Source: a virus
DNA length: 64,000 nt
IMG/VR virus record: IMGVR_UViG_3300019487_000001
Coordinates: 1-64,000 of that record
Reading direction: 5' to 3' (one strand)
A program made the translations under genes and the position numbers. The notes under the pieces were generated by a model. That model was given only the letters and a program-made list of their open reading frames with translations. It made no database searches and was not told the DNA's origin. Shown here one piece after another: positions 1-64,000 of the stretch. How positions within the stretch are numbered: position 1 is the first letter of the stretch; every line of letters starts with the position of its first letter.

Positions 1-78
1 GCTTCCCTTGAACTCAAGCCGCACGTAACATAAATCAGGCTTGACAGTCAGGAACGGATTCGCTTGTCTTGCCGCCAT
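1..78 (-). CDS. hypothetical protein, N-terminal fragment running off the left edge
   Basis: ATG at 78-76 preceded by GGAG. Reads MAARQANPFLTVKPDLCYVRLEFKG.. to the window edge. Too short for the ORF track. Confidence 0.3.
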   Translation of the reverse strand, partial: MAARQANPFLTVKPDLCYVRLEFKGS

Positions 79-92
79 ACGAGTCTCCGAAG

Positions 93-1055
93 TTAGAGCA
101 ACTTGATAGCTGCCGGTACTTTACATTTATCAAAATCTTTTCCCATAGTCAAGCGCAGTTTTCTATAATCACGCACTACATCGACGAACTTACGATGGGT
201 AGTGACAGACCTACCCAATTCCCCGGTAGCATAGGGGCAACCGGTCAAGGTTCCATTGGGCCATACGCTAAGTAAATTGATTCCCTCGCCGCAGGGGTTC
301 TTAACACGCCCGTTATCCCTACAGGATGTTAGACATCCATCAATAGAAACACGGTCTTGGGGCATGATACTTGTGAGCTTCTTCATGGATTCTAAGCTAC
401 TACCTTTGTACTCCCTACCTAATGGCGGCTTCTCCATAACTACATACATGTGATGAAAGAGCGGACCTCGGCCATATAACCTCTCGAGCCTCATGAACTC
501 AGAGATCCACGAGGGATCAAAGTCTTTGTTAGCTAAGACATTCAGGTTGATGAGAGGCTTAAACCCCGAAGTCCAGACGGGCAATGATTTGAGATCGTTT
601 ATAACCTGTGGTATATAATCCAGAGTCTTATAGCTGTCAATGCTCAGAGATAGAATAGTCGGATTAGCTACAATGATGTCATCGATGTAATCACGCCAGC
701 TACCAATGGATACCGTGACATTAAGATCAGTGTCTGTTCGTTCAAATTGATGTTCATTAAGACTGCGCAGGATACTTCTAGTCCTTAAGTCTCCCATCGA
801 TCCCAGCTCATTTGTATTAACCGAGATCGAGACTTGGTTACAAAGGACCTGGTCTTCGGTCAAGCACTGTTTTATCCAGTCGCGCATCCAAACGATAGAG
901 GATAGCTCCGGTGTCTGGGATTTCTTTTCAAAGGAAGTAAGATAGCAGGTGGGACAACCTACGTTACACTTAAAAGTCGGATTGAATATGACATGGTTAA
1001 CCGTCACATACTCGGAATTGTTTATGTTGATCAGATGTGTCATAAGGGTTTGCAA
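93..1055 (-). CDS. radical SAM enzyme with Cys-rich C-terminal (SPASM/twitch-like) region
   Basis: FNPTFKCNVGCPTCY carries the CX3CX2C radical-SAM cluster motif near the N-terminus. C-terminal cysteine cluster CLTSCRDNGRVKNPCGEG..GCPY. Confidence 0.8.
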   Translation of the reverse strand: MQTLMTHLININNSEYVTVNHVIFNPTFKCNVGCPTCYLTSFEKKSQTPELSSIVWMRDWIKQCLTEDQVLCNQVSISVNTNELGSMGDLRTRSILRSLNEHQFERTDTDLNVTVSIGSWRDYIDDIIVANPTILSLSIDSYKTLDYIPQVINDLKSLPVWTSGFKPLINLNVLANKDFDPSWISEFMRLERLYGRGPLFHHMYVVMEKPPLGREYKGSSLESMKKLTSIMPQDRVSIDGCLTSCRDNGRVKNPCGEGINLLSVWPNGTLTGCPYATGELGRSVTTHRKFVDVVRDYRKLRLTMGKDFDKCKVPAAIKLL

Positions 1056-1111
1056 AACTTCCTTTTAACATCCCCTATGAGAGCCAGACTATTCTTCTCT
1101 TAGGAGAAAGT

Positions 1112-1142
1112 AAAAAGAAAGGGGACAGCTTCCGCTGTCCCC
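1112..1142 (-). terminator. intrinsic terminator
   Basis: 9-bp GC stem ggggacagc/gctgtcccc (1121-1142), loop ttcc. The A-run 1112-1120 on the plus strand gives a U-run after the hairpin on the minus strand. Confidence 0.6.
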
Positions 1143-1361
1143 CTCTAAGGTCGTCTTTTAGCTAGCAGTAATAATACCGTCTAGTAAAAACACAAACTAT
1201 CTGGTACCCCTACCTAAGCAAACCCCTATCTCAGATAGGAAAAAGCAAGATAACTTAGCTTTAGCTCCCTGCCACTTAGGACAACCACAATCGTCTTGTT
1301 AGTCGCACCAAAAATTAACATCAACAAAACCAGTACTTTAAGAAGGCACAAAATGCAATAT

Positions 1362-1562
1362 TTAGTCGCCGTTCTCTAAGTGCTGGTAGTCAGGCAAGGG
1401 AAGACAGTTATCACCAGTGATTTTGGTATCAATTACATCGTTGCCACGCTGGAACACCTGCAACATCTTGTTGCATTGGCCATTGTCAGCGATGTTATGG
1501 GTCTCCCATTCAGTCTCGCCTGTCTTGGGATTAATAATGATTTCAATTTCTGCTACCGGCAT
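1362..1562 (-). CDS. DUF2997-like small protein
   Basis: 66 aa with EIEIIINPKTGETEWET..NGQC pattern typical of DUF2997. Lies in the same cluster as the DUF1257 and AAA+ genes. Confidence 0.5.
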   Translation of the reverse strand: MPVAEIEIIINPKTGETEWETHNIADNGQCNKMLQVFQRGNDVIDTKITGDNCLPLPDYQHLENGD

Positions 1563-1637
1563 GTTAGCCTCCTTGTTTTTCTATCAGAAATAATGGCAGT
1601 TTTTAATAGAATAGAACTGCCAAACTATTAGATTCGA

Positions 1638-2390
1638 CTACGGGAACGTTAACAATCTGAGGTACAGCGTAGAACCTTCAAACTGAGCGTAAGCCAATTG
1701 CTTAAGGCTCAACCAGAAAGATTCATTTGCTTCACCATCGAGGACTACGTACGTACCGTCCTGTCCATTGGTCTCACACTTATCAGCGTCACCATCGAAC
1801 GGACCGGAAAAGACCTTAGCTTCATCACTGAAACGCTTAGCGTAACGAACCGGTGAAGTTGAGATCTGCACGCAAGTCGTACCGGAAGTCGGTAGAGCAA
1901 ACGTCGTCAGAACCACACCAGCGGGACCCTGTGGTCCAGTCGGGCCTTGCGGGCCGGTTGGGCCGGTTGGGCCTTGGGGACCAGTTGCACCAGTCTCACC
2001 CTGTTCACCCTGGGGACCCTGTTCACCAGCTGGTCCTTGTTCTCCAGCCGGACCTTGTTCGCCCGGTGCACCGTTCTCACCAGCGGGGCCTTGCTCACCA
2101 GGAGCGCCCGGTTCGCCAGCAGGACCTTGAGGTCCAGGTTCACCGTCGAGGATGTCACCGGAGGTGCCATCTTCGCATTCAATGTGAACGCTGGCCGTAT
2201 AAGCCAATTCACCTTGAAGCGGGGTTACGGTACAACTAGTACCATCTTTGCCGTTTGCTCCGTCCAGACCATCCTGGGGACCAGTGGTCTGAGCGAAAAA
2301 TGGAGCGCCGAAGGGCAAGTCATCGGCACAACCTTGAGCTAGCACGCACACAGCGGCTAACACCAAGCTCAGTAAAACGTTCTTTTTCAT
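1638..2390 (-). CDS. collagen-like triple-helix repeat lipoprotein
   Basis: Signal peptide with lipobox-like LAQGC. About 26 uninterrupted G-X-Y triplets ([22 protein letters not shown]...GPQGPAG). Confidence 0.9.
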
Positions 2391-2439
2391 CTCTATTCTC
2401 CTGCTACGGGTTAAGGTTTGGGGACAACACTAAAACTTA

Positions 2440-2844
2440 TTATTCTTCGGAATACAATGCACGAGCTCTCATGCGAATCAAACCATCTGCTCCAACTTCA
2501 GCTTTCTCATTCTCGTAAATGTAGAAGCTCTGTTCTTCCACCTTGGCAAAAGCTTCAGAGACCAGATAGTTCTTAGTCAATTCCGACTTGAACTTCTCAG
2601 GCTGCTTTACCACGGCGTGCTGAGAATAGTAATGATCCCCGACGATGGAGATCGTACCATCCTCTTCTTGTCTCAGGCCAACATGACCGTCGATACTGAT
2701 ATCAACGCGACCACCTTCTGAATCATCATAGGCGCGAGAGATTTTACCACCCTCTTTATACTCAGTAATACCCATGCGTTTCAGGGCACTCTTCATATAG
2801 TCCATGTTGTTCAGCTTGGTCTTTGTTTTTGTCCAGTGTGACAT
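2440..2844 (-). CDS. DUF1257 (Ycf35-like) protein
   Basis: N-terminus MSHWTKTKTKLNNMDYMKSALKRMGI matches the characteristic MSHF..IKT...L..AL..LG start of DUF1257. Confidence 0.65.
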   Translation of the reverse strand: MSHWTKTKTKLNNMDYMKSALKRMGITEYKEGGKISRAYDDSEGGRVDISIDGHVGLRQEEDGTISIVGDHYYSQHAVVKQPEKFKSELTKNYLVSEAFAKVEEQSFYIYENEKAEVGADGLIRMRARALYSEE

Positions 2845-2856
2845 GTTATTCTCCTC

Positions 2857-4662
2857 TTAATGAGACGACTTTTTATTTGTCTCTTTTGGTTTCAACTCAA
2901 TTGAACCTAAATCTTTTTCAATATCTTCAAGACTCATTGTAGCTCCTGAGTCTGTCTTGATAATTTGCTTACCCAAACCGGCTTCAGCTGCCGCTGAGCT
3001 AGAAGCATATACGAACCTACCTCGTGCAGAAGTTCTGAGCTCCTGAACTTTTTCACCCATAACCTTATAGAGAGGCTTTGTTTCCGCGATAGCATTCTCT
3101 AAATGCTGCTGTGTAAGTTCTTTCGCTCCTCCTGCAAAGGCTGCCACAAGCGCTGCCTTAACACACTTCTCGATCTCTGCACCGGTATAATACTGAGACC
3201 TCAGAGTTAATTTGTCAAGATCATATTTCTTAGGATCACGACCAGGGTGACCTTCTCTAGGCTTAGAGATATGGATTCTCCATATTTCATGTCGTTCCCC
3301 TTCTGTGGGAATATCCATGAAGAATGTTTCCGAGAACCTACGAATAAACTCCGGAGGTAACAACGAGAAATCATTAGCTGTTGCAATAACCGGAACTTCG
3401 GTTTGCTTTTCCTGCATCCAGGTTAAAAGGGTACCAAAGACTCTGGCCAAGGTACCTGAGTCTGATTGGTGGGAAGACTTAACGCCACCCACGGCTTTCT
3501 CGACTTCATCAATCCAGAGGATTGCAGGGCTCATGGCTTCGGCTGACTGGATGGCTCGTCTCATACCTTCTTCGGATCCACCAACGAGGCCAGTCATGAC
3601 CTTACCAATGTCCAGACGCAGAAGCGGCAACTTCCAGAGGCTAGCTAGCGCCTTAGCAAAAAGCGATTTACCGACACCTGGAACACCGGTAAGCAGGAAG
3701 CCAGTTGGAGCTTCAACACCAAACTTCTTAGCTTCATCACTGAACGCCTTAGAATATCTAAGGAAATAATCCTTGGCGATATCCATACCGCCAATGTCTT
3801 CGAGTTTGACACCAGCCTGAACACACTCGAGGATCGCAGTCTTTTTAACGAGCTGTTCTTTCTCTTTACGAATGTAGTCAGGGAGCACCCGGGTATTACG
3901 TATGAATGATGTTGCCAAGGCGTTATTCAGTTCCGGTACGGTCAACCCTTGAGCTGCGCGAGTGATCTCGTAGATCTCGTCTTCAGTGTAAAGAGTGTTG
4001 ATCTTAGAGAACGCTGAATCCTTGCCTTCTTCTTCAATCTTTTCTCGGATACTACAGGCAATGATCTCTGTTTGTTCCAACGTGATCTGTCTTAGGGTCG
4101 CACGATCCGGAAGATTATAATGTACGAGAACGATATCTTTTTCCAGTTCTTCCGGTAGCCCAGCGCCCTTGGCACCAATCGTTGGTGCAGTAATGATGAT
4201 GGTCTTAAGTGAGTTACAAAGATCATCGATCATATCCCTAATCTGTCGGACAACGGGCGGGACAAAGAGCTGATGGAAGTCCTGCAGAATGAAGGCAACA
4301 CCATTCTGATTCTTTTCTTTAGCAGCACGGACCGCCTTAATAGCGTTCAGAGCCTTGTCGGGTCTCGCGGTACCAGCCATCGGGTCATCCCCGCTATCAG
4401 GAACGCGGACTGCCTTCTTGCGGTTCTCGAAGGTCATAAGACCGAGGTTACTGGTCCAGCAAAAGACACCATAGGAAACACCTGGGTCGTCGGCTACACT
4501 AGACTTAAACTCGTTAATGAACCGGGTCTCTTCGTGGGTTACCACGTAAATGATAGGAGTACGGGCTTTAACCAGTGCTCGAATTTCTTCCATCGATTTA
4601 GACATATGCGCGGTTGGTAATACTGGAGCTGTCTGTTCTTTAACCTCGGACTTGCTGGCCAT
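2857..4662 (-). CDS. AAA+ ATPase (Ycf46-like architecture)
   Basis: Walker A GVPGVGKS, Walker B ILWIDEVEK, C-terminal AAA lid. Long N-terminal domain, 601 aa. Confidence 0.85.
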   Translation of the reverse strand: MASKSEVKEQTAPVLPTAHMSKSMEEIRALVKARTPIIYVVTHEETRFINEFKSSVADDPGVSYGVFCWTSNLGLMTFENRKKAVRVPDSGDDPMAGTARPDKALNAIKAVRAAKEKNQNGVAFILQDFHQLFVPPVVRQIRDMIDDLCNSLKTIIITAPTIGAKGAGLPEELEKDIVLVHYNLPDRATLRQITLEQTEIIACSIREKIEEEGKDSAFSKINTLYTEDEIYEITRAAQGLTVPELNNALATSFIRNTRVLPDYIRKEKEQLVKKTAILECVQAGVKLEDIGGMDIAKDYFLRYSKAFSDEAKKFGVEAPTGFLLTGVPGVGKSLFAKALASLWKLPLLRLDIGKVMTGLVGGSEEGMRRAIQSAEAMSPAILWIDEVEKAVGGVKSSHQSDSGTLARVFGTLLTWMQEKQTEVPVIATANDFSLLPPEFIRRFSETFFMDIPTEGERHEIWRIHISKPREGHPGRDPKKYDLDKLTLRSQYYTGAEIEKCVKAALVAAFAGGAKELTQQHLENAIAETKPLYKVMGEKVQELRTSARGRFVYASSSAAAEAGLGKQIIKTDSGATMSLEDIEKDLGSIELKPKETNKKSSH

Positions 4663-4682
4663 AACGCGTTCTCCTTAAAGGG

Positions 4683-5261
4683 TTACTTGATCTCTTTTTT
4701 AACAATCCTGGCTTCTTCAGCGCCTAACAAAACCATTGCACCTAGGACAGCCATAATTTCTTCAAACGTATATTCATTAGGATTCGTGCCGGGCTTGTCT
4801 CCGGCATATACGTGATAGGTTTCATTCCGACCTTTCAACTTCAAATACTTCCCATCACCATCCCAGGATTCCCGCAACTTAACTAGCTCATTAATTTTGA
4901 GCAGATCCTTTAACTGTTCTCTTTGAAACTGGTCTTTACATTCCTCAACATAAGCTAGAAAGGCAGCCCTGAAATCTTTGATGGCCTCAATTGCTTTGAA
5001 CTTCTCTTCAATGTCCATCTTAGATGGAAGCTTAAGTTCTAGCAGGCGTTTGTTAACACCCTGGAGATTCGATTTGAAACTGTAGATCTTCTCGTTCGCA
5101 GATTCTCCTACTACAATCATGAACGGGTGGATCTCAATACGATAAGACCCTATGTCTCTAATGGAATAATCCTTACGACTAAAGCCAGACATCTCGAGAG
5201 CCTTATCTATTGCCTCGCTATCTGATTTAGATAAGTGATTACCATAAACATAAACAAACAT
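4683..5261 (-). CDS. hypothetical protein
   Basis: 192-aa ORF, stop/start-coupled with neighbours. No family recognised. Confidence 0.6.
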   Translation of the reverse strand: MFVYVYGNHLSKSDSEAIDKALEMSGFSRKDYSIRDIGSYRIEIHPFMIVVGESANEKIYSFKSNLQGVNKRLLELKLPSKMDIEEKFKAIEAIKDFRAAFLAYVEECKDQFQREQLKDLLKINELVKLRESWDGDGKYLKLKGRNETYHVYAGDKPGTNPNEYTFEEIMAVLGAMVLLGAEEARIVKKEIK

Positions 5262-5827
5262 TAGTTCAAATCTTCCTTTTTGCCAGTGGGCTTGTCACCC
5301 TTAGAGGCATCGTGTTCACTCCAAGCTTTACGGAGCGTGTCTTCGGGTATGCCAGTCAAGGTAGAGATAGCTTTGATGTCATTTTCTTTTGACTGAGCTA
5401 CCGCAAGATCCACTTCTACATCAGTCATCGGAATCTCCGTAACCTCAATAGAGAGATTATGCTTACGCATAAACTGATTAAGAGTATACGCTGTTGCCAT
5501 CATGAATGTCGAGTGTGTTCTTAACATTGCTTGATGTAGCAAGAAGTATGCCATGTGTGGGCCTACCAACTGAACGGAGGCGCTTGCCATAACAGAACTC
5601 ATGAGCGGAACGATCTTGCGACGGATATTATTATCAGCGTTCTGCAGCTTCTCTTCCGTCATTTGATCACCGATGTACTCGGCCACCTTGGTAGCGATCT
5701 CGTCCGCTTCGATCTCTTCCTTCTCCTGAGTCTGTTCATTGACGCGGAAGAACTTAACAATGACATTCACTTTGCGCTGAACGTCGACAGTTCCAAGCTT
5801 AGCTATATTCTCTTTGGTCGGTTCCAT
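5261..5827 (-). CDS. hypothetical protein
   Basis: 188-aa ORF, start abuts the downstream gene. No family recognised. Confidence 0.6.
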   Translation of the reverse strand: MEPTKENIAKLGTVDVQRKVNVIVKFFRVNEQTQEKEEIEADEIATKVAEYIGDQMTEEKLQNADNNIRRKIVPLMSSVMASASVQLVGPHMAYFLLHQAMLRTHSTFMMATAYTLNQFMRKHNLSIEVTEIPMTDVEVDLAVAQSKENDIKAISTLTGIPEDTLRKAWSEHDASKGDKPTGKKEDLN

Positions 5828-5847
5828 GCGAGGTCTCCTACTCTGGG

Positions 5848-6357
5848 TTATAATTTAGACAATGCTTTCGCAAGAATTTGTTTAACAACTTTGCGAAGCT
5901 TTCTTTGTTCTCTATATATAGAGGGCAAAGCTACGATGTACACAGGTCGATCGTGCGTATTGAAAGAGTTCAGTGTATCCCATAACGACGCCCTCTCTCT
6001 TGAGAACTCTTTGTCATTAAGGATCATATGAAGCTTAAGATTAGCCATGAAGTCATCTATGTAAATAAAGATAGGTCTCTGATGTGCAGACAGGAAACTA
6101 GCGAAATAAGACAGGACCTTATAGAGAACATGATAGGTGATCAGACCTCGACGGGTATGGAAGGTCTCCTCCATGACAAATGGTTCATCGAACGTTGGGT
6201 CATCTATCGTTGCAACAAATGCTCCGAGTCTGCTCTTCTGATCAAGGGCGGTAGCCAGACGTACCACTATACATCCATTCTTTTTAGCTTTACTGGGAGA
6301 CAGTGCTACCGGGGACCACACCGCCAGGCGTAGTCTTTGCAACAACATATTAACCAT
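5848..6357 (-). CDS. hypothetical protein
   Basis: 169-aa co-directional ORF. No family recognised. Confidence 0.5.
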   Translation of the reverse strand: MVNMLLQRLRLAVWSPVALSPSKAKKNGCIVVRLATALDQKSRLGAFVATIDDPTFDEPFVMEETFHTRRGLITYHVLYKVLSYFASFLSAHQRPIFIYIDDFMANLKLHMILNDKEFSRERASLWDTLNSFNTHDRPVYIVALPSIYREQRKLRKVVKQILAKALSKL

Positions 6358-6364
6358 GGGCCTA

Positions 6365-6844
6365 TTACCAACCTAGAAGTTTACTGATAGATGCTTCAAA
6401 AAGATTATTGATAACCCGAGTCTCAGCGAGATCTGTGAAGAGCGAGACATGCGTATTTTTCTCAGGCTCGGATTGGTTCTTGATTGTGAAAGACCAGAGG
6501 TACGATTTACCATCCTGGCCCAATGCAAGCTTAAGTGAAGAGTAGTGTTCCTTGGCTCTCTCCGTCCCCGCGAACTTCGCGTGAAGCAAATTGGCTTCGC
6601 CGTCTTTGAATCCCTGGAGGAGCTTCCCAATGTCGTTCACATTGAGAGCGATCGTAGCCTTCTTGCTCCAGTCATACTGACGCGCACCTGTAGCATTGGC
6701 TGCCTCGATAAAGATCTTTCCCTCTTCCATCACCGGGATCTTACCTTCGGCGACTTCACGAGGAAGCTGAGCGGGCTTAAGGTTAAACTGCATTGCACCT
6801 TTACCCTTATAGACTGCGTATGTTGCTGGACGAAACTTATTCAT
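6365..6844 (-). CDS. Whirly-family single-stranded DNA-binding protein
   Basis: Aligns by eye along its length with plant Whirly/p24. VYKGKGAMQFNLKP matches IYKGKAALTVEPR. ARQYDWSKKATIALNVNDIGKLL matches VRQYDWSRKQVFSLSVTEIGSII. C-terminal ..LLGW is as in Whirly. Confidence 0.8.
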   Translation of the reverse strand: MNKFRPATYAVYKGKGAMQFNLKPAQLPREVAEGKIPVMEEGKIFIEAANATGARQYDWSKKATIALNVNDIGKLLQGFKDGEANLLHAKFAGTERAKEHYSSLKLALGQDGKSYLWSFTIKNQSEPEKNTHVSLFTDLAETRVINNLFEASISKLLGW

Positions 6845-7134
6845 TATCTGGTCTCCTTATTCGTAGTGTTATCCAGATCGGCTAGTGCAATCTGGGTTTG
6901 CAAACCATTCAAAATCATGGTGTCCCCAAAGGCCACCGTTTCCTTATTGAGATAATACTTCTGAGTTAAATCGTCTATGGACGGAAGCTGTGTGTAGCCT
7001 TGAATAGACATACCGATATCGATGAAGAGCTGGGCAAGAATATACACAGACTCAAAGCGAGTCATGTGTGCTCCATTGATAGTCTCAAGCATCTGGTCTC
7101 GGACCTTGATGCATTTCTTTTTATCTATTGGCAT
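6844..7134 (-). CDS. hypothetical protein
   Basis: 96-aa ORF, start overlaps the downstream gene boundary. Confidence 0.55.
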   Translation of the reverse strand: MPIDKKKCIKVRDQMLETINGAHMTRFESVYILAQLFIDIGMSIQGYTQLPSIDDLTQKYYLNKETVAFGDTMILNGLQTQIALADLDNTTNKETR

Positions 7135-7148
7135 TATAATATCTCCTA

Positions 7149-7472
7149 CTAATCAGTTAATGCTTTGAATCTACCTCGGGGCCAGTTGAAGTCTTTAAAC
7201 TTCACACCTTCCCAAATCCTAACTTCTTTAAAGGGTTCAAATCCGTACTCGTTCAATACATATAAGTGGTCGACTAAACTATTCTTAGCAGGAAGCTCGT
7301 CAGTAGTAGTGAAGACTTGCGGGCGCAACTGTTTCGGATCAGCAAAGTGTTCAGGATACCACTTCCCTTCGTCCTTGTGCCACCAGTATACAGTCTTATG
7401 TTTACGGGGACCCGCTCCAGAAGACGATCTACCGTAAGCATCATGCGTGGTATCGGCCATACTGAAAATCAC
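7149..7472 (-). CDS. hypothetical protein with C-terminal RFxxL motif
   Basis: 107-aa ORF ending ..PRGRFKALTD. Confidence 0.55.
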   Translation of the reverse strand: MIFSMADTTHDAYGRSSSGAGPRKHKTVYWWHKDEGKWYPEHFADPKQLRPQVFTTTDELPAKNSLVDHLYVLNEYGFEPFKEVRIWEGVKFKDFNWPRGRFKALTD

Positions 7473-7509
7473 ATACGTCAGTACAACAAAACCTCAACCT
7501 TCTCTGTAC

Positions 7510-8037
7510 TCACGCTCGTAAAACGCGCCCATCATCTCCATCTACTCTCCACTTATAGATGCCCGTATCTGTGATCACTACATCTACCGGTCCGTACCAT
7601 ATGTAATTCATTGTTGCAGATGAGATCATCTGACACGAGAAGCCGATCGCTATTTTTGTTGCCTGAGGATTAGCATTGAATAGAGCAGAGTAGAATGGAC
7701 CCACCTTCCGAAAATTCTCGATGTCGGGATAAGCTATGTAACCATTCGGTGTGAACGCTGCTGCAGAGACCAAGATAACATCGAGTTTACCTTGGGGCTT
7801 AGTTGCTCTTCGATTGTTTTGTGGTACCCAGAGCTTCTCCGGCCAGAGGGCCTTAGAGAAGGCAAGAGATGGCTTGCGTATTGGTGGGTTGCATTCGTCA
7901 GTATAATAGGATACTACGTCTGCGGATTGGAACTCATGATTTCTACAAAGAAAGTCATTGATGTGGTGGCTCTGTTGTGCTACGTAACTGTCGGTTAAAC
8001 GCTGGGCCGCTTCTACTTCAACGCTTATTGACTGCAT
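7510..8037 (-). CDS. hypothetical protein
   Basis: 175-aa ORF. No family recognised. Confidence 0.55.
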   Translation of the reverse strand: MQSISVEVEAAQRLTDSYVAQQSHHINDFLCRNHEFQSADVVSYYTDECNPPIRKPSLAFSKALWPEKLWVPQNNRRATKPQGKLDVILVSAAAFTPNGYIAYPDIENFRKVGPFYSALFNANPQATKIAIGFSCQMISSATMNYIWYGPVDVVITDTGIYKWRVDGDDGRVLRA

Positions 8038-8112
8038 GACACGATCTCCTAATGGTTAGAGTGTCAAGGTAACAAGACGATCATAACCACTAGAGTGTCA
8101 TAGTGTCAAGTT

Positions 8113-8811
8113 TCAAATAAGACTATTAAAACGAGACTTAGGTCTACTTCTAACCTGAGCATCGTCAACCCGGAACCACCTATATATCTGCACCACCGCC
8201 GCCTCACCCAGTATCTCTACCACCTGGGCAGTGGTGAGAAAGCGGAACTTCTTTTCAGTAACCAGTTCCTGAATTTTGAGAGTTGGAGTACCAGCTACAC
8301 CCCACTTACCCTTAGCCAGATTTTGACTACTGTCGGAGTGCCACTTCATATAGTCTGAGAGTATAGGATTAGCTAGAGCAAACCCATTGGTATCAACTTT
8401 CTTGTATCCATCTACAAACGCAGCTGGAATAGGGAAAGCATATAGGTAGGCTTGAATACCCTTACTTTGGGTCTTGCTTTCGTTGTATATGAATCCGAGA
8501 GTCTTAGACTCGGAGGCTTCTTGGTTTAACCTGTCCATGTAGTTCTCGAAACTGATAACGAACTCTCTAGCAGAGAGTAACTCGTCATTAGCAAAGAACT
8601 TTTCATAGGTCACAGGTCCGAAGATATTTTTACCCATGAAGTTAGAAGCGAACTTATTAAGATCAAACTTCCAGCCTTGGGGACTACCCACGTAATGACC
8701 ATCACCATGGACCGGTTCGGGTCCAACAACGTAAGCGATCTGTTTGTTTGGATCTATGTAGTACTGAGCCTGCTTGGGATCAATCCATCTGGCTAGGGGG
8801 TCAATGAACAT
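8113..8811 (-). CDS. hypothetical protein with C-terminal RFxxL motif
   Basis: 232-aa ORF ending ..RPKSRFNSLI. Confidence 0.6.
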   Translation of the reverse strand: MFIDPLARWIDPKQAQYYIDPNKQIAYVVGPEPVHGDGHYVGSPQGWKFDLNKFASNFMGKNIFGPVTYEKFFANDELLSAREFVISFENYMDRLNQEASESKTLGFIYNESKTQSKGIQAYLYAFPIPAAFVDGYKKVDTNGFALANPILSDYMKWHSDSSQNLAKGKWGVAGTPTLKIQELVTEKKFRFLTTAQVVEILGEAAVVQIYRWFRVDDAQVRSRPKSRFNSLI

Positions 8812-8816
8812 ACTAT

Positions 8817-9332
8817 TTACCTTTGATTGGGGTTTTGTTTTGGCAAATTTTGTTTGACATTATTCGGAAACACATCTTTCAGTGTGGACTTATTATGTCC
8901 GCCAAACGGTCTATTGCCTTTGTAGTTCGGAGAGGGCTTACGATCTTTCCATTTAGGCTTAGGATAATAGGTGGGCTTACGATCTTCAGGAGCTACGTAT
9001 TCGTACCGTTGTCTTTGGACAACTGGTTTAACTTCTACTTGAATCTTATCGAGACCAAGCTTCTTAGCACAGAGCGGGCAGACTCGAATCTCTTTGGCAA
9101 TCTCCCAACCATTAGATATCTTCTTCATCATCTTAGCATTCTTGCCTCTGTTCTTAACTTCCTTCTTAATGATCTTGGTTTTGCCACCGCCGATGAAGAT
9201 CTTCTTGGTTATAATACGAGGCCGCTTGACCATATTCTCATAGGTCTTCTCCCTCTTCTCAGCGATCATAGTGATCATAGAGGTACCGGGCTTCGTAATA
9301 TATTTACAACCTACATTCTGGCACTGGTACAT
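8817..9332 (-). CDS. highly basic zinc-ribbon-like protein
   Basis: CQNVGC near the N-terminus and CPLC further on. Lys/Arg-rich throughout. The antisense plus-strand ORF 8823..9338 is judged spurious. Confidence 0.5.
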   Translation of the reverse strand: MYQCQNVGCKYITKPGTSMITMIAEKREKTYENMVKRPRIITKKIFIGGGKTKIIKKEVKNRGKNAKMMKKISNGWEIAKEIRVCPLCAKKLGLDKIQVEVKPVVQRQRYEYVAPEDRKPTYYPKPKWKDRKPSPNYKGNRPFGGHNKSTLKDVFPNNVKQNLPKQNPNQR

Positions 9333-9334
9333 GT

Positions 9335-9982
9335 TTAGAACTCGTCATCCTCCGAATCTTCTGAATCAATAGGAGGCTCAGGATGCTCCTCCTCATCTTC
9401 GTCTACGCTAACTTGCTTAGGACTTCTGACACTGACAAGATAGTCTACCAGTTCTTGTGCTGTAAATAAAGGGTCAAGTTCAATACCAGCTGCTTTTAAT
9501 GCTTCGGCTGACTGGCCCTTGCTACCATCAACGATGGCCAAGATTTTGACAATCTTAAAGTTATTACGGCGTTGCTCATTGATGAAGTTATTCTCTTGGT
9601 TACCCAGGCCAGTGAAAATGGTTGTCAGCATGGCCGCTTCGGTACCCTCGGCGCTGCCCTCACTAAAGTGAGGACACTCAAGCTCGGTACCCATCGCATG
9701 AGCAACGGTCAATAGAGAAGAAGCGAGCCAAGTGGAAGTCGGATTCTCCGGCACATCTAGCACCGTGGATGGATAGCACCTGACAGATTTTTGAAGCTTC
9801 TTATGCAAGAGCAAAGAGGTGTACCACAGGACTTCCTGTTGGTCAATGGCTTGGTCCAGAAGCTCCGGGTCTAGTTCATAGGTATCTGGAGCGTCCACCT
9901 TGGCACGAAAGATCTCTCGAGCTAGGAGGGACCTAAGAAAATTAGATAAGATTACTGCTTCATCTTTAATAACTTCGGTCAT
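9335..9982 (-). CDS. hypothetical protein with acidic C-terminal tail
   Basis: 215-aa ORF ending DSEDSEDDEF, overlapping the upstream DHH gene stop by 4 nt. Confidence 0.6.
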   Translation of the reverse strand: MTEVIKDEAVILSNFLRSLLAREIFRAKVDAPDTYELDPELLDQAIDQQEVLWYTSLLLHKKLQKSVRCYPSTVLDVPENPTSTWLASSLLTVAHAMGTELECPHFSEGSAEGTEAAMLTTIFTGLGNQENNFINEQRRNNFKIVKILAIVDGSKGQSAEALKAAGIELDPLFTAQELVDYLVSVRSPKQVSVDEDEEEHPEPPIDSEDSEDDEF

Positions 9983-10902
9983 TGGGAATCGCCTTTCTTC
10001 TTGCGGGGTTTCTTGGCTTTCTTTTCCTCTACACCAGTCTGTAGCTGTACGGTAGGCAACTCTACAGGTTTAGATGTGTCCAAAATTTTATTGGTTTGGA
10101 ACCCTGCAGCGTTCTTATGGCCACCACCCGAGCTAGCCAGGCCAGCGGCGACTAACTGTTTAGCAATGATACCTACATGCACCGCGTTAGGGTCTGTATT
10201 AAGAGACCGTAAGGACCAGATGTACTCTCCATCTTTATTGACATAGTACGTGGCACTAAACGGGTGGTGCTTAGCGAAGTGATTACCCATCTCTGACTGA
10301 TAGATCTGGGTATTAACTATAGGTATCTTGTGGGTGCCTATAAAGCCCATTACCGCACTCTTCTCCATGCGGTGGACCTGCTGCTCAACATAGCGCAATA
10401 GGATCTTCCCATCCTCTATTAGGCGCTCACAATCGATTTTATCCCACACATGGAAGTCATTAGCATATGAGTTCAGGGCATAGCCTACCTCCTCACTGAA
10501 GGGTAGTGAGAACTTCCAGAGATCTCTGTCTTGAACGTATAGGAGTAGGGGTGGAGGGGGTTCGGTAGGATGGAAATGGTTCCAGGCCAGGACGGCGCCG
10601 GACTTAGACATGTCAAAGGTGGCAAAATCTAGACCTGCCAGTTCCTTTTGAGCTGTATCATGATGATCTAATACCAGGAGGCTCTTAGCCTTCTTGTGCA
10701 TAGCTATTAGATCTTTGCGTGAATAGGAAAAGTCTACGATGTAGACTTCACGACCGGTAACATCGGGGGGAGGACTGCCGAACTTGACAGGAATGTAGTC
10801 GGCCTGATCGCCTAGCTTACGCCAGGCAGCATAAGCTGCGCCGAATCCATCGGAACACCCAGCATGGTAAAGAATCATTGGCCGTAGTGCTAATTCGGAC
10901 AT
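9979..10902 (-). CDS. DHH/DHHA1 family phosphoesterase
   Basis: DHH motif VLDHHDT, DHHA1 motif GGGHKNAAGF, N-terminal HAGCSDGFGAA. Confidence 0.8.
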   Translation of the reverse strand: MSELALRPMILYHAGCSDGFGAAYAAWRKLGDQADYIPVKFGSPPPDVTGREVYIVDFSYSRKDLIAMHKKAKSLLVLDHHDTAQKELAGLDFATFDMSKSGAVLAWNHFHPTEPPPPLLLYVQDRDLWKFSLPFSEEVGYALNSYANDFHVWDKIDCERLIEDGKILLRYVEQQVHRMEKSAVMGFIGTHKIPIVNTQIYQSEMGNHFAKHHPFSATYYVNKDGEYIWSLRSLNTDPNAVHVGIIAKQLVAAGLASSGGGHKNAAGFQTNKILDTSKPVELPTVQLQTGVEEKKAKKPRKKKGDSQ

Positions 10903-10986
10903 CCATGGAATCCTTCAACAAAATTCATCTGACAATACCAGTAAGTGACACCAGTGTCATTTCGAAGCATTGTATATCAAAACGTG

Positions 10987-11694
10987 TTACGCTGTCAAGC
11001 TTCCGAACCGGCCACCTTTTCTATCAATGTTAACCTGTTCTTTCACTTCTTCGTGTAATCTTAAGGCCTGCTCTCTAAGCGCGATGGCCTGGGCTTTGAA
11101 ATGGCTATTGATGATGACGTCTTTGCCAATCATTAGGCTGGCACTAAGTTCTTTAGCAATTTGAGTGTCAATGTCCTTGAGTAGTCTCTCTCTCGTCAAG
11201 GCATTCTCTTTCAGTTTGGCTGCTTCCAGCTGCTCAAAACTGATCTCGAGATGGCGAGCCAGTCTGTCACGGAGACCAACCACATTCTGAATGACATCGT
11301 TAACCGCAGCCGAGTTCTCGGTCACAATGTGGAAGTAGAACACTTGGACTGTAACAGAACACACCATAAGATTACGGCGACGGATCTCTTCTAGCTGACT
11401 TTCAACGAGGTCCTCGATATACTTCTTTCTGTCCCCGCTAACGACCAGACCAAAGCCTGCGTTGATACATGAGTTCTTAATAGCACGGTAGCTCCGGCTA
11501 TAGAACCGCTCGATCCACTTAGTCTCATCACGGTCCCGGAAGTGTTTAGTCTCCCGCACCACCTCGCGCTCTGGCGCAAGCTCGATCGTCTCACGTTCGA
11601 TACGCTTGGCTCTGTCAAGCTTGAAAACGGGTAACACAACGTAACAATCACTTGCTACTTTGTACTGCTGCTCTGTCGATATGGTAGTTGGCAT
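10987..11694 (-). CDS. hypothetical protein with C-terminal RFxxL motif
   Basis: 235-aa ORF ending ..RKGGRFGSLTA. Confidence 0.6.
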   Translation of the reverse strand: MPTTISTEQQYKVASDCYVVLPVFKLDRAKRIERETIELAPEREVVRETKHFRDRDETKWIERFYSRSYRAIKNSCINAGFGLVVSGDRKKYIEDLVESQLEEIRRRNLMVCSVTVQVFYFHIVTENSAAVNDVIQNVVGLRDRLARHLEISFEQLEAAKLKENALTRERLLKDIDTQIAKELSASLMIGKDVIINSHFKAQAIALREQALRLHEEVKEQVNIDRKGGRFGSLTA

Positions 11695-11702
11695 AGAACC
11701 TC

Positions 11703-12059
11703 TTATGATTTAAAGTCAATTACTTTTATACGTTCCCTTGAAAAACCTCCGGCCATCCAAGCCTCAGACTTGGTAGAACGCAAAGCTTCCTGGAGTGAAG
11801 GGATGGTACCGAGATCTTCTATGACGTGCTGCTCGGCAACATCTCTAACTGAAATAACCTTGCCATCACTATTAGTAATGGTTGTCCCGAAGGCTTGTTC
11901 ACACAGAAAGATACCGAATGAATTATGCAGTATCAATCGGTGTCTCACATCCGGCACATGAGCCTTCGTTTGATCCATCCAGTTATGGATTGGGAGATAA
12001 TCTTCCGGTTTACCTCCCAACTTTCGGGCGCTATTCTCAGCGTGATTGTAGGGCTTCAT
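11703..12059 (-). CDS. hypothetical protein
   Basis: 118-aa ORF, abuts the upstream gene. Confidence 0.55.
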   Translation of the reverse strand: MKPYNHAENSARKLGGKPEDYLPIHNWMDQTKAHVPDVRHRLILHNSFGIFLCEQAFGTTITNSDGKVISVRDVAEQHVIEDLGTIPSLQEALRSTKSEAWMAGGFSRERIKVIDFKS

Positions 12060-12551
12060 TTAGTCATGCTCACAATCTTCCGTTGATACACCATCACGAT
12101 CAACGGTTACTGCTTTATGGTCACCAAATTGCTCGTACACTACATCCTGAAGGACTTGTAATGTATTCTGAAGCTGGAGCAGTTCTTTACACATTTCCGG
12201 ATGAGACTCGATTATCTGTTCTGGAGTGAGCTTCTTACCGAACTCCTCTTCTGAGAGATTGTCATTCTCATACTCATCAGCGTGCAGTAGGGGTTCATTA
12301 TTGGGATGATCACTAACACTATAATTAATACCGTGAATTTTAACGTAGAGATATCCTACACTGAATGTGCAGGGGGATCCGTCATTAAAGTGCGGAGTAT
12401 ACTGGGTCCAATGGATATTTTGTATGAGAGGATAGCGTCTTATCAGCGTAAGAAGGGAGCGCTCGAAGATTTCCATTCCTTCGGTTATGAGCTGGTCTCT
12501 TTTGATGTTGAGCTCAGTTAAGCGCTCAACTAAACGTTCAAGCATTGACAT
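12060..12551 (-). CDS. hypothetical protein
   Basis: 163-aa ORF, stop/start-coupled on both sides. Confidence 0.6.
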   Translation of the reverse strand: MSMLERLVERLTELNIKRDQLITEGMEIFERSLLTLIRRYPLIQNIHWTQYTPHFNDGSPCTFSVGYLYVKIHGINYSVSDHPNNEPLLHADEYENDNLSEEEFGKKLTPEQIIESHPEMCKELLQLQNTLQVLQDVVYEQFGDHKAVTVDRDGVSTEDCEHD

Positions 12552-12772
12552 TAGGCTATAGTCTCATCTGCAAGGACTTCTCTTAAAGCATTAGCCAGAG
12601 TTTGTAGGCGCCACATAGAACGCTGCTTCTCGGTAAGCTTATCGTTTTCAGCTTCGAGCTCTTGACAACGATCGACTAAGTAAACAATAAACTTCTCGTC
12701 TTCACTAAGTCTTTTGTGCTGATTTTGTTTCCCCTGTAACTCTAGGACTCTCGCTATTAACTTTGGTTTCAT
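12551..12772 (-). CDS. hypothetical coiled-coil protein
   Basis: 73-aa ORF. Confidence 0.5.
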   Translation of the reverse strand: MKPKLIARVLELQGKQNQHKRLSEDEKFIVYLVDRCQELEAENDKLTEKQRSMWRLQTLANALREVLADETIA

Positions 12773-13027
12773 CTTCTATCTCCACAAATTCAATATTGTC
12801 AATTTTAATACGCGGATGCTCGTAAGTGTGCTCGCAGATGCTTCCCCCTTTGCTGGCAGGCTTCATCGCGCCACACACCTTGCACTTAGCGTAGGTTCTT
12901 TTCAGAGTATACCACGTTCCTTATAAAAGATTCCGAAAGCGATTTTTGTCAGGAAGAATCTCGGAATCAACTTCCTCTAACTCGCCGCAGAATTTTTTTC
13001 TCCATTTTGGATGCCTATAGGCTAAAC

Positions 13028-13474
13028 CTATCGCAATACTGATCTCACCCTCATTAATATGTGTCCTAACATATTTTTGCCACTACCATCGCCATTGTCG
13101 CCCCAGTAAGAATCGTTCCTGGTGTGCTCGATTAGGAATGCGTCGCCAGTTGAAAGAAGTTGTAATTGAAGTTCTGGGTGTTGCATAAACTTAGCTAAAA
13201 CAGCTCGGTACATAATACCATTCTTTACTTCTTCCCAATCCTGGCGTAAACCTCTCGTGGGGTCACGTCCCATTTGTGCCGCCATTTTCGGAGAGTTAAC
13301 GGCACGAATCAATTCCTTATAACTCTCATCCTTGAACTTTTGTGCCTGAAAGTAGTGCTCGCTGGTTGGCCAAACAACACCGTCTATTGTAACTGGATAA
13401 GAAGCAAAGTTAGAAAAGCATCCGAAAGGGTCTTTAACTCGATAGAATTTTATGCTTTTCATATAATACCACAC
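13028..13474 (-). CDS. NADAR (YbiA/DUF1768) family ADP-ribose-processing enzyme
   Basis: FYRVKDPFGCFSNF, WPTSEHYFQAQKF and NDSYWGDNGDGSGKNMLG match the NADAR signature. GTG at 13474 abuts the upstream stop; an alternative ATG lies at 13462. Confidence 0.8.
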   Translation of the reverse strand: MWYYMKSIKFYRVKDPFGCFSNFASYPVTIDGVVWPTSEHYFQAQKFKDESYKELIRAVNSPKMAAQMGRDPTRGLRQDWEEVKNGIMYRAVLAKFMQHPELQLQLLSTGDAFLIEHTRNDSYWGDNGDGSGKNMLGHILMRVRSVLR

Positions 13475-14578
13475 TCAAGCCGGTAAAACCAGTTCGTCAA
13501 TGACGGGTGTTCCGTGCCATAGTCTTAGCTGGCCGTGCCATACTGCACCGGGTTCATCTTTTTTTCGCATCAATATATAATTCAACTGACGCCTCGTGCC
13601 AATACTCTCCGTATATAAGGATACTATACTACACCACGTACCGGAGTTAAAGTATTCACCCAGGTCCGGGATCCTCTTATAGCCAGCCTTATGGTTATGC
13701 GCCAGAACTACCAGGCCCTCGCTCTTGGCCTCTATAGCCTCACTCATCTCACGGAGAATCATTTCGGCCCTACCCTCGAGGGTGGACTGTCCTACGCTCT
13801 TTCTGAGAATGGAGTACGTCGGACGAAACTTTGACTTGACCGACATGTTCTTATTGAAGAGAGCGTTGTAGATTACAAACCATGAGATCTTTAAGCCTAG
13901 ACCGGTAAGCCAGATGGGCTTAGAGAAGAGAGTTCGGAAGATCCAGGCAGGTATAGGGCGAACGACATCTAAGTAGGGACAGTCTTGTTTGACGGGATTT
14001 AATAGGTGAGTGATCCAGTAGTATCCCCATGGTGCATCTATAATCTGGGCTGCATTTTCTTCATCCACATGCCAGAGCGATTCACCCTGTTGCCCGTGTT
14101 CTATGTGAAAGTTATCTCCGATGTAGCGAAACTTGTTATACTCAGTATACCGTTCAGGATCTATCTCCAGGAGCTTGGTAAAGAAATACCTATGTGCTTC
14201 TGCGAGAGCGAGACCCATGTCATGGTTGCCCACGATGTAACGGAACTTATGCTTTGGATTCTTAAGCCACTTAGCGATAAACTTGAAAAGTCCCAAGTGG
14301 CCACGATATACTTTGTCGAGCTGGGCAATGACGAAGGCTGCCTCGAGCTTATCAGGGAAGCCACCATCGACTGGGACCTGGAGTAGATCTAGGAAGTCAC
14401 CGTTAGCTACAAACTCAACCTCATCAGCACCAATCTTATCGGCATCATATGTAGTTAGGAGTTCGACGAGTTTGCCGTCTCGAGTGAAGTTCTCTAGAGA
14501 ATTGAGTTGGCCATTCTCGAGATAGACACCCTCCCCGATGTGGGTGTCAGAGATAACAACCTTAAAGCTTTCTCCCAT
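13475..14578 (-). CDS. calcineurin-like metallophosphoesterase
   Basis: Motifs ISDTHIG (DxH), ANGDFLD (GD), GNHDMG (GNHD), and later EHGQ and AHNH histidines. Start overlaps the RT stop by 17 nt. Confidence 0.8.
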   Translation of the reverse strand: MGESFKVVISDTHIGEGVYLENGQLNSLENFTRDGKLVELLTTYDADKIGADEVEFVANGDFLDLLQVPVDGGFPDKLEAAFVIAQLDKVYRGHLGLFKFIAKWLKNPKHKFRYIVGNHDMGLALAEAHRYFFTKLLEIDPERYTEYNKFRYIGDNFHIEHGQQGESLWHVDEENAAQIIDAPWGYYWITHLLNPVKQDCPYLDVVRPIPAWIFRTLFSKPIWLTGLGLKISWFVIYNALFNKNMSVKSKFRPTYSILRKSVGQSTLEGRAEMILREMSEAIEAKSEGLVVLAHNHKAGYKRIPDLGEYFNSGTWCSIVSLYTESIGTRRQLNYILMRKKDEPGAVWHGQLRLWHGTPVIDELVLPA

Positions 14579-15551
14579 AGTCTTTATCCACCAAAGAGTT
14601 ATAGCTCTTAATCAATTTAACATACTGAGCCATATTTATATGTCGAACCCAAGACAACTTCCCTAGGATATGCTCATCGAGATGCTTCCTATCTTTGGCG
14701 AAGTGAAACAGCTGGCCCTCTATGTGCTCACAATACCTCTTAGTGAGAGCGAGAGTCCCATCATTATAGACTATAAACTTATTGGAAATCAGTAAACGAT
14801 TCTCATTACGGACAACAAGCTGAGACTTTTTATAATTAAGTTGCATGTAACCTAGAGTGTTCAGGATCTCTTCGACATGCTCCAGGATGTTTACAAAGAA
14901 TTCTTTGGCATGGATTCTATCTCCACGACCAGAGAAAAGGATGTCATCTGCGTACCGTGTATATGAATTACTTTTGATCGAGCTTAGTGGACCGGTCCTA
15001 TTCATCATTAGGGCTTGGCCTAGGTGTTGCATCGCCGTATCAAAGCTTTTTAATACAAGGTTAGACAAGAGCGGTGAACTGGGGGCGCCTTGCGGTAAGC
15101 CGCCTTCAAAGGTACACAGCTCTGCTATGTCACGCAGGAATTTATTGTGGTATCCAGGCGAACGCGGAATGCGGCGGTCGACTTCTTCTTTCAAGTTAAC
15201 TCTGAGTGCCTCTGTTATCAATAGAGGATGACAGGAGGGAAAGAAGTCCTTGATATCAAGGGCTACAACAAAGTCCGCTTTAGCATGGGCTTGGAGATGA
15301 GATTTAAGACCACGCCCGGGAATATAGGCACAGGCACCAGGTGGATACTCAATATATCTACCATTTAGATTGGTAACTATGAACTCTTGAAGTTCACGTA
15401 GAGCTCCCAGCGGTTCACAGATCATGCGCTTCTTGCCATTGGGCTTGGGAATATATCGTATATGATACATCCCACGCTTGTTTGCTATGATATCGGGTAT
15501 GGCAAAGCCCATCGAGTTAGAAAACTCGTAAAACTTAGAGGCATAAAGCAT
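14562..15551 (-). CDS. reverse transcriptase, stand-alone retron/Abi-like
   Basis: RT motifs IPKPNGKKRMICEP, LDIKDFFPS, LPQGAPSSPLLSN, YTRYADDILFSG (YADD codons 14943-14954). 329 aa with no fused domain. Confidence 0.9.
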   Translation of the reverse strand: MLYASKFYEFSNSMGFAIPDIIANKRGMYHIRYIPKPNGKKRMICEPLGALRELQEFIVTNLNGRYIEYPPGACAYIPGRGLKSHLQAHAKADFVVALDIKDFFPSCHPLLITEALRVNLKEEVDRRIPRSPGYHNKFLRDIAELCTFEGGLPQGAPSSPLLSNLVLKSFDTAMQHLGQALMMNRTGPLSSIKSNSYTRYADDILFSGRGDRIHAKEFFVNILEHVEEILNTLGYMQLNYKKSQLVVRNENRLLISNKFIVYNDGTLALTKRYCEHIEGQLFHFAKDRKHLDEHILGKLSWVRHINMAQYVKLIKSYNSLVDKDYGRKL

Positions 15552-15569
15552 CCAGGAGATCCCTTATAA

Positions 15570-15815
15570 TTACTTAGCGGGTCGAGGGGAAGGCTTCTGA
15601 GAGCGCTGAACGTTCTTGGCTTGGGGCTTTGTGTTACCATTAACGGTGGCCTCAACCAATTCGAATTCAACTTCCTCGTTCATCTTCAGAGTCTTGAACT
15701 CATTCTCTTCACTTTGAATCTCGGCGAAGTGGACAAAAATATCAGCTTCCACTCCCTCAGCTAGAATAAATCCAAAACCCTTCTTCGCATCAAACCATTT
15801 AACTTTACCCTTCAT
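15570..15815 (-). CDS. cold-shock domain protein (CspA family)
   Basis: [16 protein letters not shown] (RNP1-like) and DIFVHF (RNP2-like). Ends 18 nt upstream of the RT start. Confidence 0.9.
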
Positions 15816-15868
15816 AAAAATTAAACTCTCCTTTAATTCTTCCTCCCCGATCTGAAGTTCCCCTCTAG

Positions 15869-16198
15869 TTAGAAGGGCTCTTTGCCAAACTCGGCTGCTG
15901 CGGAAGTAGTCTTTTTGGCCACCGGGGCCGGAGAGGATCCCTGCTCTTTCCAGGCCGCGAAGCTCTGGATCACACGATCGTTGATATTAGCGAGCAAGTC
16001 TTTGTCAGTGACGAACACCTGGTTGTACCACTTGGTATCCTTGCCCTGGCTCCGTGGGAACGAGAGGAAAGGACCGTTGGTACCGTCATTGACGGTGCAA
16101 TGGACTTCTAACACATCATTAAAGGTAACAGTAACACCTGCGAGAATCTTGCCTGCGGTAACAGAACGAAACTTAAGATTAGTAACTTCGATCGACAT
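15869..16198 (-). CDS. spoVG: SpoVG-family nucleic-acid-binding protein
   Basis: [43 protein letters not shown] parallels B. subtilis SpoVG [40 protein letters not shown]. Confidence 0.7.
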
Positions 16199-16231
16199 AA
16201 AACCTCCGTGTTTAATTTGTTCCTAATAGGA

Positions 16232-16276
16232 TATACGAATAAGCGTATAAAACCATTTTATACGATCTTGCGTATA
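16232..16276. promoter_or_regulatory. two identical palindromic operator-like sites TATACG-N6-CGTATA
   Basis: Sites at 16232-16249 and 16259-16276, centres 27 bp apart. One overlaps the spacer/-10 of the predicted promoter; the other covers the expected transcription start. Confidence 0.45.
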
Positions 16277-16283
16277 TTTTCAA
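16255..16283 (-). promoter_or_regulatory. sigma70-like promoter for the spoVG-csp-RT operon
   Basis: Minus strand reads TTGAAA-17 nt-TAAAAT. An RBS GGAGG precedes the spoVG ATG about 50 nt downstream. Confidence 0.45.
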
Positions 16284-16540
16284 TCTAAATTCTCCGGTAA
16301 CCAAGCGCTCCTAGGGGTCCGTTTACTCTGGAAACTCTTTCTCGCGGGCCTCTTATGCCAAATAGCTAGGATGACTCCCACGAGCGATATCACGTTCGCC
16401 AATACCTGCAACGTCCTTATGATTCTGCCCATGCTCGATTCTCATTTTTCTTTTTCGCTTAAGTGTGGTGTTATCTATTTTATACTTTCTTTTATAACTT
16501 CAATCTACAACTCTTGCGGAGCAAGGGGCGTAGACCGGGG

Positions 16541-16957
16541 CTACAAATCTAGGTTACTAAACCTTCCCTTGGCTTTGTTCTTTCTGGTCTTCCTAAACGG
16601 TTTGGGCTTATGTTTATTAAGCCTTACTTCGTAGCGTTCTGTGTGAGCCCTAACCGTAGCCTTGATCATCTGATCTCTCTCTTTGCCAGTAAGGTTCTTG
16701 ACATCAGCTCTATTGGTAACGTGGAGGATAGCTTTCCAATCTATGCAACGATGAACCCTATTAGCAGTAGAAGGGTTATACTCATGAAACTTCCTGCACG
16801 CTAACATTTCCTGATGAACAAGTTGCTGTATCTTGGGGCAAAACCAAGCCACGTCCTCGTCACTATAGACCAAAGCTTGTGGCCTAAAGATACAGTTACC
16901 ACAGAGTCTGGGGATACGTATGATCTTATTGTTCGACTCGGTTTTACTATTAGACAC
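16541..16957 (-). CDS. Cys-containing hypothetical protein with C-terminal RFxxL motif
   Basis: 138-aa ORF ending ..KAKGRFSNLDL. Confidence 0.55.
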   Translation of the reverse strand: MSNSKTESNNKIIRIPRLCGNCIFRPQALVYSDEDVAWFCPKIQQLVHQEMLACRKFHEYNPSTANRVHRCIDWKAILHVTNRADVKNLTGKERDQMIKATVRAHTERYEVRLNKHKPKPFRKTRKNKAKGRFSNLDL

Positions 16958-16965
16958 AGCTCACC

Positions 16966-17196
16966 CTATACAGGAGAAATTTTATAGCTTAGACTAAGCC
17001 CGACCAAATCCTCAAGCTCTAAAAATATAGCTCCAACTTCTTCTGGCGATTCCGTGTTAATCTCTGCTGTGCATTTCTCTGAGTTGACAACCGCATTCAA
17101 CCTGTTGCCTAGGTAATAGCACAACTCACCGTGTAGTCCCTCACCTATGGCTCTGCCGCCTCTGCGCTTCCAGGACAAAACAACCTTGTAACTCAT
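16966..17196 (-). CDS. hypothetical protein
   Basis: 76-aa ORF preceded by GGAGGA. Confidence 0.45.
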   Translation of the reverse strand: MSYKVVLSWKRRGGRAIGEGLHGELCYYLGNRLNAVVNSEKCTAEINTESPEEVGAIFLELEDLVGLSLSYKISPV

Positions 17197-17282
17197 CGGT
17201 TCCTCCTAAATAACTACACGACGGTCACACATCGGTGACCACCGGTAGGAAACTTATTCAGTTGTAAAACCGATAATTTCGT

Positions 17283-17358
17283 CCTGGCAGGGATTCGAAC
17301 CCCACTCCTCCCTCAAGCACATAGCTCAGAAGCTATGCCTCTTTGGGGACTGCACCAT
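17283..17358 (-). ncRNA. tRNA-like element (T-arm plus one hairpin), not a canonical tRNA
   Basis: Minus strand has UGGGG-UUCGAAU-CCCUG, whose G.U pairs would be C.A mismatches on the plus strand. A 6-bp hairpin catagc/gctatg lies upstream. No acceptor stem can be closed, and the hairpin loop is 6 nt. Confidence 0.25.
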
Positions 17359-17466
17359 ACAACACAGGTCGTTGTTATATTGCTCTATCCAAGGCAGTAT
17401 AACCTAAAACAATTCCAAATACAAGCTTATCTAGTAGCTTTGCCACAATGCAGTACCAAGCGCTTC

Positions 17467-17529
17467 CTAGTAGTTCCAGGTCGGTTTCGGTTTGGGCTTC
17501 GGCTTGGTCTTCTTTTTCTTCTTGGCCAT
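17467..17529 (-). CDS. 20-aa highly basic peptide MAKKKKKTKPKPKPKPTWNY
   Basis: AGGAGG lies 5 nt upstream of the ATG. The peptide sits between the UDG gene and the tRNA-like element. Confidence 0.3.
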   Translation of the reverse strand: MAKKKKKTKPKPKPKPTWNY

Positions 17530-17564
17530 TGGATCCTCCTAGTTCTATATATATTTAATATATA

Positions 17565-18128
17565 TTAAGAATGCTTAAGGAATTCAAGTACTTGCTTAAG
17601 ATCTTTCCACACAAGCTTCTTGGCATCGGGATTCCTTAAAAGGTAAGCCGGGTGATACGTGTATGTAACAGGCCACGTAGCATAATAACTGAGGCTGCCA
17701 CGTTGCTTAGAGATTTTGAAGTCGTTAGGTTCATTGAACCGGCGCCCCGCCGTGGCGCCAAGGGCGATAATAATCTTCGGGTTGACCAGCTGAATCTGTT
17801 CATCCAAATAGCGACGACAAGCTGCAATCTCTATAGGATCTGGCACCCTATTCTCAGGGGGTCGACATTTAACTACGTTGGTGATATAAACCTGATCACG
17901 TTGATAACCCATGGCTTCGATCATCTTGGTTAATAGATCACCGGCCCGACCTACGAATGGCAGACCTTGTTGATCTTCATTGTAACCGGGACCCTCACCA
18001 ACAAACATGATGTCAGGATTTATAGGACCAGTTCCAAAGACAGTATTCCTGCGCGTCTCGCATAGTATACAGTTGCGACACTTGCTTACAGTGCGGGCTA
18101 GCTCGATTAGCGATTGTTCCGCGTTCAT
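17565..18128 (-). CDS. udg: uracil-DNA glycosylase, family 4
   Basis: CRNCILC Fe-S cysteines, GEGPG, FVGRAG, VKCRPPENR, HPAYLLRNP. Confidence 0.9.
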   Translation of the reverse strand: MNAEQSLIELARTVSKCRNCILCETRRNTVFGTGPINPDIMFVGEGPGYNEDQQGLPFVGRAGDLLTKMIEAMGYQRDQVYITNVVKCRPPENRVPDPIEIAACRRYLDEQIQLVNPKIIIALGATAGRRFNEPNDFKISKQRGSLSYYATWPVTYTYHPAYLLRNPDAKKLVWKDLKQVLEFLKHS

Positions 18129-18604
18129 TACGGTACTAACTTATCGAAGCGACTGACCGCTTCTTCTTCCTTAGGACTAGTTGCTTTTGTAACCATATCA
18201 TGAACCATATTTGCATCGAGTCTATGCCCACAGCGGGCACAGTTAAAGAGAGAGAAAATTCTGGTAAAAACTGACACTTGTTTTAAGAATTCATTCAGAG
18301 TATCTAGATGTTTACGGGCATCAGATTCATTCAGATTGTTTTGCTTAATACCTTCTGTAGTACATCGAATCATTTCGTGCACCTGTGAAATTCGTGGATT
18401 GGTATTAAGTTTCTCTTGTAAAGTATCCAGTACAATCATTAGGTTAACATAATGACTTATGCGACCTGCAGTACTAGCATTAACCTCTTTTTGGGCACGA
18501 GCCATGTGTGATCCAATGAACCTGCGAGCTTCGGCAAGCTGGTAAAGACTATTCTTTATATAACTCTCCCAATCAAAGAGAGGCATATTAGGATCTACAG
18601 CCAT
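18128..18604 (-). CDS. hypothetical protein with C-terminal RFxxL motif
   Basis: 158-aa ORF ending ..AVSRFDKLVP. Confidence 0.55.
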   Translation of the reverse strand: MAVDPNMPLFDWESYIKNSLYQLAEARRFIGSHMARAQKEVNASTAGRISHYVNLMIVLDTLQEKLNTNPRISQVHEMIRCTTEGIKQNNLNESDARKHLDTLNEFLKQVSVFTRIFSLFNCARCGHRLDANMVHDMVTKATSPKEEEAVSRFDKLVP

Positions 18605-18610
18605 AATTAA

Positions 18611-19108
18611 TTACCTCGCCTTAGGACCCCAAATATCTACTGGTGGATTAGAATCAAAAAGTTGCTCACCAACTCCCACAATCTGGATCTCGTCAGAAAC
18701 ACCTGGCTCAAACTCGATTTCAACTATGCCAGGCGTTAACTCCTCGATCTGCTGCAAGCTCACCGCCTTGCGAGGTGCCACAGGCGCATTAGGAGGAAGC
18801 TGAGGTCGCATGAACAGACGTAGACGGTGGATCTCTTCTAGATGTTGTCGCATCTTGAAGAGCTCTTGAGATAAGACCTTACACATCTGCAAGATCAGCT
18901 CTCTGCCTCGGATATCCCCAGCCGGGACGTGATTCTTCTTGCCTTTGAGAAGGCCGAACATCTTCCGGGGAGGTTCTTGCTGAGTATGAGCGTCCAGGAT
19001 GGTAGTGACTCGTTCCATTGAATACTCGAGGAACTTCAAGTCGCTCAAGTTATTGTCGTCAATGAACGAGAGGTTAAGTTTTACTTCGGACAGGGGGTTT
19101 GTAAACAT
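18611..19108 (-). CDS. hypothetical protein
   Basis: 165-aa ORF. Confidence 0.55.
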   Translation of the reverse strand: MFTNPLSEVKLNLSFIDDNNLSDLKFLEYSMERVTTILDAHTQQEPPRKMFGLLKGKKNHVPAGDIRGRELILQMCKVLSQELFKMRQHLEEIHRLRLFMRPQLPPNAPVAPRKAVSLQQIEELTPGIVEIEFEPGVSDEIQIVGVGEQLFDSNPPVDIWGPKAR

Positions 19109-19114
19109 GTCTTC

Positions 19115-19483
19115 TTACTCCGTGAGGGTTAACGTAAAATAATCCCAATTAAGATCTGATTCTTTATATTTAACTACGTGCTTTTTGTAGAACTTTGGAA
19201 TGAACGGTATGGGAACGGGGATCTCAATCCAACCAGAGAGTTCTACTCCCGGCTGCATGAACTTGCTATCAATGCTGTTACGTTTGAGACGCACTATGTA
19301 TTGATTGCCATCGTTAACGGCGCGATACATAGCTATTGTATCTTCAAGCTTGCCCTCTTCCCCGCGAATATCCAGTCTACCTACTAATCTGAATCCTAGC
19401 GGTGCAGAGTTATCAAGACTCCAAGCTTGCCCGATGGCAAAGCCGAGAACAAAGATGCAGACAATAGATAAAAATTTCTTCAT
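19115..19483 (-). CDS. secreted hypothetical protein
   Basis: N-terminal signal peptide MKKFLSIVCIFVLGFAIGQA. Confidence 0.55.
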   Translation of the reverse strand: MKKFLSIVCIFVLGFAIGQAWSLDNSAPLGFRLVGRLDIRGEEGKLEDTIAMYRAVNDGNQYIVRLKRNSIDSKFMQPGVELSGWIEIPVPIPFIPKFYKKHVVKYKESDLNWDYFTLTLTE

Positions 19484-19686
19484 GATTTTATTCTGTTTTT
19501 AATTTCTGTGTCAACAATGTCTTTTTGTTTTCCCACTGAAGTCAACTCATTATACGTATCCCAGTCCATCTTTTTATCTAGTTCGTCCATCCGTCTACCT
19601 AGTGAGGCTCCTGAGTCACGGAGCTCGGAGTCATTCATGCTTTCCGCTGACGTCTTGGTTATCTCTTTCGTTATGTTCCCGCTCAT
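19480..19686 (-). CDS. hypothetical protein
   Basis: 68-aa ORF. The 5' end overlaps the upstream gene, so the start is uncertain. Confidence 0.4.
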   Translation of the reverse strand: MSGNITKEITKTSAESMNDSELRDSGASLGRRMDELDKKMDWDTYNELTSVGKQKDIVDTEIKNRIKS

Positions 19687-20533
19687 AAGTCTGCCACTCC
19701 TCTATGATTGTATGGTAATGTGATGTACCTAAAACTGCTGCACCGGCCTGTAACATCTCCTGGGCAATTGCAAAAGATGATATACCTCCTGCAGCTTTGA
19801 CAATTACTCGACCTTGACTTTCTTGAAAAGCTAAGTTAGCAATGAACTCAACGTCAACTGGCCTAGTCTTACCATTGACTCCCGTTGCAGTCTTGATTGT
19901 CAATATCTCCGGTATGCTAGCTAGACCAGTAACGAGCTCATGGAAATATGGATCACTATCTCTATCAAAGTGGGCAACCTCTATGATGGGAGTAACAACT
20001 CCGATCTTATTGGACCACTCAAGGCGAGACAGGATTTTAGAGAGTTCTATGACTGTACCGGTTCTAGTAAATTTATCTGCTGGATTCACAACGACATCGC
20101 AAATGTCTGCGCCCTGCTCGAGGGCGGTCTGAATTGCAATAGTCTTGGCATCAATAGAGTCCCAGCCATTTGGAAAGCTAACTACTGTTTTAATTAGAAA
20201 TCGAGCTTCATACGGCAGATTATCTCTCGGAAACTTTAAGCGTAGAGTTCTCATGTCTTCTCTGTACTTAAAGGCGCGTCTTACCATGTGAGGTGGTATA
20301 ACAACTGAGTTGAAGTCATGCAGATAAGCTGCATCACACAGGAACGTGACTTCTTCTAGGATCATATCGTGCTTCAAATTCGTAGCATCAATGCGCCTAT
20401 TGAACGGTGCGTTCATAAAGCCACGGACATGTCCCTCGGGCCATGTGGGATCAGATTTATACGGCTCTTGTGATTCGTTTTCACGAAGATGACCAAGTAG
20501 AAAGGCTTCGGGGCTTAATCGAGCATCATTCAT
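19631..20533 (-). CDS. DeoC/class-I aldolase family protein
   Basis: IKTATGVNG (compare KTSTGF) and VKAAGGISSFAIAQEMLQAGAAVLGTS (compare VKASGGIR..A..M..AGA.RIGTS). Confidence 0.6.
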   Translation of the reverse strand: MNDARLSPEAFLLGHLRENESQEPYKSDPTWPEGHVRGFMNAPFNRRIDATNLKHDMILEEVTFLCDAAYLHDFNSVVIPPHMVRRAFKYREDMRTLRLKFPRDNLPYEARFLIKTVVSFPNGWDSIDAKTIAIQTALEQGADICDVVVNPADKFTRTGTVIELSKILSRLEWSNKIGVVTPIIEVAHFDRDSDPYFHELVTGLASIPEILTIKTATGVNGKTRPVDVEFIANLAFQESQGRVIVKAAGGISSFAIAQEMLQAGAAVLGTSHYHTIIEEWQTYEREHNERDNQDVSGKHE

Positions 20534-20587
20534 ACTAACCTCGCAATAATCCTCTTACCCGCCCCTTGTCTAAACCACAAGGGCGAT

Positions 20588-21631
20588 CTAAGAATTAGCG
20601 CAAACATTAGGATTTTGAATCGCAAAACGATTCCAGACAGTTTGGTATTTATCGTCCTTTTTAGCATACTCGCCTATCTCCTCAAGAGTAACACTCGCCG
20701 TCCCGTGCTTCTTACAGACGAGACCTGCGGCAATATTGGATAACATAAAAGCTTCTTTATCCTGCATTCCTCGACATAAAAAGTATGCAAAGGCAGCGGT
20801 GACTGTGTCACCGGCACCCGTAACGTCAACTACTTCATTAAAGATAGCTGATAAACCCATCTCTGCACAAATGCGTGGTCTTACTTCCGGATCAGGTTCG
20901 CCTTGCATATTTTTGCGTTCAAATATACAAAACTTCATTCCAGCTTCGGACTCAGTACGAAGTATACCACGCTCAGGTCTGAAGCCAGACTCTTCTATGG
21001 CGAGGAACTCTTTGAGGTTGGGAGTTATATAATCGATGCCCGAGAAGATCCAAGGATCTTTAACACGACGTGTGTCAGCGATGGTTAAAATACCACGCTC
21101 TCTGGCCTCTTCAATCAAGGGTTGGATGTTATCACAATTGAGAGTTTTCTTGTTGTAATCAGAGAAGATAATCGCATCTAGCACAAGGGAGCCATCGGCA
21201 AACTGTTCGAGCATATTGGCAATATCGTAGGGTTGTTTGTCTTGCAATGACAAGTGCTCATTGTCTATGCGAATCATCTGTTGCTGGTAGGTAGAATCTA
21301 TATAGCGAAGCTTGATATTATTGCGTTTGGACGGAGGATCAACTATGAATTCTCTACGGACGATATCAGAATGACCAAGCACCTGTTTCATTTCGACGGT
21401 ACCATAACCAGCCAAGATAACCTGAGCACCTAATGCAACAAGATTTGTTGCAACATTAGCGGCGCCGCCAGCTACATCTCTAGTGGAATGGATCTCAAAG
21501 ACAGGGACCGGCGCCTCGGGAGAAATCTTGGTTACTTTCCCGTAAATATACCGATCGATCATAAGATCGCCGATGACAAGTACTACCGGTTTATTGTTTT
21601 CCATCCTAATTAAATCCCTAAAAATCTCCAC
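20588..21631 (-). CDS. hldA: PfkB-family sugar kinase resembling HldE/RfaE domain I (heptose-7-phosphate kinase)
   Basis: VLVIGDLMIDRYIYGKVTKISPEAPVPVF, AGGAANVATNLVALG, DVTGAGDTVTAAF. Confidence 0.8.
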   Translation of the reverse strand: MEIFRDLIRMENNKPVVLVIGDLMIDRYIYGKVTKISPEAPVPVFEIHSTRDVAGGAANVATNLVALGAQVILAGYGTVEMKQVLGHSDIVRREFIVDPPSKRNNIKLRYIDSTYQQQMIRIDNEHLSLQDKQPYDIANMLEQFADGSLVLDAIIFSDYNKKTLNCDNIQPLIEEARERGILTIADTRRVKDPWIFSGIDYITPNLKEFLAIEESGFRPERGILRTESEAGMKFCIFERKNMQGEPDPEVRPRICAEMGLSAIFNEVVDVTGAGDTVTAAFAYFLCRGMQDKEAFMLSNIAAGLVCKKHGTASVTLEEIGEYAKKDDKYQTVWNRFAIQNPNVCANS

Positions 21632-21812
21632 ATAATTCGGTCCACCAGTATGCGTATTTACCTCTGGTAATACAACCGCTCTTGTCTACACGGTGCTGAT
21701 CTAGGAAAAGTTTTTCAGCTTCTTGGTAAGAGGCCGCTTCGACTATCAATCTAAGCTGCATTGAGCCCGGATTATCGGGATATTCGTATATCTTGAATAT
21801 AAAAGAACTCAT
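21618..21812 (-). CDS. hypothetical protein
   Basis: 64-aa ORF. Confidence 0.45.
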   Translation of the reverse strand: MSSFIFKIYEYPDNPGSMQLRLIVEAASYQEAEKLFLDQHRVDKSGCITRGKYAYWWTELCGDF

Positions 21813-21830
21813 AAAGCCTTAGCTATACGG

Positions 21831-22037
21831 CTATTGGTTACGCTTGATTTGGTCTTTTAGGATTTTGATTGTATGAAGCTGAACTCGGATCTCCGTGACA
21901 GCCGAGAAGATGGCAAGTACAAACGCAGCGAGGAAGGAGCCTACTGCAGTATATGCTAGGGCGGGAATAGGAAATATGAAAAAGAGTTGTGCAGTTGCCC
22001 AGACAATCAGTGTAAGAACTACGACTAGAGATAACAT
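21831..22037 (-). CDS. small membrane protein (2 TM)
   Basis: Hydrophobic 68-aa ORF. Confidence 0.5.
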   Translation of the reverse strand: MLSLVVVLTLIVWATAQLFFIFPIPALAYTAVGSFLAAFVLAIFSAVTEIRVQLHTIKILKDQIKRNQ

Positions 22038-22039
22038 AT

Positions 22040-22450
22040 TTAGTTATCCTCCTTCTCTGGTTTTGGCTTAGAGGCGGCAACGCCCGCCTCGTATCCTTTA
22101 TTATATTCAGACTGTTCTTTGGTATCGGGCTCAGTGTGCTTCCCGCGTTTAAGAAGCCACCGTTTGGCCTTCAATTCCTTAATTTCATTCTTTAACTTCT
22201 TACGATCGGTGTCGAGGCCTTGTAACTCCTGCTCAGAATAACCAATATCAGAATAAAAGTAAAGAGCCGATTCCATTCGGCTATACATATCTTGGAGGGT
22301 CTCAATGTCAGCGGCAAGACCAGAGTAATTCTGGGTCTTTACCATGGTTCTCATATGATCGAGAACACTGCAGGCTGTTTGATCTGTAGAGTTGATTGGG
22401 ACCATCTTGACCCCAGAGGATTCTAGATATCGTCGGTATCGTCGGGACAT
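22040..22450 (-). CDS. hypothetical protein
   Basis: 136-aa ORF. Confidence 0.55.
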   Translation of the reverse strand: MSRRYRRYLESSGVKMVPINSTDQTACSVLDHMRTMVKTQNYSGLAADIETLQDMYSRMESALYFYSDIGYSEQELQGLDTDRKKLKNEIKELKAKRWLLKRGKHTEPDTKEQSEYNKGYEAGVAASKPKPEKEDN

Positions 22451-22680
22451 TCACTATCATCTCTCTTTTTCTTTGTTTTACGTACAGGATCTTCGCCATA
22501 CGTAACTTTTTTGTAATTTATGAACTCTATCATCTTCCGGAGATATTCATCCGGAGTGATAAAGCTAGATTTCATGATTTCGAGTTTTTGCAGACGCTCT
22601 ACCAGGTCGAACCGCTGCTTTTGAATGGCGTCTTCACATTCTTTGAAAAGAAAAAGCTTCTTAGCAGGAGCCTTCGTCAT
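22423..22680 (-). CDS. hypothetical protein
   Basis: 85-aa ORF. Confidence 0.5.
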   Translation of the reverse strand: MTKAPAKKLFLFKECEDAIQKQRFDLVERLQKLEIMKSSFITPDEYLRKMIEFINYKKVTYGEDPVRKTKKKRDDSECPDDTDDI

Positions 22681-22689
22681 TTCATAGGT

Positions 22690-23187
22690 TCATAGCCCTG
22701 AGCTACCGAATCCCTTCTCGCCACGCTCAGTTTCACTGAGTCGTGAGACTTCTTCAATTATAACACCAAAATCGTTTTTAAGCAATACGATTTGGCCTAT
22801 GCGGTCGCCTTTTTTGATAACGAAATTTTTTTCTGAATTTGCCGCAGGCCGGGGGTCTAAAGCAAAGCCGATCTCACCCCTATAATCCGTGTCTATGACG
22901 CCATGATGGCCGCAGCTGATCGCATTCTTCATAGCTAACCCGCTACGTCCAAACAGGATACCAAAGTAGCCTGGGGGGAATTCTATAGCGATACCGGTGC
23001 CTATAAAGATACGGTCTCCCAGATGCAGAGAATCTATCTTTACCGCATCACGTTGACCGCCCCTAACGCCGTTGGCGTAGTGAATCTCTATGCTATGGGC
23101 ATAGAGGTCAAATCCAGCAGATCCCTCGGTAGCCTTGGTTGGTAACTTGGAATCTTCGAAAAATCTAAAAACTTTCAGGTTCATCAT
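22690..23187 (-). CDS. dut: dUTP diphosphatase
   Basis: GSAGFDLYA, GDRIGQIVL, C-terminal ERGEKGFGSSG motif V. Confidence 0.9.
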   Translation of the reverse strand: MMNLKVFRFFEDSKLPTKATEGSAGFDLYAHSIEIHYANGVRGGQRDAVKIDSLHLGDRIFIGTGIAIEFPPGYFGILFGRSGLAMKNAISCGHHGVIDTDYRGEIGFALDPRPAANSEKNFVIKKGDRIGQIVLLKNDFGVIIEEVSRLSETERGEKGFGSSGL

Positions 23188-23627
23188 ATAATTAATGTCC
23201 CAAATCTGGTTAAGGTTTTAGGATCTTTAGCTAGGCCTCTTATAACAAAATCTTCTTGTGTGGCTACGTGCAACAAGGACAACGGACATTTCTCTGAATT
23301 TGCCAAGTTTCTAGGGAAAAAACGTATAAAACCAAAGCTAGGATCGCTGTAACTAAATTCTATCAAAATGCCGAGTTCGAAAGATGATGGGATCGTGTCA
23401 CCTCTTGCGCCAGGTGGATGGTATACTACGGCCTGACCAAGCTTAAACGGTCCTGATTCTTTTATGCTAGCGTTTTCCTTCTCAATAACTTCAAGACACA
23501 AATTGCGGAAAAGAAACCAATCTTCTCGATCTGTCTTTGACCGTATATCCATTACCTTGGCCCTTACAGATTTACGCCATAATTCTTCGGTGGTTTGTGT
23601 CATTGCCCAACTTTCGGACGCCACCAT
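23184..23627 (-). CDS. hypothetical protein with C-terminal RFxxL motif
   Basis: 147-aa ORF ending ..KTLTRFGTLII. Confidence 0.55.
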   Translation of the reverse strand: MVASESWAMTQTTEELWRKSVRAKVMDIRSKTDREDWFLFRNLCLEVIEKENASIKESGPFKLGQAVVYHPPGARGDTIPSSFELGILIEFSYSDPSFGFIRFFPRNLANSEKCPLSLLHVATQEDFVIRGLAKDPKTLTRFGTLII

Positions 23628-24037
23628 CTACCCAGCTGCAACATTTGACAGAAATTAGAATGCCCTGCAGTCCAATTGTGTTTTAAGAATCCGCATTCAC
23701 ATTCTTTTTCAATAACCGGCGTAGGAGGTGGCGGTGGAGGAGGTAGGTAAGTCAGGATACGAGCTAAGCTATGATAGATTTCTACTTGGCCCCCATCTAA
23801 GAGTAGTAAAACTTGTCCAGGTTTTACACACCTAGCATGGCTCAAGTAGAAGGTACCGCTTGGACCTGTCAAATGTAATGGCATTGCATTAGTAGCACCA
23901 CATGGGGCCTTGACTGGATTGTAATCCTTATGTCCAAGCGCCATCGTGTCCCAATCGTCTTCGGCTACAAAACAGGTCTTAATTTTCCCGGGAGAACTAC
24001 GCTGAGCAACGTAGTTTTCTACAGCTGTCCAGTTCAT
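23600..24037 (-). CDS. hypothetical protein with poly-Pro tract
   Basis: 145-aa ORF containing PPPPPPPTP. Confidence 0.5.
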   Translation of the reverse strand: MNWTAVENYVAQRSSPGKIKTCFVAEDDWDTMALGHKDYNPVKAPCGATNAMPLHLTGPSGTFYLSHARCVKPGQVLLLLDGGQVEIYHSLARILTYLPPPPPPPTPVIEKECECGFLKHNWTAGHSNFCQMLQLGRWWRPKVGQ

Positions 24038-24468
24038 CTGATTAGCTCCTCGCTGCGCTCGGAGCTGGTCTGGCTATCTCCCTTTTCGACTCTATAAGAG
24101 TCTTCCGGGAAATCTTGAGTGGAGAATTCTATAAACGTACACCCGTTGTCAGTGGTTCCCGTGAACCGATGAGGATTCATTGGTGGTAACACTAGGACCT
24201 GACCGATGGTCATATGAATGATTTGTTTTTCTGCATTGGTAGGATTAATGAGCTCGACATCCATCTCGCCATCAATCACGGTAAATGTTTCGTGCTTCAG
24301 GCGGTGCATGTGCATTGAACAGGATTTGCCTTTTTCGACATGGAGAATCTTACCGCAGTAAAGATCTGAATTGCAGAGCCACCTTTCCCACCCCCATCCT
24401 TTGCGTTCCATATGAACAGCATCGGAAACAATATGGGTAGGTCTAGCTGAGTCAACAAGTCTAGTCAT
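24034..24468 (-). CDS. cupin-fold protein, phosphomannose-isomerase-type
   Basis: KGWGWERW..YCGKILHVEKGKSCSMHMHRLKHETFTVIDGEMDV resembles the type II PMI cupin core (WG.E..K.L.V..G..LS.Q.H..R.E.W.V..G). Confidence 0.55.
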   Translation of the reverse strand: MTRLVDSARPTHIVSDAVHMERKGWGWERWLCNSDLYCGKILHVEKGKSCSMHMHRLKHETFTVIDGEMDVELINPTNAEKQIIHMTIGQVLVLPPMNPHRFTGTTDNGCTFIEFSTQDFPEDSYRVEKGDSQTSSERSEELIR

Positions 24469-24785
24469 GGCAACTTTCTCCTGTACTCCCTAAAGAACTT
24501 AACGAGCTTACCAGCGGTAGCCCTCGGGATGGGCAGACACCACATAACTTCGTGACGTTCGCCGTCCTCCTGTTTACACATGATGACGGATTTATCAGAC
24601 TTACAATAGTCTATCCAAAACTCAGTCTTGATGCCCTCGTCTCGCCAAAGGACCTGTTTCAAGGTCAGACGTTTAACTCTGGGTCTCGTCTTCTTCTTTG
24701 ACCGAAAAATCCGGCTAGTACTGCGATGCGTCAACCGCATCGTTCTCGAACGCCTAACTAATTTTTTCGGCATGGGAATTCCCAC
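24465..24785 (-). CDS. hypothetical basic protein
   Basis: 106-aa ORF. Confidence 0.5.
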   Translation of the reverse strand: MGIPMPKKLVRRSRTMRLTHRSTSRIFRSKKKTRPRVKRLTLKQVLWRDEGIKTEFWIDYCKSDKSVIMCKQEDGERHEVMWCLPIPRATAGKLVKFFREYRRKLP

Positions 24786-24866
24786 CGAGCTCTTTGATTC
24801 CTCTCCGAGCCTCTGCCTTGGTTAAGTTGCCTTTAGTAAACTCTAGACACGCAAGACACATACTAT

Positions 24867-25055
24867 CTACTCTTCTTTCTTAGCTTCATCTTTAGAAGCG
24901 TGTATCCACTGGCTGAGACCAGTGCCCACAGCGGAAAAGAAAAGAACGAAAGCAAAACTGATCTGCATCTGCGGGACGAGCAGATCAAGCAAGAAATAAG
25001 ACAACGCTGAAGACATCAGCGTGCTAATTGCCATATGTAAAAGTTTACCGCCCAT
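24867..25055 (-). CDS. small membrane protein
   Basis: Internal ATG (MGGKLLHM..) lies directly after the upstream stop at 25057. The longer track ORF 24867..25160 overlaps the neighbouring gene. Confidence 0.4.
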   Translation of the reverse strand: MGGKLLHMAISTLMSSALSYFLLDLLVPQMQISFAFVLFFSAVGTGLSQWIHASKDEAKKEE

Positions 25056-25056
25056 G

Positions 25057-25266
25057 TTAGTCTGTCGGTGTTCCATCTGGATTGGTACTGAAAATGAAAT
25101 TTTGTCTGTCAATGGTGCGAGCTTCCATGGCTTGGTAAATAGCTTCCATGGCATAGACATCGTGGCCCGGCCCCCAGGCGTCGTCGCCGTAAGTTACCAT
25201 CAAGTAATCATACAACTCCTGATCACCAATTGTGCCAGCTTGATGTTCTACACACTTACTACACAT
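25057..25266 (-). CDS. hypothetical protein
   Basis: 69-aa ORF. Confidence 0.45.
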   Translation of the reverse strand: MCSKCVEHQAGTIGDQELYDYLMVTYGDDAWGPGHDVYAMEAIYQAMEARTIDRQNFIFSTNPDGTPTD

Positions 25267-25272
25267 TAGACT

Positions 25273-26031
25273 TTATCCGTCTCTTTCATACTCAAATTCC
25301 TCTGCTTTTGCAATTCTTCGTTTCTCAGCAACATCCATCTGGATAGCCTTAGAGGCAATATCGTAGATATGCCTATCAGGACGGGATAATTCTTTAATAG
25401 AGGCTAAACATTCTCTAAGATATCTGTTTTCGGCATAAACGTCAACAGTTTCCACAGTGACCAGACGCCTGACTCTTATCAGCTTAGCAAGGATCTTAGC
25501 CGTATTCCAGGCATCATCATCGCCGCGATGGTGAGTGCCTTCCATAGGAACGTCTATAATGGCACTTAGCTTCTTTAGGCCCGGGGCCTTCTTTAAGCCT
25601 AACAAAACTGTTGCCATGAGCTTAATGTCAATGTGACGGCCACCGAAGGGGGATTTAATCCCAAAGTCCAGGCAGTTTTTATCGAATTGATGTAAGTCGT
25701 AGGTGCCAAAGCTACTCCACGAGCGTTTCTTGGTTTTTAATTGATCTCTGAGTATTTGGCAGGCATCTTGGAATAAGATCCCTTCTCGGTCGAGTCTCTC
25801 TTGGGTGAGAGTGGTGAGCTCAGTGCAGTACTGGCTTACAGTTGATATTTGGGGTCTACATAGGAGACTAATTTTATCTGCGACTTCGAGGGTTTGTAAA
25901 TCCACAGTACAACCGCCGATTTCGATGATTTCCATCTTCTCACCGCTGGGGAACTCGTTATTCGGATAACACGTCGCTTCAACGTCGATAACAACGATCT
26001 TGTCAAATGTTCTACCGCTTTCCTTGCCCAT
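25273..26031 (-). CDS. DEDDh 3'-5' exonuclease (KapD/ERI-1-like)
   Basis: VVIDVEAT (Exo I), FGTYDLHQF (Exo II), THHRGDDDAWN (Exo III with His). Confidence 0.8.
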   Translation of the reverse strand: MGKESGRTFDKIVVIDVEATCYPNNEFPSGEKMEIIEIGGCTVDLQTLEVADKISLLCRPQISTVSQYCTELTTLTQERLDREGILFQDACQILRDQLKTKKRSWSSFGTYDLHQFDKNCLDFGIKSPFGGRHIDIKLMATVLLGLKKAPGLKKLSAIIDVPMEGTHHRGDDDAWNTAKILAKLIRVRRLVTVETVDVYAENRYLRECLASIKELSRPDRHIYDIASKAIQMDVAEKRRIAKAEEFEYERDG

Positions 26032-26536
26032 CGGTAAATCCTTCTTCTATCAGCTGGGATGTAGATATGTCTGGAGTCCTAGGGAATAGTAAAATCCCAC
26101 CGACCTTATCAAGACCACCTATCAGTTCTATAAACTTATCTGGATCGTTAGAAAAGTCCTCGTTGCCTTTGACCATAAGGTCTGGTTTCAAACGATCAAT
26201 CAACCACTTGAGATGCTCTAGATCACGTAAATAGTAGACTGCTTCTACCAAGTTCGTGGCCTTTACATTAACACAACGCTTCGTCCAGGAGTCAACCGGT
26301 CTATCGGGACCTTTAGCCGACCGGATAAGAGCATCCGAGTCTATGGCAACATGCACACGCCCATACTTGGCAGCTCGCTCAAGTAAAATCCTATGTCCGT
26401 GATGGAAGACATCAAAACAACCAGTTAAGAAAACTAATGCCCTATCTTGACGGCGTTGGATTGCTGGTTGCATTTTGCGCAGGTGTCTCTGTTCTCTCCA
26501 GCCCAGTAGCTTCTTTTCGTATAGCTTCTGATTCAT
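26012..26536 (-). CDS. hldC: cytidylyltransferase-fold enzyme resembling HldE/RfaE domain II (heptose-1-phosphate adenylyltransferase)
   Basis: VFLTGCFDVFHHGHRILL, AIDSDALIRSAKGPDRPV, KPDLMVKG, ..ISTSQLI. The 5' end overlaps the protease gene, so the real start may be the internal MQPAIQ. Confidence 0.8.
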   Translation of the reverse strand: MNQKLYEKKLLGWREQRHLRKMQPAIQRRQDRALVFLTGCFDVFHHGHRILLERAAKYGRVHVAIDSDALIRSAKGPDRPVDSWTKRCVNVKATNLVEAVYYLRDLEHLKWLIDRLKPDLMVKGNEDFSNDPDKFIELIGGLDKVGGILLFPRTPDISTSQLIEEGFTDGQGKR

Positions 26537-27305
26537 AAGCAGTCAATTTTTCCTGTAAATATTTAAGATTGGGATCTTTTTTAAGTAAGCGCCACACTTC
26601 CTGCGTAGAAATAGCCCAACCCCGTGAAGGTCCTGGAGGAGTGGGCTTACCAAAGAACGACGGTTCTACGAATCCACCAACAATTAAAACGGCAACTCCT
26701 CGTATCTTCATATCATTATCAACGACGGGGCCACCCGAATTGCCGAAGTAAGTATAGGCGTCAATTACAAAGGCTCTAGCGTAGTATTTAGTACCTTCAT
26801 GAATTTGTTTGATCATGGAGACGATGCCATAGTTAATTTGGAAATCGTCTGACATGGGAGCCGGGAATCCAGCTATATAAATAGGCTGTCCGGGGTAAGG
26901 CAGCTCTTTGGACATTCTTAAGAATGTCAGCTGCTGATCGAAACGAGAAATGGTCTTAAGAATTGCAAGATCCGTGTCTTTGTCTTGGGATAGGATTGTG
27001 ACAGCGAAATAGGTCTTACCTATTCCATCTGGTCGCCCGAATGGGCTTCTTGTCGTAGAGGTTGCACGAGCATAGAGTTTACCGCCCTTTTCGTCACAAT
27101 CATCTACAACATGTCGAGCGGTTAATATATAGGCATTATCACCGGGCTCGTGATATATGACAGCTCCGCTGCCGGACCCGAAGCCGGTCTTCATATCAGG
27201 CTTCATGCAAACAATTCTTGGAGTAGCTGAGGCTAGATATTCAAAGTCTTCACGTGAGGGTTCTTGGGCCTTTAGGGATGGGTCACTTAAGAGGAGAACC
27301 GTCAT
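26442..27305 (-). CDS. secreted trypsin-like (S1) serine protease
   Basis: Catalytic triad contexts TARHVV, DLAILK, GNSGGPVV. The signal-peptide-like sequence KIKRYLFLAALMTVLLLSDPSLKA continues in frame upstream of the first ATG, where only ATA (27335) or CTG (27353) are available as starts. Confidence 0.75.
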   Translation of the reverse strand: MTVLLLSDPSLKAQEPSREDFEYLASATPRIVCMKPDMKTGFGSGSGAVIYHEPGDNAYILTARHVVDDCDEKGGKLYARATSTTRSPFGRPDGIGKTYFAVTILSQDKDTDLAILKTISRFDQQLTFLRMSKELPYPGQPIYIAGFPAPMSDDFQINYGIVSMIKQIHEGTKYYARAFVIDAYTYFGNSGGPVVDNDMKIRGVAVLIVGGFVEPSFFGKPTPPGPSRGWAISTQEVWRLLKKDPNLKYLQEKLTAYESEAIRKEATGLERTETPAQNATSNPTPSR

Positions 27306-27871
27306 TAGTGCGGCGAGAAATAAATACCTCTTTATTTTAGGTAACGTTTCCAGATGGTATCCGTCTCCTTGGCGCCTGGCACACGCCAGGGATGTTCATT
27401 CCAAACATTGAGTAGATTACCGTTCAGGCCATCTAAGAAAAGCTACATTAAGATACTGAACAGTTTATCGGTAGGATTCAACCGCCTCTTCAGCAAGTTG
27501 AAACGACAGACTACTTGACAGGTCCGACCGTGGAGTAGAAGATTTCACTTCTGAGTCCAATCGCCGTAAACCGGCTGCCATCTTCACTGTATTAGTCTAT
27601 TGCAGGACCTCGTACCTCGCGCTTTTCCAATTATTGGGTATCTACTCAATGCTTGAAATCTTTTATACAGAACTTCTTTTCTTTCAGCCAGTGTTATCTT
27701 TTCATTTCCAGGAATATCTACAAGGATCTTACTATAGAGAGCCACTCTTTCATAAAACCCTCGTCTGAGACCGGCTAAGTCTCAAAGCGACATGGACCTG
27801 GATGTTATACGTTATAAGTTAATAAAGCTAATCTTATACATCATAGGAGGTGTGTTAAGATATGCCTCCTT

Positions 27872-27947
27872 AGGTTTTGTAATTCTCAAGGCAACGCCTT
27901 GAGAATTACAAAACCTCGATACGTGGATACCCGTTGGTTACCAACGG
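27872..27947 (-). terminator. tandem hairpins downstream of ORF 27956..28375 (putative terminator/processing site)
   Basis: Perfect 20-bp stem 27872-27891/27895-27914 with a 3-nt loop, and an 8-bp stem 27929-27947. No clear U-tract follows. Confidence 0.4.
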
Positions 27948-27955
27948 GATCGACT

Positions 27956-28375
27956 CTACTTGGCTCTGGTTTCTTCCTCCATGTTAGTAATGCCTCGACC
28001 AAACGGTTGTATACTTTTGATAAACGGATTCGAGAGAATCCGTTGTCTTAGTGTTTCAACAAGTTCAAAGTCTTGACTGAACTTGAAGAGAAAGTTGTCG
28101 GGTGTAATACCCGTTGAATTGCTTGTTGCGTTGGGATCACCGGCAGATCTTCGATTAGCGAGGTAGGATGATAGGTCAGCTATCGCACGCATGGTAAGAC
28201 CCATCTGAATAGCTTTGCCTTTCATTGGGTCCTTGACGACAGATACCGAGCATTCATGTAGAATGTTGTTGAGAGCGATACCTTCTTCAACGGTGAGCCC
28301 CTCGGGGAAATTATCGATGAGAATTTTTACCAGTTTGTCACTGACGGTGCCCTGGATAGGAAACTTATTTAACAC
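27956..28375 (-). CDS. hypothetical protein
   Basis: 139-aa ORF. Confidence 0.55.
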   Translation of the reverse strand: MLNKFPIQGTVSDKLVKILIDNFPEGLTVEEGIALNNILHECSVSVVKDPMKGKAIQMGLTMRAIADLSSYLANRRSAGDPNATSNSTGITPDNFLFKFSQDFELVETLRQRILSNPFIKSIQPFGRGITNMEEETRAK

Positions 28376-28490
28376 GGTATCCTCCTAAAAATATCATAAG
28401 TTTATGACTATTATAGCAAGCTCAATATCTATGTGTCAACAAGGTTATCGATATATCGATATAAGATAGGTTAACTGCTTGTAGTTACAG

Positions 28491-28952
28491 CTAATTACGG
28501 TATTTAATGTTCTTCTCGAGAATTGTCGGGTAGGCCTTAGCAAAGTATTCGTTGGATACCCGAGTGAACGTGTTCTTGCGGCTGACGTAGGTGTCAAAGT
28601 CCTTAGATTGAACACCGGTTAACAAATGCTTAGGATAATGATCCTTTAACCAGGCTAAAAATTGTTCACCAGTTACTTCCGTAAGACTCAATGTTACAGT
28701 ACCTTCGGGTGTAGTGACAGGAAGAAAAATGGGATTTTCAGCTTCGATCTTAGCGGGCAATAACGCGATAGCTTGATCTTCTTTTGGCTTGAGAAAGGTC
28801 TCGAGCGAAAGATCTTCCTGTTTAGTTTGCTCTGTCTTGGTTGGCAATACCGTGGGCGCTTCGGTTGAAATTGATGGCTTGTCTCCGAGAATAGGATCAT
28901 TCTCGAATAGATCGTTGAAGAGTTCTTTGTCTTTCGAGTCTTTACCCATCAT
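28491..28952 (-). CDS. hypothetical protein
   Basis: 153-aa ORF. Confidence 0.55.
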   Translation of the reverse strand: MMGKDSKDKELFNDLFENDPILGDKPSISTEAPTVLPTKTEQTKQEDLSLETFLKPKEDQAIALLPAKIEAENPIFLPVTTPEGTVTLSLTEVTGEQFLAWLKDHYPKHLLTGVQSKDFDTYVSRKNTFTRVSNEYFAKAYPTILEKNIKYRN

Positions 28953-28970
28953 ATCTTCTTCTCCCTTCGG

Positions 28971-29876
28971 CTAAACACCAATAACCTCGCAGTAGTCCTT
29001 ATGGATGATAACCATGATCTCTTGATGAGCGCAAATGCCGCTCTCGTCTTCTAACAACACGGTCCACCCATCTTTTGGATCAACTTTGAGCTTATCACTG
29101 TCAGCCTTAATGAACATAGGCTCAATACATAGCACCATACCAGACTTTAATTTCTCATTTGCCCACCCGGTTGCCCATGTACACGGCACATGGGGATCCA
29201 TATGAAGCTCACGGCCAATGCCGTGACCACCGTATTGGGTGGGAACCGTAAAATTATTTCTACGAGCGAAATCTCTTATGAATATCCCTATATCCATAAG
29301 AGTCCAGCTTGCATTGAGTTTTGCTGTCAGCTGCAGGAGACAGTCTCTCATAGCTGTTACCATTCTAAAACCCTCAGAATTAGTAACGATCATATCGAGA
29401 GCAGAATTCGCTCCTTCGATCAAACAAGAACTATCTACCGGCAAATACGACCTGGCTAAATCAGCGCACCACCCAGCCTTAGTTCTTAGGGCAATGTCGA
29501 TGGTAAACGGTGGCAGAGGAGGCATCATCGTTGTAGCGTAAAGAGGCCTTCTACCTGGTATGTCAGCAGTGGTTAAAAAGTCTATGTTGCCAACTGGTAC
29601 ACCGTGGACCAAGGCAGAGTTTTGCGAGATACAGCATGTATAGTTAAAGGTCTTTTCAGGATCCTGGAAGTCAGGATAACCAAATAATACCGGATCCGCT
29701 TTATGCAATGATATGAAACTGGCAACAGCTTTATCGATATCACTTAGATCTATAGATTTGACACCATCTCGAAGAAGCTCTTTGATATACATGTAGGTAG
29801 CATCATGGACCTGGGACAGCGTCGCCGCTGCCTCTTTAATGTGCCCCAACTCTTCTTCGTTATACGTCGTACTCAT
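28971..29876 (-). CDS. M24 metallopeptidase, methionine-aminopeptidase-like
   Basis: YGGHGIGRELHMDPHVP matches the MetAP GHGIG..FHE.P.V motif. CIEPMF and the later HQE supply further metal ligands. Confidence 0.7.
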   Translation of the reverse strand: MSTTYNEEELGHIKEAAATLSQVHDATYMYIKELLRDGVKSIDLSDIDKAVASFISLHKADPVLFGYPDFQDPEKTFNYTCCISQNSALVHGVPVGNIDFLTTADIPGRRPLYATTMMPPLPPFTIDIALRTKAGWCADLARSYLPVDSSCLIEGANSALDMIVTNSEGFRMVTAMRDCLLQLTAKLNASWTLMDIGIFIRDFARRNNFTVPTQYGGHGIGRELHMDPHVPCTWATGWANEKLKSGMVLCIEPMFIKADSDKLKVDPKDGWTVLLEDESGICAHQEIMVIIHKDYCEVIGV

Positions 29877-30405
29877 GAAAGATTCTTTCCAATTCCTGTG
29901 AAAGTTCTACGAGTTCTTCATGGTCCAGTTTTTTAATAATGTTCGCAAGAGCGCTCTTTTGGACAAAAGCAAAAACACCTGTTGCATAAGACAGAAGAGA
30001 ACTCTTCTTGACATCATGGAATGACAGTAGGCTAATCCCGTGATCCGTGGCGAGCTTTTGTGCCCGAAGCCAAGTCGCACACTCGAGGTTGTAGATCTCA
30101 ATCACGGTCTTGTTACACAGGGGAACTCCTACGAATTCGTTCTCCCTATTCCATACCACGTGAGCGAGCTCATGAAGTAATACGACAGCGGTGTAATCTT
30201 CTTGTTCGTCTTGCCAAAAATCCTCGAACGACAGTAAAACTGCCGGATTGTTTTTGGTAACATGTGCGGCGCTTGTATCCACTCCGCCTACATAAACCGG
30301 CACTTCGTTTAATTCACATAGGGCCAAGACAGCATGGAACGACAGAGATTTCTTCATCTTCCGTTTCAGTAAAAAAGGCGATATGGCTCTGTAGATAAAA
30401 TCCAT
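29860..30405 (-). CDS. putative HExxH metallopeptidase-like protein
   Basis: LLHELAHVVW motif. 181 aa. Confidence 0.45.
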   Translation of the reverse strand: MDFIYRAISPFLLKRKMKKSLSFHAVLALCELNEVPVYVGGVDTSAAHVTKNNPAVLLSFEDFWQDEQEDYTAVVLLHELAHVVWNRENEFVGVPLCNKTVIEIYNLECATWLRAQKLATDHGISLLSFHDVKKSSLLSYATGVFAFVQKSALANIIKKLDHEELVELSQELERIFHEYDV

Positions 30406-30408
30406 AGC

Positions 30409-31764
30409 TTAAGTCTTTTTATACCGTCCTCGTATAAACCCTCTAAAATAATCTATTTGATTGTTCTTAGGATCTTCAAGAGCGAGCCCTAGGCAATCAC
30501 TAAGAATCTTCTTAAATTTAGGACCAGGCTTAAATCCCATCTTAACAAGATCTTCGCCGGAGATAGCAAGATCCTTGACTGTCATTGGCACCGAAGTTTT
30601 CTCAAATTGAATGAGTTTACGAAGCAAGCACTTCATTGGCCATGTTATGGCAGGCTTACCTTCTTTAGCTCGGTTGCCTTTGCGATCAGCCATGCGCAGC
30701 CTTAACAAGTCTCTAGTGTGGGGTGCCACAGTTACGGCCCATCGTTTTATAGTTGAGTCTTTCGTGTCTTCGGCAAAGCGCCACATGTGGTGGCGAACTA
30801 GCAAGACAACCTGAGCAGTCCAATCACCGGGAAACTTTAACCGAGTCATAATAGCGTCGGCCTTGTTAGCTCCGACGACTTCGTGTTTGTGAAAACTCGC
30901 GTAACCCCTGACAACTCTTTTAGTGTCAGGTTTGCCTATATCGTGAAAAAGCGCAGCAAACCGGAGGATTGTTCTTTTCGGTGAAACCGCGTCAACAACT
31001 TTAAGTATGTGTGTGTAAACATCGTCTTTGTGGTACTTGTTTTGCTCAACGCCGTGACACTGCTGGAGTTCAGGGATGATGAACGGCAAAAGACCCGTGT
31101 TACGCATGGCGTTAAAAGCTTTGGACGGGAGAGGATACTTCATGGCCTTAACGAGCTCGCCCTGGATCCTCTCGGCAGAGAGCCCATCAATATCCCAGGC
31201 ATTCTCTTTGATAGCTCTAAAGAGATCCTGGGAGATAATCATCCCGGTGCCATAGGCAGCAAACCTACAGGCTCTCAGCATACGGAGCCGGTCTTCTCTT
31301 AAACGCTCTTCTGGATCGCCTACAGCCCTCAGGCTGCGTTGCTTGAGATCAGCTTGACCTCCGAACGGGTCTATGAGGTTTCCGTTCAAATCTAGGGCCA
31401 TAGCGTTAATAGTGAAGTCACGCCTGGCTAGGTCGGTTTCAAGATCGCTAGTGAATTCCACCTCTGCGTGACGCCCGTCACAACTAACATCCTTACGGAA
31501 CGTAGTGATTTGACACGAGAATTTGGACGGCTCATGGAAAACAGAGATGGTTCCATGCTTAATGCCTAGAGGAATTACCTTATAGGTACCCTCAAACAAT
31601 GTGGTGAGAAGCTCCGGTGTCGCTGGAGTAGAGAGGTCCCAATCCATGGGTACCTGCCCCGCGACCAAGTCGCGGACTGCGCCTCCTACGATGTAGGATT
31701 TCACACCACGCTTATCAAGAAAGACCATGAGGTCTTTCAATACAGTCGGAACTTTTTCGAGCAT
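30409..31764 (-). CDS. cca: CCA-adding tRNA nucleotidyltransferase with HD domain
   Basis: GGAVRDLVAG, DWDLST, ARRDFTINAMA, HD motif LFHDIGKP. Confidence 0.9.
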   Translation of the reverse strand: MLEKVPTVLKDLMVFLDKRGVKSYIVGGAVRDLVAGQVPMDWDLSTPATPELLTTLFEGTYKVIPLGIKHGTISVFHEPSKFSCQITTFRKDVSCDGRHAEVEFTSDLETDLARRDFTINAMALDLNGNLIDPFGGQADLKQRSLRAVGDPEERLREDRLRMLRACRFAAYGTGMIISQDLFRAIKENAWDIDGLSAERIQGELVKAMKYPLPSKAFNAMRNTGLLPFIIPELQQCHGVEQNKYHKDDVYTHILKVVDAVSPKRTILRFAALFHDIGKPDTKRVVRGYASFHKHEVVGANKADAIMTRLKFPGDWTAQVVLLVRHHMWRFAEDTKDSTIKRWAVTVAPHTRDLLRLRMADRKGNRAKEGKPAITWPMKCLLRKLIQFEKTSVPMTVKDLAISGEDLVKMGFKPGPKFKKILSDCLGLALEDPKNNQIDYFRGFIRGRYKKT

Positions 31765-31776
31765 GTTAGCTCTTTC

Positions 31777-32040
31777 TTAATTGAACGATGGACCAGAGTC
31801 GCCCGAGGGATTATTGCGCTTCTTCATGAAGTTCATAACCCTTGGATCGACGGGCTGGAAATCGTTCTCTGTGCTTTCCACAAATTCTGTTGGAACAGTT
31901 ACTAGAGTAAAGGCACCATCAGTATTGGCTATAACCCCATGCCTGATTGGCACCCTGCCCTCACTAAACATTATATTGAGAGCTTCTTCCAGCTTTTGTG
32001 CATTTGCGCACTGAGAGACTTTAAACGGACCTTTAGACAT
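31777..32040 (-). CDS. hypothetical protein
   Basis: 87-aa ORF. Confidence 0.5.
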   Translation of the reverse strand: MSKGPFKVSQCANAQKLEEALNIMFSEGRVPIRHGVIANTDGAFTLVTVPTEFVESTENDFQPVDPRVMNFMKKRNNPSGDSGPSFN

Positions 32041-32094
32041 ATAATAGACTCCTCATATTCGCTCCTCGCTGCCCTCGTCGCTGGGCGCGAGAAA

Positions 32095-32376
32095 TTACTT
32101 TCTCTTTCTGTAATCTTCTAAATTGATAACCTTACCATTAGTACCAGTACCTTTGACAACGGACAGAGACGACAGTGGTGGCTTACACTCTGGTTCTCTG
32201 CGAACAACCTTCACGAGCTCGATAAACTTGATACAAAACTTGACAGTATAGAAGACTGTGAAGACCGCCAAGGCGGTAAGTAAAATAGATATTAGTCCCA
32301 TGAGCACAAACGTCATGATCACTATTCTACCACCTGTATACCACAAAGATTCCCGTTGTAAGGCCATAATTCCCAT
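32095..32376 (-). CDS. small membrane protein
   Basis: One long TM segment IVIMTFVLMGLISILLTALAVFTVFYTV. Confidence 0.5.
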   Translation of the reverse strand: MGIMALQRESLWYTGGRIVIMTFVLMGLISILLTALAVFTVFYTVKFCIKFIELVKVVRREPECKPPLSSLSVVKGTGTNGKVINLEDYRKRK

Positions 32377-32962
32377 CCAGCGTTATCAACTGGGGCGCTA
32401 TTGGTTCATCATATAAACTGTTTGTTTCTCTCATTCCACTAAACCTCGTATAGAATCCCATGATATTAGGGGCAGATTGCCAGTACGGCTTCACGAACCC
32501 CTCTATAGTGATACTATCACAAGGTCTATATTGAAGTCCAGTGCCAATTGCAGTTCCAAGCACTGGTGCACCTGGGTATGCGAATGACTGTTCAATATCA
32601 ATGAACGGATAGACCGGCATATCCCCTACCGGGATCAACCGAGTCGTAACATCTATGACAGGGAAGCGTTTGTTGAAATCTAAGGTGAATGGAACATAGT
32701 AGTCTCCTCCGGTCGACTTATCGTCTGGAGGAAGTACCTTGGGAATGTTTTGCTGTGGTGTCGTCGGATTAGGATCACGCCTAAAATTATTGGGCTGATC
32801 CAAGTGACCACCGAATGTCAAACCTTCATCGTGTTTGGTATAACGGAAGTCGTACCCAAAGAGCTGATAGTGATGGAAGTTAGGTTCACTTCGAACGGAA
32901 GAAGGTGAAATAAGCAAAAAGAAAGCTAGCAACGACAAGAATAGCCATAAACGTGTTGTCAT
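32327..32962 (-). CDS. secreted protein, possible small outer-membrane beta-barrel
   Basis: Signal peptide MTTRLWLFLSLLAFFLLISPSSVRS. C-terminus GIFVVYRW resembles an OMP beta-signal (alternating hydrophobics, terminal aromatic). Confidence 0.45.
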   Translation of the reverse strand: MTTRLWLFLSLLAFFLLISPSSVRSEPNFHHYQLFGYDFRYTKHDEGLTFGGHLDQPNNFRRDPNPTTPQQNIPKVLPPDDKSTGGDYYVPFTLDFNKRFPVIDVTTRLIPVGDMPVYPFIDIEQSFAYPGAPVLGTAIGTGLQYRPCDSITIEGFVKPYWQSAPNIMGFYTRFSGMRETNSLYDEPIAPQLITLDGNYGLTTGIFVVYRW

Positions 32963-32994
32963 CCATATACACCTCTAATTTAAGCCGTGCCGTT

Positions 32995-33120
32995 CTACTT
33001 CTTTATAAAGATACGGATAGCAGCTAATATAATACCACCTGGAAGCAAGGAAATCAAGGTCAACTTAATGACTTCTCCCCATAAGATACGGCGTTTACGG
33101 GGCGGTTTCTGTAAAGCCAC
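32995..33120 (-). CDS. 41-aa tail-anchored membrane peptide
   Basis: GTG start 7 nt after AGGAG. Reads ALQKPPRKRRILWGEVIKLTLISLLPGGIILAAIRIFIKK. Preferred over the antisense track ORF 32987..33196. Confidence 0.3.
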   Translation of the reverse strand: MALQKPPRKRRILWGEVIKLTLISLLPGGIILAAIRIFIKK

Positions 33121-33150
33121 TGTGATTCTCCTAGGTTACGCGTTATCCGC

Positions 33151-33182
33151 AAAGAAAAAGCCCCCGGCTTTCACCGGGGGCC
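33151..33182 (-). terminator. intrinsic terminator after the RRM gene
   Basis: Minus strand reads gcccccgg-tgaaa-gccgggggc followed by tttttcttt. Confidence 0.75.
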
Positions 33183-33197
33183 TATCTCACGCTTGAT

Positions 33198-33506
33198 TTA
33201 GTAGCGCTTACCGTAGCCACCACGATTCTCACGTGGCGCCATTTCGCGGGCTTCATTCACAGTAATCTCACGGCCATCAAAGTCCGTGCCATTCAACTGA
33301 GAAATCGCTGAAGCAGCTTCTTCTTCCGAAGAGTACTCCACGAAGCCGAACCCACGGCTCCGACCCGACTCTTTGTCTTTGATGACACGAGCCGAGGTGA
33401 CTTCACCGAGAGCCGCAAAATGCGCACTCAGTGTTTGGTCGCTTACCGAGAACGGCAAGTTTCCAATATATAACTTCTTACCCACAGTGACCTCCTTATA
33501 CCGCAA
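33198..33506 (-). CDS. RRM-type RNA-binding protein
   Basis: RNP-2 KLYIGNL, RNP-1 RGFGFVEY, Gly/Arg-rich tail. Confidence 0.9.
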   Translation of the reverse strand: MRYKEVTVGKKLYIGNLPFSVSDQTLSAHFAALGEVTSARVIKDKESGRSRGFGFVEYSSEEEAASAISQLNGTDFDGREITVNEAREMAPRENRGGYGKRY

Positions 33507-33613
33507 ACCTGATGCACTGTAATACTCAGGCTGCTCTTACGAAGAGTGCCGATACAAGACACTCACGGTACTATACCGAAGGTCTTTTCTCTGAAAAGCT
33601 ACTCTTACTTGTT

Positions 33614-33778
33614 TTACTTCTTATGATAGTCTCCATGCTTATACGCTTCGTATATAGCATCGGCTTCACCACTACCAATATACCCTTCATCTCTACAAAA
33701 GTCACATAAATCTTGCTCTAGAGACTCAGAATTTTCTTCATCTAGTTCAACATCGCATCGCTCACATACGGGATTCAC
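33614..33778 (-). CDS. 54-aa zinc-ribbon-like peptide
   Basis: GTG after GGAGAT. Reads VNPVCERCDV..LCDFCRDEG.. (two CxxC pairs). Below the track cutoff. Confidence 0.4.
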   Translation of the reverse strand: MNPVCERCDVELDEENSESLEQDLCDFCRDEGYIGSGEADAIYEAYKHGDYHKK

Positions 33779-33794
33779 GTTAGTATCTCCAAGA

Positions 33795-34157
33795 CTACTT
33801 GTTGTAATAAAGATCTTCTCGTTGGTGATTGTCTAAAAGCATAATAAGCTTAGCCAATTCCACCCCACGAGTATCTTCGAGAGATTCAGCTTCTTTCATA
33901 CAGACTGAGATCGTAATATCGTCTAACAATCCTTGATGCAGCACGGCATTGAGATTTCCACCCTTTTCGTTACCACGCGATTGGTAGTAAGATGCAGCCA
34001 AGTCTCCGACATGCTCGACTTGTTTTTGTCGACTTAGGTTCTTAAAAGCCGCTATCTCTTTGCTATACAGTGGCATCTTAGTATCTCCAGTGATGGAACC
34101 CGCCGCCCCAATAACCACCACCGTACTGGTAACCGTCATTGTGGTAGTGAGGACCAA
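33795..34157 (-). CDS. hypothetical protein
   Basis: 120-aa ORF. The 5' end overlaps the upstream ORF, so the start is uncertain. Confidence 0.45.
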   Translation of the reverse strand: MVLTTTMTVTSTVVVIGAAGSITGDTKMPLYSKEIAAFKNLSRQKQVEHVGDLAASYYQSRGNEKGGNLNAVLHQGLLDDITISVCMKEAESLEDTRGVELAKLIMLLDNHQREDLYYNK

Positions 34158-34461
34158 TAACTTGGCAGCTATTGAGATAAGGCTGCTGGACGTAGAGATC
34201 CCAGTCTCGAGGACGAGCCGAGGTCTTATAGTCCGGTCTTTGAGGATCTGAGTAATTCAGGTCTCGGGGGAGATCTGAATAACGAAGACCGACCAGGTCT
34301 CTATTCATGGCTGTAATCGTACAGCCAGACGAGCATAGTATAAACAACGCAAGCACTACGAATGCTACAATGCCAGCTATAAGCGTATCTCTTTGCATGA
34401 GCAAGTCAGGCCGTAGAACTTTTTTCTTAGACCTATTCTTTTTTCGTTTCATCTTTCTCAT
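34078..34461 (-). CDS. membrane-anchored/lipoprotein-like hypothetical protein
   Basis: Basic N-terminus, TM segment, then CSSGC. Confidence 0.45.
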   Translation of the reverse strand: MRKMKRKKNRSKKKVLRPDLLMQRDTLIAGIVAFVVLALFILCSSGCTITAMNRDLVGLRYSDLPRDLNYSDPQRPDYKTSARPRDWDLYVQQPYLNSCQVIGPHYHNDGYQYGGGYWGGGFHHWRY

Positions 34462-34663
34462 TGGTAACCTCCGGGGTATATGGGATCCTTACTAAATAAC
34501 GGATCTCGATATATCCCTTTTCTTTGTTTCCTGCATCCAGCTTGTTATCCATCTGAACGACGCGGTGTTCAATAGTATCCCACTGAACACCATAAGCATT
34601 CAAGAATTCTTTAAGTTTTTCTAGGAATGCACCGATCATGATACTATCTAAACCTTCTAGCAT
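34433..34663 (-). CDS. hypothetical protein
   Basis: 76-aa ORF. Confidence 0.45.
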   Translation of the reverse strand: MLEGLDSIMIGAFLEKLKEFLNAYGVQWDTIEHRVVQMDNKLDAGNKEKGYIEIRYLVRIPYTPEVTNEKDETKKE

Positions 34664-35147
34664 CTAATTCCCGCTTGAGCCTTTGTGCTTCTCGCTTCCA
34701 TTGTTCCTTGGCATCTCTTTGTTTACTTGCGTATTCAGAAAGATATGCCTTGATCTCAAAATCACATCGTGCACGTTCTTCGGCTGTAACCACCATCTTA
34801 AAATCAAAGAAGTGCTGGTACTCATGTAGAAGCGCTTCGGGATCATCTTTGAGATAACCCGCCTCGTTCTTAACTGGATTGTAATATCCTGAAGCTAGAT
34901 CATCTGCAGCGCTACGATGTTCTTTCATCTGTTCCATCGTAAGTGCCGTGGTCTTAGGCCGTTCAAGCATTAGGTTGTAACCACAGCGACGCCTAAGAGT
35001 CTCAGGAACTGCTTCTTCGATTGTCTCAACGGTACTAAAGAATGCAGCCTTCTCGTCTTGGACGTCTTGCCAGGTCTGTATACGATTGATCGTTATACAC
35101 CCAGAGGAGAGAACTAACATTAAACTAATTAAAACTAACTTTTTCAT
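34644..35147 (-). CDS. lipoprotein with HExxH motif (paralog A)
   Basis: Start taken at MKKLVLISLMLVLSSGC (lipobox). Contains LLHEYQHFFDF. Confidence 0.55.
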   Translation of the reverse strand: MKKLVLISLMLVLSSGCITINRIQTWQDVQDEKAAFFSTVETIEEAVPETLRRRCGYNLMLERPKTTALTMEQMKEHRSAADDLASGYYNPVKNEAGYLKDDPEALLHEYQHFFDFKMVVTAEERARCDFEIKAYLSEYASKQRDAKEQWKREAQRLKRELDARRFR

Positions 35148-35157
35148 GACTCTATCC

Positions 35158-35658
35158 TTATAGGCTGAACCTGTAAAATATAATAGACTCTGTACCTGCC
35201 CAGGTGCCATAACGAGAAACAAGCTCGCTAGAGCATTGTGGGCTTAACTTATTTGCTAGCACATAGAAGTGCAGGTATTCATGTACCAGGGTTTTAAACT
35301 GTGATCTTAACACGTTCTCGTGTCCCGGACCCCAGCTCCAACCGTCTTTAACATAGATACGATTACCTACTTCGTCATAGCAACCGTTAATAGGGTCTAC
35401 GTTGAGCTCATCGCTCTCTTCGACTTTACAAGCCTCAACTAGAGTTTTGGTGGGAAGATACTCCACAATGGGTGGCATAAGATTATAGTTGACGTTACAA
35501 CGCGATTTCCACGGCTCTTTGCCAAGAGCACGGTGAATTACATGCTTTGCTGTTTCACGTGCCTGGAACTCTTTATCAGCCATATTGGCTAGCTGAGTTC
35601 TTACACTTACGCAACTTAAGGTTGCGCATAGAAACATTATTGCGCATAGTTTTTTCAT
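35158..35658 (-). CDS. lipoprotein with HExxH motif (paralog B)
   Basis: Start taken at MKKLCAIMFLCATLSC. Contains LVHEYLHFYVL. Confidence 0.55.
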   Translation of the reverse strand: MKKLCAIMFLCATLSCVSVRTQLANMADKEFQARETAKHVIHRALGKEPWKSRCNVNYNLMPPIVEYLPTKTLVEACKVEESDELNVDPINGCYDEVGNRIYVKDGWSWGPGHENVLRSQFKTLVHEYLHFYVLANKLSPQCSSELVSRYGTWAGTESIIFYRFSL

Positions 35659-37520
35659 AAGATTTTTCCCGTCAATAGATAACTTTTCAAGGCATAGACG
35701 CAAATATCATTTGCCTTGGCCTTATCAGCCTCCCAAGGAAGCTTCGTTCGAGCAACTGCCACATCAGCAGCCTCGAATAATTTCTTAGCCTCATCTTTCA
35801 CTTTTTCAAGTGACCACTTGCCCTGCTTGATCTCTAAGAGTTCAGACGCATCGTTACGCCAGACGTTTAAGACACCGGTTTCTAAGAATTCGATACCCAT
35901 TCTTAGCAAGCGTATGCAGTGTGCCGCGTTCTTGCAATTTCCATGTATTGATACCTTACCGTCTTGTCTGGTAATTAACGTCCCTGTCGGGACCTCGAAG
36001 CACACAACCCTCTGATTCTTGACTTTTCTTTTAATAACGTTAAAACCTTCTCTTTTTCCGCTACGATATGAGGGTTTTTTGTTGTAGCTTCTTATTTTCT
36101 TAAAGTTAATACAGCTGATTGGTTGATCGTTTTTAGATCTATATATTTGATACGTAGTGAGTTTTTTGCCGGTAAAACTAGATGGGCTACTATATGGCCC
36201 ATTGGCCGCAACCGGTATTCCTGCAAGGATCATCACAGACTGTATATCGTCGATTAAATTCTTATTAGTACTATAATATACAAAATGACCTTTTTTATTT
36301 TTTGATCCATCTCCCGATAGAAGGGCTTTCCACAATATTTCTACTTGTCGCGTAGAAAGATTAAAAGCCCATTTAGGTAATCTTTTATTTTTTGATCCAT
36401 GCCCACAATCCTTGTAGATTTGATGCGCAATTGGACCATGCAATATATAGACGGTTTCTTTTTTATATTGGTATTGTTTGATTGGGTAATTGAGCTTATT
36501 GATAATATCCCTAAAATCACCCATTTTTACTTGTGATAATCTAATAGCCTTGCATTTTTTAATGTTGGTTTTTCTGCTACGATAAAATTGTGCAGTGCCT
36601 TCAGAAAGAAAAAGCCCCATCAATGATAGATAATCATCCGATACGCCTTCGAGTTCTTTAGGTCGCTCATTGGGACATCTGCGTATATGATAATGCGATC
36701 TTCTTTGATTTAATATCTCATCAACAGATTTTAATTCCCATTCATTATTAGGAATATATTTATGAGAATAATTGTTCTTAGGATTTCTATGAGCAGTAGA
36801 AACTAAAAGATTATGGTTATGCGTAACGGTGCATTTAGATAAATTGCCTCTTATTGTATACAAATAACCAGAATATTTTTTATCGATTTTGTCGATATAC
36901 TTGCAAAAAATTAAATCACCAGTTTTAATATCCACCGTTGCCAAAGAATCATTTGCATGAATATCGTCAAACTTCTTCCATCCGGAATCTGTTAAAAATT
37001 CTGTATCTTTCAAATAACAATCATAGCCGAACTGCTTCACCAGCTTCTTTCGCTTATCACCCATGTAGCCCTCAAAGGCTAGGTGAGTCATTTTGTGCAT
37101 CTGAGCGTAAGCATAGCCAGTGAATGAGTGATAGAGGGCTTGACTCGAGAATATATCACGATTCTCGATCAGAGCCCGACCAGTAGGAGTGATCTTCTTA
37201 TAAAGCTCCGGCTTTAACCAGAGCATACCAATGACGTTGGGATTGCTCTTGATCAGAAGAGACATGAACTTACGAAGCTCATGGAACTCGTAGTCCCATT
37301 GCTCATGCTGTATATGCTTAGACTTCTCAGCTTCTTTTTCGCTGTGACCGTGGATGCCAATATACTTGGACTCAGGAGCTAGGTAGACTCCCATCATATC
37401 CACATCGTCAATAGAGGTAGGATCCGTAGGCGGAACATACATACCGTGGGCATGTGAGCCACGATAAGCGTATAGGATACACCGATCCAGGTAATCCTGG
37501 ATCTGGGTTTCGATATTCAC
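35655..37520 (-). CDS. RlaP-like (pol-beta superfamily) nucleotidyltransferase interrupted by an intein
   Basis: The N-extein has YRGSHAHGMY..DDVDMMGVY, a GS/DxD nucleotidyltransferase core. The C-extein of 93 aa resumes at CKNAAHCIRLL. Confidence 0.7.
   Translation of the reverse strand: MNIETQIQDYLDRCILYAYRGSHAHGMYVPPTDPTSIDDVDMMGVYLAPESKYIGIHGHSEKEAEKSKHIQHEQWDYEFHELRKFMSLLIKSNPNVIGMLWLKPELYKKITPTGRALIENRDIFSSQALYHSFTGYAYAQMHKMTHLAFEGYMGDKRKKLVKQFGYDCYLKDTEFLTDSGWKKFDDIHANDSLATVDIKTGDLIFCKYIDKIDKKYSGYLYTIRGNLSKCTVTHNHNLLVSTAHRNPKNNYSHKYIPNNEWELKSVDEILNQRRSHYHIRRCPNERPKELEGVSDDYLSLMGLFLSEGTAQFYRSRKTNIKKCKAIRLSQVKMGDFRDIINKLNYPIKQYQYKKETVYILHGPIAHQIYKDCGHGSKNKRLPKWAFNLSTRQVEILWKALLSGDGSKNKKGHFVYYSTNKNLIDDIQSVMILAGIPVAANGPYSSPSSFTGKKLTTYQIYRSKNDQPISCINFKKIRSYNKKPSYRSGKREGFNVIKRKVKNQRVVCFEVPTGTLITRQDGKVSIHGNCKNAAHCIRLLRMGIEFLETGVLNVWRNDASELLEIKQGKWSLEKVKDEAKKLFEAADVAVARTKLPWEADKAKANDICVYALKSYLLTGKIL
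35937..37019 (-). mobile_element. intein with LAGLIDADG homing-endonuclease domain (361 aa)
   Basis: Begins with Cys (CYLKDTEFLTDSGW, block A). LAGLIDADG motifs YLSLMGLFLSEGTA and ILWKALLSGDGSK. Ends ..VSIHGN followed by a +1 Cys. The insert is markedly AT-rich versus the flanks. Confidence 0.75.
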
Positions 37521-37768
37521 TAGCAGGGCCTCATATTGCCAAAGCTTTGAATCGGGCCTTCGATATAAATACTCGATTGCTCGATTCGGGCTTCAGTCCA
37601 ATTATGAATATATCTTAGGTTTTGCCGAGCAAAATCCAAGATACCATCGATATTCTCTTGAGTGTCAGCCTTATGAGCTGAGACTATGCTAAGCACTGTG
37701 GGCTTAGCATTCTGCGGATCGATAACTTTAACTCTGTAACCGTATGACTCGCTCATTTTTTTCTCCAA
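37520..37768 (-). CDS. hypothetical protein
   Basis: 82-aa ORF. Confidence 0.5.
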   Translation of the reverse strand: MEKKMSESYGYRVKVIDPQNAKPTVLSIVSAHKADTQENIDGILDFARQNLRYIHNWTEARIEQSSIYIEGPIQSFGNMRPC

Positions 37769-37771
37769 AAT

Positions 37772-38326
37772 CTATCCTAAACTCCATTTACACTTTGGAC
37801 AGGAGAACCCTCCACCGGGCTGGGAAAGTGGCACAGTGCCATCTTTACACATGGGACACTGACCTAGTTGTTTCCAATAGTAATCGAAGTCAGGGATCAT
37901 ATGCCAATTAGGATCTGACGGAGGAGTCTCAGTCGGCATAAGTAAATCCCTAGGATCTACATTATGCAAATTAAGATCGATCGTAATCTCGTTAGGATCT
38001 ACCGGATCACCGGGTGGAATAATCACAGGCCCTGATGCACAGGACGCGCACAGGGACTTGGGATAAATACCAACGATTGCCTGGTGAGAGTAGCAACTAG
38101 AACAGATATCATAGATATCGTAGTATTTCATATTGACAAGAACTTTCACGTCATCAGGACAGATCTCGTGATCGTAGTCGACGGTATCATTCTCGTAGAA
38201 AGAAACACTACCTGAATCAACCAGGTCATTGGCTTCTTCGATTGCACCATCTAAATTGTCAGCCTCAACTTCTATGTCTTTAGCATAGTGTTGAGCCATT
38301 CTGACTTTTACTTTATACTTAGGCAT
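37772..38326 (-). CDS. hypothetical protein with C-terminal zinc ribbon (paralog of 49865..50422)
   Basis: C-terminus YYWKQLGQCPMCKDG..SCPKCKW. Confidence 0.55.
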   Translation of the reverse strand: MPKYKVKVRMAQHYAKDIEVEADNLDGAIEEANDLVDSGSVSFYENDTVDYDHEICPDDVKVLVNMKYYDIYDICSSCYSHQAIVGIYPKSLCASCASGPVIIPPGDPVDPNEITIDLNLHNVDPRDLLMPTETPPSDPNWHMIPDFDYYWKQLGQCPMCKDGTVPLSQPGGGFSCPKCKWSLG

Positions 38327-38327
38327 A

Positions 38328-38531
38328 TTACACCAATGAGGAGAATCGTGTTTTCTCTTTCCTTGGAACCGGCTGTTCGCCTAGCCTACGGCCTTTAGCG
38401 TGGCAGTCTAGACAAAAAACCGATTCATCTTGGTCTCTCTGTGCACCACAACCTCGACAACGTTGGTTACTCCAGAACGGACCATCATTTTCATCGTCGT
38501 CGTAGTGGTCTCTGAAATCTTGCGTTCCCAT
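38328..38531 (-). CDS. zinc-ribbon protein with C-terminal RFxxL motif
   Basis: CRGCGA..CLDCH. Ends ..KEKTRFSSLV. Confidence 0.5.
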   Translation of the reverse strand: MGTQDFRDHYDDDENDGPFWSNQRCRGCGAQRDQDESVFCLDCHAKGRRLGEQPVPRKEKTRFSSLV

Positions 38532-38692
38532 TAGAGAACTGCGATTACAAACAGTGCCAGTAGGATTGCGAAGGCCAAGACGGCCTTGGCCTTATCAACC
38601 CAATGTGCCACTCGTAACAAAACATTTAAGGTCTTAAGAACCGCCTGTTGTACGCTCGGTTCTACCAAGATCATTGGATATGCTGTTTCCAT
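38531..38692 (-). CDS. 53-aa membrane peptide
   Basis: METAYPMILVEP..AFAILLALFVIAVL. Its TAA overlaps the next ATG by 1 nt. Preferred over the plus-strand track ORF 38586..38906. Confidence 0.35.
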   Translation of the reverse strand: METAYPMILVEPSVQQAVLKTLNVLLRVAHWVDKAKAVLAFAILLALFVIAVL

Positions 38693-38704
38693 GTTTTATC
38701 CCCC

Positions 38705-38884
38705 TTATTTTTTCAATTCAGGTGGCGGTGGTACAACGTCAATGGTTAATCCATTCTGTTTGGAGAAGCCAAACTTAAGTGGGAACCAGACATCTACCTT
38801 CTTGCCGTTCAGGGTTACACCAACCCTAGAAACTAGGCACCAGGCAACCACCAATGTAACTATTAGCAAAAGCATTTTCTTCAT
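38705..38884 (-). CDS. 59-aa secreted/lipoprotein-like peptide
   Basis: MKKMLLLIVTLVVAWC.. signal-like N-terminus. Confidence 0.4.
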   Translation of the reverse strand: MKKMLLLIVTLVVAWCLVSRVGVTLNGKKVDVWFPLKFGFSKQNGLTIDVVPPPPELKK

Positions 38885-38902
38885 AACCTATCTTTTAGAG
38901 TC

Positions 38903-39913
38903 CTAGACTTTTCTTCTTCCAGATAAAATCTCTTCTATATGTTGATAACTATCTGAAGTCTTAGTGTTAAGATTTTGACACAGGTCATAGATCTTAGTAG
39001 GACGATTGCCACCGATTTTTTCAAACTTAGACCAGCTGACATGCCCTCTGGTATAACCATCAGGGTTAATCTCTCGCCTTAGAGCTGCGGCAATGAGAGT
39101 ATCAGCTACAGCAGTTGGGACGTGCTTACCTTTAGCAAGCTTGGTCCAACGGTCTAGTTCCGAGATCTTCTTCATGTAGACAACCGCTGGCTTAAGTCTG
39201 CTAGCAAGACGGTCTACTAAAGGGTTAAGGTTGGTTTTAGCTTTACCATTCATCCAAGCAAAATGCTTTGTCTCACCTTTGAGACCGGAGAGATTCTTGG
39301 CATTGTAAATGTCAAGACTACGAACGCCGATGGGACGTCCATTGGCAAGATCGTCTACATACTGAGGATGTTCTTCCAGAAGTCTACCTAGGTATTGACA
39401 GGTGCGCTGATAGGACTGTTTGCCCATCAGACTGGCAACGTCAAATCCTGAGCGTTTAAAAGCTTCATCTACAGGATTGGCAAGCTTCTTGGTGTAATCG
39501 AAGTTCTCATAGGCAGCAAGATGTTCCTTGGCCTGTCTAACGTTTGTGCCAGTGTTAGCACTGATGCGAGCCATAGCAATGCGTCTAGCATCTTTAGTTT
39601 TGCTCTGGAAAATAAAGATCTTTTCGCTGCCTTTAACCATGCCTCGCTCAATGGCCTCGATGGTAGCAACTTTGCGAGTGTGGCCACTCGTAATACGACC
39701 TAGATGATCAATCCCTAGGGGATTGCTTGCTTCGCCATTAAGGGCAAATCTCAGACCATCAGCACCGTATTCCAAGAGAGATCGAACCTTGTTCTCGTTA
39801 ACCAGGGTCTCTCCGTTTTTGCCAGCCTGGATGGGGCTGTCGGGGAAACTGATAAACTCAGCGAGTGAAACCTCGAGTACTTTCACATACTCATTCTCTG
39901 CAAGAACTCTCAT
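38903..39913 (-). CDS. ParB/Srx-fold nuclease-like protein
   Basis: LGIDHLGRITSGHTRKVATIEA resembles the ParB N-terminal GxxxDGHHRxxA box. Confidence 0.4.
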   Translation of the reverse strand: MRVLAENEYVKVLEVSLAEFISFPDSPIQAGKNGETLVNENKVRSLLEYGADGLRFALNGEASNPLGIDHLGRITSGHTRKVATIEAIERGMVKGSEKIFIFQSKTKDARRIAMARISANTGTNVRQAKEHLAAYENFDYTKKLANPVDEAFKRSGFDVASLMGKQSYQRTCQYLGRLLEEHPQYVDDLANGRPIGVRSLDIYNAKNLSGLKGETKHFAWMNGKAKTNLNPLVDRLASRLKPAVVYMKKISELDRWTKLAKGKHVPTAVADTLIAAALRREINPDGYTRGHVSWSKFEKIGGNRPTKIYDLCQNLNTKTSDSYQHIEEILSGRRKV

Positions 39914-39930
39914 GGTAATTCTCCTTGCGA

Positions 39931-40245
39931 TCAGTCTACGATCTGATCAAATATTGTTAACTTGCCTTTGTAAGAATCAAATAACACAGTACCCGGTACA
40001 CCTAGGTAATTCACGATAGCCTCTTGGACATGCGGCGTCATCCTCTTACCGGCAATAACCTTTGAGAGGTCAGCCACATTGAGTGATGCGGCCTCAGCCA
40101 AGCTCTTCGCCGTCTTGTCAGCTAAGGCGAAGATAGCCTTGATACGACTAGCTTGGGGGATACCGCGATCTTTAGATTCAACCGCAATATCCAAGAGGAA
40201 ATCTTCTTTTGATCTAAGATCTGAATCAAGAATGTCATCAAACAT
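39931..40245 (-). CDS. possible helix-turn-helix DNA-binding protein
   Basis: KSLAEAASLNVADLSKVIAGKR looks like an HTH. Confidence 0.35.
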   Translation of the reverse strand: MFDDILDSDLRSKEDFLLDIAVESKDRGIPQASRIKAIFALADKTAKSLAEAASLNVADLSKVIAGKRMTPHVQEAIVNYLGVPGTVLFDSYKGKLTIFDQIVD

Positions 40246-40582
40246 TTTTCTTTACTCCCAAATGCTTTAATTTTAAATATTTCTCGTGAATATCAAAGCC
40301 CATGGCTTCGATAAGACAGAGATCCTCGTCGCCCTCTGTAAGCTCAAATTCATCTAAGATCATGGCCTGAAACTTAGAGTAGTCTTCCTGATGAAGAGTA
40401 TAGAGCTGTTTAATCGTAAACCTATCCAGAAGGCGAGTTAATAGGAATTCCACGTTGTATTCTACTTCAGTCCAGTCTACGCCCTTGTCGGCATAGTAGC
40501 TATAAGCAAACTCAGCATATAGATTTGACATCGCTCTATGGTACTGCATCTGACTACGCATGGATGGCTTAACTGAGCTCAT
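40238..40582 (-). CDS. hypothetical protein
   Basis: 114-aa ORF. Confidence 0.5.
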   Translation of the reverse strand: MSSVKPSMRSQMQYHRAMSNLYAEFAYSYYADKGVDWTEVEYNVEFLLTRLLDRFTIKQLYTLHQEDYSKFQAMILDEFELTEGDEDLCLIEAMGFDIHEKYLKLKHLGVKKNV

Positions 40583-40827
40583 TGATCCTCCATGATGGGA
40601 GCGATGATGTATGCTACTCTTTCACTAATTCTTAGTTGGTAAAACTGCATGGGCTCGTCCCTTTTATATGTTACAAATGGACCGAGCTCAGCATTCTCCG
40701 TCTCATCATAGAAGTCCCTACGATCTCTATCCCAGGATGAGAATAATCGAGTCTTCTTATTAACACGATAGACGGACACACTACTCGGATATTTCTCGAT
40801 GTAGTATACGTATTTACTCTTTTTCAT
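40579..40827 (-). CDS. hypothetical protein
   Basis: 82-aa ORF. Confidence 0.5.
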   Translation of the reverse strand: MKKSKYVYYIEKYPSSVSVYRVNKKTRLFSSWDRDRRDFYDETENAELGPFVTYKRDEPMQFYQLRISERVAYIIAPIMEDQ

Positions 40828-40831
40828 ATTC

Positions 40832-41125
40832 CTATATCCATATCGGAGGTTTGCCTTCGGCCAGAACTACCTGGTAATACGGATTTAGTGGATCATCTAC
40901 CAAGTAATGATTAGGAATGTCCACCAGGACAAAGTCTGACGCTTTCCACACGTAGTTCTTGGAGAACACAGAATCTTTGAAAGTATAGCCTACACCATTA
41001 GCGGTCTCTACTATCCACTTGAGATTCTCAAAGTGTTTCTTGGGATAATACTTCCAGAGCTTATCCCCTGGGTAGAGCGCCTCTTGGTATATGCTTTTCC
41101 AAACCTTCATGAGACTTCTTTCCAA
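40832..41125 (-). CDS. hypothetical protein
   Basis: 97-aa ORF. Confidence 0.5.
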   Translation of the reverse strand: MERSLMKVWKSIYQEALYPGDKLWKYYPKKHFENLKWIVETANGVGYTFKDSVFSKNYVWKASDFVLVDIPNHYLVDDPLNPYYQVVLAEGKPPIWI

Positions 41126-41381
41126 CCTCCGGTTCGAAGTAGATCTTGTGTCCGACTATCAGAGCGACGGAAACCTGGATGTCTAGGATCGCTGCTGCAA
41201 GCAGAGTCGTGGTTCCACCACCGAACAAGCCATATAGCACGAAAGATCCAATACAAAACAAGATATCAAAAGTCATTGCGAACCGCAAGATGAGTTTTTG
41301 TAACCAGGGGGGCATCTTCAAGAAAATGAAGATCAAGCCAATCAAGTTGAGCGATGCTAACAGGAATGATGTCGCTAACAT
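41061..41381 (-). CDS. membrane protein
   Basis: Multiple hydrophobic segments. The 3' end overlaps the next ORF. Confidence 0.45.
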   Translation of the reverse strand: MLATSFLLASLNLIGLIFIFLKMPPWLQKLILRFAMTFDILFCIGSFVLYGLFGGGTTTLLAAAILDIQVSVALIVGHKIYFEPEVGKKSHEGLEKHIPRGALPRG

Positions 41382-41713
41382 GCTAGACCTTCTTCGATTA
41401 CTATGATTTCTGAACCACAGGTTTCATCTTTGCACTTGCAATACTTTTTCAGTGAATATTTTATGTCTTTTAACGAGAACTCCAGATGTCCCTGTCTAGC
41501 CTCGGCATTGATACCGAGGTATTGGGGACCATAGACACCACCGCTACCGGCAGATTTCACTAGAAGCATCATCCAGCCCTTAAGCTTGAGGGCATTTAGT
41601 ACAGCTATTGCTGCACAACTGAAGTGATCGGTTTGTTTTACAAACCTAACAGAAAAAGCCTGGCCCTTGACCAGTTTTCGTCTCTTGAGATTTGCAAGAG
41701 ATCTTGGAAGCAT
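41375..41713 (-). CDS. hypothetical protein
   Basis: 112-aa ORF. Confidence 0.5.
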   Translation of the reverse strand: MLPRSLANLKRRKLVKGQAFSVRFVKQTDHFSCAAIAVLNALKLKGWMMLLVKSAGSGGVYGPQYLGINAEARQGHLEFSLKDIKYSLKKYCKCKDETCGSEIIVIEEGLAC

Positions 41714-41717
41714 AAGA

Positions 41718-41969
41718 CTAGATCCCCAATAGGGACATCATCTTGTCCAATTGTTGATTAAGTACGGCTTGGGTCGATGACGATTTCGACATCGGCTCCT
41801 GTAGGGCGAATGATCGGATCACCGAGAGGTTCTCCTGGATTCGCTGCTGGAAACGTTCCACCTGTGTTACGTTGCCCTCGTGTGCCGAGAACGGAATCAC
41901 TTCCGCTATCGACTTTACTGATTCCAGGGCTGACAGGAATTGGTCTTTTGTCGCTATTTCGTTTGGCAT
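41718..41969 (-). CDS. hypothetical protein
   Basis: 83-aa ORF with its own GGAGGT about 11 nt upstream of the ATG. Confidence 0.45.
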   Translation of the reverse strand: MPNEIATKDQFLSALESVKSIAEVIPFSAHEGNVTQVERFQQRIQENLSVIRSFALQEPMSKSSSTQAVLNQQLDKMMSLLGI

Positions 41970-42195
41970 TGGCTTTTTTACCTCCAGCTATACGATTCTG
42001 TTTCTTCACTAATTCTTGGAAATCAACTTCAGAAACGTATTTCAGGTCTCTCTCCAGGAATCCACCCTCGAGGATCCTATCCTCTACATGAACATGGCCA
42101 AGGATATAACCTCCGGCCATGCGTCTACCAACTTTAAGTGGCAGGCCAGACCCATCGCGGGCTGTACCTGACACTGCGTATTTATTTCCGTCCAC
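41758..42195 (-). CDS. hypothetical protein (3' third overlaps the next gene out of frame)
   Basis: The N-terminal ~75 aa fill the gap 41970-42195. The low-complexity tail overlaps 41718..41969. Confidence 0.4.
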   Translation of the reverse strand: MDGNKYAVSGTARDGSGLPLKVGRRMAGGYILGHVHVEDRILEGGFLERDLKYVSEVDFQELVKKQNRIAGGKKANAKRNSDKRPIPVSPGISKVDSGSDSVLGTRGQRNTGGTFPAANPGEPLGDPIIRPTGADVEIVIDPSRT

Positions 42196-42571
42196 GTAAA
42201 GGATCCTTTGCAGCGTAACCCTGCATCTTCTCTAAGATACCTAGGCGTTCGTATATACGCTCAATGCGCTTAAAGTGCCAAGGCTTACGTTGTTTCTCGA
42301 AGCTTTCAGAATAGATACTGAATACTAGATCAAACGTAGCATCATAGACTTCTTGAGCTTCATTCTTACGCGTGATGCGTTCTTCTGGTTGCAAGATAAA
42401 TTTGCCATTGTCCCAGTCGCCCCCGGTGTAGCCGCCCGTAATACCGCAGGTAGCTACGGGACCAACTGATGGATCACTAAGCCTCACCACAACGTCATTG
42501 TCAGAGCGACGCGATGCGCCGGGCAGTGCTGCCATCTTATCCAGTAGGGCTTTTAGTTCGGAAACTTTCAT
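42182..42571 (-). CDS. hypothetical protein
   Basis: 129-aa ORF. Confidence 0.55.
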   Translation of the reverse strand: MKVSELKALLDKMAALPGASRRSDNDVVVRLSDPSVGPVATCGITGGYTGGDWDNGKFILQPEERITRKNEAQEVYDATFDLVFSIYSESFEKQRKPWHFKRIERIYERLGILEKMQGYAAKDPLRGRK

Positions 42572-42698
42572 GCGTACTCGGGATCTTCAAAGTCACAGAT
42601 TAAAATGGACTGAACAGTCCCGTCCTTATCAACGTAATAATCTATGTAACAGTCTTCAACTGCTAGAAGCAGTAGAAGAAGGATCAGTGTCTTCTTCA

Positions 42699-43124
42699 CT
42701 ATAGGTTCTCTTCATTACCCTCGCGTATGCTTGCTCCAGGGTTTTCTCCCAGGCCTTGAACAACTTGCCTTGGGAAAAATAACCCAACAGTCGTGCCACT
42801 GCGGTGAATAATATCAAAATGCCTAGCTCCATCGAGGAAAAATCCTTCACTCTTTAAGTATGTAACACCATTTCTCTCTTCACAGGACCACTCCATCGTG
42901 TCCCTAAGAAGTTCAGGATAAGCTTTGGCTATCCCCTCCATGATGTCCACTAACTTGCGACTACCAGTGAATGCCACTTCGAAGGCATAGTTGTCACGTA
43001 TCTCATCATAAGTTTCACCATCGAGAAACCTAGGATTAGAATGTTTATCATGAGGGCTGACCGAGTTAAAACAGTTAAACTGATTTGTAAACGGTCGCCT
43101 TCTAGAGATTACAAACGTAGGCAT
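42699..43124 (-). CDS. hypothetical protein
   Basis: 141-aa ORF. Confidence 0.55.
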   Translation of the reverse strand: MPTFVISRRRPFTNQFNCFNSVSPHDKHSNPRFLDGETYDEIRDNYAFEVAFTGSRKLVDIMEGIAKAYPELLRDTMEWSCEERNGVTYLKSEGFFLDGARHFDIIHRSGTTVGLFFPRQVVQGLGENPGASIREGNEENL

Positions 43125-43236
43125 TAGAATAACTTCCCGGTTGTTACCAATTGGTACAATGCTATAAGACCAATGGATCCATACATAATTACAAACAGTA
43201 TTATGATGACAGCCATGGGGTTTTGAGGTTCGGACT

Positions 43237-43653
43237 TCATAACACGCCTTCTTGAATTAAATATATCACATAGTACGTCATGGCACCACCTATGACATAA
43301 AATAATATGTCTAGGAATGAGTTAACCGGGTTAATGTAGGAGGCATCAGCTCGTATGAACTGAATGACTTCCACTATGAATGGTATAATGACAAGCAATG
43401 CCCAGGTAGTCCACCGTGGTATTCCAAACCAGGCGCATATGAGCAGCCACACGGTGGTGCCCATTGACGCCCACGGTATGTGCTTCAACCAGCCAAAGGC
43501 TTCAGCTTCCATGTCAGGGCGGTTAACACCGTTGACGTAAAAGCTTGGACACAACTCGAAGAGTAGCCACTGGGCTAGACCCATGGTTTTAATGTTGTTC
43601 ACCATGATCTTGAAAGCCAGGCCTGATTTAAGATTTGTTAACAGTAGACTCAT
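43237..43653 (-). CDS. multi-pass membrane protein
   Basis: About 4 hydrophobic segments. Confidence 0.55.
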   Translation of the reverse strand: MSLLLTNLKSGLAFKIMVNNIKTMGLAQWLLFELCPSFYVNGVNRPDMEAEAFGWLKHIPWASMGTTVWLLICAWFGIPRWTTWALLVIIPFIVEVIQFIRADASYINPVNSFLDILFYVIGGAMTYYVIYLIQEGVL

Positions 43654-43678
43654 ATAGGTTATTTGTCCTCGCTAGTAC

Positions 43679-43939
43679 CTATCGCGGCGATGGAACATCG
43701 GCGTATCCCGCATGTCCAAAGAAACTTCTGATATGCAGGTCCGCGCATTCCTCGCAAAAGGGTCCTATGATCGGGGTTTCACCCAGTAGTACATCTTCTG
43801 GGTAGGGTAATTTAGCATTCTTAGCTTCGGTCCTGTCAAAGACAAGACCGTTAAGTATATTGATATAAAATCTAGAAGATTTTATCACCTGTCCGCAGGG
43901 TTTTCGTTGACAGACCGGGAGGTCGATAATTGTGCCCAC
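43679..43939 (-). CDS. hypothetical Cys-containing protein
   Basis: 86-aa ORF. Confidence 0.45.
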   Translation of the reverse strand: MGTIIDLPVCQRKPCGQVIKSSRFYINILNGLVFDRTEAKNAKLPYPEDVLLGETPIIGPFCEECADLHIRSFFGHAGYADVPSPR

Positions 43940-44214
43940 GAGATAATCTCCTTTAATTCATTCTTCAATGAATTTCTATAAGTTATCTCAAGGCCGAGAT
44001 CTCCGGATGATTTGGCTTGCACTATCTTCTCTGCCGTATCAGCGAGCACCTTCAAGCGCTCGGTAGATACAGTAGGCAGCCAGTCGGGGAGGCTCTTAAC
44101 AGAGATCTCCAGCGACTTAAGAGACGACATGAAAACTTTCCTATTCTCCTCGTTCTGTATCAGACGAGCGATTGGATCGTTTCCAAAAATTCTTTTCAAG
44201 AAGTCCAATATCAT
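43885..44214 (-). CDS. hypothetical protein
   Basis: 109-aa ORF. Confidence 0.5.
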   Translation of the reverse strand: MILDFLKRIFGNDPIARLIQNEENRKVFMSSLKSLEISVKSLPDWLPTVSTERLKVLADTAEKIVQAKSSGDLGLEITYRNSLKNELKEIISWAQLSTSRSVNENPADR

Positions 44215-44371
44215 CTTCGAATACTCCTACCCAGCACATACAGCGGTAGAACCACTTGAAAAGTATCATCGCGAGTATGGACTGCAGGAACCAGGTTACA
44301 AATTTCATACCGGCTATGACATGGTCTAAGCCGAATGTGTCAACTAGGTGCCTAAGATTTATTTGTATCAC
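44141..44371 (-). CDS. hypothetical small protein
   Basis: 76-aa ORF overlapping both neighbours. Weak call. Confidence 0.3.
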   Translation of the reverse strand: MIQINLRHLVDTFGLDHVIAGMKFVTWFLQSILAMILFKWFYRCMCWVGVFEDDIGLLEKNFWKRSNRSSDTERGE

Positions 44372-45014
44372 ACACGTCCTTCAAGAACTTCTCCACACCA
44401 GCACTGGTTAGTGGATCGTCAGCGAGCTGAACGAGTACCTTGAAGGGAGCGGTGAGTGCATCGGCACCGAGCATGACCGCTCCGAGAAAATGGTCTACAG
44501 ACCTAATGCTGGAGGCCAGTATCTCGGAGTCTTTGTAAATCTTATGAGCTCGCACAGCACTTATGATCTGTGCGAGCGTATTCATGCTGTTGCGGCCAAC
44601 ATCATCCAGTCGGCCCATGAATGGGCTTATGTAGGATGCGCCTGATTTAGCGGCCAGGATGGCCTGGCCGGGATTGAAGCACAGCGTTAGATTTGTAAAC
44701 ACACGCTGAGATAATTCAGTGGATACTCTATATCCAGCAATGGTGCAGGGGAGCTTAATAACCAGACGGTTATGAGGATTGTTTACCATGCCAAGAACAT
44801 TATGCGCTTCACGCATAAAGTCTGAGTAGGTAGGACCGAGTAGCTGGAATGACACAGGGCCGTAGGATACTGCCATGATGTCATGCAATCGGTTTATTCT
44901 TGAATGGAAATCACCAGTAAGACTGGTGGGATTAGTGGTGACACCATCGACGAAGCCAAGAGCGAATGCTCTCTCTACTTCCCTAGGGTCACCTGAATCT
45001 ACAAATATCTTCAT
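44352..45014 (-). CDS. tal: transaldolase / fructose-6-phosphate aldolase family (TalC/FsaA type)
   Basis: MKIFVDSGD..GFVDGVTTNPTS. Schiff-base Lys context LVIKLP. ISPFMGRLDD. Confidence 0.9.
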   Translation of the reverse strand: MKIFVDSGDPREVERAFALGFVDGVTTNPTSLTGDFHSRINRLHDIMAVSYGPVSFQLLGPTYSDFMREAHNVLGMVNNPHNRLVIKLPCTIAGYRVSTELSQRVFTNLTLCFNPGQAILAAKSGASYISPFMGRLDDVGRNSMNTLAQIISAVRAHKIYKDSEILASSIRSVDHFLGAVMLGADALTAPFKVLVQLADDPLTSAGVEKFLKDVCDTNKS

Positions 45015-45385
45015 TTGATTTCTTCTATCTTGCCAGTTTTATCGAAGTTGAGGCCAGAGCTTGGCGTCTTCAACTTTTTCCTGGGGAGAACTATACCTAC
45101 CCAGAACTTAAAACGATCAGGATAATGAAAATCAGCGGAGTCATCGATAGCTACATCTATATCCCAGATATCACATTCCTGATCTTTCTGGCCAGTCATG
45201 TGCAATTCGTCGTACTGAATACCGTATAACGCAAGCTCATCAACGGTACACTCATGGTGGTACACCGGATGTCTATATGTAATGATATGGATCTCATGCC
45301 CCGCAGCTTTAAGAGCAGAGATGATCGTAGCCATCACCTCAGGAGCTGGGGTTATCGTTTCATCTAGATCAAATGCAAACTTCAT
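45011..45385 (-). CDS. HAD-superfamily phosphatase-like protein
   Basis: Motif I FDLDETI at the N-terminus and a late acidic motif AIDDSAD. 124 aa. Confidence 0.55.
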   Translation of the reverse strand: MKFAFDLDETITPAPEVMATIISALKAAGHEIHIITYRHPVYHHECTVDELALYGIQYDELHMTGQKDQECDIWDIDVAIDDSADFHYPDRFKFWVGIVLPRKKLKTPSSGLNFDKTGKIEEIK

Positions 45386-45404
45386 AGAGTTAAGCCCCTT
45401 AGAG

Positions 45405-45650
45405 TTATTTCGATTTACCTACCATAACACGCTTGATCTCTACGGAATCAGCGTGAGTTCTAATGGCATCGGCAATTTCCATTGCCCGGTCCTTACTGAC
45501 GACACTAACCACGTTACTAGGATTATAGTCCAGTTCTATTGTAAGATCAATCTTGAATTGATCTTTTAGTATGGCACGGACAGCGTCCTTCGCCTTGACG
45601 TTATTAGCAATAACGTTCCAACGTTTACGTAAGCCTTTTCGGTTTACCAT
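45405..45650 (-). CDS. hypothetical protein
   Basis: 81-aa ORF. Confidence 0.5.
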   Translation of the reverse strand: MVNRKGLRKRWNVIANNVKAKDAVRAILKDQFKIDLTIELDYNPSNVVSVVSKDRAMEIADAIRTHADSVEIKRVMVGKSK

Positions 45651-45661
45651 GTCTGCACCTT

Positions 45662-46291
45662 TTATTTACGATTACAATGCCAAACTTCTTGAATCATGTT
45701 CACATGGCGCTTGCCGTTGGCGCTACCAATATATCCTTCCTGCCTAATACACTTGATACTCCAGCCGTACATGCGACAGTCCATACGTAAATTGTTCAGA
45801 GCTGCAATGACGCTAACCGGAATTCTTAGTCCTGCTCTTTGGTAGTATATCTTCAATCTATTAGTATTCCTGTGTGTTATAGCAAGCAGGAACTGGTCAG
45901 CAGCCAAAGACTTAGAACTGAAAATAGATCTAATACAGTCATCTACAGATGGACATTGATTACCGCAAAAATCCATGTTAAACAGATTGTGCGGTCCGCA
46001 CAAAGTTTCTATTTGGTCACAGATATCACCCTGTACCAAATTGATACCAGGGAGACCGAAGTTATTCTTGCGTTTTAGAGCAGCCACCATAGCATTGAAG
46101 ACAGGTCTCTTTCTTTCGACTACAAAAGTTTTACCGGGTACAAATGGAACCCGCCTGTGTAGAACACGAAGACTCATAAACTCAGGAGTTTCTAAACTGA
46201 TTGCAGAGATCGGCTGCTTAAGTATCATAGCACAATCCTTAGCTAGAAGCAGTCTTAACGCTCGCTTGTCATCACCATTGAAATGGTCCAT
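45662..46291 (-). CDS. hypothetical protein
   Basis: 209-aa ORF. No family recognised with confidence. Confidence 0.55.
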   Translation of the reverse strand: MDHFNGDDKRALRLLLAKDCAMILKQPISAISLETPEFMSLRVLHRRVPFVPGKTFVVERKRPVFNAMVAALKRKNNFGLPGINLVQGDICDQIETLCGPHNLFNMDFCGNQCPSVDDCIRSIFSSKSLAADQFLLAITHRNTNRLKIYYQRAGLRIPVSVIAALNNLRMDCRMYGWSIKCIRQEGYIGSANGKRHVNMIQEVWHCNRK

Positions 46292-46315
46292 AGTAGGGTC
46301 TCCTTAACCTTGGGT

Positions 46316-46765
46316 TTACAATAACGAATTAAATCTTTCGGTTATGCGTTCGGAAACCTCTTCGCCCATACCTATGGTATCCAACTTGACACACCCTAGA
46401 CAGCCATTCTGTTCGAAGAAGCTCATGAGCTTAAGAGCATCCTCCTCGCTCATATTCCGCCATTCTTCTATGACAGGCCGATTTTGGGATTCCACAAAAC
46501 TCTTACATTCCTTGAGTGCACTTAGGAATTGAGCTGCCAATCTAGCGTTGCTAGCCTGACGCAGGGACTTAATAACACCAATGATGTGACCATCTGTACG
46601 AATATCTTCGTACAACTTGAGCTTAAATATAAAGCGTCTAGTCTTTTGAGTTTCTTCGATCTCTTTCATGAGAGCGGTGGCAACCTGGGTGTCAACAACA
46701 CACGCAGCCACGTCTTTACACAGAGTGAGTAGCCGTTCTAATTGACCAGGTGTTACGTATGCCAC
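46316..46765 (-). CDS. hypothetical protein with C-terminal RFxxL motif
   Basis: 149-aa ORF ending ..RITERFNSLL. Confidence 0.55.
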   Translation of the reverse strand: MAYVTPGQLERLLTLCKDVAACVVDTQVATALMKEIEETQKTRRFIFKLKLYEDIRTDGHIIGVIKSLRQASNARLAAQFLSALKECKSFVESQNRPVIEEWRNMSEEDALKLMSFFEQNGCLGCVKLDTIGMGEEVSERITERFNSLL

Positions 46766-46773
46766 GATGATTC

Positions 46774-47160
46774 CTATTCTAGCGTAGGCGCTATATAATA
46801 GAACTCATCCCCTGTGGGGCTATCGTGGTGCCAGTTCTGTATCTTGATAACATATCCCTTCTCTGGATATGTAAGCACCCAGATCTTGAAAGTATTATCA
46901 GTCTTGGGAAGTACCTCGTTCAAGAAGTCTTGAGCGTCATTAGCATAGAATCGCTTAGTGCCATTTAACTTCCGCCAGCCAAAGTTCTCTACTCGAGCTG
47001 CCCATTCCCTACGCTTAGGGTTGACAGCATCGAGAAGACTTTGTATGTCTTCCAGTAAAAACTCCCAGGCAGTTTCAGCCCAGTCGTGGTCGTGCTCATT
47101 CTGAGCATCCCACTGAAGAAACGCTTCTTCTTTATCTACGATAGATGCTAGATCTAGCAT
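46774..47160 (-). CDS. hypothetical protein
   Basis: 128-aa ORF. Confidence 0.55.
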   Translation of the reverse strand: MLDLASIVDKEEAFLQWDAQNEHDHDWAETAWEFLLEDIQSLLDAVNPKRREWAARVENFGWRKLNGTKRFYANDAQDFLNEVLPKTDNTFKIWVLTYPEKGYVIKIQNWHHDSPTGDEFYYIAPTLE

Positions 47161-47245
47161 ATCAAAATCCTCCTACTATCAGCATTCCTATCAGGAATCC
47201 GATAATAATAATCCCAGCACGCTTAACATACTCTAACATAGTTTA

Positions 47246-47608
47246 TCACTTCTGTACGAGTGAACGGAATCGTTTGGTTTCAGGTAGCAATCCGGCTGCA
47301 CTTAATACATCTTCAGAGCTAATTAAGAACGCTTTACCCTTGGGGAGTTTAGAGACAAGCTTATCTTTGACCTGCTGATAAAGTTCAACGGCAAGCTTAT
47401 CGCTCTCGGTGGCATCTGCTACTAAGGCTAGTGCCAGCTGCGCTGGCCCTGAGCCACCATAGCCCCATTCAAAACCATCCGGAGAATGATTTCTTAAATC
47501 TAATCTCCATGGTAATACGTCTTGAAGGCTATGCCTGAAATCTTTTACGGTAACGATCCGTGAAGATGGATCGCTCTCATAGACTTTATGTAGATTATAG
47601 ATAGACAT
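47246..47608 (-). CDS. hypothetical protein (DUF6166-like core) with C-terminal RFxxL motif
   Basis: HSPDGFEWGYGGSGPAQLALAL core. Ends ..ETKRFRSLVQK. Confidence 0.5.
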   Translation of the reverse strand: MSIYNLHKVYESDPSSRIVTVKDFRHSLQDVLPWRLDLRNHSPDGFEWGYGGSGPAQLALALVADATESDKLAVELYQQVKDKLVSKLPKGKAFLISSEDVLSAAGLLPETKRFRSLVQK

Positions 47609-47730
47609 ATATTAATTTATCCTGACTTATCCGGACAATTTAATTACCCCATTGTGTCCGGGTAGACACCTAGTCTAAATCCAGTTTGGGTTTATACTTC
47701 TGCTTGCGGGGGATAATCTTACTCTTGTCT

Positions 47731-47994
47731 TTATGACGCCGAGTTGCTTTCCCTAGCACAAATGCGAGCGGAAGTCGCGGCAATAGCACGCCTAATGAAG
47801 GCTTCTTTACGCGCTTTTTCTTGCTCATACTGAATGTTATCCAAGATAAGATCAATCTCTACAGCGAGATAGATCGGGTCCATAGGGCTATACTCTAATC
47901 TATCGACGACAGCAAGCTGCTCTTCCATCGAGACATTGAGTCTATCCATGCGGTTGATCAAGTCAACTATAAGTTCTGCTCTAGGAAAGTTCAT
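47731..47994 (-). CDS. hypothetical protein
   Basis: 87-aa ORF. Confidence 0.45.
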   Translation of the reverse strand: MNFPRAELIVDLINRMDRLNVSMEEQLAVVDRLEYSPMDPIYLAVEIDLILDNIQYEQEKARKEAFIRRAIAATSARICARESNSAS

Positions 47995-48025
47995 TGCTCT
48001 TCTCCTTGTGTTTTCTTTTCTGTCT

Positions 48026-48544
48026 CTATTCGTGATACGGTATAGATAACTCTACCATGTCATCTACCATGTCAGCTAAAAGACTGAATCTAGTAGGTTC
48101 ATAGAGAACACTTTGTAAACCCAACAGTTTCTCACGATCCTGTTGTTGAATACTACACCAATTTTTTACTATAGAACGTGAGCCATGAACACAGGCGGGC
48201 ATATACCAATGCATCCACTTGATCCAATCCGTAAGACACTTACCGTTGATCCAGTCAGCCTGGTAGGCAGTGTCGATCAGGTCGTGAGAGAACAGGGCTG
48301 TCTGAAATCCTCCGCCAGGTATACCACATAAAAAATATAGGAGAATACCATGGCGCATCTCCTGGTTAGGCATCTCGGTTACATGTAGTAGATCGAGGAG
48401 TTTTTGATGAACTAGAATCTTAGCGCCTGGGGCCAGATCCTTTCTTGATACATATATGGCAGCAACCTGGCTCTGCAAAATGGATTTCTTGGATTCCACG
48501 TTCTCCACAGTAGAGACAGGTGTCTCGGGTTCCGTGTTTTTCAT
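48026..48544 (-). CDS. hypothetical protein
   Basis: 172-aa ORF. Confidence 0.55.
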   Translation of the reverse strand: MKNTEPETPVSTVENVESKKSILQSQVAAIYVSRKDLAPGAKILVHQKLLDLLHVTEMPNQEMRHGILLYFLCGIPGGGFQTALFSHDLIDTAYQADWINGKCLTDWIKWMHWYMPACVHGSRSIVKNWCSIQQQDREKLLGLQSVLYEPTRFSLLADMVDDMVELSIPYHE

Positions 48545-48647
48545 AATGCTTTTCCTCGGCTATTCTTGCCTGACCGGCAAGCATCTCTTCGTACGCATCA
48601 GCGTCAGCGAAGTTCTTATCTATCTTGGCTTCTTTTTCATAGTTCAT
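48420..48647 (-). CDS. hypothetical small protein (3' half overlaps the next gene)
   Basis: 75-aa ORF. The N-terminal half looks protein-like. Confidence 0.35.
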   Translation of the reverse strand: MNYEKEAKIDKNFADADAYEEMLAGQARIAEEKHYEKHGTRDTCLYCGERGIQEIHFAEPGCCHICIKKGSGPRR

Positions 48648-48868
48648 AAGAATTCCTTTGGAATCTTATTTCCATATACTTAGAATATGGCGACCGCACC
48701 AGTGCGCGACTCTGGATCTTTCCCTATTCAGGGAACGATTGCTTTCTCTATACGGTCTTTAATATATATATTCACTAATCCACTAATGTATATAGATCAC
48801 TGCGTTCATAAAATACGCACGATCCCTACCTCTTTTAGATCTTTTCTTCGTAAAGTTTCTCCTTCGAG

Positions 48869-49213
48869 TTACGGCAGTGGATCTTTGACTTGCGCAGCAG
48901 GTGATCTCTTATCATATAAGAATTCACCAGTGCCCCATCCTAGAGTTTGCCAACGTTTGATACGCTGTTCGCATGACTCACAACACTTAGCATCAGCACC
49001 TGGCAGACTATGAATACGTTTGTATTCTCTGCTAATTATTCGAAGTATGTCTTGGCTTGTTCTTGCTGCAGCCAAAGCAGCAGCCATATGAACATCTTGG
49101 TTAATATGTGAAGGCAATGGACCACTGGCCATCATAGCGCCTTCCAGGTCTGCTCCAGCTTCGAAGAGTACATTCTCTAGGAAGTTAATAAACTCTTCAT
49201 GTTTCTTATCCAT
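48869..49213 (-). CDS. hypothetical protein
   Basis: 114-aa ORF. Confidence 0.5.
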   Translation of the reverse strand: MDKKHEEFINFLENVLFEAGADLEGAMMASGPLPSHINQDVHMAAALAAARTSQDILRIISREYKRIHSLPGADAKCCESCEQRIKRWQTLGWGTGEFLYDKRSPAAQVKDPLP

Positions 49214-49219
49214 GATAAA

Positions 49220-49861
49220 CTACCCCCTAAAGTTGAGTTGCATCTGCTTACTATTTATAGCAGTTCTGTACAGCACACCCTTATATGGTACCAGTAGAGC
49301 CTGAAGTTCTGTGGGGTTAGCATTAGGATCTAACCATCGCTTTGCATCTTCTAGATCTAGGACAACCGGCATCCTGTGATGCGCAGGTCTTACAATAGCA
49401 CTAGGTTCGCATGTTATGACAGTACAGCCTTGTTGTGGCGTGATGAACTTATTAGTATCCCACAGTCCAGCCAGCCACATAGTGCCATGATCTGGTCTCT
49501 CGAATCTACATTCCATTTCACCATGACCTTCATATAAGGCATCAACTGGAACTATGCATCTCTTATGAGATACCAATTCTTTGAATGATGGCTTATCCAG
49601 TAAACTCTCAGCACGGGCGTTATAGAAACTCATGCTCTGAGCTCTTTGCTCGTTGGCCCATGACGGAGTCAAGCCCCATCGCATAGTAATTACTTGATAG
49701 TCTGTAGATGTAGACTGAATCACCGGGATCGTATTGCCAGGCACCTGATCGCCGGATTTGCTTTGTCCCAGTGTATAACCAATACTGGCTATGGCGCATC
49801 CAAAATCCTGTTGCATCTTTCTGATACTCCAGGACTTATAGAATGTAGACTTACCACACAT
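49220..49861 (-). CDS. SRAP (YedK/HMCES-like) abasic-site processing protein
   Basis: N-terminal MCG (catalytic Cys2), RWGLTPSW, YNARAES, RCIVPVDALYE, HHRMPVVL. Confidence 0.85.
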   Translation of the reverse strand: MCGKSTFYKSWSIRKMQQDFGCAIASIGYTLGQSKSGDQVPGNTIPVIQSTSTDYQVITMRWGLTPSWANEQRAQSMSFYNARAESLLDKPSFKELVSHKRCIVPVDALYEGHGEMECRFERPDHGTMWLAGLWDTNKFITPQQGCTVITCEPSAIVRPAHHRMPVVLDLEDAKRWLDPNANPTELQALLVPYKGVLYRTAINSKQMQLNFRG

Positions 49862-49864
49862 GTT

Positions 49865-50422
49865 CTACTTCTCCCAGTTACACTTATTGCAAGTAAACTT
49901 GCCTTTAACCATTGATACGGTATTACCCAGCCTACAGCTAGGACAATCACCGTGTTGTAGCCAGTAATCCTTATCTGATAGATCAGGTGACTTACGCGGA
50001 TCAACTAATTCTAGTGGTGAAGACTGGTATCTTAGCAGCGTGCGATCATAACGTTCGTTTGTGTTTTCCAGTAGCATGATAGTCTGAGAGTTTTCATAAC
50101 CCATAGCTATCACTTCATAGATACCTGAAAGTTCAGGATCTTTGGCATATTTAACCAGCGAACCTTTCACAATAGGCTTAGCGTTACGGTCGAGAAACAA
50201 TGATGCGAACTTTTCTTCTTCATCGGAAGGAAGATCTATTTCTTCAACGATCTGTGTGTCATCTTGTTCTGAGTCATTGGTATTATACTCGAGATCACAC
50301 TCTAATTGATCAATTGCCTCGGCGAGTATATATGCATCATCTAGAGAGTCTGCAATGACATTAACACGAGCAGAGGAATACTCTCTGCGACAAAGATCTA
50401 CTGTGTAAGTTTTCTTACCCAT
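49865..50422 (-). CDS. hypothetical protein with C-terminal zinc ribbon (paralog of 37772..38326)
   Basis: C-terminus DYWLQHGDCPSCRLG..TCNKCNW. Confidence 0.55.
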   Translation of the reverse strand: MGKKTYTVDLCRREYSSARVNVIADSLDDAYILAEAIDQLECDLEYNTNDSEQDDTQIVEEIDLPSDEEEKFASLFLDRNAKPIVKGSLVKYAKDPELSGIYEVIAMGYENSQTIMLLENTNERYDRTLLRYQSSPLELVDPRKSPDLSDKDYWLQHGDCPSCRLGNTVSMVKGKFTCNKCNWEK

Positions 50423-50433
50423 GATGCAATCTC

Positions 50434-50703
50434 CTAATACTTAAGGTTCTCTGAATCTTGATCTTTCTCTGGTGTACATTGTACCCAGAAGCTAGGAACA
50501 TCTTCGCTATAGTTATCATATACGATAACCAGATCGGTATACCTACCGCTCTCGCTTCGAGACTCTTCGTTGATCTCAAAATTCTCGCCATACTCGGATT
50601 TGAGATGAGCGATTAATTGCTCATTGTTATGAGCTAGGAATACGTGATGTCCGACAAGATCATTCTCGTCCATTTCTGCCACTGTATAATTAACGGGTCT
50701 CAT
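50434..50703 (-). CDS. hypothetical protein
   Basis: 89-aa ORF. Confidence 0.5.
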   Translation of the reverse strand: MRPVNYTVAEMDENDLVGHHVFLAHNNEQLIAHLKSEYGENFEINEESRSESGRYTDLVIVYDNYSEDVPSFWVQCTPEKDQDSENLKY

Positions 50704-50705
50704 AT

Positions 50706-51179
50706 CTAGCCTCCTGGACTTATAATATAGAATCTATCATCAAGTAATGGTTCGATTGCTGGCTTCACTATTTTTTGCCAATCAAGTCTACCATTTCCAC
50801 AGCCAGGCCTAGGTATAACTATTTTTTGTAGTTCTGTGATCGAAGCAATCCTAGAGATTTGACGACATGAATCTAGAATAAGATCTAAGTCAGCGTCATC
50901 TCCCCAGTGGTATTTAACAGGAAAACTAAGGACAGCAGTTGTGAATGGCTTTTCGGAAGTTGGTCGTATTGTGTGGAATCCTAAGAAGTGAACTATGTTA
51001 CCAGCCTTCTTGATACGCTGCCCAAGGGTTAAGTCAATACCAGGGAATAGCTTAGTCGCTTCCAGAGCACAGCCTCTACCCATGACACAAGCACCATCCT
51101 TACGGACGATACCATTAGTTGTTATACAGATAGCGTCAGCCATAGGCTGGTAAAATAGATTACCGGTTATCTCGATCAT
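50706..51179 (-). CDS. macro-domain (ADP-ribose binding/hydrolase) protein
   Basis: Start taken at MIEITGNLF. DAICITTNG..GACVMGRGCA and RPGCGNG are macro-like motifs. Confidence 0.6.
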   Translation of the reverse strand: MIEITGNLFYQPMADAICITTNGIVRKDGACVMGRGCALEATKLFPGIDLTLGQRIKKAGNIVHFLGFHTIRPTSEKPFTTAVLSFPVKYHWGDDADLDLILDSCRQISRIASITELQKIVIPRPGCGNGRLDWQKIVKPAIEPLLDDRFYIISPGG

Positions 51180-51516
51180 AAAAGATCTCCACTGGTTTAC
51201 CGAGCTCTCGAGCAAACTCTAGGGCACTTAGAGTTCCACGACTCTTACCGTCCCAAAATGCTACGACTTTATCAGCCGCAGCAACAATATCTCTATTACG
51301 TGCTATGGGGGCATAGCGGCCAGGATATTTATTATAATCAGGTTTATAAATCTCGCATGTGATGCCAAGCGCACGGGCTTGCTCTTCACCAGCTGAGTCA
51401 ACTCCACGTGCACTACCGGATACTAAGATATCACCATCACAAAAGTTATCGTGTACATAGGTATGAACACGACTAAGGTCACTGAAATCTCTAGAGCCAA
51501 TAATCGCAATCTTCAT
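51160..51516 (-). CDS. SLOG-fold DUF2493/YspA-like protein
   Basis: ATG at 51516 follows GAGGAG. Motifs KIAIIGSRDF, VSGSARGVDS, APIARNRDIV, VAFWDGKSRGT. Confidence 0.7.
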   Translation of the reverse strand: MKIAIIGSRDFSDLSRVHTYVHDNFCDGDILVSGSARGVDSAGEEQARALGITCEIYKPDYNKYPGRYAPIARNRDIVAAADKVVAFWDGKSRGTLSALEFARELGKPVEIFYDRDNR

Positions 51517-51530
51517 AGTATTTCTCCTCA

Positions 51531-52013
51531 CTATCCTTGCCCCTCACTGCGTTCGGAGCAGGGCGTTCGGAGTATTTCTCCAGAGAATAATTCTATAACG
51601 CTGTCAGCGTTCTTTTCTGTTAAACCTATACGAGATTCGGTTTTAACTAGACGGGATATAAGATCACCCATGTCACTGTCGTCATCTAGGATAACGAACT
51701 CAGTGACTTCAGGATGTTCATTGAGCCATACACATATCTCTGCACCCCTTGTACTTGAGTATTGCAAGTCTGGAGTGACATCGATCATGCTTGTAGCATA
51801 ACTGAATCCCTCGTTCTCAAAGTGATCCTGTAACCAGCCCAGAGATTTACCTATTCTCCAAGTACTGGAGATAACAATCTTTAGGTCTGGCACATAACGA
51901 AAGATTCTATTGAGCTGAGTGACAGGTCCACGCGCAAATGTATTGATGTTGCCAGGGGTGATGTTCTAACCCGTCCAAAGGACGCCGTCTATATCTAGGA
52001 AGATGACTTTCAT
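51531..52013 (-). pseudogene. HAD-like phosphatase gene interrupted by one in-frame TAG
   Basis: The ATG at 52013 gives MKVIFLDIDGVLWTG, then TAG (51966-51968). The same frame continues NITPG..VPDLKIVISSTWR.. into track ORF 51531..51893. The catalytic DxDG motif lies upstream of the stop. Confidence 0.6.
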
Positions 52014-52025
52014 ATTTCCCTGGTC

Positions 52026-52628
52026 TCACTTAGTGAGAGGTTTCTGATCAACCAGATCTAATTTGCTTAGATGCTTCTTCACAAGTGATTGATAGATAAG
52101 GGCCTTTTCATAGGTAAAACTATGATAACAGGTCCATGGCTCTAGTTTTGTTTTAGGATCACGCTTGACTGCTGAACATTCACGAATGTACTGAGCAGCG
52201 AGTATGGAATTAAGCTTCCAATCAACCGTGATTTCTTGAATGGTATATGGCCTATTTTTACCAGTAATCTGGTGACCAAAATTCAATTGGAATAAGCCGA
52301 GATCGTTATTGTTGACAGCATCAGTCTTAAAAGAACTTTCCTGATATGCTATTGCTATGAGGAGCTTAGAGTCAACACCGAATGTTTCGGATACGAAATG
52401 GATATGATTACCCATCTCCTCGGCATTCTTCATCTTGGGACTAAGAGCCAATATGTATTTCTCTTCTATGACAGCAGACGGGCTAGGCTGAGAGACAGCC
52501 TGATCTTGAACCTTGTTCGTATTCTGTTGTCCCAACAGAAAGCCTACCACTAATGTGAGCGTAGTAAGCCCCAGGACAAATAATCCTTTTGTCGTGGGTC
52601 GTATGGTATTAGGGATAGCGATATCCAT
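52026..52628 (-). CDS. membrane-anchored lytic transglycosylase (SLT domain)
   Basis: N-terminal TM segment. AIAYQESSF (catalytic Glu) and DLGLFQLN. Confidence 0.7.
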   Translation of the reverse strand: MDIAIPNTIRPTTKGLFVLGLTTLTLVVGFLLGQQNTNKVQDQAVSQPSPSAVIEEKYILALSPKMKNAEEMGNHIHFVSETFGVDSKLLIAIAYQESSFKTDAVNNNDLGLFQLNFGHQITGKNRPYTIQEITVDWKLNSILAAQYIRECSAVKRDPKTKLEPWTCYHSFTYEKALIYQSLVKKHLSKLDLVDQKPLTK

Positions 52629-52643
52629 AACGTATACTCCTTC

Positions 52644-52985
52644 TTACATGTCGTCGAACTTTCCTTCCAGATAGTCGTTCATCAGATTTTTAATCCTTAG
52701 AGCGCCACCTGGATTCATTGAGTGAACTAGGAACTTCTTGACAGGTATTTTGTTTTCTACAATCCACCATGCACAGTCATATCCTGTGCGTTCACGCACG
52801 CCATACACCTTGCCTTCGGCTTCGGTTGCTGCCTGCTGTAGGTCATCGAGATCATGATCAAATGATATGATCTCAGGTGTACCATTCTTCTTGATGAATT
52901 CGACGAATTCATCGTATGACCGCACGACATCCCATTCAAGGGATGGCGGCGGTCTCAAGTCATCTAAAAAGAGTTTATATGACAT
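52644..52985 (-). CDS. cyclic-phosphate-processing receiver-like (cREC) domain protein
   Basis: KLFLDDLRPPP..W.VVRSYDEFVEFI...PEIISFDHDL matches the LDD.R.P...SLDHDLG pattern of this phage-common domain, as I remember it. Confidence 0.45.
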   Translation of the reverse strand: MSYKLFLDDLRPPPSLEWDVVRSYDEFVEFIKKNGTPEIISFDHDLDDLQQAATEAEGKVYGVRERTGYDCAWWIVENKIPVKKFLVHSMNPGGALRIKNLMNDYLEGKFDDM

Positions 52986-53194
52986 GTTATTTGTCTCCTT
53001 ACGCTGCGCTTCAGTCGACGGGATCTTTTCTTTATCCTAGTCGTCTAACTCCACCGTTAAACTTCTTCTTATGCTACGCAGTTGTCAGGTCAATGTCTTG
53101 ACAGGATTTGCCTTCGGCACGAGAGAGGAGCGGAGCTCATCAAGCGTATATTGGTTTGAATTGACGATTACGTCAATTGATACCAATAATTATA

Positions 53195-53464
53195 TTAGGT
53201 AATCGGAGATTTTACAAGGCCTATCCATGATAACACAGTCCATCCGGCTGCGACTATCATGATAACCCCTCCAGCTACGAAGTAGTAGAGCAGTCCCCCG
53301 ATCACAGCCATGCCTGCGATACGGGCGACGGGGAACCATTTCTTATCTTTGTATGGAACAATCTTCTGGTTAGTGTCAATGAACTTATTGACCTTACCAG
53401 AAGCATAGAAATAAGTCGTGAACCACGCACCGATGATTGCTGCTGTTAGGAATATGGCAAGCAT
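53195..53464 (-). CDS. small membrane protein
   Basis: Three hydrophobic segments. Confidence 0.5.
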   Translation of the reverse strand: MLAIFLTAAIIGAWFTTYFYASGKVNKFIDTNQKIVPYKDKKWFPVARIAGMAVIGGLLYYFVAGGVIMIVAAGWTVLSWIGLVKSPIT

Positions 53465-53475
53465 ACTATTTCTCC

Positions 53476-53841
53476 TTATCTACCGAACTCACTATCGTCT
53501 TGTATCAAGCCCGCTTCTTTTAGAACCAGGATGGTTGCAACGAGTTGACCATTGTCGAGTTCTTCATGCGGGGATCCATTATGAAGATCGTCCTGCATAT
53601 AACCAATCTCGCTCTGCATGAGTTCCATGAGAGGCTTAAGATCGTTATCAAAGGCATTCTGGAATGTCTTACCGTGTAGCCAATGCAGCACGCGAATCAT
53701 TCCCTTAATCGTAACAAGCAGGGCTTCTTTACGATTGGTGACTTCAATGACTTTACCATAATCCAAGGCATAGTCTTTTCTGTTTTCCATGATAAGTCTC
53801 CTAGTTAATAGGGCCTTTAAGTTCCACATTGCCTTCAGCAT
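53476..53841 (-). CDS. hypothetical protein
   Basis: 121-aa ORF. Confidence 0.5.
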   Translation of the reverse strand: MLKAMWNLKALLTRRLIMENRKDYALDYGKVIEVTNRKEALLVTIKGMIRVLHWLHGKTFQNAFDNDLKPLMELMQSEIGYMQDDLHNGSPHEELDNGQLVATILVLKEAGLIQDDSEFGR

Positions 53842-54088
53842 CTACATGCGCGAAGTCAATGGGATGTTCTTTAGAGGCCTCGGTTATATAATCGGACGTT
53901 GTTTGCATATTCATTTTTACCTCACCATCTATGGTTATCACCACAGTCAGTGGGTATTTGTCCTCGCTACCACCATCAGTAATGATGTGGTGCGCGGTAT
54001 CAAACAATTTGTAGGTCTTACCATCCCTACCCAGATATGCGTGCATTCTCTCGTTAGCACGATCGTATAAGAATTTGCCTTCGCCCAT
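53801..54088 (-). CDS. hypothetical protein
   Basis: 95-aa ORF. Confidence 0.5.
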   Translation of the reverse strand: MGEGKFLYDRANERMHAYLGRDGKTYKLFDTAHHIITDGGSEDKYPLTVVITIDGEVKMNMQTTSDYITEASKEHPIDFAHVDAEGNVELKGPIN

Positions 54089-54133
54089 GTTACGATCCTC
54101 CTATGATTATTAGTTGTCCCTAATGTTAAAACA

Positions 54134-54165
54134 GGGACCCGGTAGCATGGCGCTACCAGGCCCCC
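54134..54165 (-). terminator. probable intrinsic terminator (imperfect twin of 55504..55537)
   Basis: gggacccggtagc-atggc-gctaccaggcccc. The minus strand continues tgttttaac. Confidence 0.45.
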
Positions 54166-54177
54166 GACAGGAGGCCG

Positions 54178-55173
54178 TTACTTGGCTTGCGCCTTGACTC
54201 GGCGCCAAGCGTCCCAAACTCGGTCTTTATCCGAAGGTTTGAGAGACTGCGTGGCTTGATATAAATCCTTGCCATTAATTTTATTGGCACGAATCTTTTC
54301 AATCAAGCCATACGCAGGATCCTGGCTCTTGCGTAGCGAAGCGAAGCCTTTCCAGGTCGCCCAGATGATATTCTGTTCATCTTTGGTGAAGGGCGACACT
54401 GAGCCCTTAGGATTCACCTTGAGGTGAATCATTTTGCCAAGGAAGTGGATTTGTTTATCAGAGCGAATCTGATTGAGCAAATCCAAGCAGGCTTGCGAGT
54501 ATACTCGCTTCTTGGCATTGGCTATTTTGTTATCTAGATACTTAGCCTGAGACGGTGGCTCACGCCAGTTGTCACGGTTGGTATCCACGTCGGGCAACCA
54601 GGCGTCAGAGCCACGCTCGTTGCTGTGGACTTCGGCAAAAGATTCTATTACGGGATGCTCCCCGGAATAGAACTCTTGGCCACAGAAGTCAACGATCTGG
54701 TCGTGGACCAGGCCACGAGCGACGTTGCGTACGGCTCTACGAGGACCGATAGTAACGTTGATTTTACGGGCTGTTTCCAAGGCCTCGGCTTCATCGAGTT
54801 TGCCTTGTGCCTGTAAGGCAGCCACGCCCTCAGGCGTGGCGTTCATGGTGAACTTGAACGTTCTCGCATCAGTTTCTTCAGCGAGTTCGTAGAACGACTC
54901 GAGTTCACCGAGCATGTCTTCCTGGCTAAGGCCAGGCTGCTCAAGCAGGCTATTAAACCAGCGGTTAGCAAGTTTAGTAGCACGCTCCATGGTCCACTGT
55001 TTAGGTTCTCTGCGGTTGACACGACTCATAGTCTTGTCAACGCTATCACAGGCTTCGTTATCAGCCTGTGCATCAGAGTCCGTATGGACGATGAAGCCAT
55101 GTCCATCGGCAGCGAAGTTGCCGTATAGAAATGATTCTTCTTGATCAGCGTTTTGGTTTTGGATAGTTTCCAT
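54178..55173 (-). CDS. hypothetical protein
   Basis: Start taken at METIQNQ (ATG 55173), 8 nt after AGGAGG. The track ORF extends to 55251. Confidence 0.6.
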   Translation of the reverse strand: METIQNQNADQEESFLYGNFAADGHGFIVHTDSDAQADNEACDSVDKTMSRVNRREPKQWTMERATKLANRWFNSLLEQPGLSQEDMLGELESFYELAEETDARTFKFTMNATPEGVAALQAQGKLDEAEALETARKINVTIGPRRAVRNVARGLVHDQIVDFCGQEFYSGEHPVIESFAEVHSNERGSDAWLPDVDTNRDNWREPPSQAKYLDNKIANAKKRVYSQACLDLLNQIRSDKQIHFLGKMIHLKVNPKGSVSPFTKDEQNIIWATWKGFASLRKSQDPAYGLIEKIRANKINGKDLYQATQSLKPSDKDRVWDAWRRVKAQAK

Positions 55174-55290
55174 GATACTAGACCTCCTGTTAAAAGTTAA
55201 ATGTTTCGATTTCATGTTTGCATACCCCTCACCGAAGTGTGGGGGTTGCAAACTGAAATCCTTTCTGAACCACTAAACACAGGAGGGCTT

Positions 55291-55401
55291 ATGGAAACTA
55301 CCATAATCCTACCTATCGTATTTAGTTGCCTCATTGCTTTCGGCAACGGGGTCTTAATTCTTCCTCTTTGCGAGCGAGCGGAAGCGAGCGAGCTTGTATA
55401 A
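55291..55401 (+). CDS. 36-aa hydrophobic peptide on the opposite strand
   Basis: AGGAGG lies 4 nt before the ATG. Reads METTIILPIVFSCLIAFGNGVLILPLCERAEASELV, with one TM segment. Sits in an intergenic gap between minus-strand units. Confidence 0.3.
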   Translation: METTIILPIVFSCLIAFGNGVLILPLCERAEASELV

Positions 55402-55503
55402 TAGACATTATGCACAGCTGAGTGACAAACTCGTTTTGGCACGAGGCGTGCTCACATAAATAATGCTGCCTCACTGCGCTCGGCAGCCTGTGATACGCTA
55501 GAC

Positions 55504-55537
55504 AAAAAAAGGGCCGGTAGCGTGATGCTACCGGCCC
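55504..55537 (-). terminator. intrinsic terminator after ssb
   Basis: 11-bp stem gggccggtagc/gctaccggccc. A 7-nt A-run on the plus strand gives a U-run on the minus strand. Confidence 0.75.
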
Positions 55538-55562
55538 CGACTATATACTCTCTTAGAGTGAA

Positions 55563-55982
55563 CTACTCTTGAGAGGCAGCCAAGGATTTAGCCTTCAGCG
55601 TGAAACGCGCTTCCGGATCCTTAGCAAGGCTCTGAATCTCACGAGCCACGATCTCAGTCCGGTACCCTTTGGTACCTTCCTTCGTATCGAACTCACGAGT
55701 CTTCAGTTTGCCGATCACGCGGATGAACGCGCCCTTGGCGAGTTTCTCCGTGATCTGTTCGGCAAGGCCTTCCCAAGCGGTAATGCGGTGCCACTCGGGT
55801 TCGGTCTCAACTTCCTTGCCTTCGACTGTGAAACGCTCACGCGTACACAGGCTGAAGGTAGCAAGTTTCTTACCCGATTCAGGGAATTCCCTGACTTCGG
55901 GCGCACCGCCGATATTACCCACTAACTCAACATGATTGTTGGTGCGGGCATAGTGCGCTTGTTTGTCTGTCTGTTCACTCAT
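55563..55982 (-). CDS. ssb: OB-fold single-stranded DNA-binding protein
   Basis: NHVELVGNIGGAPEVR, WHRITAWEGLAE, IRVIGKLKTREF. It lacks the usual acidic DDDIPF tip. Confidence 0.85.
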   Translation of the reverse strand: MSEQTDKQAHYARTNNHVELVGNIGGAPEVREFPESGKKLATFSLCTRERFTVEGKEVETEPEWHRITAWEGLAEQITEKLAKGAFIRVIGKLKTREFDTKEGTKGYRTEIVAREIQSLAKDPEARFTLKAKSLAASQE

Positions 55983-56184
55983 TGTTTTTCTCCTTATTGT
56001 TAGAGTGGAACACTTTCGAAACTTTCATAAAAACTGAAGTTTTGAAAGTGTGAAGCCTGTTGCCCATGGTGTCGGGCGAACCAGCACACGCTTTCTCTTT
56101 CTTCATATCCTTACGAAGTCTCTTCAATTGAACCAGACTCTCTTCGAGCCTGGCAATCAAAGTATTAAGTTCTTCTGTATTCAT
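55975..56184 (-). CDS. hypothetical protein
   Basis: 69-aa ORF. Confidence 0.45.
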   Translation of the reverse strand: MNTEELNTLIARLEESLVQLKRLRKDMKKEKACAGSPDTMGNRLHTFKTSVFMKVSKVFHSNNKEKNNE

Positions 56185-56208
56185 GTATTACTCCTACACG
56201 TAGTGCGA

Positions 56209-56646
56209 TTAGCACGCAGTGGGCCTCACTGCATTCATCGCATGAATTGCGTGATAGCCTTTTGTTCTAGAAGTGACATGAACATGGCACTGATAGAACT
56301 CTGCCAATTCTTCGGCTTTAAGCCAAGCATCGCCCATTTGTAGGTTTGATACCTCAAACATCCTCTCGACCGTTGGACTAAAAGGATCAACGGCTCGAGT
56401 GTAACTTACTGGGAGATAGCGTACGGCTTTCACCGAGAACGTATCTGTTTGTGCATCATGATCCATGATGATCTGCACATTGTTGTCTTTGGCATAAGCG
56501 CGAGCTTTATTGGTGAGGTCCAAGGACCGAACCAATCCAAAGCGAGCGCCGTACTCTCTCAAGAGTACGAAGGTCTTACGACCAAAGATCATAAGCAAGG
56601 CTATGATCGAGCCAACGGTAACGTTGAGTATAAGTAATTCTTCCAT
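56209..56646 (-). CDS. hypothetical protein with N-terminal TM segment
   Basis: 145-aa ORF. Confidence 0.5.
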   Translation of the reverse strand: MEELLILNVTVGSIIALLMIFGRKTFVLLREYGARFGLVRSLDLTNKARAYAKDNNVQIIMDHDAQTDTFSVKAVRYLPVSYTRAVDPFSPTVERMFEVSNLQMGDAWLKAEELAEFYQCHVHVTSRTKGYHAIHAMNAVRPTAC

Positions 56647-56674
56647 GATATTTCTCCTTCTTAGGTTTTAGGTA

Positions 56675-56866
56675 TTAGATCTTGGGCATGATCAACTTGG
56701 CGAGTTTCACTCGACCGTTGAGAATGCCTGTTTGAATCTTGGTCTTACCAGTTGCCAGGGCTGGACGCGATACGTTGTATAGCGATACAGCCTTAGTCTT
56801 GGTGGCCTGCATAGCAGACACCAATGACGGGACAACACGATTCTTGATCTGATTGAATTTATCCAT
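56675..56866 (-). CDS. hypothetical protein
   Basis: 63-aa ORF. Confidence 0.45.
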   Translation of the reverse strand: MDKFNQIKNRVVPSLVSAMQATKTKAVSLYNVSRPALATGKTKIQTGILNGRVKLAKLIMPKI

Positions 56867-56947
56867 GATACTTCTCCTTTATGAGTTAAGTTAATAACTC
56901 GGGTTTTAGGCGAGCCGCCCGGAACGGGCGGCGAGCCTCTATTGTTA

Positions 56948-57265
56948 CTAGAACAAATCTTCCTCATCTTCATCGAACTCTGCATCATCACCTGTCTCTG
57001 CAACAGGGGCAGGTGACTCGAGTTCAATAGTTGTGAAGAAATCGTCATCGTACTCACTATCTTCGTCTTCATCTTCAGGCTCCTGGTCAGGACCAGGAGG
57101 AAGTTCAGACAGATGTTGTTCGTACTCAGGAATCCGATATAACCCAGTTGTATCGGATTCAACGATCTCTCCTGCTTCGAGCATCATCTTGATGATGTCT
57201 TCGCGGGGATAGTTGGCCGACAGGCCACGTTCTTCAGCGAATGCCTTGATAAGTTCTTCAATCAT
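56948..57265 (-). CDS. strongly acidic hypothetical protein
   Basis: 105-aa ORF ending EFDEDEEDLF. Confidence 0.5.
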   Translation of the reverse strand: MIEELIKAFAEERGLSANYPREDIIKMMLEAGEIVESDTTGLYRIPEYEQHLSELPPGPDQEPEDEDEDSEYDDDFFTTIELESPAPVAETGDDAEFDEDEEDLF

Positions 57266-57417
57266 AATAACCTCCTAGTAAAAGTTAAATAAGTATTATT
57301 GACTTTAAGCCACACCTGGAAGCACGAAGTGCTGAACCTAGTGTAGCAAGTATCCACCCGCAGGGTGGGGAGGCGGAGGAAACTCCTCCGCCTCTGACTT
57401 CTCTTATTGTACCCGAC

Positions 57418-57690
57418 TTATCTGTTGACTCGTCGATTGTGTCTCTCAATCGACTTATGAACAGGAGTGAAGATCTTTAATCTGGTCTGTAGGACCATAT
57501 CCGAGACCTTGTAGTCATTGGCTTTGGCTATGAAGATCACGAGGCGATCTTCTGACAAAGCCATCATATCCGAGATGTGTAGCCCGACGTTCCGGAGGAA
57601 TGACTGGGCTTCTTGGATTTGGTCGGGGTGAATGATCTTATGAGCCACGACCGTGTACTGAGACTTCTTGTTTTGCATTAAATGAACCAT
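57418..57690 (-). CDS. hypothetical protein
   Basis: 90-aa ORF preceded by GGAGGA. Confidence 0.5.
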   Translation of the reverse strand: MVHLMQNKKSQYTVVAHKIIHPDQIQEAQSFLRNVGLHISDMMALSEDRLVIFIAKANDYKVSDMVLQTRLKIFTPVHKSIERHNRRVNR

Positions 57691-57699
57691 GGTTAGGTC

Positions 57700-58880
57700 C
57701 TCCTTGTTTTGCTACTCACGAAATTGTGAGGAGCGTTGTGAATAGATAGATACTAGAAACACAAGCGGTCAAAAGGGATGACAAATATGTGGCAGAGCTT
57801 GCTGGCGAAGGGGTCTTCTTGTATAGCGTAGCGAAACAAGAAGACAGCCGTGATCCGGCGGAGACACAGTATCCGCCGGAGCGAAGGCGGTCCCGAGCCA
57901 ATGCAAGTGAATGCCAAGCGGGGCTGCACCTCCTAGCGAAGCGTTGAGGTGCAGCCGAGAGCGCATATTTGGCATAGAGAGCGAGGAAATTCAAATGCGC
58001 AGCATTTAATTTCTGAGCGAATGACCTTTTGCTTAGCGCGTCACCTTGAGAACAACGCGACGAGCAGGTAGCAAAAGAAGTGAGGACTATCACATGGTCT
58101 AGGTAAACCAGCGACCACGTGAGTCTCAGCCATGGGACTTAAGAAATCCATGAGTCTTGCATTACAGGGATAATGCAAGACCGTAGGGCACGAGAGCCTG
58201 TAGGCGTCCCCGTAAGTCAGGCGCAGCCTAACTGAAGGCCCCGGAACAAAGTGCAGGGGTTGTGAGCGATGAGACAATCGCGAGCAAGGCGAGAGTAGCG
58301 CGTTAGCAGGGAGATCGACCGAGCCGTGTGTCAACCCCAGAGCAACGCAGTGGCGTTGGTTGGGGTCCAACGAATAGAAGGATCTATTCTTGCACACGGC
58401 GAATTGATCGACTTGCTAAAAGCGATACGATGCCCGGGTTTCTCAGTTAGAGCGAACGCAGTGAGCTTGTACCTAGTAGGTAGGGAGTGAGCGACAAATG
58501 GCGAGCGCCGCAAGGCCCGAGCCAGCCCGTTGCCGAAGGCAAAAGGGCCTTTAGTTTGTAGCCGAATGCACGGGTGGAGTGTTGACCAAGCAAGCGCACA
58601 CCATGGCGTAAACGCAGTGGCACGCGCAGCGACTCAACGACGGAACCGGTGCAGAGGCAGTGCTCACGAATAGGCCGCTTAGGACAAGCGACCGCAGTGA
58701 GAGCGCAGCGTAACGCTGCGGGAGTAGGACAGTTTGGTATTAGTGTCTATAAGCGAGGCTGGAAGAGCAAGCGGAGCGGCTCGTTCCAGCCAGCGCAGAC
58801 CCTGAATGTAAGCAAAGAGTCTTAGGGCTTGGGTGAGTAACAAAGCGCAGCTTTGTACGAACCTCAAGCCAGGTCGGCGA
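57700..58880. other. hairpin-dense, GC/purine-skewed non-coding block A
   Basis: Perfect stems at 57813-57845 (10 bp), 57854-57880 (9), 57922-57956 (11), 58154-58181 (11), 58334-58366 (6+5), 58372-58389 (7), 58530-58542, 58704-58720 (7), 58757-58791 (8+4), 58841-58855. The plus strand is T-poor. The only ORFs are Ser/Arg/Ala/Cys-rich artefacts. Confidence 0.6.
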
Positions 58881-58883
58881 GGA

Positions 58884-59153
58884 CTATTGTCCTCTCCTCC
58901 GTTGTAACTCTCTGGCTATAGCCAAACAGATAGCGATGTTATCAGTACACTCAGGTGAGTCACTATGGTCTTTGACCAAGGTACCAAGACCATCAACAAG
59001 GCGTCTAAAGAGCGCCTTGGTAGGGAACAGTGACGCAGCGAGTCCGAATACATCAAGTCCACCCACCACCCCAGCCGGGGCGGGCGTGGACTGGCCATCC
59101 ATATCCGAATCTTCAAACACACTAGTAGATATAACAGTAGTATTCTCTTTCAT
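58884..59153 (-). CDS. hypothetical protein
   Basis: Start taken at MKENTTV (ATG 59153). Ordinary composition, unlike the flanking blocks. Confidence 0.45.
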   Translation of the reverse strand: MKENTTVISTSVFEDSDMDGQSTPAPAGVVGGLDVFGLAASLFPTKALFRRLVDGLGTLVKDHSDSPECTDNIAICLAIARELQRRRGQ

Positions 59154-59305
59154 AAGTATAGTAACTCCATAGTAAGAGAGGATACTCAAGTACCCTCAGG
59201 TTTTAGAACCCAATGTCACCCTATGTGACACTAGGTTTATAAAGAAAATACATTAATTTTGACTGAAATCGAGTCAGAAGAGTACGCATAGCGTACGTTC
59301 ATAAG

Positions 59306-59345
59306 AAAAACCCAATGTAACCATGGTGTTACAAGGGTTTTTCTT
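59306..59345. terminator. bidirectional intrinsic terminator
   Basis: aaaaaccc-aa-tgtaac-catggt-gttaca-a-gggttttt. A-run on one side and T-run on the other. Confidence 0.55.
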
Positions 59346-59349
59346 TAGT

Positions 59350-60100
59350 AGTACTGGTGTCAACGAGACACATACACCTGGTCCGCCAACTTCTAAGCCC
59401 CCGGTTTAGACCCTACACCTACCTCAACGGACAATTCCATTGTCTCTATGTGGGTAGGGGTATAAGAGGGTCTAACAAACCACCCCACGCGGCGGGGCAG
59501 GGTAACGAGGTAGCACAGGGGGGTATGTTTCACATGGCAATCTGTAGATGACATGTGAAAGGTGAAACGAATCGTGGAGAGCGAAGCTCGAACGAGTCGT
59601 GAACCCCAGCGCAGCCGAAGGCAAGCGCAGCATACAGCACCCCCGCAGGGGGTGTATCCCCTAAGTGCGTACATAACCCAGTACGCCGCAGGGACTAGAA
59701 GGGCGAAGGCATGGTTTTGCCTGGCAAAACTAATGCCTGAGCCCAGGTAAGGTACTACGTGGAACGTAGTACATGGAGAGCATGAACGTAGTGAATGCAT
59801 ATAGTGAGCCCAGAGGGCGAACAAGGCGAAGGCATGACTTTTGCGTAAGCAAAAGGCATGACTGAGCCCATGTAGCACTCGTAGGGTGCGGAATGATGAG
59901 GCGAGCGCCGTAGGCGCGAGCCATAGAGATGAGCCCATAGGGCGAATCAATGTATATAGAGCTGCAACAGTACCACTAGAGCGAGGGAACGTAGTGACCG
60001 AGCGTATGCTACGCTATGTACTACATCCCCTCGCTTCAAGTACTATGCAGCGAGCCCCGAAGGGGCGAGCGGGGGTGGTGTTGTGTACTACATACACACC
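59350..60100. other. hairpin-dense non-coding block B
   Basis: Stems at 59531-59557, 59579-59589, 59638-59654 (7 bp), 59667-59686, 59752-59772 (9), 59838-59855 (7, GTAA loop), 59905-59917, 59980-60035 (8+5+6 nested), 60054-60066. TGAGCCCA occurs at 59738, 59805, 59863 and 59930. Confidence 0.6.
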
Positions 60101-60261
60101 TACTCACCCTTGGATAGCAGTATACACATCTCTATCTTATCCTTCTCTTCAAGAAGGTCCATCATCATGCCTACATGAGATGGTGATAGAGGTGTAACAG
60201 CTGTACGTAACACATCTAATTGACTAATGATATCAGTATAGTGATCTTGCAATGTAAACAT
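60100..60261 (-). CDS. 53-aa hypothetical peptide, first ORF of the leftward arm
   Basis: The ATG at 60261 follows AGGAG. Reads MFTLQDHYTDIISQLDVLRTAV.. Confidence 0.4.
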   Translation of the reverse strand: MFTLQDHYTDIISQLDVLRTAVTPLSPSHVGMMMDLLEEKDKIEMCILLSKGE

Positions 60262-60760
60262 AACAATCTCCTAAGTAATGCACTACACCTACCTAGATAC
60301 ACCATGTACCTAGGCGGCGGAGTGCTTGTTAAATATCAAATAACTCAAATAAAAAGATGAATATACCTATCCATCTCGTAGTATAGACCCGGGGGCTTAC
60401 ACGGTAAAACCCTAGGTCTTACTACTCAATCTCACCCTCCAGGAGGTTGTACATGTTTTTCCCCCTCCCTAGGCTTTTTCCCGTATCACCAGTTTCTGCC
60501 CGGAACGCGGGGGGAGGTGATAGCTTTTATATTTTTTCCCCCATTTACAACTCCATATGGAACTTTTCTTCTTCTCCCTTATAGCTGAGTAACTCAGTGG
60601 GTTTTTAAGCTCATCAAGGCAGGGGGCGGGCGTACCCCTAATTCTTCCCTATTAACCTGCCAGAGAGGCGTATAGAAAGCCACAGAGGGTTTTAATGGGT
60701 GTGTAGAGGGGGCGCGTAAATATCTCTTCTAGGATTGTTAATAGGGAGGAAATATTTGTC

Positions 60761-60790
60761 TTGACAAGAAATACCATAGTTAACTAAAAT
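60761..60790 (+). promoter_or_regulatory. sigma70-like promoter
   Basis: TTGACA-18 nt-TAAAAT. No ORF for about 550 nt downstream. Confidence 0.4.
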
Positions 60791-61288
60791 CTCTCTTAGG
60801 AAGTTACACCGAGTTCTTAGGAACTGACAGTCTTTATATTGAGTCTTATAAGAGAATACCGGGATCTTATTCTTTAGCTAGAGTGTAGATCTAGGATAAT
60901 AACCACTAGGGTTTTCATGTAAGTTTTTTATTCCCTCCGCCCTTTGCTAAATTGTTTCCTATGTATAAGTGTTCTTTTTTAGGGTGATTATCTCATATAA
61001 ACTAATCTAAGTGCTCTTTTTAGAGCTTTTATGTGGAGGGACTTTCAACCCATCCCCCGGCCTTTGGTTCGGAAGACTCAGTGAAACTCTGTCTTGGGTG
61101 CAAAGACGTCCAGTGAGTTAAGGTACAATATACTGGACCTTAGCTAGCTTATTGTCCAATATATGATACCTTAAAGCTTCGGGGTTTAGTGTTTACAGTT
61201 CACAGTTAACTGTAAACTTTGGTGTAAACTTTTGCCGTTAAGTGGCTTATTGGAAAGAGTATTTTCCTTTACATGGCGACAAAGGGTC

Positions 61289-61317
61289 TTGTGTTTTTGT
61301 AGGGTGTGTTCTATAAT
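61289..61317 (+). promoter_or_regulatory. sigma70-like promoter of the rightward operon
   Basis: TTGTGT-17 nt-TATAAT, 25 nt upstream of the AGGAGG-ATG at 61342. Confidence 0.5.
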
Positions 61318-61341
61318 GCGAAGAAAAGCTCTAGGAGGTTT

Positions 61342-61830
61342 ATGAGCGACTATGTTCAAATTCTAGACATCCCGTATTTCCAGAAGAGGTACAAGCTTCT
61401 CATGTTTAGTGGGGAGTATGACCCCATGGTGGGGGAGGCTAGGATAGCCTGTGACTATGGGGAAGAAGGATCCGGAAACCCGGATGAGATGGTGTTCTCA
61501 ATACAAGTCGTAAATGATCAGGAGCCCCCTTTGAAAGACAAAGAGAAGGAGCCCTACTTCATTATTGTTCCTAGGCAGTCCTATATGCCCCCGGCGGCGC
61601 AGAAGGAGCTTACGGATGTTACCTATGAGATTGAGGAGCTCTTTCGGGGATTGAATAATGATTCGAATACGAAAGACTGGATGAGTGGAAAGTATGGTGC
61701 ACGTCTTAAGAATATCGGATGGGTACCAGTAGAGTTTAGTAGGATCTTTGAAGTCCATCATGAAGAGTTGGACTTTAAGTCCGTGGGACAGTTGGAACTT
61801 GGCAAGGGGAGATTCGGTAGTCTACTTTAG
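61342..61830 (+). CDS. hypothetical protein with C-terminal RFxxL motif
   Basis: Start taken at the ATG after AGGAGG (the track starts at GTG 61306). Ends ..LGKGRFGSLL. Confidence 0.6.
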   Translation: MSDYVQILDIPYFQKRYKLLMFSGEYDPMVGEARIACDYGEEGSGNPDEMVFSIQVVNDQEPPLKDKEKEPYFIIVPRQSYMPPAAQKELTDVTYEIEELFRGLNNDSNTKDWMSGKYGARLKNIGWVPVEFSRIFEVHHEELDFKSVGQLELGKGRFGSLL

Positions 61831-61847
61831 ACACACGGAGTGATTAT

Positions 61848-62321
61848 ATGGCTGCGAAAGACTTTATGCCCTGGGATGCGCAAAATATGGACAAAGAGCT
61901 AGTCGAGTCCGATGGGTATTGGGACTTAATCAATCGTGCACGCGAGCAGCAACAAAGGCAACTCGAGAGAACCAGAAATAGTGTAGAAGCTATGGTAGCT
62001 GATTTCTTGAGTGACCGTTCAGATAGACAGAAGAATACAGAAAGTGCTGAGAATATTTGTGTTGGGGTCCACAAAATGCTACAGGACTTAAGAGATTCTG
62101 GAATGCTGCCCAAGGGTCGTTACCATGTAGAGTGTCATGACTTAGAGCCTGGTAGGCTGAATGTAAAAGTGGTTCTTAGTCCACCGATGGATGCTATCAA
62201 TTTGGACGTTATTATAGACGAGGCTCGTGGTAAGTCTAAAAGCAGGGATATTATCCTGTGTAGCACGCCGGTTGAGCCCGAAGCGAAACCCAAGAACAGA
62301 TTCAAGGAGCTGCTCTTTTAA
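61848..62321 (+). CDS. hypothetical protein with C-terminal RFxxL motif
   Basis: 157-aa ORF ending ..KPKNRFKELLF. Confidence 0.6.
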   Translation: MAAKDFMPWDAQNMDKELVESDGYWDLINRAREQQQRQLERTRNSVEAMVADFLSDRSDRQKNTESAENICVGVHKMLQDLRDSGMLPKGRYHVECHDLEPGRLNVKVVLSPPMDAINLDVIIDEARGKSKSRDIILCSTPVEPEAKPKNRFKELLF

Positions 62322-62324
62322 GAT

Positions 62325-62720
62325 ATGATGGATTTACTTTTACCAATTATAACTAGCCCGTTCGCCCCTTGGGGGTTGTGTTTTATTACCATACTGTGGG
62401 TAGGGCATCGTGCGAACTACAAGATACATCGGATGATGTTTCATAGGCGTGAGCTTGAAAGACGTATAGACACACTAAGTAGCGAAGTTGCTACCTTGAA
62501 CCAACAGGCGCGAATTATGGCTGATGCCGTGTCGGGTTACCACGAGATTGGTCGTGGCCTTAGTGAGCTTGAAAGGACTATTCCTTGGCAGGAGCTACAG
62601 GTTGCAGTAAGGACATATGTGCAGGCCGAGAGAGCAAGGATTGGGGCTGAAGCGGTGGAAAGGGACCGATCAGAAGGAAGCCCACCCTCCGGCAGGTTTG
62701 GAAATTTAGTTGACGGCTAG
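62325..62720 (+). CDS. membrane-anchored coiled-coil protein with C-terminal RFxxL motif
   Basis: N-terminal TM segment. Ends ..PPSGRFGNLVDG. Confidence 0.6.
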   Translation: MMDLLLPIITSPFAPWGLCFITILWVGHRANYKIHRMMFHRRELERRIDTLSSEVATLNQQARIMADAVSGYHEIGRGLSELERTIPWQELQVAVRTYVQAERARIGAEAVERDRSEGSPPSGRFGNLVDG

Positions 62721-62777
62721 GTTTTTGTGTGTTATAGTTTTTAGATTATTACGAATCTTGTAACACATGGAGGTTTT

Positions 62778-63134
62778 ATGTCGCAAGAAGATGTTGTCGC
62801 AGGGCACCGATTTACGATTACTGATGATGATCCGAATCCAACGATCTCAGCTCGAGAGTTTGTGGACTTTGGTTACCTGCAGGAGTTGAATCGAAATTTT
62901 TTAGCTCCGCTTGGTCTGGTTATGGAGATAGCGCCGCCGAACGATGAAGAGCGAAGTTTGGGTGAATTGAAAATTTTTGATTTTAGAAAATCTCCCGAGA
63001 GGGCGATTTTACCAGTGAGTCAGCTTGATTCACAAAAGGCCGAAAATGTGAGCTCCGCACTTGATCTTGCCGGATCGAGAAGGTTACAGCAATTAGGGTT
63101 TTTGTATCAACCGATGCCGAGCGATAAAGTTTAA
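62778..63134 (+). CDS. hypothetical protein
   Basis: 118-aa ORF after GGAGG. Confidence 0.55.
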   Translation: MSQEDVVAGHRFTITDDDPNPTISAREFVDFGYLQELNRNFLAPLGLVMEIAPPNDEERSLGELKIFDFRKSPERAILPVSQLDSQKAENVSSALDLAGSRRLQQLGFLYQPMPSDKV

Positions 63135-63171
63135 GTTCCCACCCCGATTGCTCCTTGGGGTGACAACAGCG

Positions 63172-63210
63172 GCCCGCGTTATCAGTTATAGGTAACGCGG
63201 GCTTTATTTT
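63172..63210 (+). terminator. intrinsic terminator of the rightward operon
   Basis: gcccgcgtt..aacgcgggc 9-bp stem followed by tttatttt. Confidence 0.7.
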
Positions 63211-63756
63211 CTCTGCAGGGGGTGTTACATGCTGCCTCTTGTGTTCGGGATTCGGAATTCTATAGCCTGAGGTCGCCGAATCCTAGTATACATGAACTCG
63301 GGCAATTACTTCTGTTCTCACGTCTGTTTGTGTTGTTGACCGAATCATGGAGCTCCGCGATGTAAGCGTGTATATCCTTCATGGTTTGCGAGACTGAATG
63401 GATTAGCGGCTACTTCTAGGCCAGGTATCTCGCGGTGAGACACTCGTATAGTAACGGGGAGATTCGTGATCACTTGCCTCGTTATTGTAAGTACCGTGCG
63501 ACAGGTGCTTGCGGCGATTTAGGATCACATATATTATGATGATACGCGTTTTTGCAAAAACGGGTCTCGTTTTTAGAGGCCCAAAAGAATGACCTCCAGA
63601 GGGGGATCTATCCTATCCGGAAGGCCCGTCAGGGCGACAGGGTATGAATAAAATCATCCAATCCCGGATTCTCTCTCTGTCATAAGCCCCATATAGGCTT
63701 GTCTAGTAGTTTTTCCACTCCCACGTCCCTGGGTCGGGAGTGGTGTATTTTGTGGA

Positions 63757-64000
63757 TTAGCTTATTTGACCCGAGATTTGATAGTAGGGTCTAGGTGGGT
63801 ACCAATAGCCGAAATTAGCATAGTCTTCTTCTCTGCACTCTTCATATGACAACTGTCGTTGTTCTAGTGAACGATAGTACATAGATCGATCATCGAAATC
63901 GATTTCATTAAATTCAAATCCATAATAGCACAACAAGGCTAGCCATAACAATCTACCCGAACGTCCGTTGCCGTCGCGGAACGGGTGAAGTGTCTCAAAC
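63757..64000 (-). CDS. Fic/DOC family protein, C-terminal part (5' end beyond the window)
   Basis: The frame is open to the window edge and reads ..HPFRDGNGRSGRLL, the Fic motif HxFx(D/E)GNGRxxR. Confidence 0.8.
   Translation of the reverse strand, partial: FETLHPFRDGNGRSGRLLWLALLCYYGFEFNEIDFDDRSMYYRSLEQRQLSYEECREEDYANFGYWYPPRPYYQISGQIS

Follow-up and report, generated by a model that had tools for sequence, protein, structure and literature searches.

Non-coding hairpin arrays of a ~195-kb phage are probably built from one strand-specific module that also occurs in other phages, archaea, and bacteria

The described systems closest to this locus are hairpins that act on one strand of phage or plasmid DNA. 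DNA mini-hairpins of the type d(GCGNAGC) have a Tm of 76.5 C, resist nucleases and bind SSB poorly, and they occur in G4 oric, in RSF1010 ssiA (CCGAAGG), and in the N4 promoters (GCGGAGC) (PMC13037366). C(GNA)G triloops and tandem G·A pairs are hallmarks of hyperstable DNA mini-hairpins and not of stable RNA hairpins (PMC13037366). Phage LUZ7 also possesses hairpin promoters, some of them in tandem, and has GC-rich hairpins at its middle promoters that work with an ssDNA-binding cofactor (PMC9163698). The single-strand origin ssoA is made of long hairpins that are active as single strands, depend on orientation, and carry CS-6 (TAGCGT) in an apical loop (PMC4598088, PMC5703833). Two further groups of elements share features with the repeats of this study. 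REP/BIME (REPIN) elements resemble the module described below in being short, GC-rich, and imperfectly palindromic and in folding into hairpins as single strands. REP families, however, are species- or genus-specific and tied to RAYT transposases and GTAG, whereas the module is common across domains and viruses. The REPs of Pseudomonas have a GA-helix-GA layout too. GOLLD, ROOL, and CsrB/RsmZ are, like the blocks described here, long, non-coding, and rich in hairpins, and a short motif recurs within their loops or close by.

The locus of this study lies in the first 64 kb of a phage genome of about 195 kb; this whole stretch is referred to as the window. Block A and the two genes beside it comprise the following features.

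57700..58880, + strand: block A, a non-coding array of about 21 local hairpins, G- and A-rich on the + strand
57418..57690, - strand: flanking gene of 90 aa with the ribosome-binding site AAGGAGG, whose first codons resemble hairpin arms of block A
57813..57845, + strand: perfect 10-bp hairpin; its 13-nt loop aTAGCGtAGCGaa contains a GC-gta-GC mini-hairpin and a TAGCGT hexamer resembling CS-6
57854..57880, + strand: perfect 9-bp hairpin with the arms TCCGGCGGA ... TCCGCCGGA
57922..57956, + strand: perfect 11-bp hairpin; its 13-nt loop cTAGCGaAGCGtt contains a GCGAAGC mini-hairpin
57983..58016, + strand: compound module GA-GGAAATT-c-AAATGC-gca-GCATTT-AATTTCT-GA, capped by a C(GCA)G triloop, flanked by GA...GA, and including a single G·T wobble
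58154..58181, + strand: perfect 11-bp hairpin whose 5' arm GTCTTGCATTA resembles 57670-57680, the start of the neighbouring gene 57418-57690
58264..58283, + strand: module GA-GCGAT-gagaca-ATCGC-GA
58334..58366, + strand: hairpin ACCCCA-gag-CAACGC-agtg-GCGTTG-gt-TGGGGT, with ACGCAGT inside
58372..58389, + strand: stem, previously listed and confirmed here
58450..58466, + strand: canonical module GAGC-GA-AC-gca-GT-GA-GC, which matches the widespread 15-mer GCGAACGNAGTGAGC
58500..58542, + strand: GGCGAGCGCC-gcaa-GGCCCGAGCC, followed by TTGCC-gaa-GGCAA with a C(GAA)G triloop
58687..58720, + strand: module variant AGCGACCGCAGTGAG and, 3' of it, CGCAGCG-taa-CGCTGCG, a hairpin of 7 bp
58757..58791, + strand: hairpin GGCTGGAAGAGC ... 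GCTCGTTCCAGCC with an inner GC-gga-GC
58840..58856, + strand: ACAAAGC-gca-GCTTTGT, a 7-bp stem with a C(GCA)G triloop
58884..59153, - strand: small gene of 89 aa between blocks A and B, with a positive codon score

Block A is non-coding. The codon-usage scores of all ORFs within blocks A and B were negative, ranging from -0.05 to -0.17 bits/codon in block A, which ruled out a protein-coding gene within either block, whereas the - strand ORFs 57418-57690 and 58884-59153 had positive scores and good ribosome-binding sites. The GC content of block A was 54.6% and its T content 18% on the + strand, compared with about 45% GC in the remaining window. An earlier note on this DNA had described block A as a GC-rich, T-poor region without credible coding sequence that the annotated genes do not explain, and it was correct on each of these points. 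The four perfect stems of 10, 9, 11, and 11 bp and the two 13-nt loops that it named were also present, as were its further stems at 58334-58366, 58372-58389, 58530-58542, 58704-58720, 58757-58791, and 58841-58855, the last of which spans 58840-58856 in our analysis. The excess of perfect stems of at least 9 bp was likewise borne out: 1000 dinucleotide-preserving shuffles of block A gave a mean of 0.04 such stems, and none of them reached the 4 observed. The entire window contained 21 stems of that kind. Moreover, block A folded far better than its shuffles on both strands, with z scores of -17.9 on the + strand and -11.4 on the - strand. The hexamer (T/G)AGCGA had been reported about two dozen times, always on the + strand. 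Its restriction to the + strand held (8 on + and 0 on -; shuffle mean 1.8), but the number did not; two dozen fits the AGCG core alone, which was found 29 times on + vs. 2 times on - (shuffle mean 14), and not the strict hexamer.

One module builds blocks A and B. It consists of an outer helix, tandem G·A/A·G pairs, a short inner helix, and a C(GNA)G triloop. In its canonical form the module reads GAGC-GA-AC-GNA-GT-GA-GC, and as a 15- to 19-mer it is written (GA)GC-GA-AC-GNA-GT-GA-GC(GA). Triloops accounted for 24 of the 42 predicted hairpin loops of both blocks (5.0 +/- 2.2 in shuffles), and the G-N-A triloops numbered 14 on the + strand vs. 2 on the - strand (0.4 +/- 0.7 in shuffles). Across the window, C(GNA)G triloops on stems of 4 bp or more numbered 21 on + vs. 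5 on -, and 11 of the 21 on + lay within 57321-60066. Hairpins of the same kind extended beyond block A, into block B and to isolated positions at 56909-57394.

56909..56937, + strand: isolated module GGC-GA-GCCGCCCG-gaa-CGGGCGGC-GA-GCC, on the template strand about 46 nt 5' of the ATG of ORF 56675-56866(-)
57318..57394, + strand: three hairpins (57318-57338, GA-AGCAC-gaa-GTGCT-GA; 57354-57368, CCACCC-gca-GGGTGG; 57370-57394, an AAA loop on a stem of 11 bp), all on the template strand and 5' of ORF 56948-57265(-)
59304..59344, either strand: bidirectional hairpin resembling an intrinsic terminator, with T runs on both strands (sequence read directly)
59350..60100, + strand: block B, a second non-coding array of about 0.75 kb, with triloops in 13 of 17 hairpin loops
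59780..59798, + strand: GCAT-GA-AC-gta-GT-GA-ATGC, the canonical inner module capping a 4-bp helix
59900..59922, + strand: module GGC-GA-GCGCC-gta-GGCGC-GA-GCC
60050..60070, + strand: module GC-GA-GCCCC-gaa-GGGGC-GA-GC

Within block B, about 125 nt occur as two diverged copies (59693-59820 and 59816-59946), in which the helix sequences differ and the module architecture is kept. The terminator-like hairpin lies between block B on one side and ORF 58884-59153 with block A on the other. It is very probable that a single strand-specific module, in non-coding clusters, makes up blocks A and B as well as the single hairpins at 56.9-57.4 kb. TRF found nothing in the blocks and their direct-repeat families were short and irregular, so that a CRISPR or tandem-repeat array was rejected.

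The features conserved in the module bear on whether it works as DNA or RNA. On the - strand their place is taken by UNC loops and U·C/C·U mismatches, and no fold at all is predicted for the complement of the module. The core module as RNA had a predicted energy of only -1.6 to -2.1 kcal/mol, not better than shuffles; the larger module at 59900..59922 as RNA had a predicted MFE of -14.5 kcal/mol with the fold (((..(((((...)))))..))). Nearest-neighbour DNA parameters did not predict folding of the small module as DNA, and the 19-mer d(GAGCGAACGAAGTGAGCGA) would be stable as DNA by an argument from the published mini-hairpin data. The conserved C(GNA)G triloops and tandem G·A pairs speak against an element that works at the RNA level.

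The earlier note had offered three readings of block A, the first of which, a large structured RNA similar to GOLLD or ROOL, was not upheld. Rfam, including GOLLD, ROOL, HEARO, OLE, tmRNA, and the riboswitches, gave no match at the gathering threshold anywhere in the window, and at E<=10 only three chance-level matches in 57000-61500, none of which covered block A. Searches of six module-bearing loci and a haloarchaeal locus likewise found no Rfam family covering the module, and no tRNA or tmRNA was found in the window. Different from GOLLD, ROOL, and CsrB/RsmZ, the blocks have neither a covariance-model match nor a single conserved architecture but consist of independent local modules, the chemistry of their motif points to DNA, and they are antisense to the flanking genes. 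GOLLD itself (L217) or OTKONC (L180) is also encoded at some of the module loci in other phages.

To find the module elsewhere, IMG/VR was scanned with the 15-mer GCGAACGNAGTGAGC, which identified at least 120 loci; a first pattern scan with TGAGCCCNNNGGGCGAA had given chance-level matches for the most part, and literature searches with the literal motif strings returned unrelated primers only. Among the matches listed, about 67% of the GCGAACGNAGTGAGC sites were intergenic, and GC/GC variants that had not been seeded were enriched about 10-fold at these loci (50 vs. 5). Helices of at least 6 bp abutted the 15-mer at 6 of 123 viral sites by a crude scorer, again among the matches listed, and were common at genomic sites. 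Arrays longer than 1 kb were found at L180 and L181, and clusters or tandem copies at L190 and L272 (67 bp x 3). Similar to the window, where they lie on the template strand, modules of N4-like phages are arranged as N4-type hairpins. These phages carry exact 19- to 20-mers of the module, and a 75-nt cluster on the template strand, between a terminator and the ribosome-binding site of the following gene, is identical at 73 of 75 positions between two N4-like genera, whereas the terminator beside it has diverged through compensatory changes. The intergenic DNA of five Microviridae also holds the module, in + orientation in each record, and in L243, the one Microviridae record inspected, its strand is the coding strand. 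The packaged strand of Microviridae is the coding-sense strand. In addition, the module flanks an iteron-like array in L142 and lies in the spacer adjoining RNase HI in SSU5-like phage-plasmids. It was also found in Methanosarcina, in many bacteria, and in haloarchaea, in which it is often beside tRNA genes and its stems look copied from the T-arm or 3' halves of tRNAs. An exact 19-mer is common to Archaea, Bacteria, and phages. No gene family was consistently present among 148 neighbouring ORFs of the other loci (among the matches listed). We are highly confident that the module caps a very widespread, uncurated palindromic repeat family of phages, archaea, and bacteria. On this basis, blocks A and B form a REP/BIME-like array and not one large-RNA gene. 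That the hairpins of block A are copies of a widespread repeat had been overlooked in the earlier note.

Similar to REP/BIME elements, the repeats in the window, IMG/VR, and genomes are short, imperfectly palindromic, intergenic, and multicopy, and they cluster and occur in both orientations. The blocks could be selfish or neutral, a zone in which REP-like palindromes expanded by fold-back and template switching or were spread by an ssDNA transposase, with no function for the phage. The distribution across domains in either orientation, the clustering and tandem repetition seen at L190, at L272, and in the duplicated part of block B, and the lack of a protein family consistently beside the module would agree with such an origin, as would the stems, which are unconserved, often perfect, and resemble local sequence, such as parts of haloarchaeal tRNAs or the start of gene 57418-57690. 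However, Archaea, Bacteria, and phages have an exact 19-mer in common, and two N4-like genera retain 73/75 identity beside flanks that have diverged; both observations indicate that the sequence is under purifying selection. Moreover, the window encodes no RAYT or Y1/HUH transposase, Y1_Tnp was absent from its 113 ORFs and from the 148 neighbouring ORFs of other loci (among the matches listed), GTAG is not a constant flank of the module, and 2 kb of junk in an early region would be costly for a compact phage genome. We regard selfish accumulation as unlikely, though a serious candidate.

The second earlier reading, small RNAs or decoys, fared poorly, given the DNA-type triloops and G·A pairs, the antisense placement, and the occurrence in either orientation elsewhere. 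In such a case, rightward + strand transcripts antisense to the small genes would serve as sponges or decoys for proteins that bind the GA/GNA caps, or as antisense regulators of early genes. Folding is better on the + strand than on the - strand and includes G·U pairs; the + strand is also purine-rich, as are coding strands elsewhere in the window, and has a T run in the terminator at 59304-59344; the window also encodes RRM- and CSD-domain proteins. Elsewhere, modules in sense orientation are often preceded by a promoter, lying directly 3' of a sigma-70-like -10 box at L171, L153, and L243, and among the matches listed inner-pair variants were enriched 2.5-fold for G·T vs. 1.4-fold for A·C. 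Among the matches listed in other phages, the downstream gene was on the strand of the module in 45 of 60 cases. On the other hand, Rfam matched no family, no convincing + strand promoter lies upstream of block A, the flanking genes to which the blocks are antisense appear to be real, and C-G-closed triloops with sheared G·A pairs are typical of DNA hairpins, the core module being weak as RNA. Between co-directional genes, 22 modules were sense and 11, one third, were antisense (among the matches listed; the antisense cases were verified with long genes), and this mixed orientation argues that the module is not an mRNA cis-element. A fixed distance between promoter and module was also rejected, as -10-like boxes 10-20 nt upstream were only weakly enriched (17 vs. 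~7, among the matches listed). A + strand RNA is, in our assessment, improbable.

A leader or long untranslated intercistronic spacer in the - strand mRNA of the leftward early operon, in which the hairpins would control processing, stability, Rho-dependent polarity, or downstream translation, is decidedly improbable. The - strand carries the flanking genes, whose codon scores are positive and whose ribosome-binding sites are good, - strand folding is also far above that of shuffles, and the SSB gene, 1.7 kb from the blocks, is followed by a - strand terminator (55510-55538). In addition, arms of the hairpins at 57813 and 58154 match the start of gene 57418-57690, and pairing of upstream arms with codons 4-10 of that ORF is one possible route. 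Selection on a - strand RNA, however, would favour Watson-Crick pairs and not conserved mismatches and UNC loops in a complement that does not fold, and GNA loops are concentrated on the + strand (14 vs. 2).

The window also encodes a retron-type RT (14562-15551; PADLOC RT_III-A, 3.4e-45), which would have to copy a - strand RNA into + strand multicopy ssDNA that folds into the mini-hairpins. Such copying would explain DNA-type hairpins opposite to the transcribed strand, and many ssDNA-binding proteins are encoded in the window. Nevertheless, 43 kb lie between the RT and the blocks, and no retron non-coding RNA was seen beside the RT, which such RNAs normally abut and whose upstream neighbours are protein genes; at most other loci no RT is near the module (among the matches listed). 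A retron msr/msd was thus rejected, and we consider the blocks as an RT template highly improbable.

Of the three readings in the earlier note, a DNA-level structure, such as an origin or hairpin promoters, fits best, with module contexts in N4-like phages, microviruses, an iteron array, and phage-plasmids; the mechanism is what we infer. We tentatively favour blocks A and B as a REP-like array of DNA mini-hairpins that is active as the single-stranded + strand and provides initiation or landmark signals. The module would act as DNA once the + strand is unwound, which may occur by supercoil-driven extrusion, by transcription, or by replication of the early region beside the SSB gene. Its sheared G·A pairs, together with the C(GNA)G loops, would give exceptionally stable mini-hairpins that bind SSB poorly and could persist as landmarks on SSB-coated DNA. 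Landmarks of this kind are known to admit initiating enzymes, namely N4-type RNA polymerases at template-strand hairpin promoters and primases or RNA polymerase at ssi/sso priming sites; both ssDNA as the active form and the enzyme that reads the module are inferred here. In the window, the leftward early genes have the + strand as their template; the array may then drive or organise their leftward transcription, serve in + strand priming, or do both. The sense orientation upstream of genes and the -10 boxes at some loci would also fit an RNA 5'-end element.

The likeness to N4 and LUZ7, G4 oric, and RSF1010 ssiA lies in short stems capped by C(GNA)G triloops, which in those systems function on one strand in SSB-coated or supercoiled DNA. 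The three N4 promoters were recovered by the same script as template-strand C(GNA)G hairpins 21-58 nt before start codons. In stem, loop, and strand (4-7 bp, 3-nt purine-rich GNA loop, template strand), 11 C(GNA)G hairpins within 57321-60066, with stems of 4 bp or more, match the N4 type. In N4, the hairpins are placed on the template strand 20-60 nt before early genes; in the window, three (56909-56937, 57318-57338, and 57354-57368) lie on that strand 46-90 nt 5' of - strand start codons, and single modules precede three small - strand genes at this distance. Different from N4, with 3 promoters, and LUZ7, with 9, which have conserved flanking bases and a virion RNA polymerase, the blocks contain more than 30 hairpins in 2 kb. 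At least 20 hairpins per kilobase far exceeds the needs of promoters or priming sites. Most hairpins of blocks A and B were hundreds of nt from any ORF, with no common flank beyond GA and no promoter-like consensus such as the ...CCAAAA... of N4, and the N4 promoters do not have the tandem G·A 'zipper' of the blocks. No N4-like virion RNA polymerase, T7-like polymerase, or primase was found in the 64-kb window, in which the largest ORF encodes 621 aa.

Similar to ssoA, the locus has TAGCGT/TAGCGA hexamers in apical loops (57824-57829, 57829-57834, 57934-57939, and 59289-59294), although TAGCGW was not enriched in the window. The RSB element (TTATGCCGAGAAAATTT-like) gave no match with up to 3 mismatches. 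An ssoA single-strand origin was rejected, as RSB is absent and the resemblance is confined to the hexamer in apical loops. The replicons also differ, ssoA belonging to rolling-circle plasmids and this locus to a dsDNA phage.

The phage is a singleton, with no relatives found in the databases searched: INPHARED gave no match at the DNA level, the flanking proteins had no relatives in IMG/VR or JGI metagenomes, and three of them, searched against 5.8 billion proteins, matched only themselves or two short Logan contigs that end before the block.

A broader proposal, more speculative and in our view unlikely, is that the GA-zipper/GNA-capped hairpin belongs to an undescribed cross-domain family of ssDNA elements, a universal SSB-proof landmark for priming or transcription initiation that would also spread by fold-back copying of flanking DNA. 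Blocks A and B would then be among the largest arrays known, and may be coupled to the ssDNA toolkit of the phage (SSB, Whirly, DprA, and the retron-type RT); Whirly, DprA, CSD, SRAP, and RRM-domain proteins are all encoded in the same window.

The module is widespread yet unannotated in phages, bacteria, and archaea. If it works as ssDNA, the blocks would be an extreme case of a signal type known from few model systems, namely the N4 promoters, the G4 and RSF1010 priming sites, and the sso origins, and such signals would seem far commoner in phage genomes than annotation shows. The module is easily scanned, and a census could place origins or hairpin promoters in uncultured phages. If the blocks are selfish repeats, they would still have a bearing on recombination and assembly breaks in phage early regions and on how genes are called there. 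The same module explains many spurious small ORFs called in GC-rich palindromes.

Finally, the cumulative GC skew of the window has its minimum at about 57 kb. The motif also changes strand within the window, a flip based on three left-hand module copies only. These copies and the minimum, which are the only data that bear on replication polarity, give a weak hint that an origin lies near 57 kb and that the module is always on the template of the lagging strand.

Block A (57700-58880) is real, non-coding and highly non-random. The absence of coding sequence claimed in the earlier note was borne out because all ORFs within the block scored negative on codon usage. The four perfect stems it singled out (57813-57845, 57854-57880, 57922-57956 and 58154-58181) were also confirmed; the whole 64-kb window contains 21 of this class. 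In 1000 dinucleotide-preserving shuffles of block A, the mean was 0.04 and four stems were never reached. The motif (T/G)AGCGA was indeed restricted to the + strand (8 of 8), but it occurred just 8 times and not about two dozen; only its AGCG core, with 29 copies on the + strand versus 2 on the − strand, came near that figure.

The hairpin feature extends beyond block A as first reported. Block B (59350-60100), between ORFs 58884-59153 and 60100-60261, is a second array of the same character, and lone hairpins of this type are found in the spacers separating the next small − strand genes. The features concerned are as follows.

57418-57690, − strand: ORF flanking block A, RBS AAGGAGG, genome-typical codon usage (+0.11 bits/codon)
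58884-59153, − strand: ORF flanking block A, genome-typical codon usage (+0.13 bits/codon)
60100-60261: ORF of 53 aa bounding block B
56909-56937, 57318-57338, 57354-57368 and 57370-57394: lone hairpins
58450-58466, + strand: module GAGC-GA-AC-gca-GT-GA-GC
59780-59798, + strand: module GCAT-GA-AC-gta-GT-GA-ATGC
59900-59922, + strand: module GGC-GA-GCGCC-gta-GGCGC-GA-GCC
60050-60070, + strand: module GC-GA-GCCCC-gaa-GGGGC-GA-GC
24050-24060, 48797-48807 and 51544-51554, − strand: further canonical modules, GAGCGCAGCGA and GAACGCAGTGA

Triloops made up 24 of the 42 predicted hairpin loops of blocks A and B (shuffles 5.0 ± 2.2), and G-N-A triloops numbered 14 on the + strand (shuffles 0.4 ± 0.7) versus 2 on the − strand. 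In the whole window, C(GNA)G hairpins with stems of at least 4 bp numbered 21 on the + strand versus 5 on the − strand, and 11 of the 21 fell inside 57321-60066. Many stems also carry GA on both sides (GA...GA), which places G·A/A·G juxtapositions in tandem. In block B, ~125 nt have been duplicated and have diverged: the helices of the two copies differ, but the helix-GA-helix-GTA architecture is kept at homologous positions; no regular tandem repeat was found in the blocks. The modules at 24050, 48797 and 51544 are on the strand opposite to blocks A and B, and two of the three are flanked by short complementary helices.

The conserved positions of the module are the G·A juxtapositions and the GNA loops. 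In its complement these positions turn into pyrimidine mismatches, and the complement has no fold. Thus, selection acts on the + strand form of the module. As RNA, the core module reached just −1.6 to −2.1 kcal/mol, which was not better than shuffles. As DNA, C(GNA)G loops with sheared G·A pairs define "mini-hairpin DNA," which has a Tm of 76.5°C, is nuclease-resistant, binds SSB poorly and occurs naturally in G4 oric, RSF1010 ssiA and the N4 virion-polymerase promoters (PMC13037366). The scan used for C(GNA)G hairpins also recovered the three N4 promoters, as hairpins on the template strand that precede start codons by 21-58 nt. The N4-like phage LUZ7 has hairpins, some of them in tandem, as early promoters, and GC-rich hairpins acting with an ssDNA-binding cofactor as middle promoters (PMC9163698). 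Phages FSL SP-058 and KpCHEMY26 carry a 75-nt module cluster on the template strand, with an intrinsic terminator on one side and the RBS of the next gene on the other; no sigma-70 promoter was visible there. This cluster was identical at 73 of 75 positions across two genera, and the neighboring terminator had diverged via compensatory changes. Judged from this chemistry and context, the module would most likely act as single-stranded DNA, and the hairpins may be SSB-resistant landmarks for transcription initiation or priming. A further likeness is to ssoA single-strand origins, whose CS-6 hexamer is TAGCGT (PMC4598088, PMC5703833): two hairpins of block A have TAGCGT or TAGCGA in the apical loop. 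The hexamer is not enriched overall, however, and the companion element RSB is absent.

The earlier note had also proposed a large structured RNA. The Rfam check yielded zero families at threshold in the whole window, and a permissive scan of 57000-61500 gave only three chance-level matches. At the 60 intergenic sites among the IMG/VR matches listed, the module was divergent-upstream at 23, sense co-directional at 22, antisense co-directional at 11 and convergent at 4, and the antisense cases were confirmed with long flanking genes; this mixed orientation speaks against an mRNA element acting in cis. A non-coding RNA or decoy from the + strand nevertheless stays a live rival, given that the downstream gene was on the module's strand at 45 of these 60 sites, that the module directly follows a sigma-70-like promoter in two module-bearing loci (L171 and L153) and one microvirus (L243), and that −10-like boxes are in modest excess 10-20 nt upstream of the module overall. 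In addition, blocks A and B, folded in ~400-nt chunks, folded better on the + strand (summed −800.9 kcal/mol versus −618 ± 10 for shuffles, z −17.9) than on the − strand (z −11.4), and positions 59304-59344 contain a hairpin that resembles a terminator, with T runs on both strands.

The window belongs to a singleton contig of ~194.6 kb, and no relatives reaching the blocks were found in INPHARED, IMG/VR, JGI metagenomes or a 5.8-billion-protein collection. A literature search with the module's literal sequence strings found nothing relevant. The module itself is widespread. An IMG/VR scan with GCGAACGNAGTGAGC, a pattern of 14 specified bases of which chance can yield some matches, returned at least 120 loci. 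Among the matches listed, ~67% were intergenic versus roughly 10% expected in phage DNA, the loop N was any base, and several contigs had two module copies a short distance apart. Unseeded sister modules (GA-GC-GNA-GC-GA) numbered 50 at the same listed loci versus 5 in an equal-size control set. Two AT-rich phages (L180 and L181) carry >1-kb arrays of GC-rich GAGCGA islands. BLAST searches of cultured phages with 19-mers gave three groups of matches: exact ones in N4-like Schitoviridae (FSL SP-058, SP-076, Pollock, KpCHEMY26 and others); intergenic ones in five Microviridae, in the + orientation of each record and on the coding strand in the one inspected (L243); and Klebsiella SSU5-like phage-plasmids, where two modules lie inside a long hairpin in a 565-nt spacer adjoining RNase HI. 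No protein family was common to the module neighborhoods. As for known large non-coding RNAs, OTKONC (RF03053) lies at 454-623 of L180, ~0.3 kb from its island array at 881-2580, and GOLLD (RF02032) lies at 5769-6207 of a module-bearing phage contig (L217), adjoining a tRNA-like element.

In cellular genomes, with one genome per species, an 18-specified-base version gave at least 120 matches versus about 17-26 expected. Those listed included dozens from haloarchaea, a 67-bp unit repeated three times in Methanosarcina, and others from Nocardia, Streptomyces, Omnitrophota, Planctomycetes, CPR bacteria, Clostridia, Bacteroidales and Treponema. The best description of the blocks is therefore a REP-like array of mini-hairpin modules that are strand-specific and come from a very widespread uncurated family, with selfish repeat accumulation as a live rival. 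About one third of the inspected haloarchaeal modules lay downstream of a tRNA gene at a distance of 2-60 nt, in either orientation, and they were often flanked by the T-arm or 3' half of the tRNA in inverted copies. Module-bearing units of ~67-190 nt are repeated beside tRNA genes in haloarchaea (L297 850-1300, L298 4600-5100 and L251 2350-2650) and Methanosarcina (L272 3850-4010), each starting with an incomplete copy of the tRNA 3' end; they resemble miniature insertions or products of fold-back. Block A echoes the beginning of ORF 57418-57690: the 5' arms of the perfect hairpins 57813 and 58154 correspond to consecutive parts of 57662-57680, this gene's first codons. CTTCTTGTTTTGCATTA-like local copies are at 57662-57680, 57700-57712, 57813-57827 and 58154-58175, and the whole window has no other copy of the 11-mer at up to one mismatch. 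Together, the gene-start and tRNA-derived arms suggest one of two possibilities: fold-back copying of nearby DNA that is seeded by the cap, or regulatory pairing by the arms. The module is also the apex of GTCATTGC-...-GCAATC palindromes in six loci (L260, L271, L285, L294, L295 and L300) of Omnitrophota, CPR, Planctomycetes and Proteobacteria. Such palindromes lie behind the spurious hypothetical proteins of "RFARNDK / CHCEERSDEAIS" type that are common in metagenome annotations.

The genes point leftward as far as ~60.27 kb and rightward from 61.3 kb on. Blocks A and B head the cluster of leftward early genes; the SSB gene is 1.7 kb away, and the cumulative GC-skew minimum is at ~57 kb. A − strand leader function of the blocks is another live rival to the DNA mini-hairpins. 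Genes and signals elsewhere in the window include:

14562-15551, − strand: retron-type reverse transcriptase (PADLOC RT_III-A 3.4e-45; Pfam RVT_1)
15570-15815, − strand: cold-shock-domain gene preceding it
30409-31764, − strand: CCA-adding/poly(A) polymerase-family enzyme, HD domain
35655-37520, − strand: 621-aa ORF, RlaP nucleotidyltransferase N-terminus
44352-45014, − strand: transaldolase (phrog_440, 5e-49)
55511-55537: intrinsic terminator after the SSB gene, + strand arm GCCGGTAGCGTG
55563-55982: SSB gene

Domains handling ssDNA or RNA are unusually concentrated in the window (SSB, Whirly, DprA, SRAP, UDG, dUTPase, RNase_T, RRM_1, CSD, NADAR and an RNA-repair set of RlaP, HAD_SAK_2 and cREC_REC). 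Genes for an RNA polymerase, a primase or a Y1 transposase are absent from the 64 kb, and the DNA directly upstream of the reverse transcriptase has no msr/msd-like non-coding region. The CCA-adding-family enzyme is present despite zero tRNA genes in the window. A 33% GC segment (~36000-37000) interrupts the RlaP ORF and has the look of an inserted intein or homing endonuclease. Transaldolase, which cyanophages typically carry as an auxiliary metabolic gene, hints at the host group. Finally, the SSB terminator arm agrees at 11 of 12 positions with the RfaH ops element, which is probably a coincidence.

Follow-up and report, generated by a model that had tools for sequence, protein, structure and literature searches.

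The analysed window covers 64,000 nucleotides (64 kb) of the genome of an uncultured phage of about 195 kb (Table 1). Directly after the first leftward small gene of this phage lies a hairpin array, designated Block B, which together with its surroundings forms a discrete unit, as had been proposed in the preliminary description: a promoter-like leader, a Shine-Dalgarno sequence, a 53-aa ORF, 754 nt of non-coding DNA and a bidirectional terminator follow one another. The ORF was found with its AGGAG (CTCCT at 60268–60272 on the + strand), as described, and comparison with a relative over 44 codons gave 8 synonymous and 8 non-synonymous codon differences, which indicates a real but fast-evolving gene; a family match for its product was sought and none was found. 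The array itself is without credible coding potential, again as claimed. The source assembly called a − strand ORF of 181 or 185 codons (59393..59938/59950) as a gene here, which was rejected, since its composition is unlike that of the phage's proteins and the 181-aa product has no homologue in 1.84 billion representative proteins. The terminator hairpin was confirmed to be strong and to have T-runs on both strands; its pairing is visible also in a chance miRNA alignment from the Rfam search.

The sole relative found is a 589-nt contig (L044), which covers about one third of Block B. In the alignment with this contig the leader is more conserved than the ORF, and the −10 element and spacer of the promoter candidate are kept but the −35 element is not. 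The leader contains the 12-mer CTACACCTACCT at 60283–60294, of which an exact second copy is situated at 59413–59424. An exact 11-nt inverted repeat, conserved in the relative, is found in the window only at the two positions that bracket the unit, and its arms are paired with each other in both the minimum-energy and the centroid structure of the − sense RNA.

Table 1. Position and main properties of Block B, its parts and the neighbouring features in the 64-kb window
Feature	Position	Strand	Remarks
Block A, sister array	57691..58883	+	Composition and motifs as in Block B; downstream of the 89-aa ORF
89-aa ORF	58884..59153	−	Between the blocks; orphan
Bidirectional intrinsic terminator	59303..59345	both	11-nt perfect arms AAGAAAAACCC/GGGTTTTTCTT around inner TGTAAC/GTTACA arms
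Block B hairpin array	59346..60099	+	17 terminal hairpins; GC 0.55; purine-rich on +
Inverted repeat, left arm	59394..59404		11 nt, TAAGCCCCCGG on +
Further hairpins	59407..59695	+	59407–59474, 59529–59559, 59561–59605 (contains GCGAAGC), 59609–59628, 59637–59655
Cassette copy 1	59699..59823	+	alpha1 59701–59744, beta1 59752–59772, gamma1/mini 59780–59798, delta1 59804–59822
Cassette copy 2	59822..59948	+	alpha2 59825–59868, beta2 59869–59895, gamma2 59900–59922, delta2 59929–59947
Hairpin H9	59961..60051	+	Long, nested; contains GAACGTAGTGA; kept in L044 with the apical stem replaced
Hairpin H10	60052..60068	+	GA GCCCC GAA GGGGC GA; compensatory C-G to G-C change in L044
53-aa ORF	60100..60261	−	Shine-Dalgarno AGGAG; homologue P0007, 84% aa identity
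5′ leader	60262..60379	−	Two almost invariant segments in the alignment with L044
Leader hairpin	60292..60314	−	Within the 5′ leader
Sigma-70-like promoter candidate	60380..60408	−	TTTACC-17-TATACT; scores 9/12; weak, putative
Inverted repeat, right arm	60389..60399		11 nt, perfect, CCGGGGGCTTA on +; brackets the unit

Nine hairpins had been counted initially in the non-coding part, while its minimum-energy fold has 17 terminal hairpins, and the nested structure noticed at 59980–60035 is present as a part of hairpin H9. The modular architecture also held, as a set of hairpins with a duplicated four-hairpin cassette; the tandem unit of about 60 nt did not. Tandem Repeats Finder gave no match, so that a tandem repeat or CRISPR-like array made of head-to-tail copies is rejected, and the real repeat among the at least 17 different hairpins is a single duplication of about 125 nt, the copies of which (59699–59823 and 59822–59948) share 77% identity. 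The recurrent 8-mer TGAGCCCA is exact at 59738, 59805, 59863 and 59930, always on the + strand and nowhere else in the 64 kb, and serves as the 3′ half in one type of hairpin and as the 5′ half in a second type. Together with AGGGCGAA it makes up two hairpin arms with G·A mismatches, i.e., halves of two types inside the duplication, and GGCGAAGGCATG... and TGAGCCCANAGGGCGAA occur, as expected, in two copies each, 123–125 nt apart. The element GAACGTAGTGA was found at both reported positions, 59784 and 59987, and in an additional copy at 31498 in a coding region. No internal hairpin of Block B is followed by a U-tract, and thus leftward transcription should read through to 59303.

Block B is not the only array of this kind, since the sister Block A lies to its left behind an orphan ORF. 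On their left sides, Block B borders on the terminator and Block A on a coding ORF. Terminator-like sites on the + strand lie 3′ of each block (59303–59345 for Block A and 60584–60608 for Block B), and no + strand promoter-like site was found upstream of either.

In the comparison with the relative, based on the + strand fold of the window, 80 base pairs could be assessed: 91% of the cells are paired and 11 pairs are changed on both sides, compared with 0–3 in slid controls and 5.5±1.6 in shuffles, none of 500 of which reached 11. For example, the alpha2 stem covaries from UU/AA to CC/GG. The hairpins are kept in a different order, and the number of modules differs as well, which answers, for the one relative found, the question whether the array varies between related phages. 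The GNA loops and GA/GA internal loops are retained even in non-orthologous hairpins. Blocks A and B are evolutionarily maintained arrays of autonomous stem-loops assembled from a few module types.

No additional relative was obtained from INPHARED by blastn and tblastn, where the AAA ATPase of the phage matched at only about 30% identity, from the IMG/VR protein search, from JGI metagenomes or from GTDB genomes, and the DNA-pattern search of IMG/VR gave only chance matches in GC-rich coding DNA. A neighbouring 331-aa protein has relatives at 82% and 64% identity, only on contigs of 1.2 and 2.8 kb. The pattern GCGAGC-N3-GNA-N3-GCGAGC had at least 120 matches in IMG/VR, and complementary stems were present in 6 of the 91 parsed, with about 1.4 expected. 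Two of these six hairpins, on contigs L062 and L100, are located between leftward early genes, adjoin a terminase module and have the same polarity; being single hairpins and not arrays, they are a lead only.

The same comparison bears on the idea that the hairpins are selfish or neutral repetitive DNA, either REP/BIME-like or MITE-like palindromes or hairpins multiplied by local duplication. The duplication of about 125 nt, the different order and number of modules in the two relatives and the inverted repeat around the unit are all in its favour. Nevertheless the hairpins share motifs rather than sequence and have no copies elsewhere in the 64 kb, all have one polarity, unlike BIME and REPIN arrangements, and no target-site duplication accompanies the inverted repeat at 59394 and 60399; moreover, compensatory changes keep the stems and the leader is nearly invariant. 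On these grounds REP/BIME and MITE elements were rejected, and a selfish or neutral origin is considered very improbable.

Both blocks show a strand polarity of their motifs. Mini-hairpins of the form X-C-GNA-G-X′ number 24 on the + strand and 2 on the − strand of Blocks A and B (1,947 nt), where mononucleotide shuffles average 1–2 per block with maxima of 6–7. The exact heptamer GCGNAGC shows the same bias (11 on the + strand and 1 on the − strand, with dinucleotide shuffles averaging 1.6 and reaching at most 7 in 1000), compared with 11 and 12 in the rest of the window; by sequence and by enrichment on one strand it corresponds to the DNA mini-hairpin class. In those helices of Block B that are common to both strands, all four 2×2 internal loops are GA/GA and all four 1×1 mismatches are G·A or A·G. 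Hairpins built as GA-stem-triloop-stem-GA with GC-rich stems cluster at 59577, 59806, 59903, 59931 and 60052. The tandem G·A mismatches likewise lie on the + strand, which is complementary (antisense) to the leftward mRNA and serves as template for it. A wobble test at the ends of the shared helices was uninformative, G·U and A·C being symmetric (6:6 in Block B and 9:11 in Block A).

The fold energies have the same direction. Against shuffles the non-coding part of Block B reached z = −11.9 on the + strand and −7.7 on the − strand when folded as RNA, and −16.9 and −9.1, respectively, when folded as DNA, while in Block A the + strand fold is 45 kcal/mol better than that of the − strand; since energy models reward G·A mismatches, this advantage of the + strand is inflated.

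The expression signals point the opposite way. Only the − strand has recognisable ones, and therefore the − sense RNA is the sole product that is certain if the unit is expressed. The functional molecule may accordingly be this RNA, the first leftward transcript having a long structured 3′ UTR or non-coding tail that could stabilise the message against 3′ exonucleases, be cut by RNase III-type processing into hairpin RNAs of about 60 nt, or act as a sponge for a protein that binds C(UNC)G loops and UC/UC internal loops, for example one of the phage proteins Csp and SpoVG, or a chaperone or RNase of the host. The promoter-like site, leader, Shine-Dalgarno sequence, mildly purifying-selected ORF and terminator on the − strand bracket the array exactly, and with no internal U-tracts the read-through is expected. 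The ends of the resulting 1-kb RNA pair through the inverted repeat, the H9 helix is more continuous in this sense, two A·C oppositions becoming G·U, and the fold is still far below that of shuffles. Against it, the 24:2 and 11:1 polarity would have to be the coincidental complement of a UNC/UC-UC recognition code, and the exclusive use of GA/GA internal loops, never AG/AG or CU/CU, would be left to coincidence too; the folds of both blocks are weaker in this sense, and of the 64 cells assessed in the relative 47 are paired (1 G·U) compared with 51 (5 G·U) in the + sense. Because the stable-motif chemistry lies opposite the leftward transcript, small RNAs cut from that transcript are not the best-fitting reading, and a functional − sense RNA is regarded as rather unlikely.

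The RNase III sites of the T7 early region and the intercistronic stabiliser hairpins of T4 are single sites between or behind early genes. Block B resembles them in having hairpins with internal loops between or behind genes of a polycistronic early transcript, but there are 17 in a row after the 53-aa ORF and their motif polarity points to the other strand. Like the blocks, GOLLD, ROOL and CsrB-type sponge RNAs are carried by phages, do not code for protein and consist of long, strongly folded stretches with many serial hairpins; in contrast to them, the blocks give no covariance-model match, the loops of Block B are not of the GGA type and the motifs are antisense to the only evident transcript.

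No known RNA family was recognised. Rfam at gathering threshold gave no matches in the 64 kb, and at E ≤ 10 the best match in 57200–60800 was Clostridiales-1, whose 20.9 bits (E = 0.2) are below the threshold of 48. GOLLD, ROOL, group I and II introns, msr, riboswitches and sRNAs were rejected, as no covariance-model score came near the gathering threshold, and ARAGORN found no tRNA or tmRNA in the window. One RNA likeness came from the 17-mer TGAGCCCANAGGGCGAA, by which type III hammerheads of unrelated phage contigs were retrieved from IMG/VR: their stem II with its flanking G·A pairs matches UGA-GCCC-ARA-GGGC-GAA in all 17 nt. The window differs from these in lacking the CUGANGA core, the cleavage site and both other stems (I and III). 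A hammerhead ribozyme was rejected, since the delta hairpins are preceded by AUAGUGA or GAGAUGA and followed by GAAC or GAAU and no hammerhead match was obtained at E ≤ 10; by comparison, 37 bits were obtained for a genuine type III hammerhead that shares this stem II.

A rival proposal is that the + strand is transcribed as an independent large structured ncRNA of about 0.75–1.25 kb, with a second one of 1.2–1.6 kb from Block A, antisense to the small early ORFs and in spirit like the large ornate phage RNAs. The + strand is purine- and GC-rich, as structured RNAs are, and has the best RNA fold score of the two strands; ribozymes typically have GC stems closed by tandem G·A pairs, the delta hairpin is the same as stem II of the hammerhead, and terminator-like + strand sites follow both blocks. 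However, neither block has a + strand promoter-like site upstream, no Rfam match at E ≤ 10 was obtained beyond one at chance level, the product would be fully complementary to the − sense transcript, and the only GNRA tetraloop present (GUAA) is GUAU in the relative. In addition, GNA triloops are much weaker in RNA than in DNA (PMC13037366), and an RNA of this sense is thus judged unlikely.

The stability difference between DNA and RNA is large: d(GCGNAGC) melts at 76.5 °C and r(GCGAAAGC) at 39 °C. The DNA mini-hairpins are nuclease-resistant and poorly bound by SSB, and they occur at the G4 origin, at ssiA and at the N4 early promoter (PMC13037366). With the G4 complementary-strand origin and RSF1010 ssiA, d(GCGNAGC)/d(GCGNNAGC), Blocks A and B share the core of a C-G closed GNA triloop, sheared G·A and GC stems; as in both blocks, the mini-hairpins are located in phage DNA and are strand-specific, and they resist SSB and nucleases (PMC13037366). 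The arrangement is different, since G4 and ssiA have one to three hairpins at the origin of single-stranded replicons, whereas the blocks have about 24 motifs in two arrays of 0.75 and 1.2 kb, within early units of a double-stranded phage of about 195 kb.

Likeness to the N4 early promoters consists in a template-strand hairpin with a stem of 5–7 bp and a GNA loop of 3 nt, situated upstream of leftward genes and in the right orientation. Hairpins of this form were found at 59579–59589, 59905–59917, 60054–60066 and 56914–56932, the + strand being the one from which the leftward genes are transcribed. In N4 itself the hairpin is formed by the template strand, and the purine-loop strand alone is stable against SSB, which melts only the complementary hairpin (PMC4496689). 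Unlike the three N4 promoters with their conserved −17 to +1 sequence, Blocks A and B are arrays, and the flanks of the Block B hairpins have no common sequence. The genome architecture is not N4-like, sigma-70-like promoters are present, and no N4-like polymerase (gp50-like) was found among the ORFs scanned, within about 74 of 194.5 kb. Single hairpins similar to those of N4 precede early genes at 56914–56932 and 57321–57394.

Since mini-hairpins of this chemistry have a far higher stability as DNA than as RNA, the array acts most likely as a folded strand of + polarity, probably single-stranded DNA; this is the explanation we favour, tentatively. The strand selected to fold would be the + strand, antisense to the leftward early mRNA and its template, and its modules are of the mini-hairpin kind, a GC-rich stem with a C-G closed GNA triloop, often stacked on tandem sheared G·A pairs in a pyrimidine-GA-purine context. 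A compact run of such hairpins would resist SSB melting and nucleases whenever the + strand is exposed. That the nucleic acid is DNA is suggested by the motif chemistry; the single strand might arise by supercoil-driven extrusion, by replication or by reverse transcription of the unit's own transcript, and could serve as a platform or decoy for ssDNA- or hairpin-binding proteins or as a priming or initiation signal. Tandem G·A pairs are, however, well known from RNA as well, and the delta hairpin is identical to stem II of real phage hammerheads, so that RNA is conceivable too, at a lower probability.

The gene content is in keeping with the favoured explanation: the same genome encodes an SSB, a faint DprA-like gene, a retron-type reverse transcriptase (RT), a cold-shock protein and a NADAR protein. 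The RT gene, 44 kb from Block B, is in an operon with the SpoVG-like, cold-shock and NADAR proteins. It matches PADLOC RT_III-A (3.4e-45) and NCBIfam retron_St85_RT (7.8e-44, 150 bits, below the 235-bit cut-off), its best PDB matches are all retron RTs and YADD is present, which places it with the retron clade, while NAxxH and VTG were not seen on reading its sequence. No structured ncRNA adjoins the gene (z of −0.7 and −0.9, the gaps being coding), and a diversity-generating retroelement was rejected, as there is no template/variable repeat near the RT.

A retron-type RT without an adjacent ncRNA allows a speculative extension, in which Blocks B and A are giant retron-like templates whose leftward transcript is reverse-transcribed in trans by the orphan RT. 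The products would be + strand ssDNAs of 0.7–1.2 kb with about 10–13 nuclease- and SSB-resistant mini-hairpins each, and these multi-hairpin molecules might serve the phage as decoys or platforms directed at ssDNA-sensing or ssDNA-modifying host proteins. As in retron msr-msd, the ends of the Block B transcript pair by an inverted repeat (11 nt, a1/a2-like), the 5′ arm of which is followed immediately by a G, the complementary DNA would be the strand that folds stably and a retron-type RT is encoded in the same genome; this scheme would also reconcile the expression signals of the − strand with the stability motifs of the + strand. Unlike in retrons, however, the RT gene is distant from the would-be template, which exceeds every natural msd 5–10-fold in length and has an ORF within it, and no Rfam msr match was found; the flanking repeat of Block A (10 nt, at chance level and with no G after it) is not convincing. 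The retron-like scheme is quite improbable as a specific route.

Mini-hairpins with GNA triloops have been known as isolated signals, at the N4 promoters and at a small number of phage and plasmid origins, and to our knowledge no kilobase-scale one-strand arrays of them have been described in early transcription units of large phages. Read conservatively, the results present a new conserved structured non-coding element of about 2 kb without family assignment, and a clear example of how motif polarity, beyond fold energy, bears on which strand functions. If the folded strand is DNA, the arrays would be a new use of structured ssDNA by a double-stranded DNA phage in early infection, and if it is made by the phage's retron-type RT, it would be the first long multi-hairpin molecule of the msDNA-like type to be encoded by a virus.

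Block B, the hairpin array behind the leftward 53-aa ORF, is a real, conserved element without a family. The window lies within the 194,511-bp metagenomic contig k141_1470228 (ENA ERZ27251177), and its source is a phage, because a large terminase gene is situated ~10 kb to the right. Leftward genes start at 60261 and rightward ones at ~61300, and Block B reads from right to left as one discrete unit of sigma-70-like site, leader, ORF, non-coding stretch and hairpin, with all recognisable expression signals on the - strand (mRNA sense). The public assembly's gene call inside the array, a 181-aa protein (59393-59938, -), is regarded as almost certainly spurious; a search of 1.84 billion representative proteins gave no homologue of it, and stop codons are scarce on the pyrimidine-rich strand that carries the call. 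The divergent 1-kb non-coding region 60400-61300 contains TTTTTCCCCC twice, a + strand terminator-like hairpin (60584-60608) and a rightward near-consensus sigma-70 promoter (60761-60790, TTGACA-18-TAAAAT). The cumulative GC skew minimum falls at ~56-57.4 kb, left of the sister array Block A and away from the gene-orientation switch.

Features of Block B, its cassette hairpins and the reverse transcriptase (RT) operon
Feature	Coordinates	Strand	Remark
Sigma-70-like site	60408-60380	-	promoter-like candidate
Leader		-	between sigma-70-like site and 53-aa ORF
AGGAG and 53-aa ORF	60261..60100	-	
Stretch without credible coding potential	60099..59346		754 nt
Hairpin with T-runs on both strands	59303-59345		
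alpha			cassette hairpin, GGC-GA-AGGCAUG...CUGAGCC
beta			cassette hairpin, second of four
gamma			GGC GA GCGCC GUA GGCGC GA GCC, or GCAU GA AC GUA GU GA AUGC
delta			U GA GCCC ANA GGGC GA A
RT operon	13028-16198	-	
SpoVG-like	15869..16198	-	
Cold-shock protein (Csp)	15570..15815	-	
Retron-type RT	14562..15551	-	
367-aa protein	13475..14578	-	unknown
NADAR-family protein	13028..13474	-	

The anatomy given in the preliminary description was largely right: TGAGCCCA occurs at 59738, 59805, 59863 and 59930 and nowhere else in the window, and GAACGTAGTGA was likewise recovered, as were the repeats of 12 and 17 nt. Its model of a tandem array of ~60-nt units fails; instead, a single ~125-nt duplication (spacings 125, 125 and 123) of a four-hairpin cassette, alpha to delta, was found. 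TGAGCCCA forms the alpha 3' arm and the delta 5' arm, and AGGGCGAA the delta 3' arm; in the two copies the alpha and delta sequences are kept, whereas beta and gamma have diverged yet still fold. The Block B fold has 17 terminal hairpins, with z = -11.9 (+) and -7.7 (-) as RNA against dinucleotide shuffles, and -16.9 (+) and -9.1 (-) as DNA.

The phage is isolated, with no DNA or protein relatives found in INPHARED, IMG/VR, JGI metagenomes or GTDB genomes, and the sole homologue found for the 53-aa ORF (P0007, 84% identity) is encoded on L044, a 589-nt ENA contig. The leader is almost invariant between the two, conserved above the level of the ORF, a real but fast-evolving gene with 8 synonymous codon changes against 8 non-synonymous. 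The first 267 nt of the L044 block share module types with Block B in changed order and number. Compensatory changes were seen in hairpin H10 (60052-60068; GCCCC/GGGGC to GCGCC/GGCGC), alpha (UUUUGC/GCAAAA to CCUUGC/GCAAGG) and gamma (GCGCC/GGCGC to GCUAC/GUAGC). Of the aligned cells 91% are paired, and both sides have changed in 11 of 80 pairs, against 0-3 in slid and 5.5±1.6 in shuffled controls, a count that is suggestive, as two sequences only are compared. The hairpins are nonetheless clearly under selection. Selfish or neutral palindromic DNA is a very improbable account of the array.

Rfam gave no match at gathering and a chance-level match only at E<=10, and no tRNA lies in the window. 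Across 17 nt the delta hairpin has the same sequence as stem II and the flanking G·A pairs of a type III hammerhead on unrelated phage contigs; no CUGANGA core, stem I or stem III is present in the window, so that Block B is not a hammerhead. The compact hammerhead-like ribozyme itself (UCCGUC/CACCGG..CCGGUG/CUGAUGA/GCCC-ARA-GGGC/GAAACGGA) is found on the unrelated IMG/VR contigs L003, L005-L011 and L014-L018, right behind a terminator-like hairpin and ~10-20 nt ahead of a Shine-Dalgarno sequence and start codon. Its copy at L006 3387-3438 reaches 37 bits for RF00008, where the gathering threshold is 48.5 bits, and standard Rfam annotation would therefore miss it.

The main new point is strand polarity, since the hairpin chemistry is one-sided, which was unexpected. 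Nearly all triloops are GNA, closed by C-G, on the + strand, the template of the leftward mRNA. Mini-hairpins X-C-GNA-G-X' in Blocks A and B number 24 (+) and 2 (-), against 1-2 in shuffles (maxima 6-7) and a balanced ~1 per kb per strand in the remaining window; exact GCGNAGC occurs 11 (+) and 1 (-) times in the two blocks, 11 and 12 times in the rest of the window, and 1.6 times on average in dinucleotide shuffles (maximum 7 in 1000). Helices formed by both strands have as internal loops only 5'-GA/GA tandem or single G·A mismatches, read on +, in a pyrimidine-GA-purine context that favours sheared pairs. L044 retains the GNA and GA motifs, even in non-orthologous hairpins, and pairs slightly better in the + sense (5 G·U vs 1). 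Against + polarity, helix-end wobble counts are symmetric between strands and the long nested hairpin H9 (59961-60051) is more continuous in the - sense.

Block A (57691-58883; 1.2 kb), downstream of an orphan 89-aa ORF (58884..59153, -), has 13 (+) and 0 (-) C-GNA-G mini-hairpins, and its + fold beats the - fold by 45 kcal/mol; within the 64 kb only Blocks A and B are both GC-rich (0.52-0.62) and purine-rich on + (0.57-0.64). At its left end 57703-57715 pairs with 58068-58080, which would mask the next gene's Shine-Dalgarno site. Single GC-rich hairpins in short gaps of the leftward early genes (56914-56932, 57321-57333, 57354-57368, 57370-57394) have three GNA loops on + (GAA, GAA, GCA) and a fourth of AAC, and are not canonical terminators, as no U-tract follows them in mRNA sense; one, GGC GA GCCGCCCG GAA CGGGCGGC GA GCC, is built like gamma and H10. 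Two related IMG/VR phage contigs, L062 (827-847) and L100 (5039-5059), have one hairpin each, GCGAGC-N3-GAA-N3'-GCGAGC, with covarying stems (CCC/GGG vs GCG/CGC) and the GNA loop on the template strand, between leftward small genes diverging from a terminase-portal module; that of L062 matches H10 across 21 nt. Elsewhere, three overlapping GCGNAGC heptamers (5-nt spacing) lie at 54331-54347 inside a 331-aa ORF, the nearby segments 54376-54525 and 54601-54750 rank with the most structured of the 64 kb after GC correction, and a perfect hairpin of 21 bp around a 3-nt loop (27872-27916), followed by an 8-bp hairpin (27930-27948), is the strongest local structure outlier of the window (residual z = -5.1).

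Mini-hairpins of d(GCGNAGC) melt at 76.5 °C (39 °C in RNA form), are nuclease-resistant, bind SSB poorly and are found at the G4 origin, ssiA and the N4 early promoter (PMC13037366); in N4 the template strand carries the hairpin and SSB melts the complementary hairpin only (PMC4496689). On these grounds single-stranded DNA of + polarity is tentatively favoured as the selected fold. The exposed strand would form a run of compact hairpins surviving SSB and nucleases; we infer, as further steps, a route by which it becomes single-stranded and a partner that binds it when folded. It is rather unlikely, despite the - strand expression signals, that the functional molecule is a - sense structured 3' UTR that stabilises the message, is processed as an array or serves as a sponge for a protein. 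An independent large + sense RNA would suit the stronger + fold and is also unlikely; it lacks any promoter-like site.

The window also encodes a retron-type RT, which matches PADLOC RT_III-A (3e-45) and, below its cut-off, NCBIfam retron_St85_RT (8e-44); every one of its best PDB matches is a retron RT. Neither a structured non-coding RNA beside the RT nor a template/variable repeat near its operon was found. Further phage genes (30409-31764, 35655-37520, 2857-4662) are those for an HD-domain enzyme of the CCA-adding/poly(A) polymerase family, the RNA-repair-pathway nucleotidyltransferase RlaP and an AAA+ ATPase, yet tRNA genes are missing from the window. A perfect 11-nt inverted repeat (60389-60399/59394-59404), unique to these sites in the window, encloses Block B, and its right arm is kept in L044; the repeat closes the 1-kb - sense RNA in MFE and centroid, and the first base past its 5' arm is G. 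Speculatively, and improbably, the RT may reverse-transcribe the Block B transcript. Against this, 44 kb separate the RT from Block B, the template would have an ORF inside and be far longer than any natural msd, the promoter candidate would leave the 5' arm outside the transcript, and Block A lacks a convincing flanking repeat. Retron-like priming at that G would nevertheless give a + strand cDNA from 59405 rightward, the very strand that carries the stable DNA motifs; if true, this would reconcile the - strand expression signals with the + strand stability motifs.
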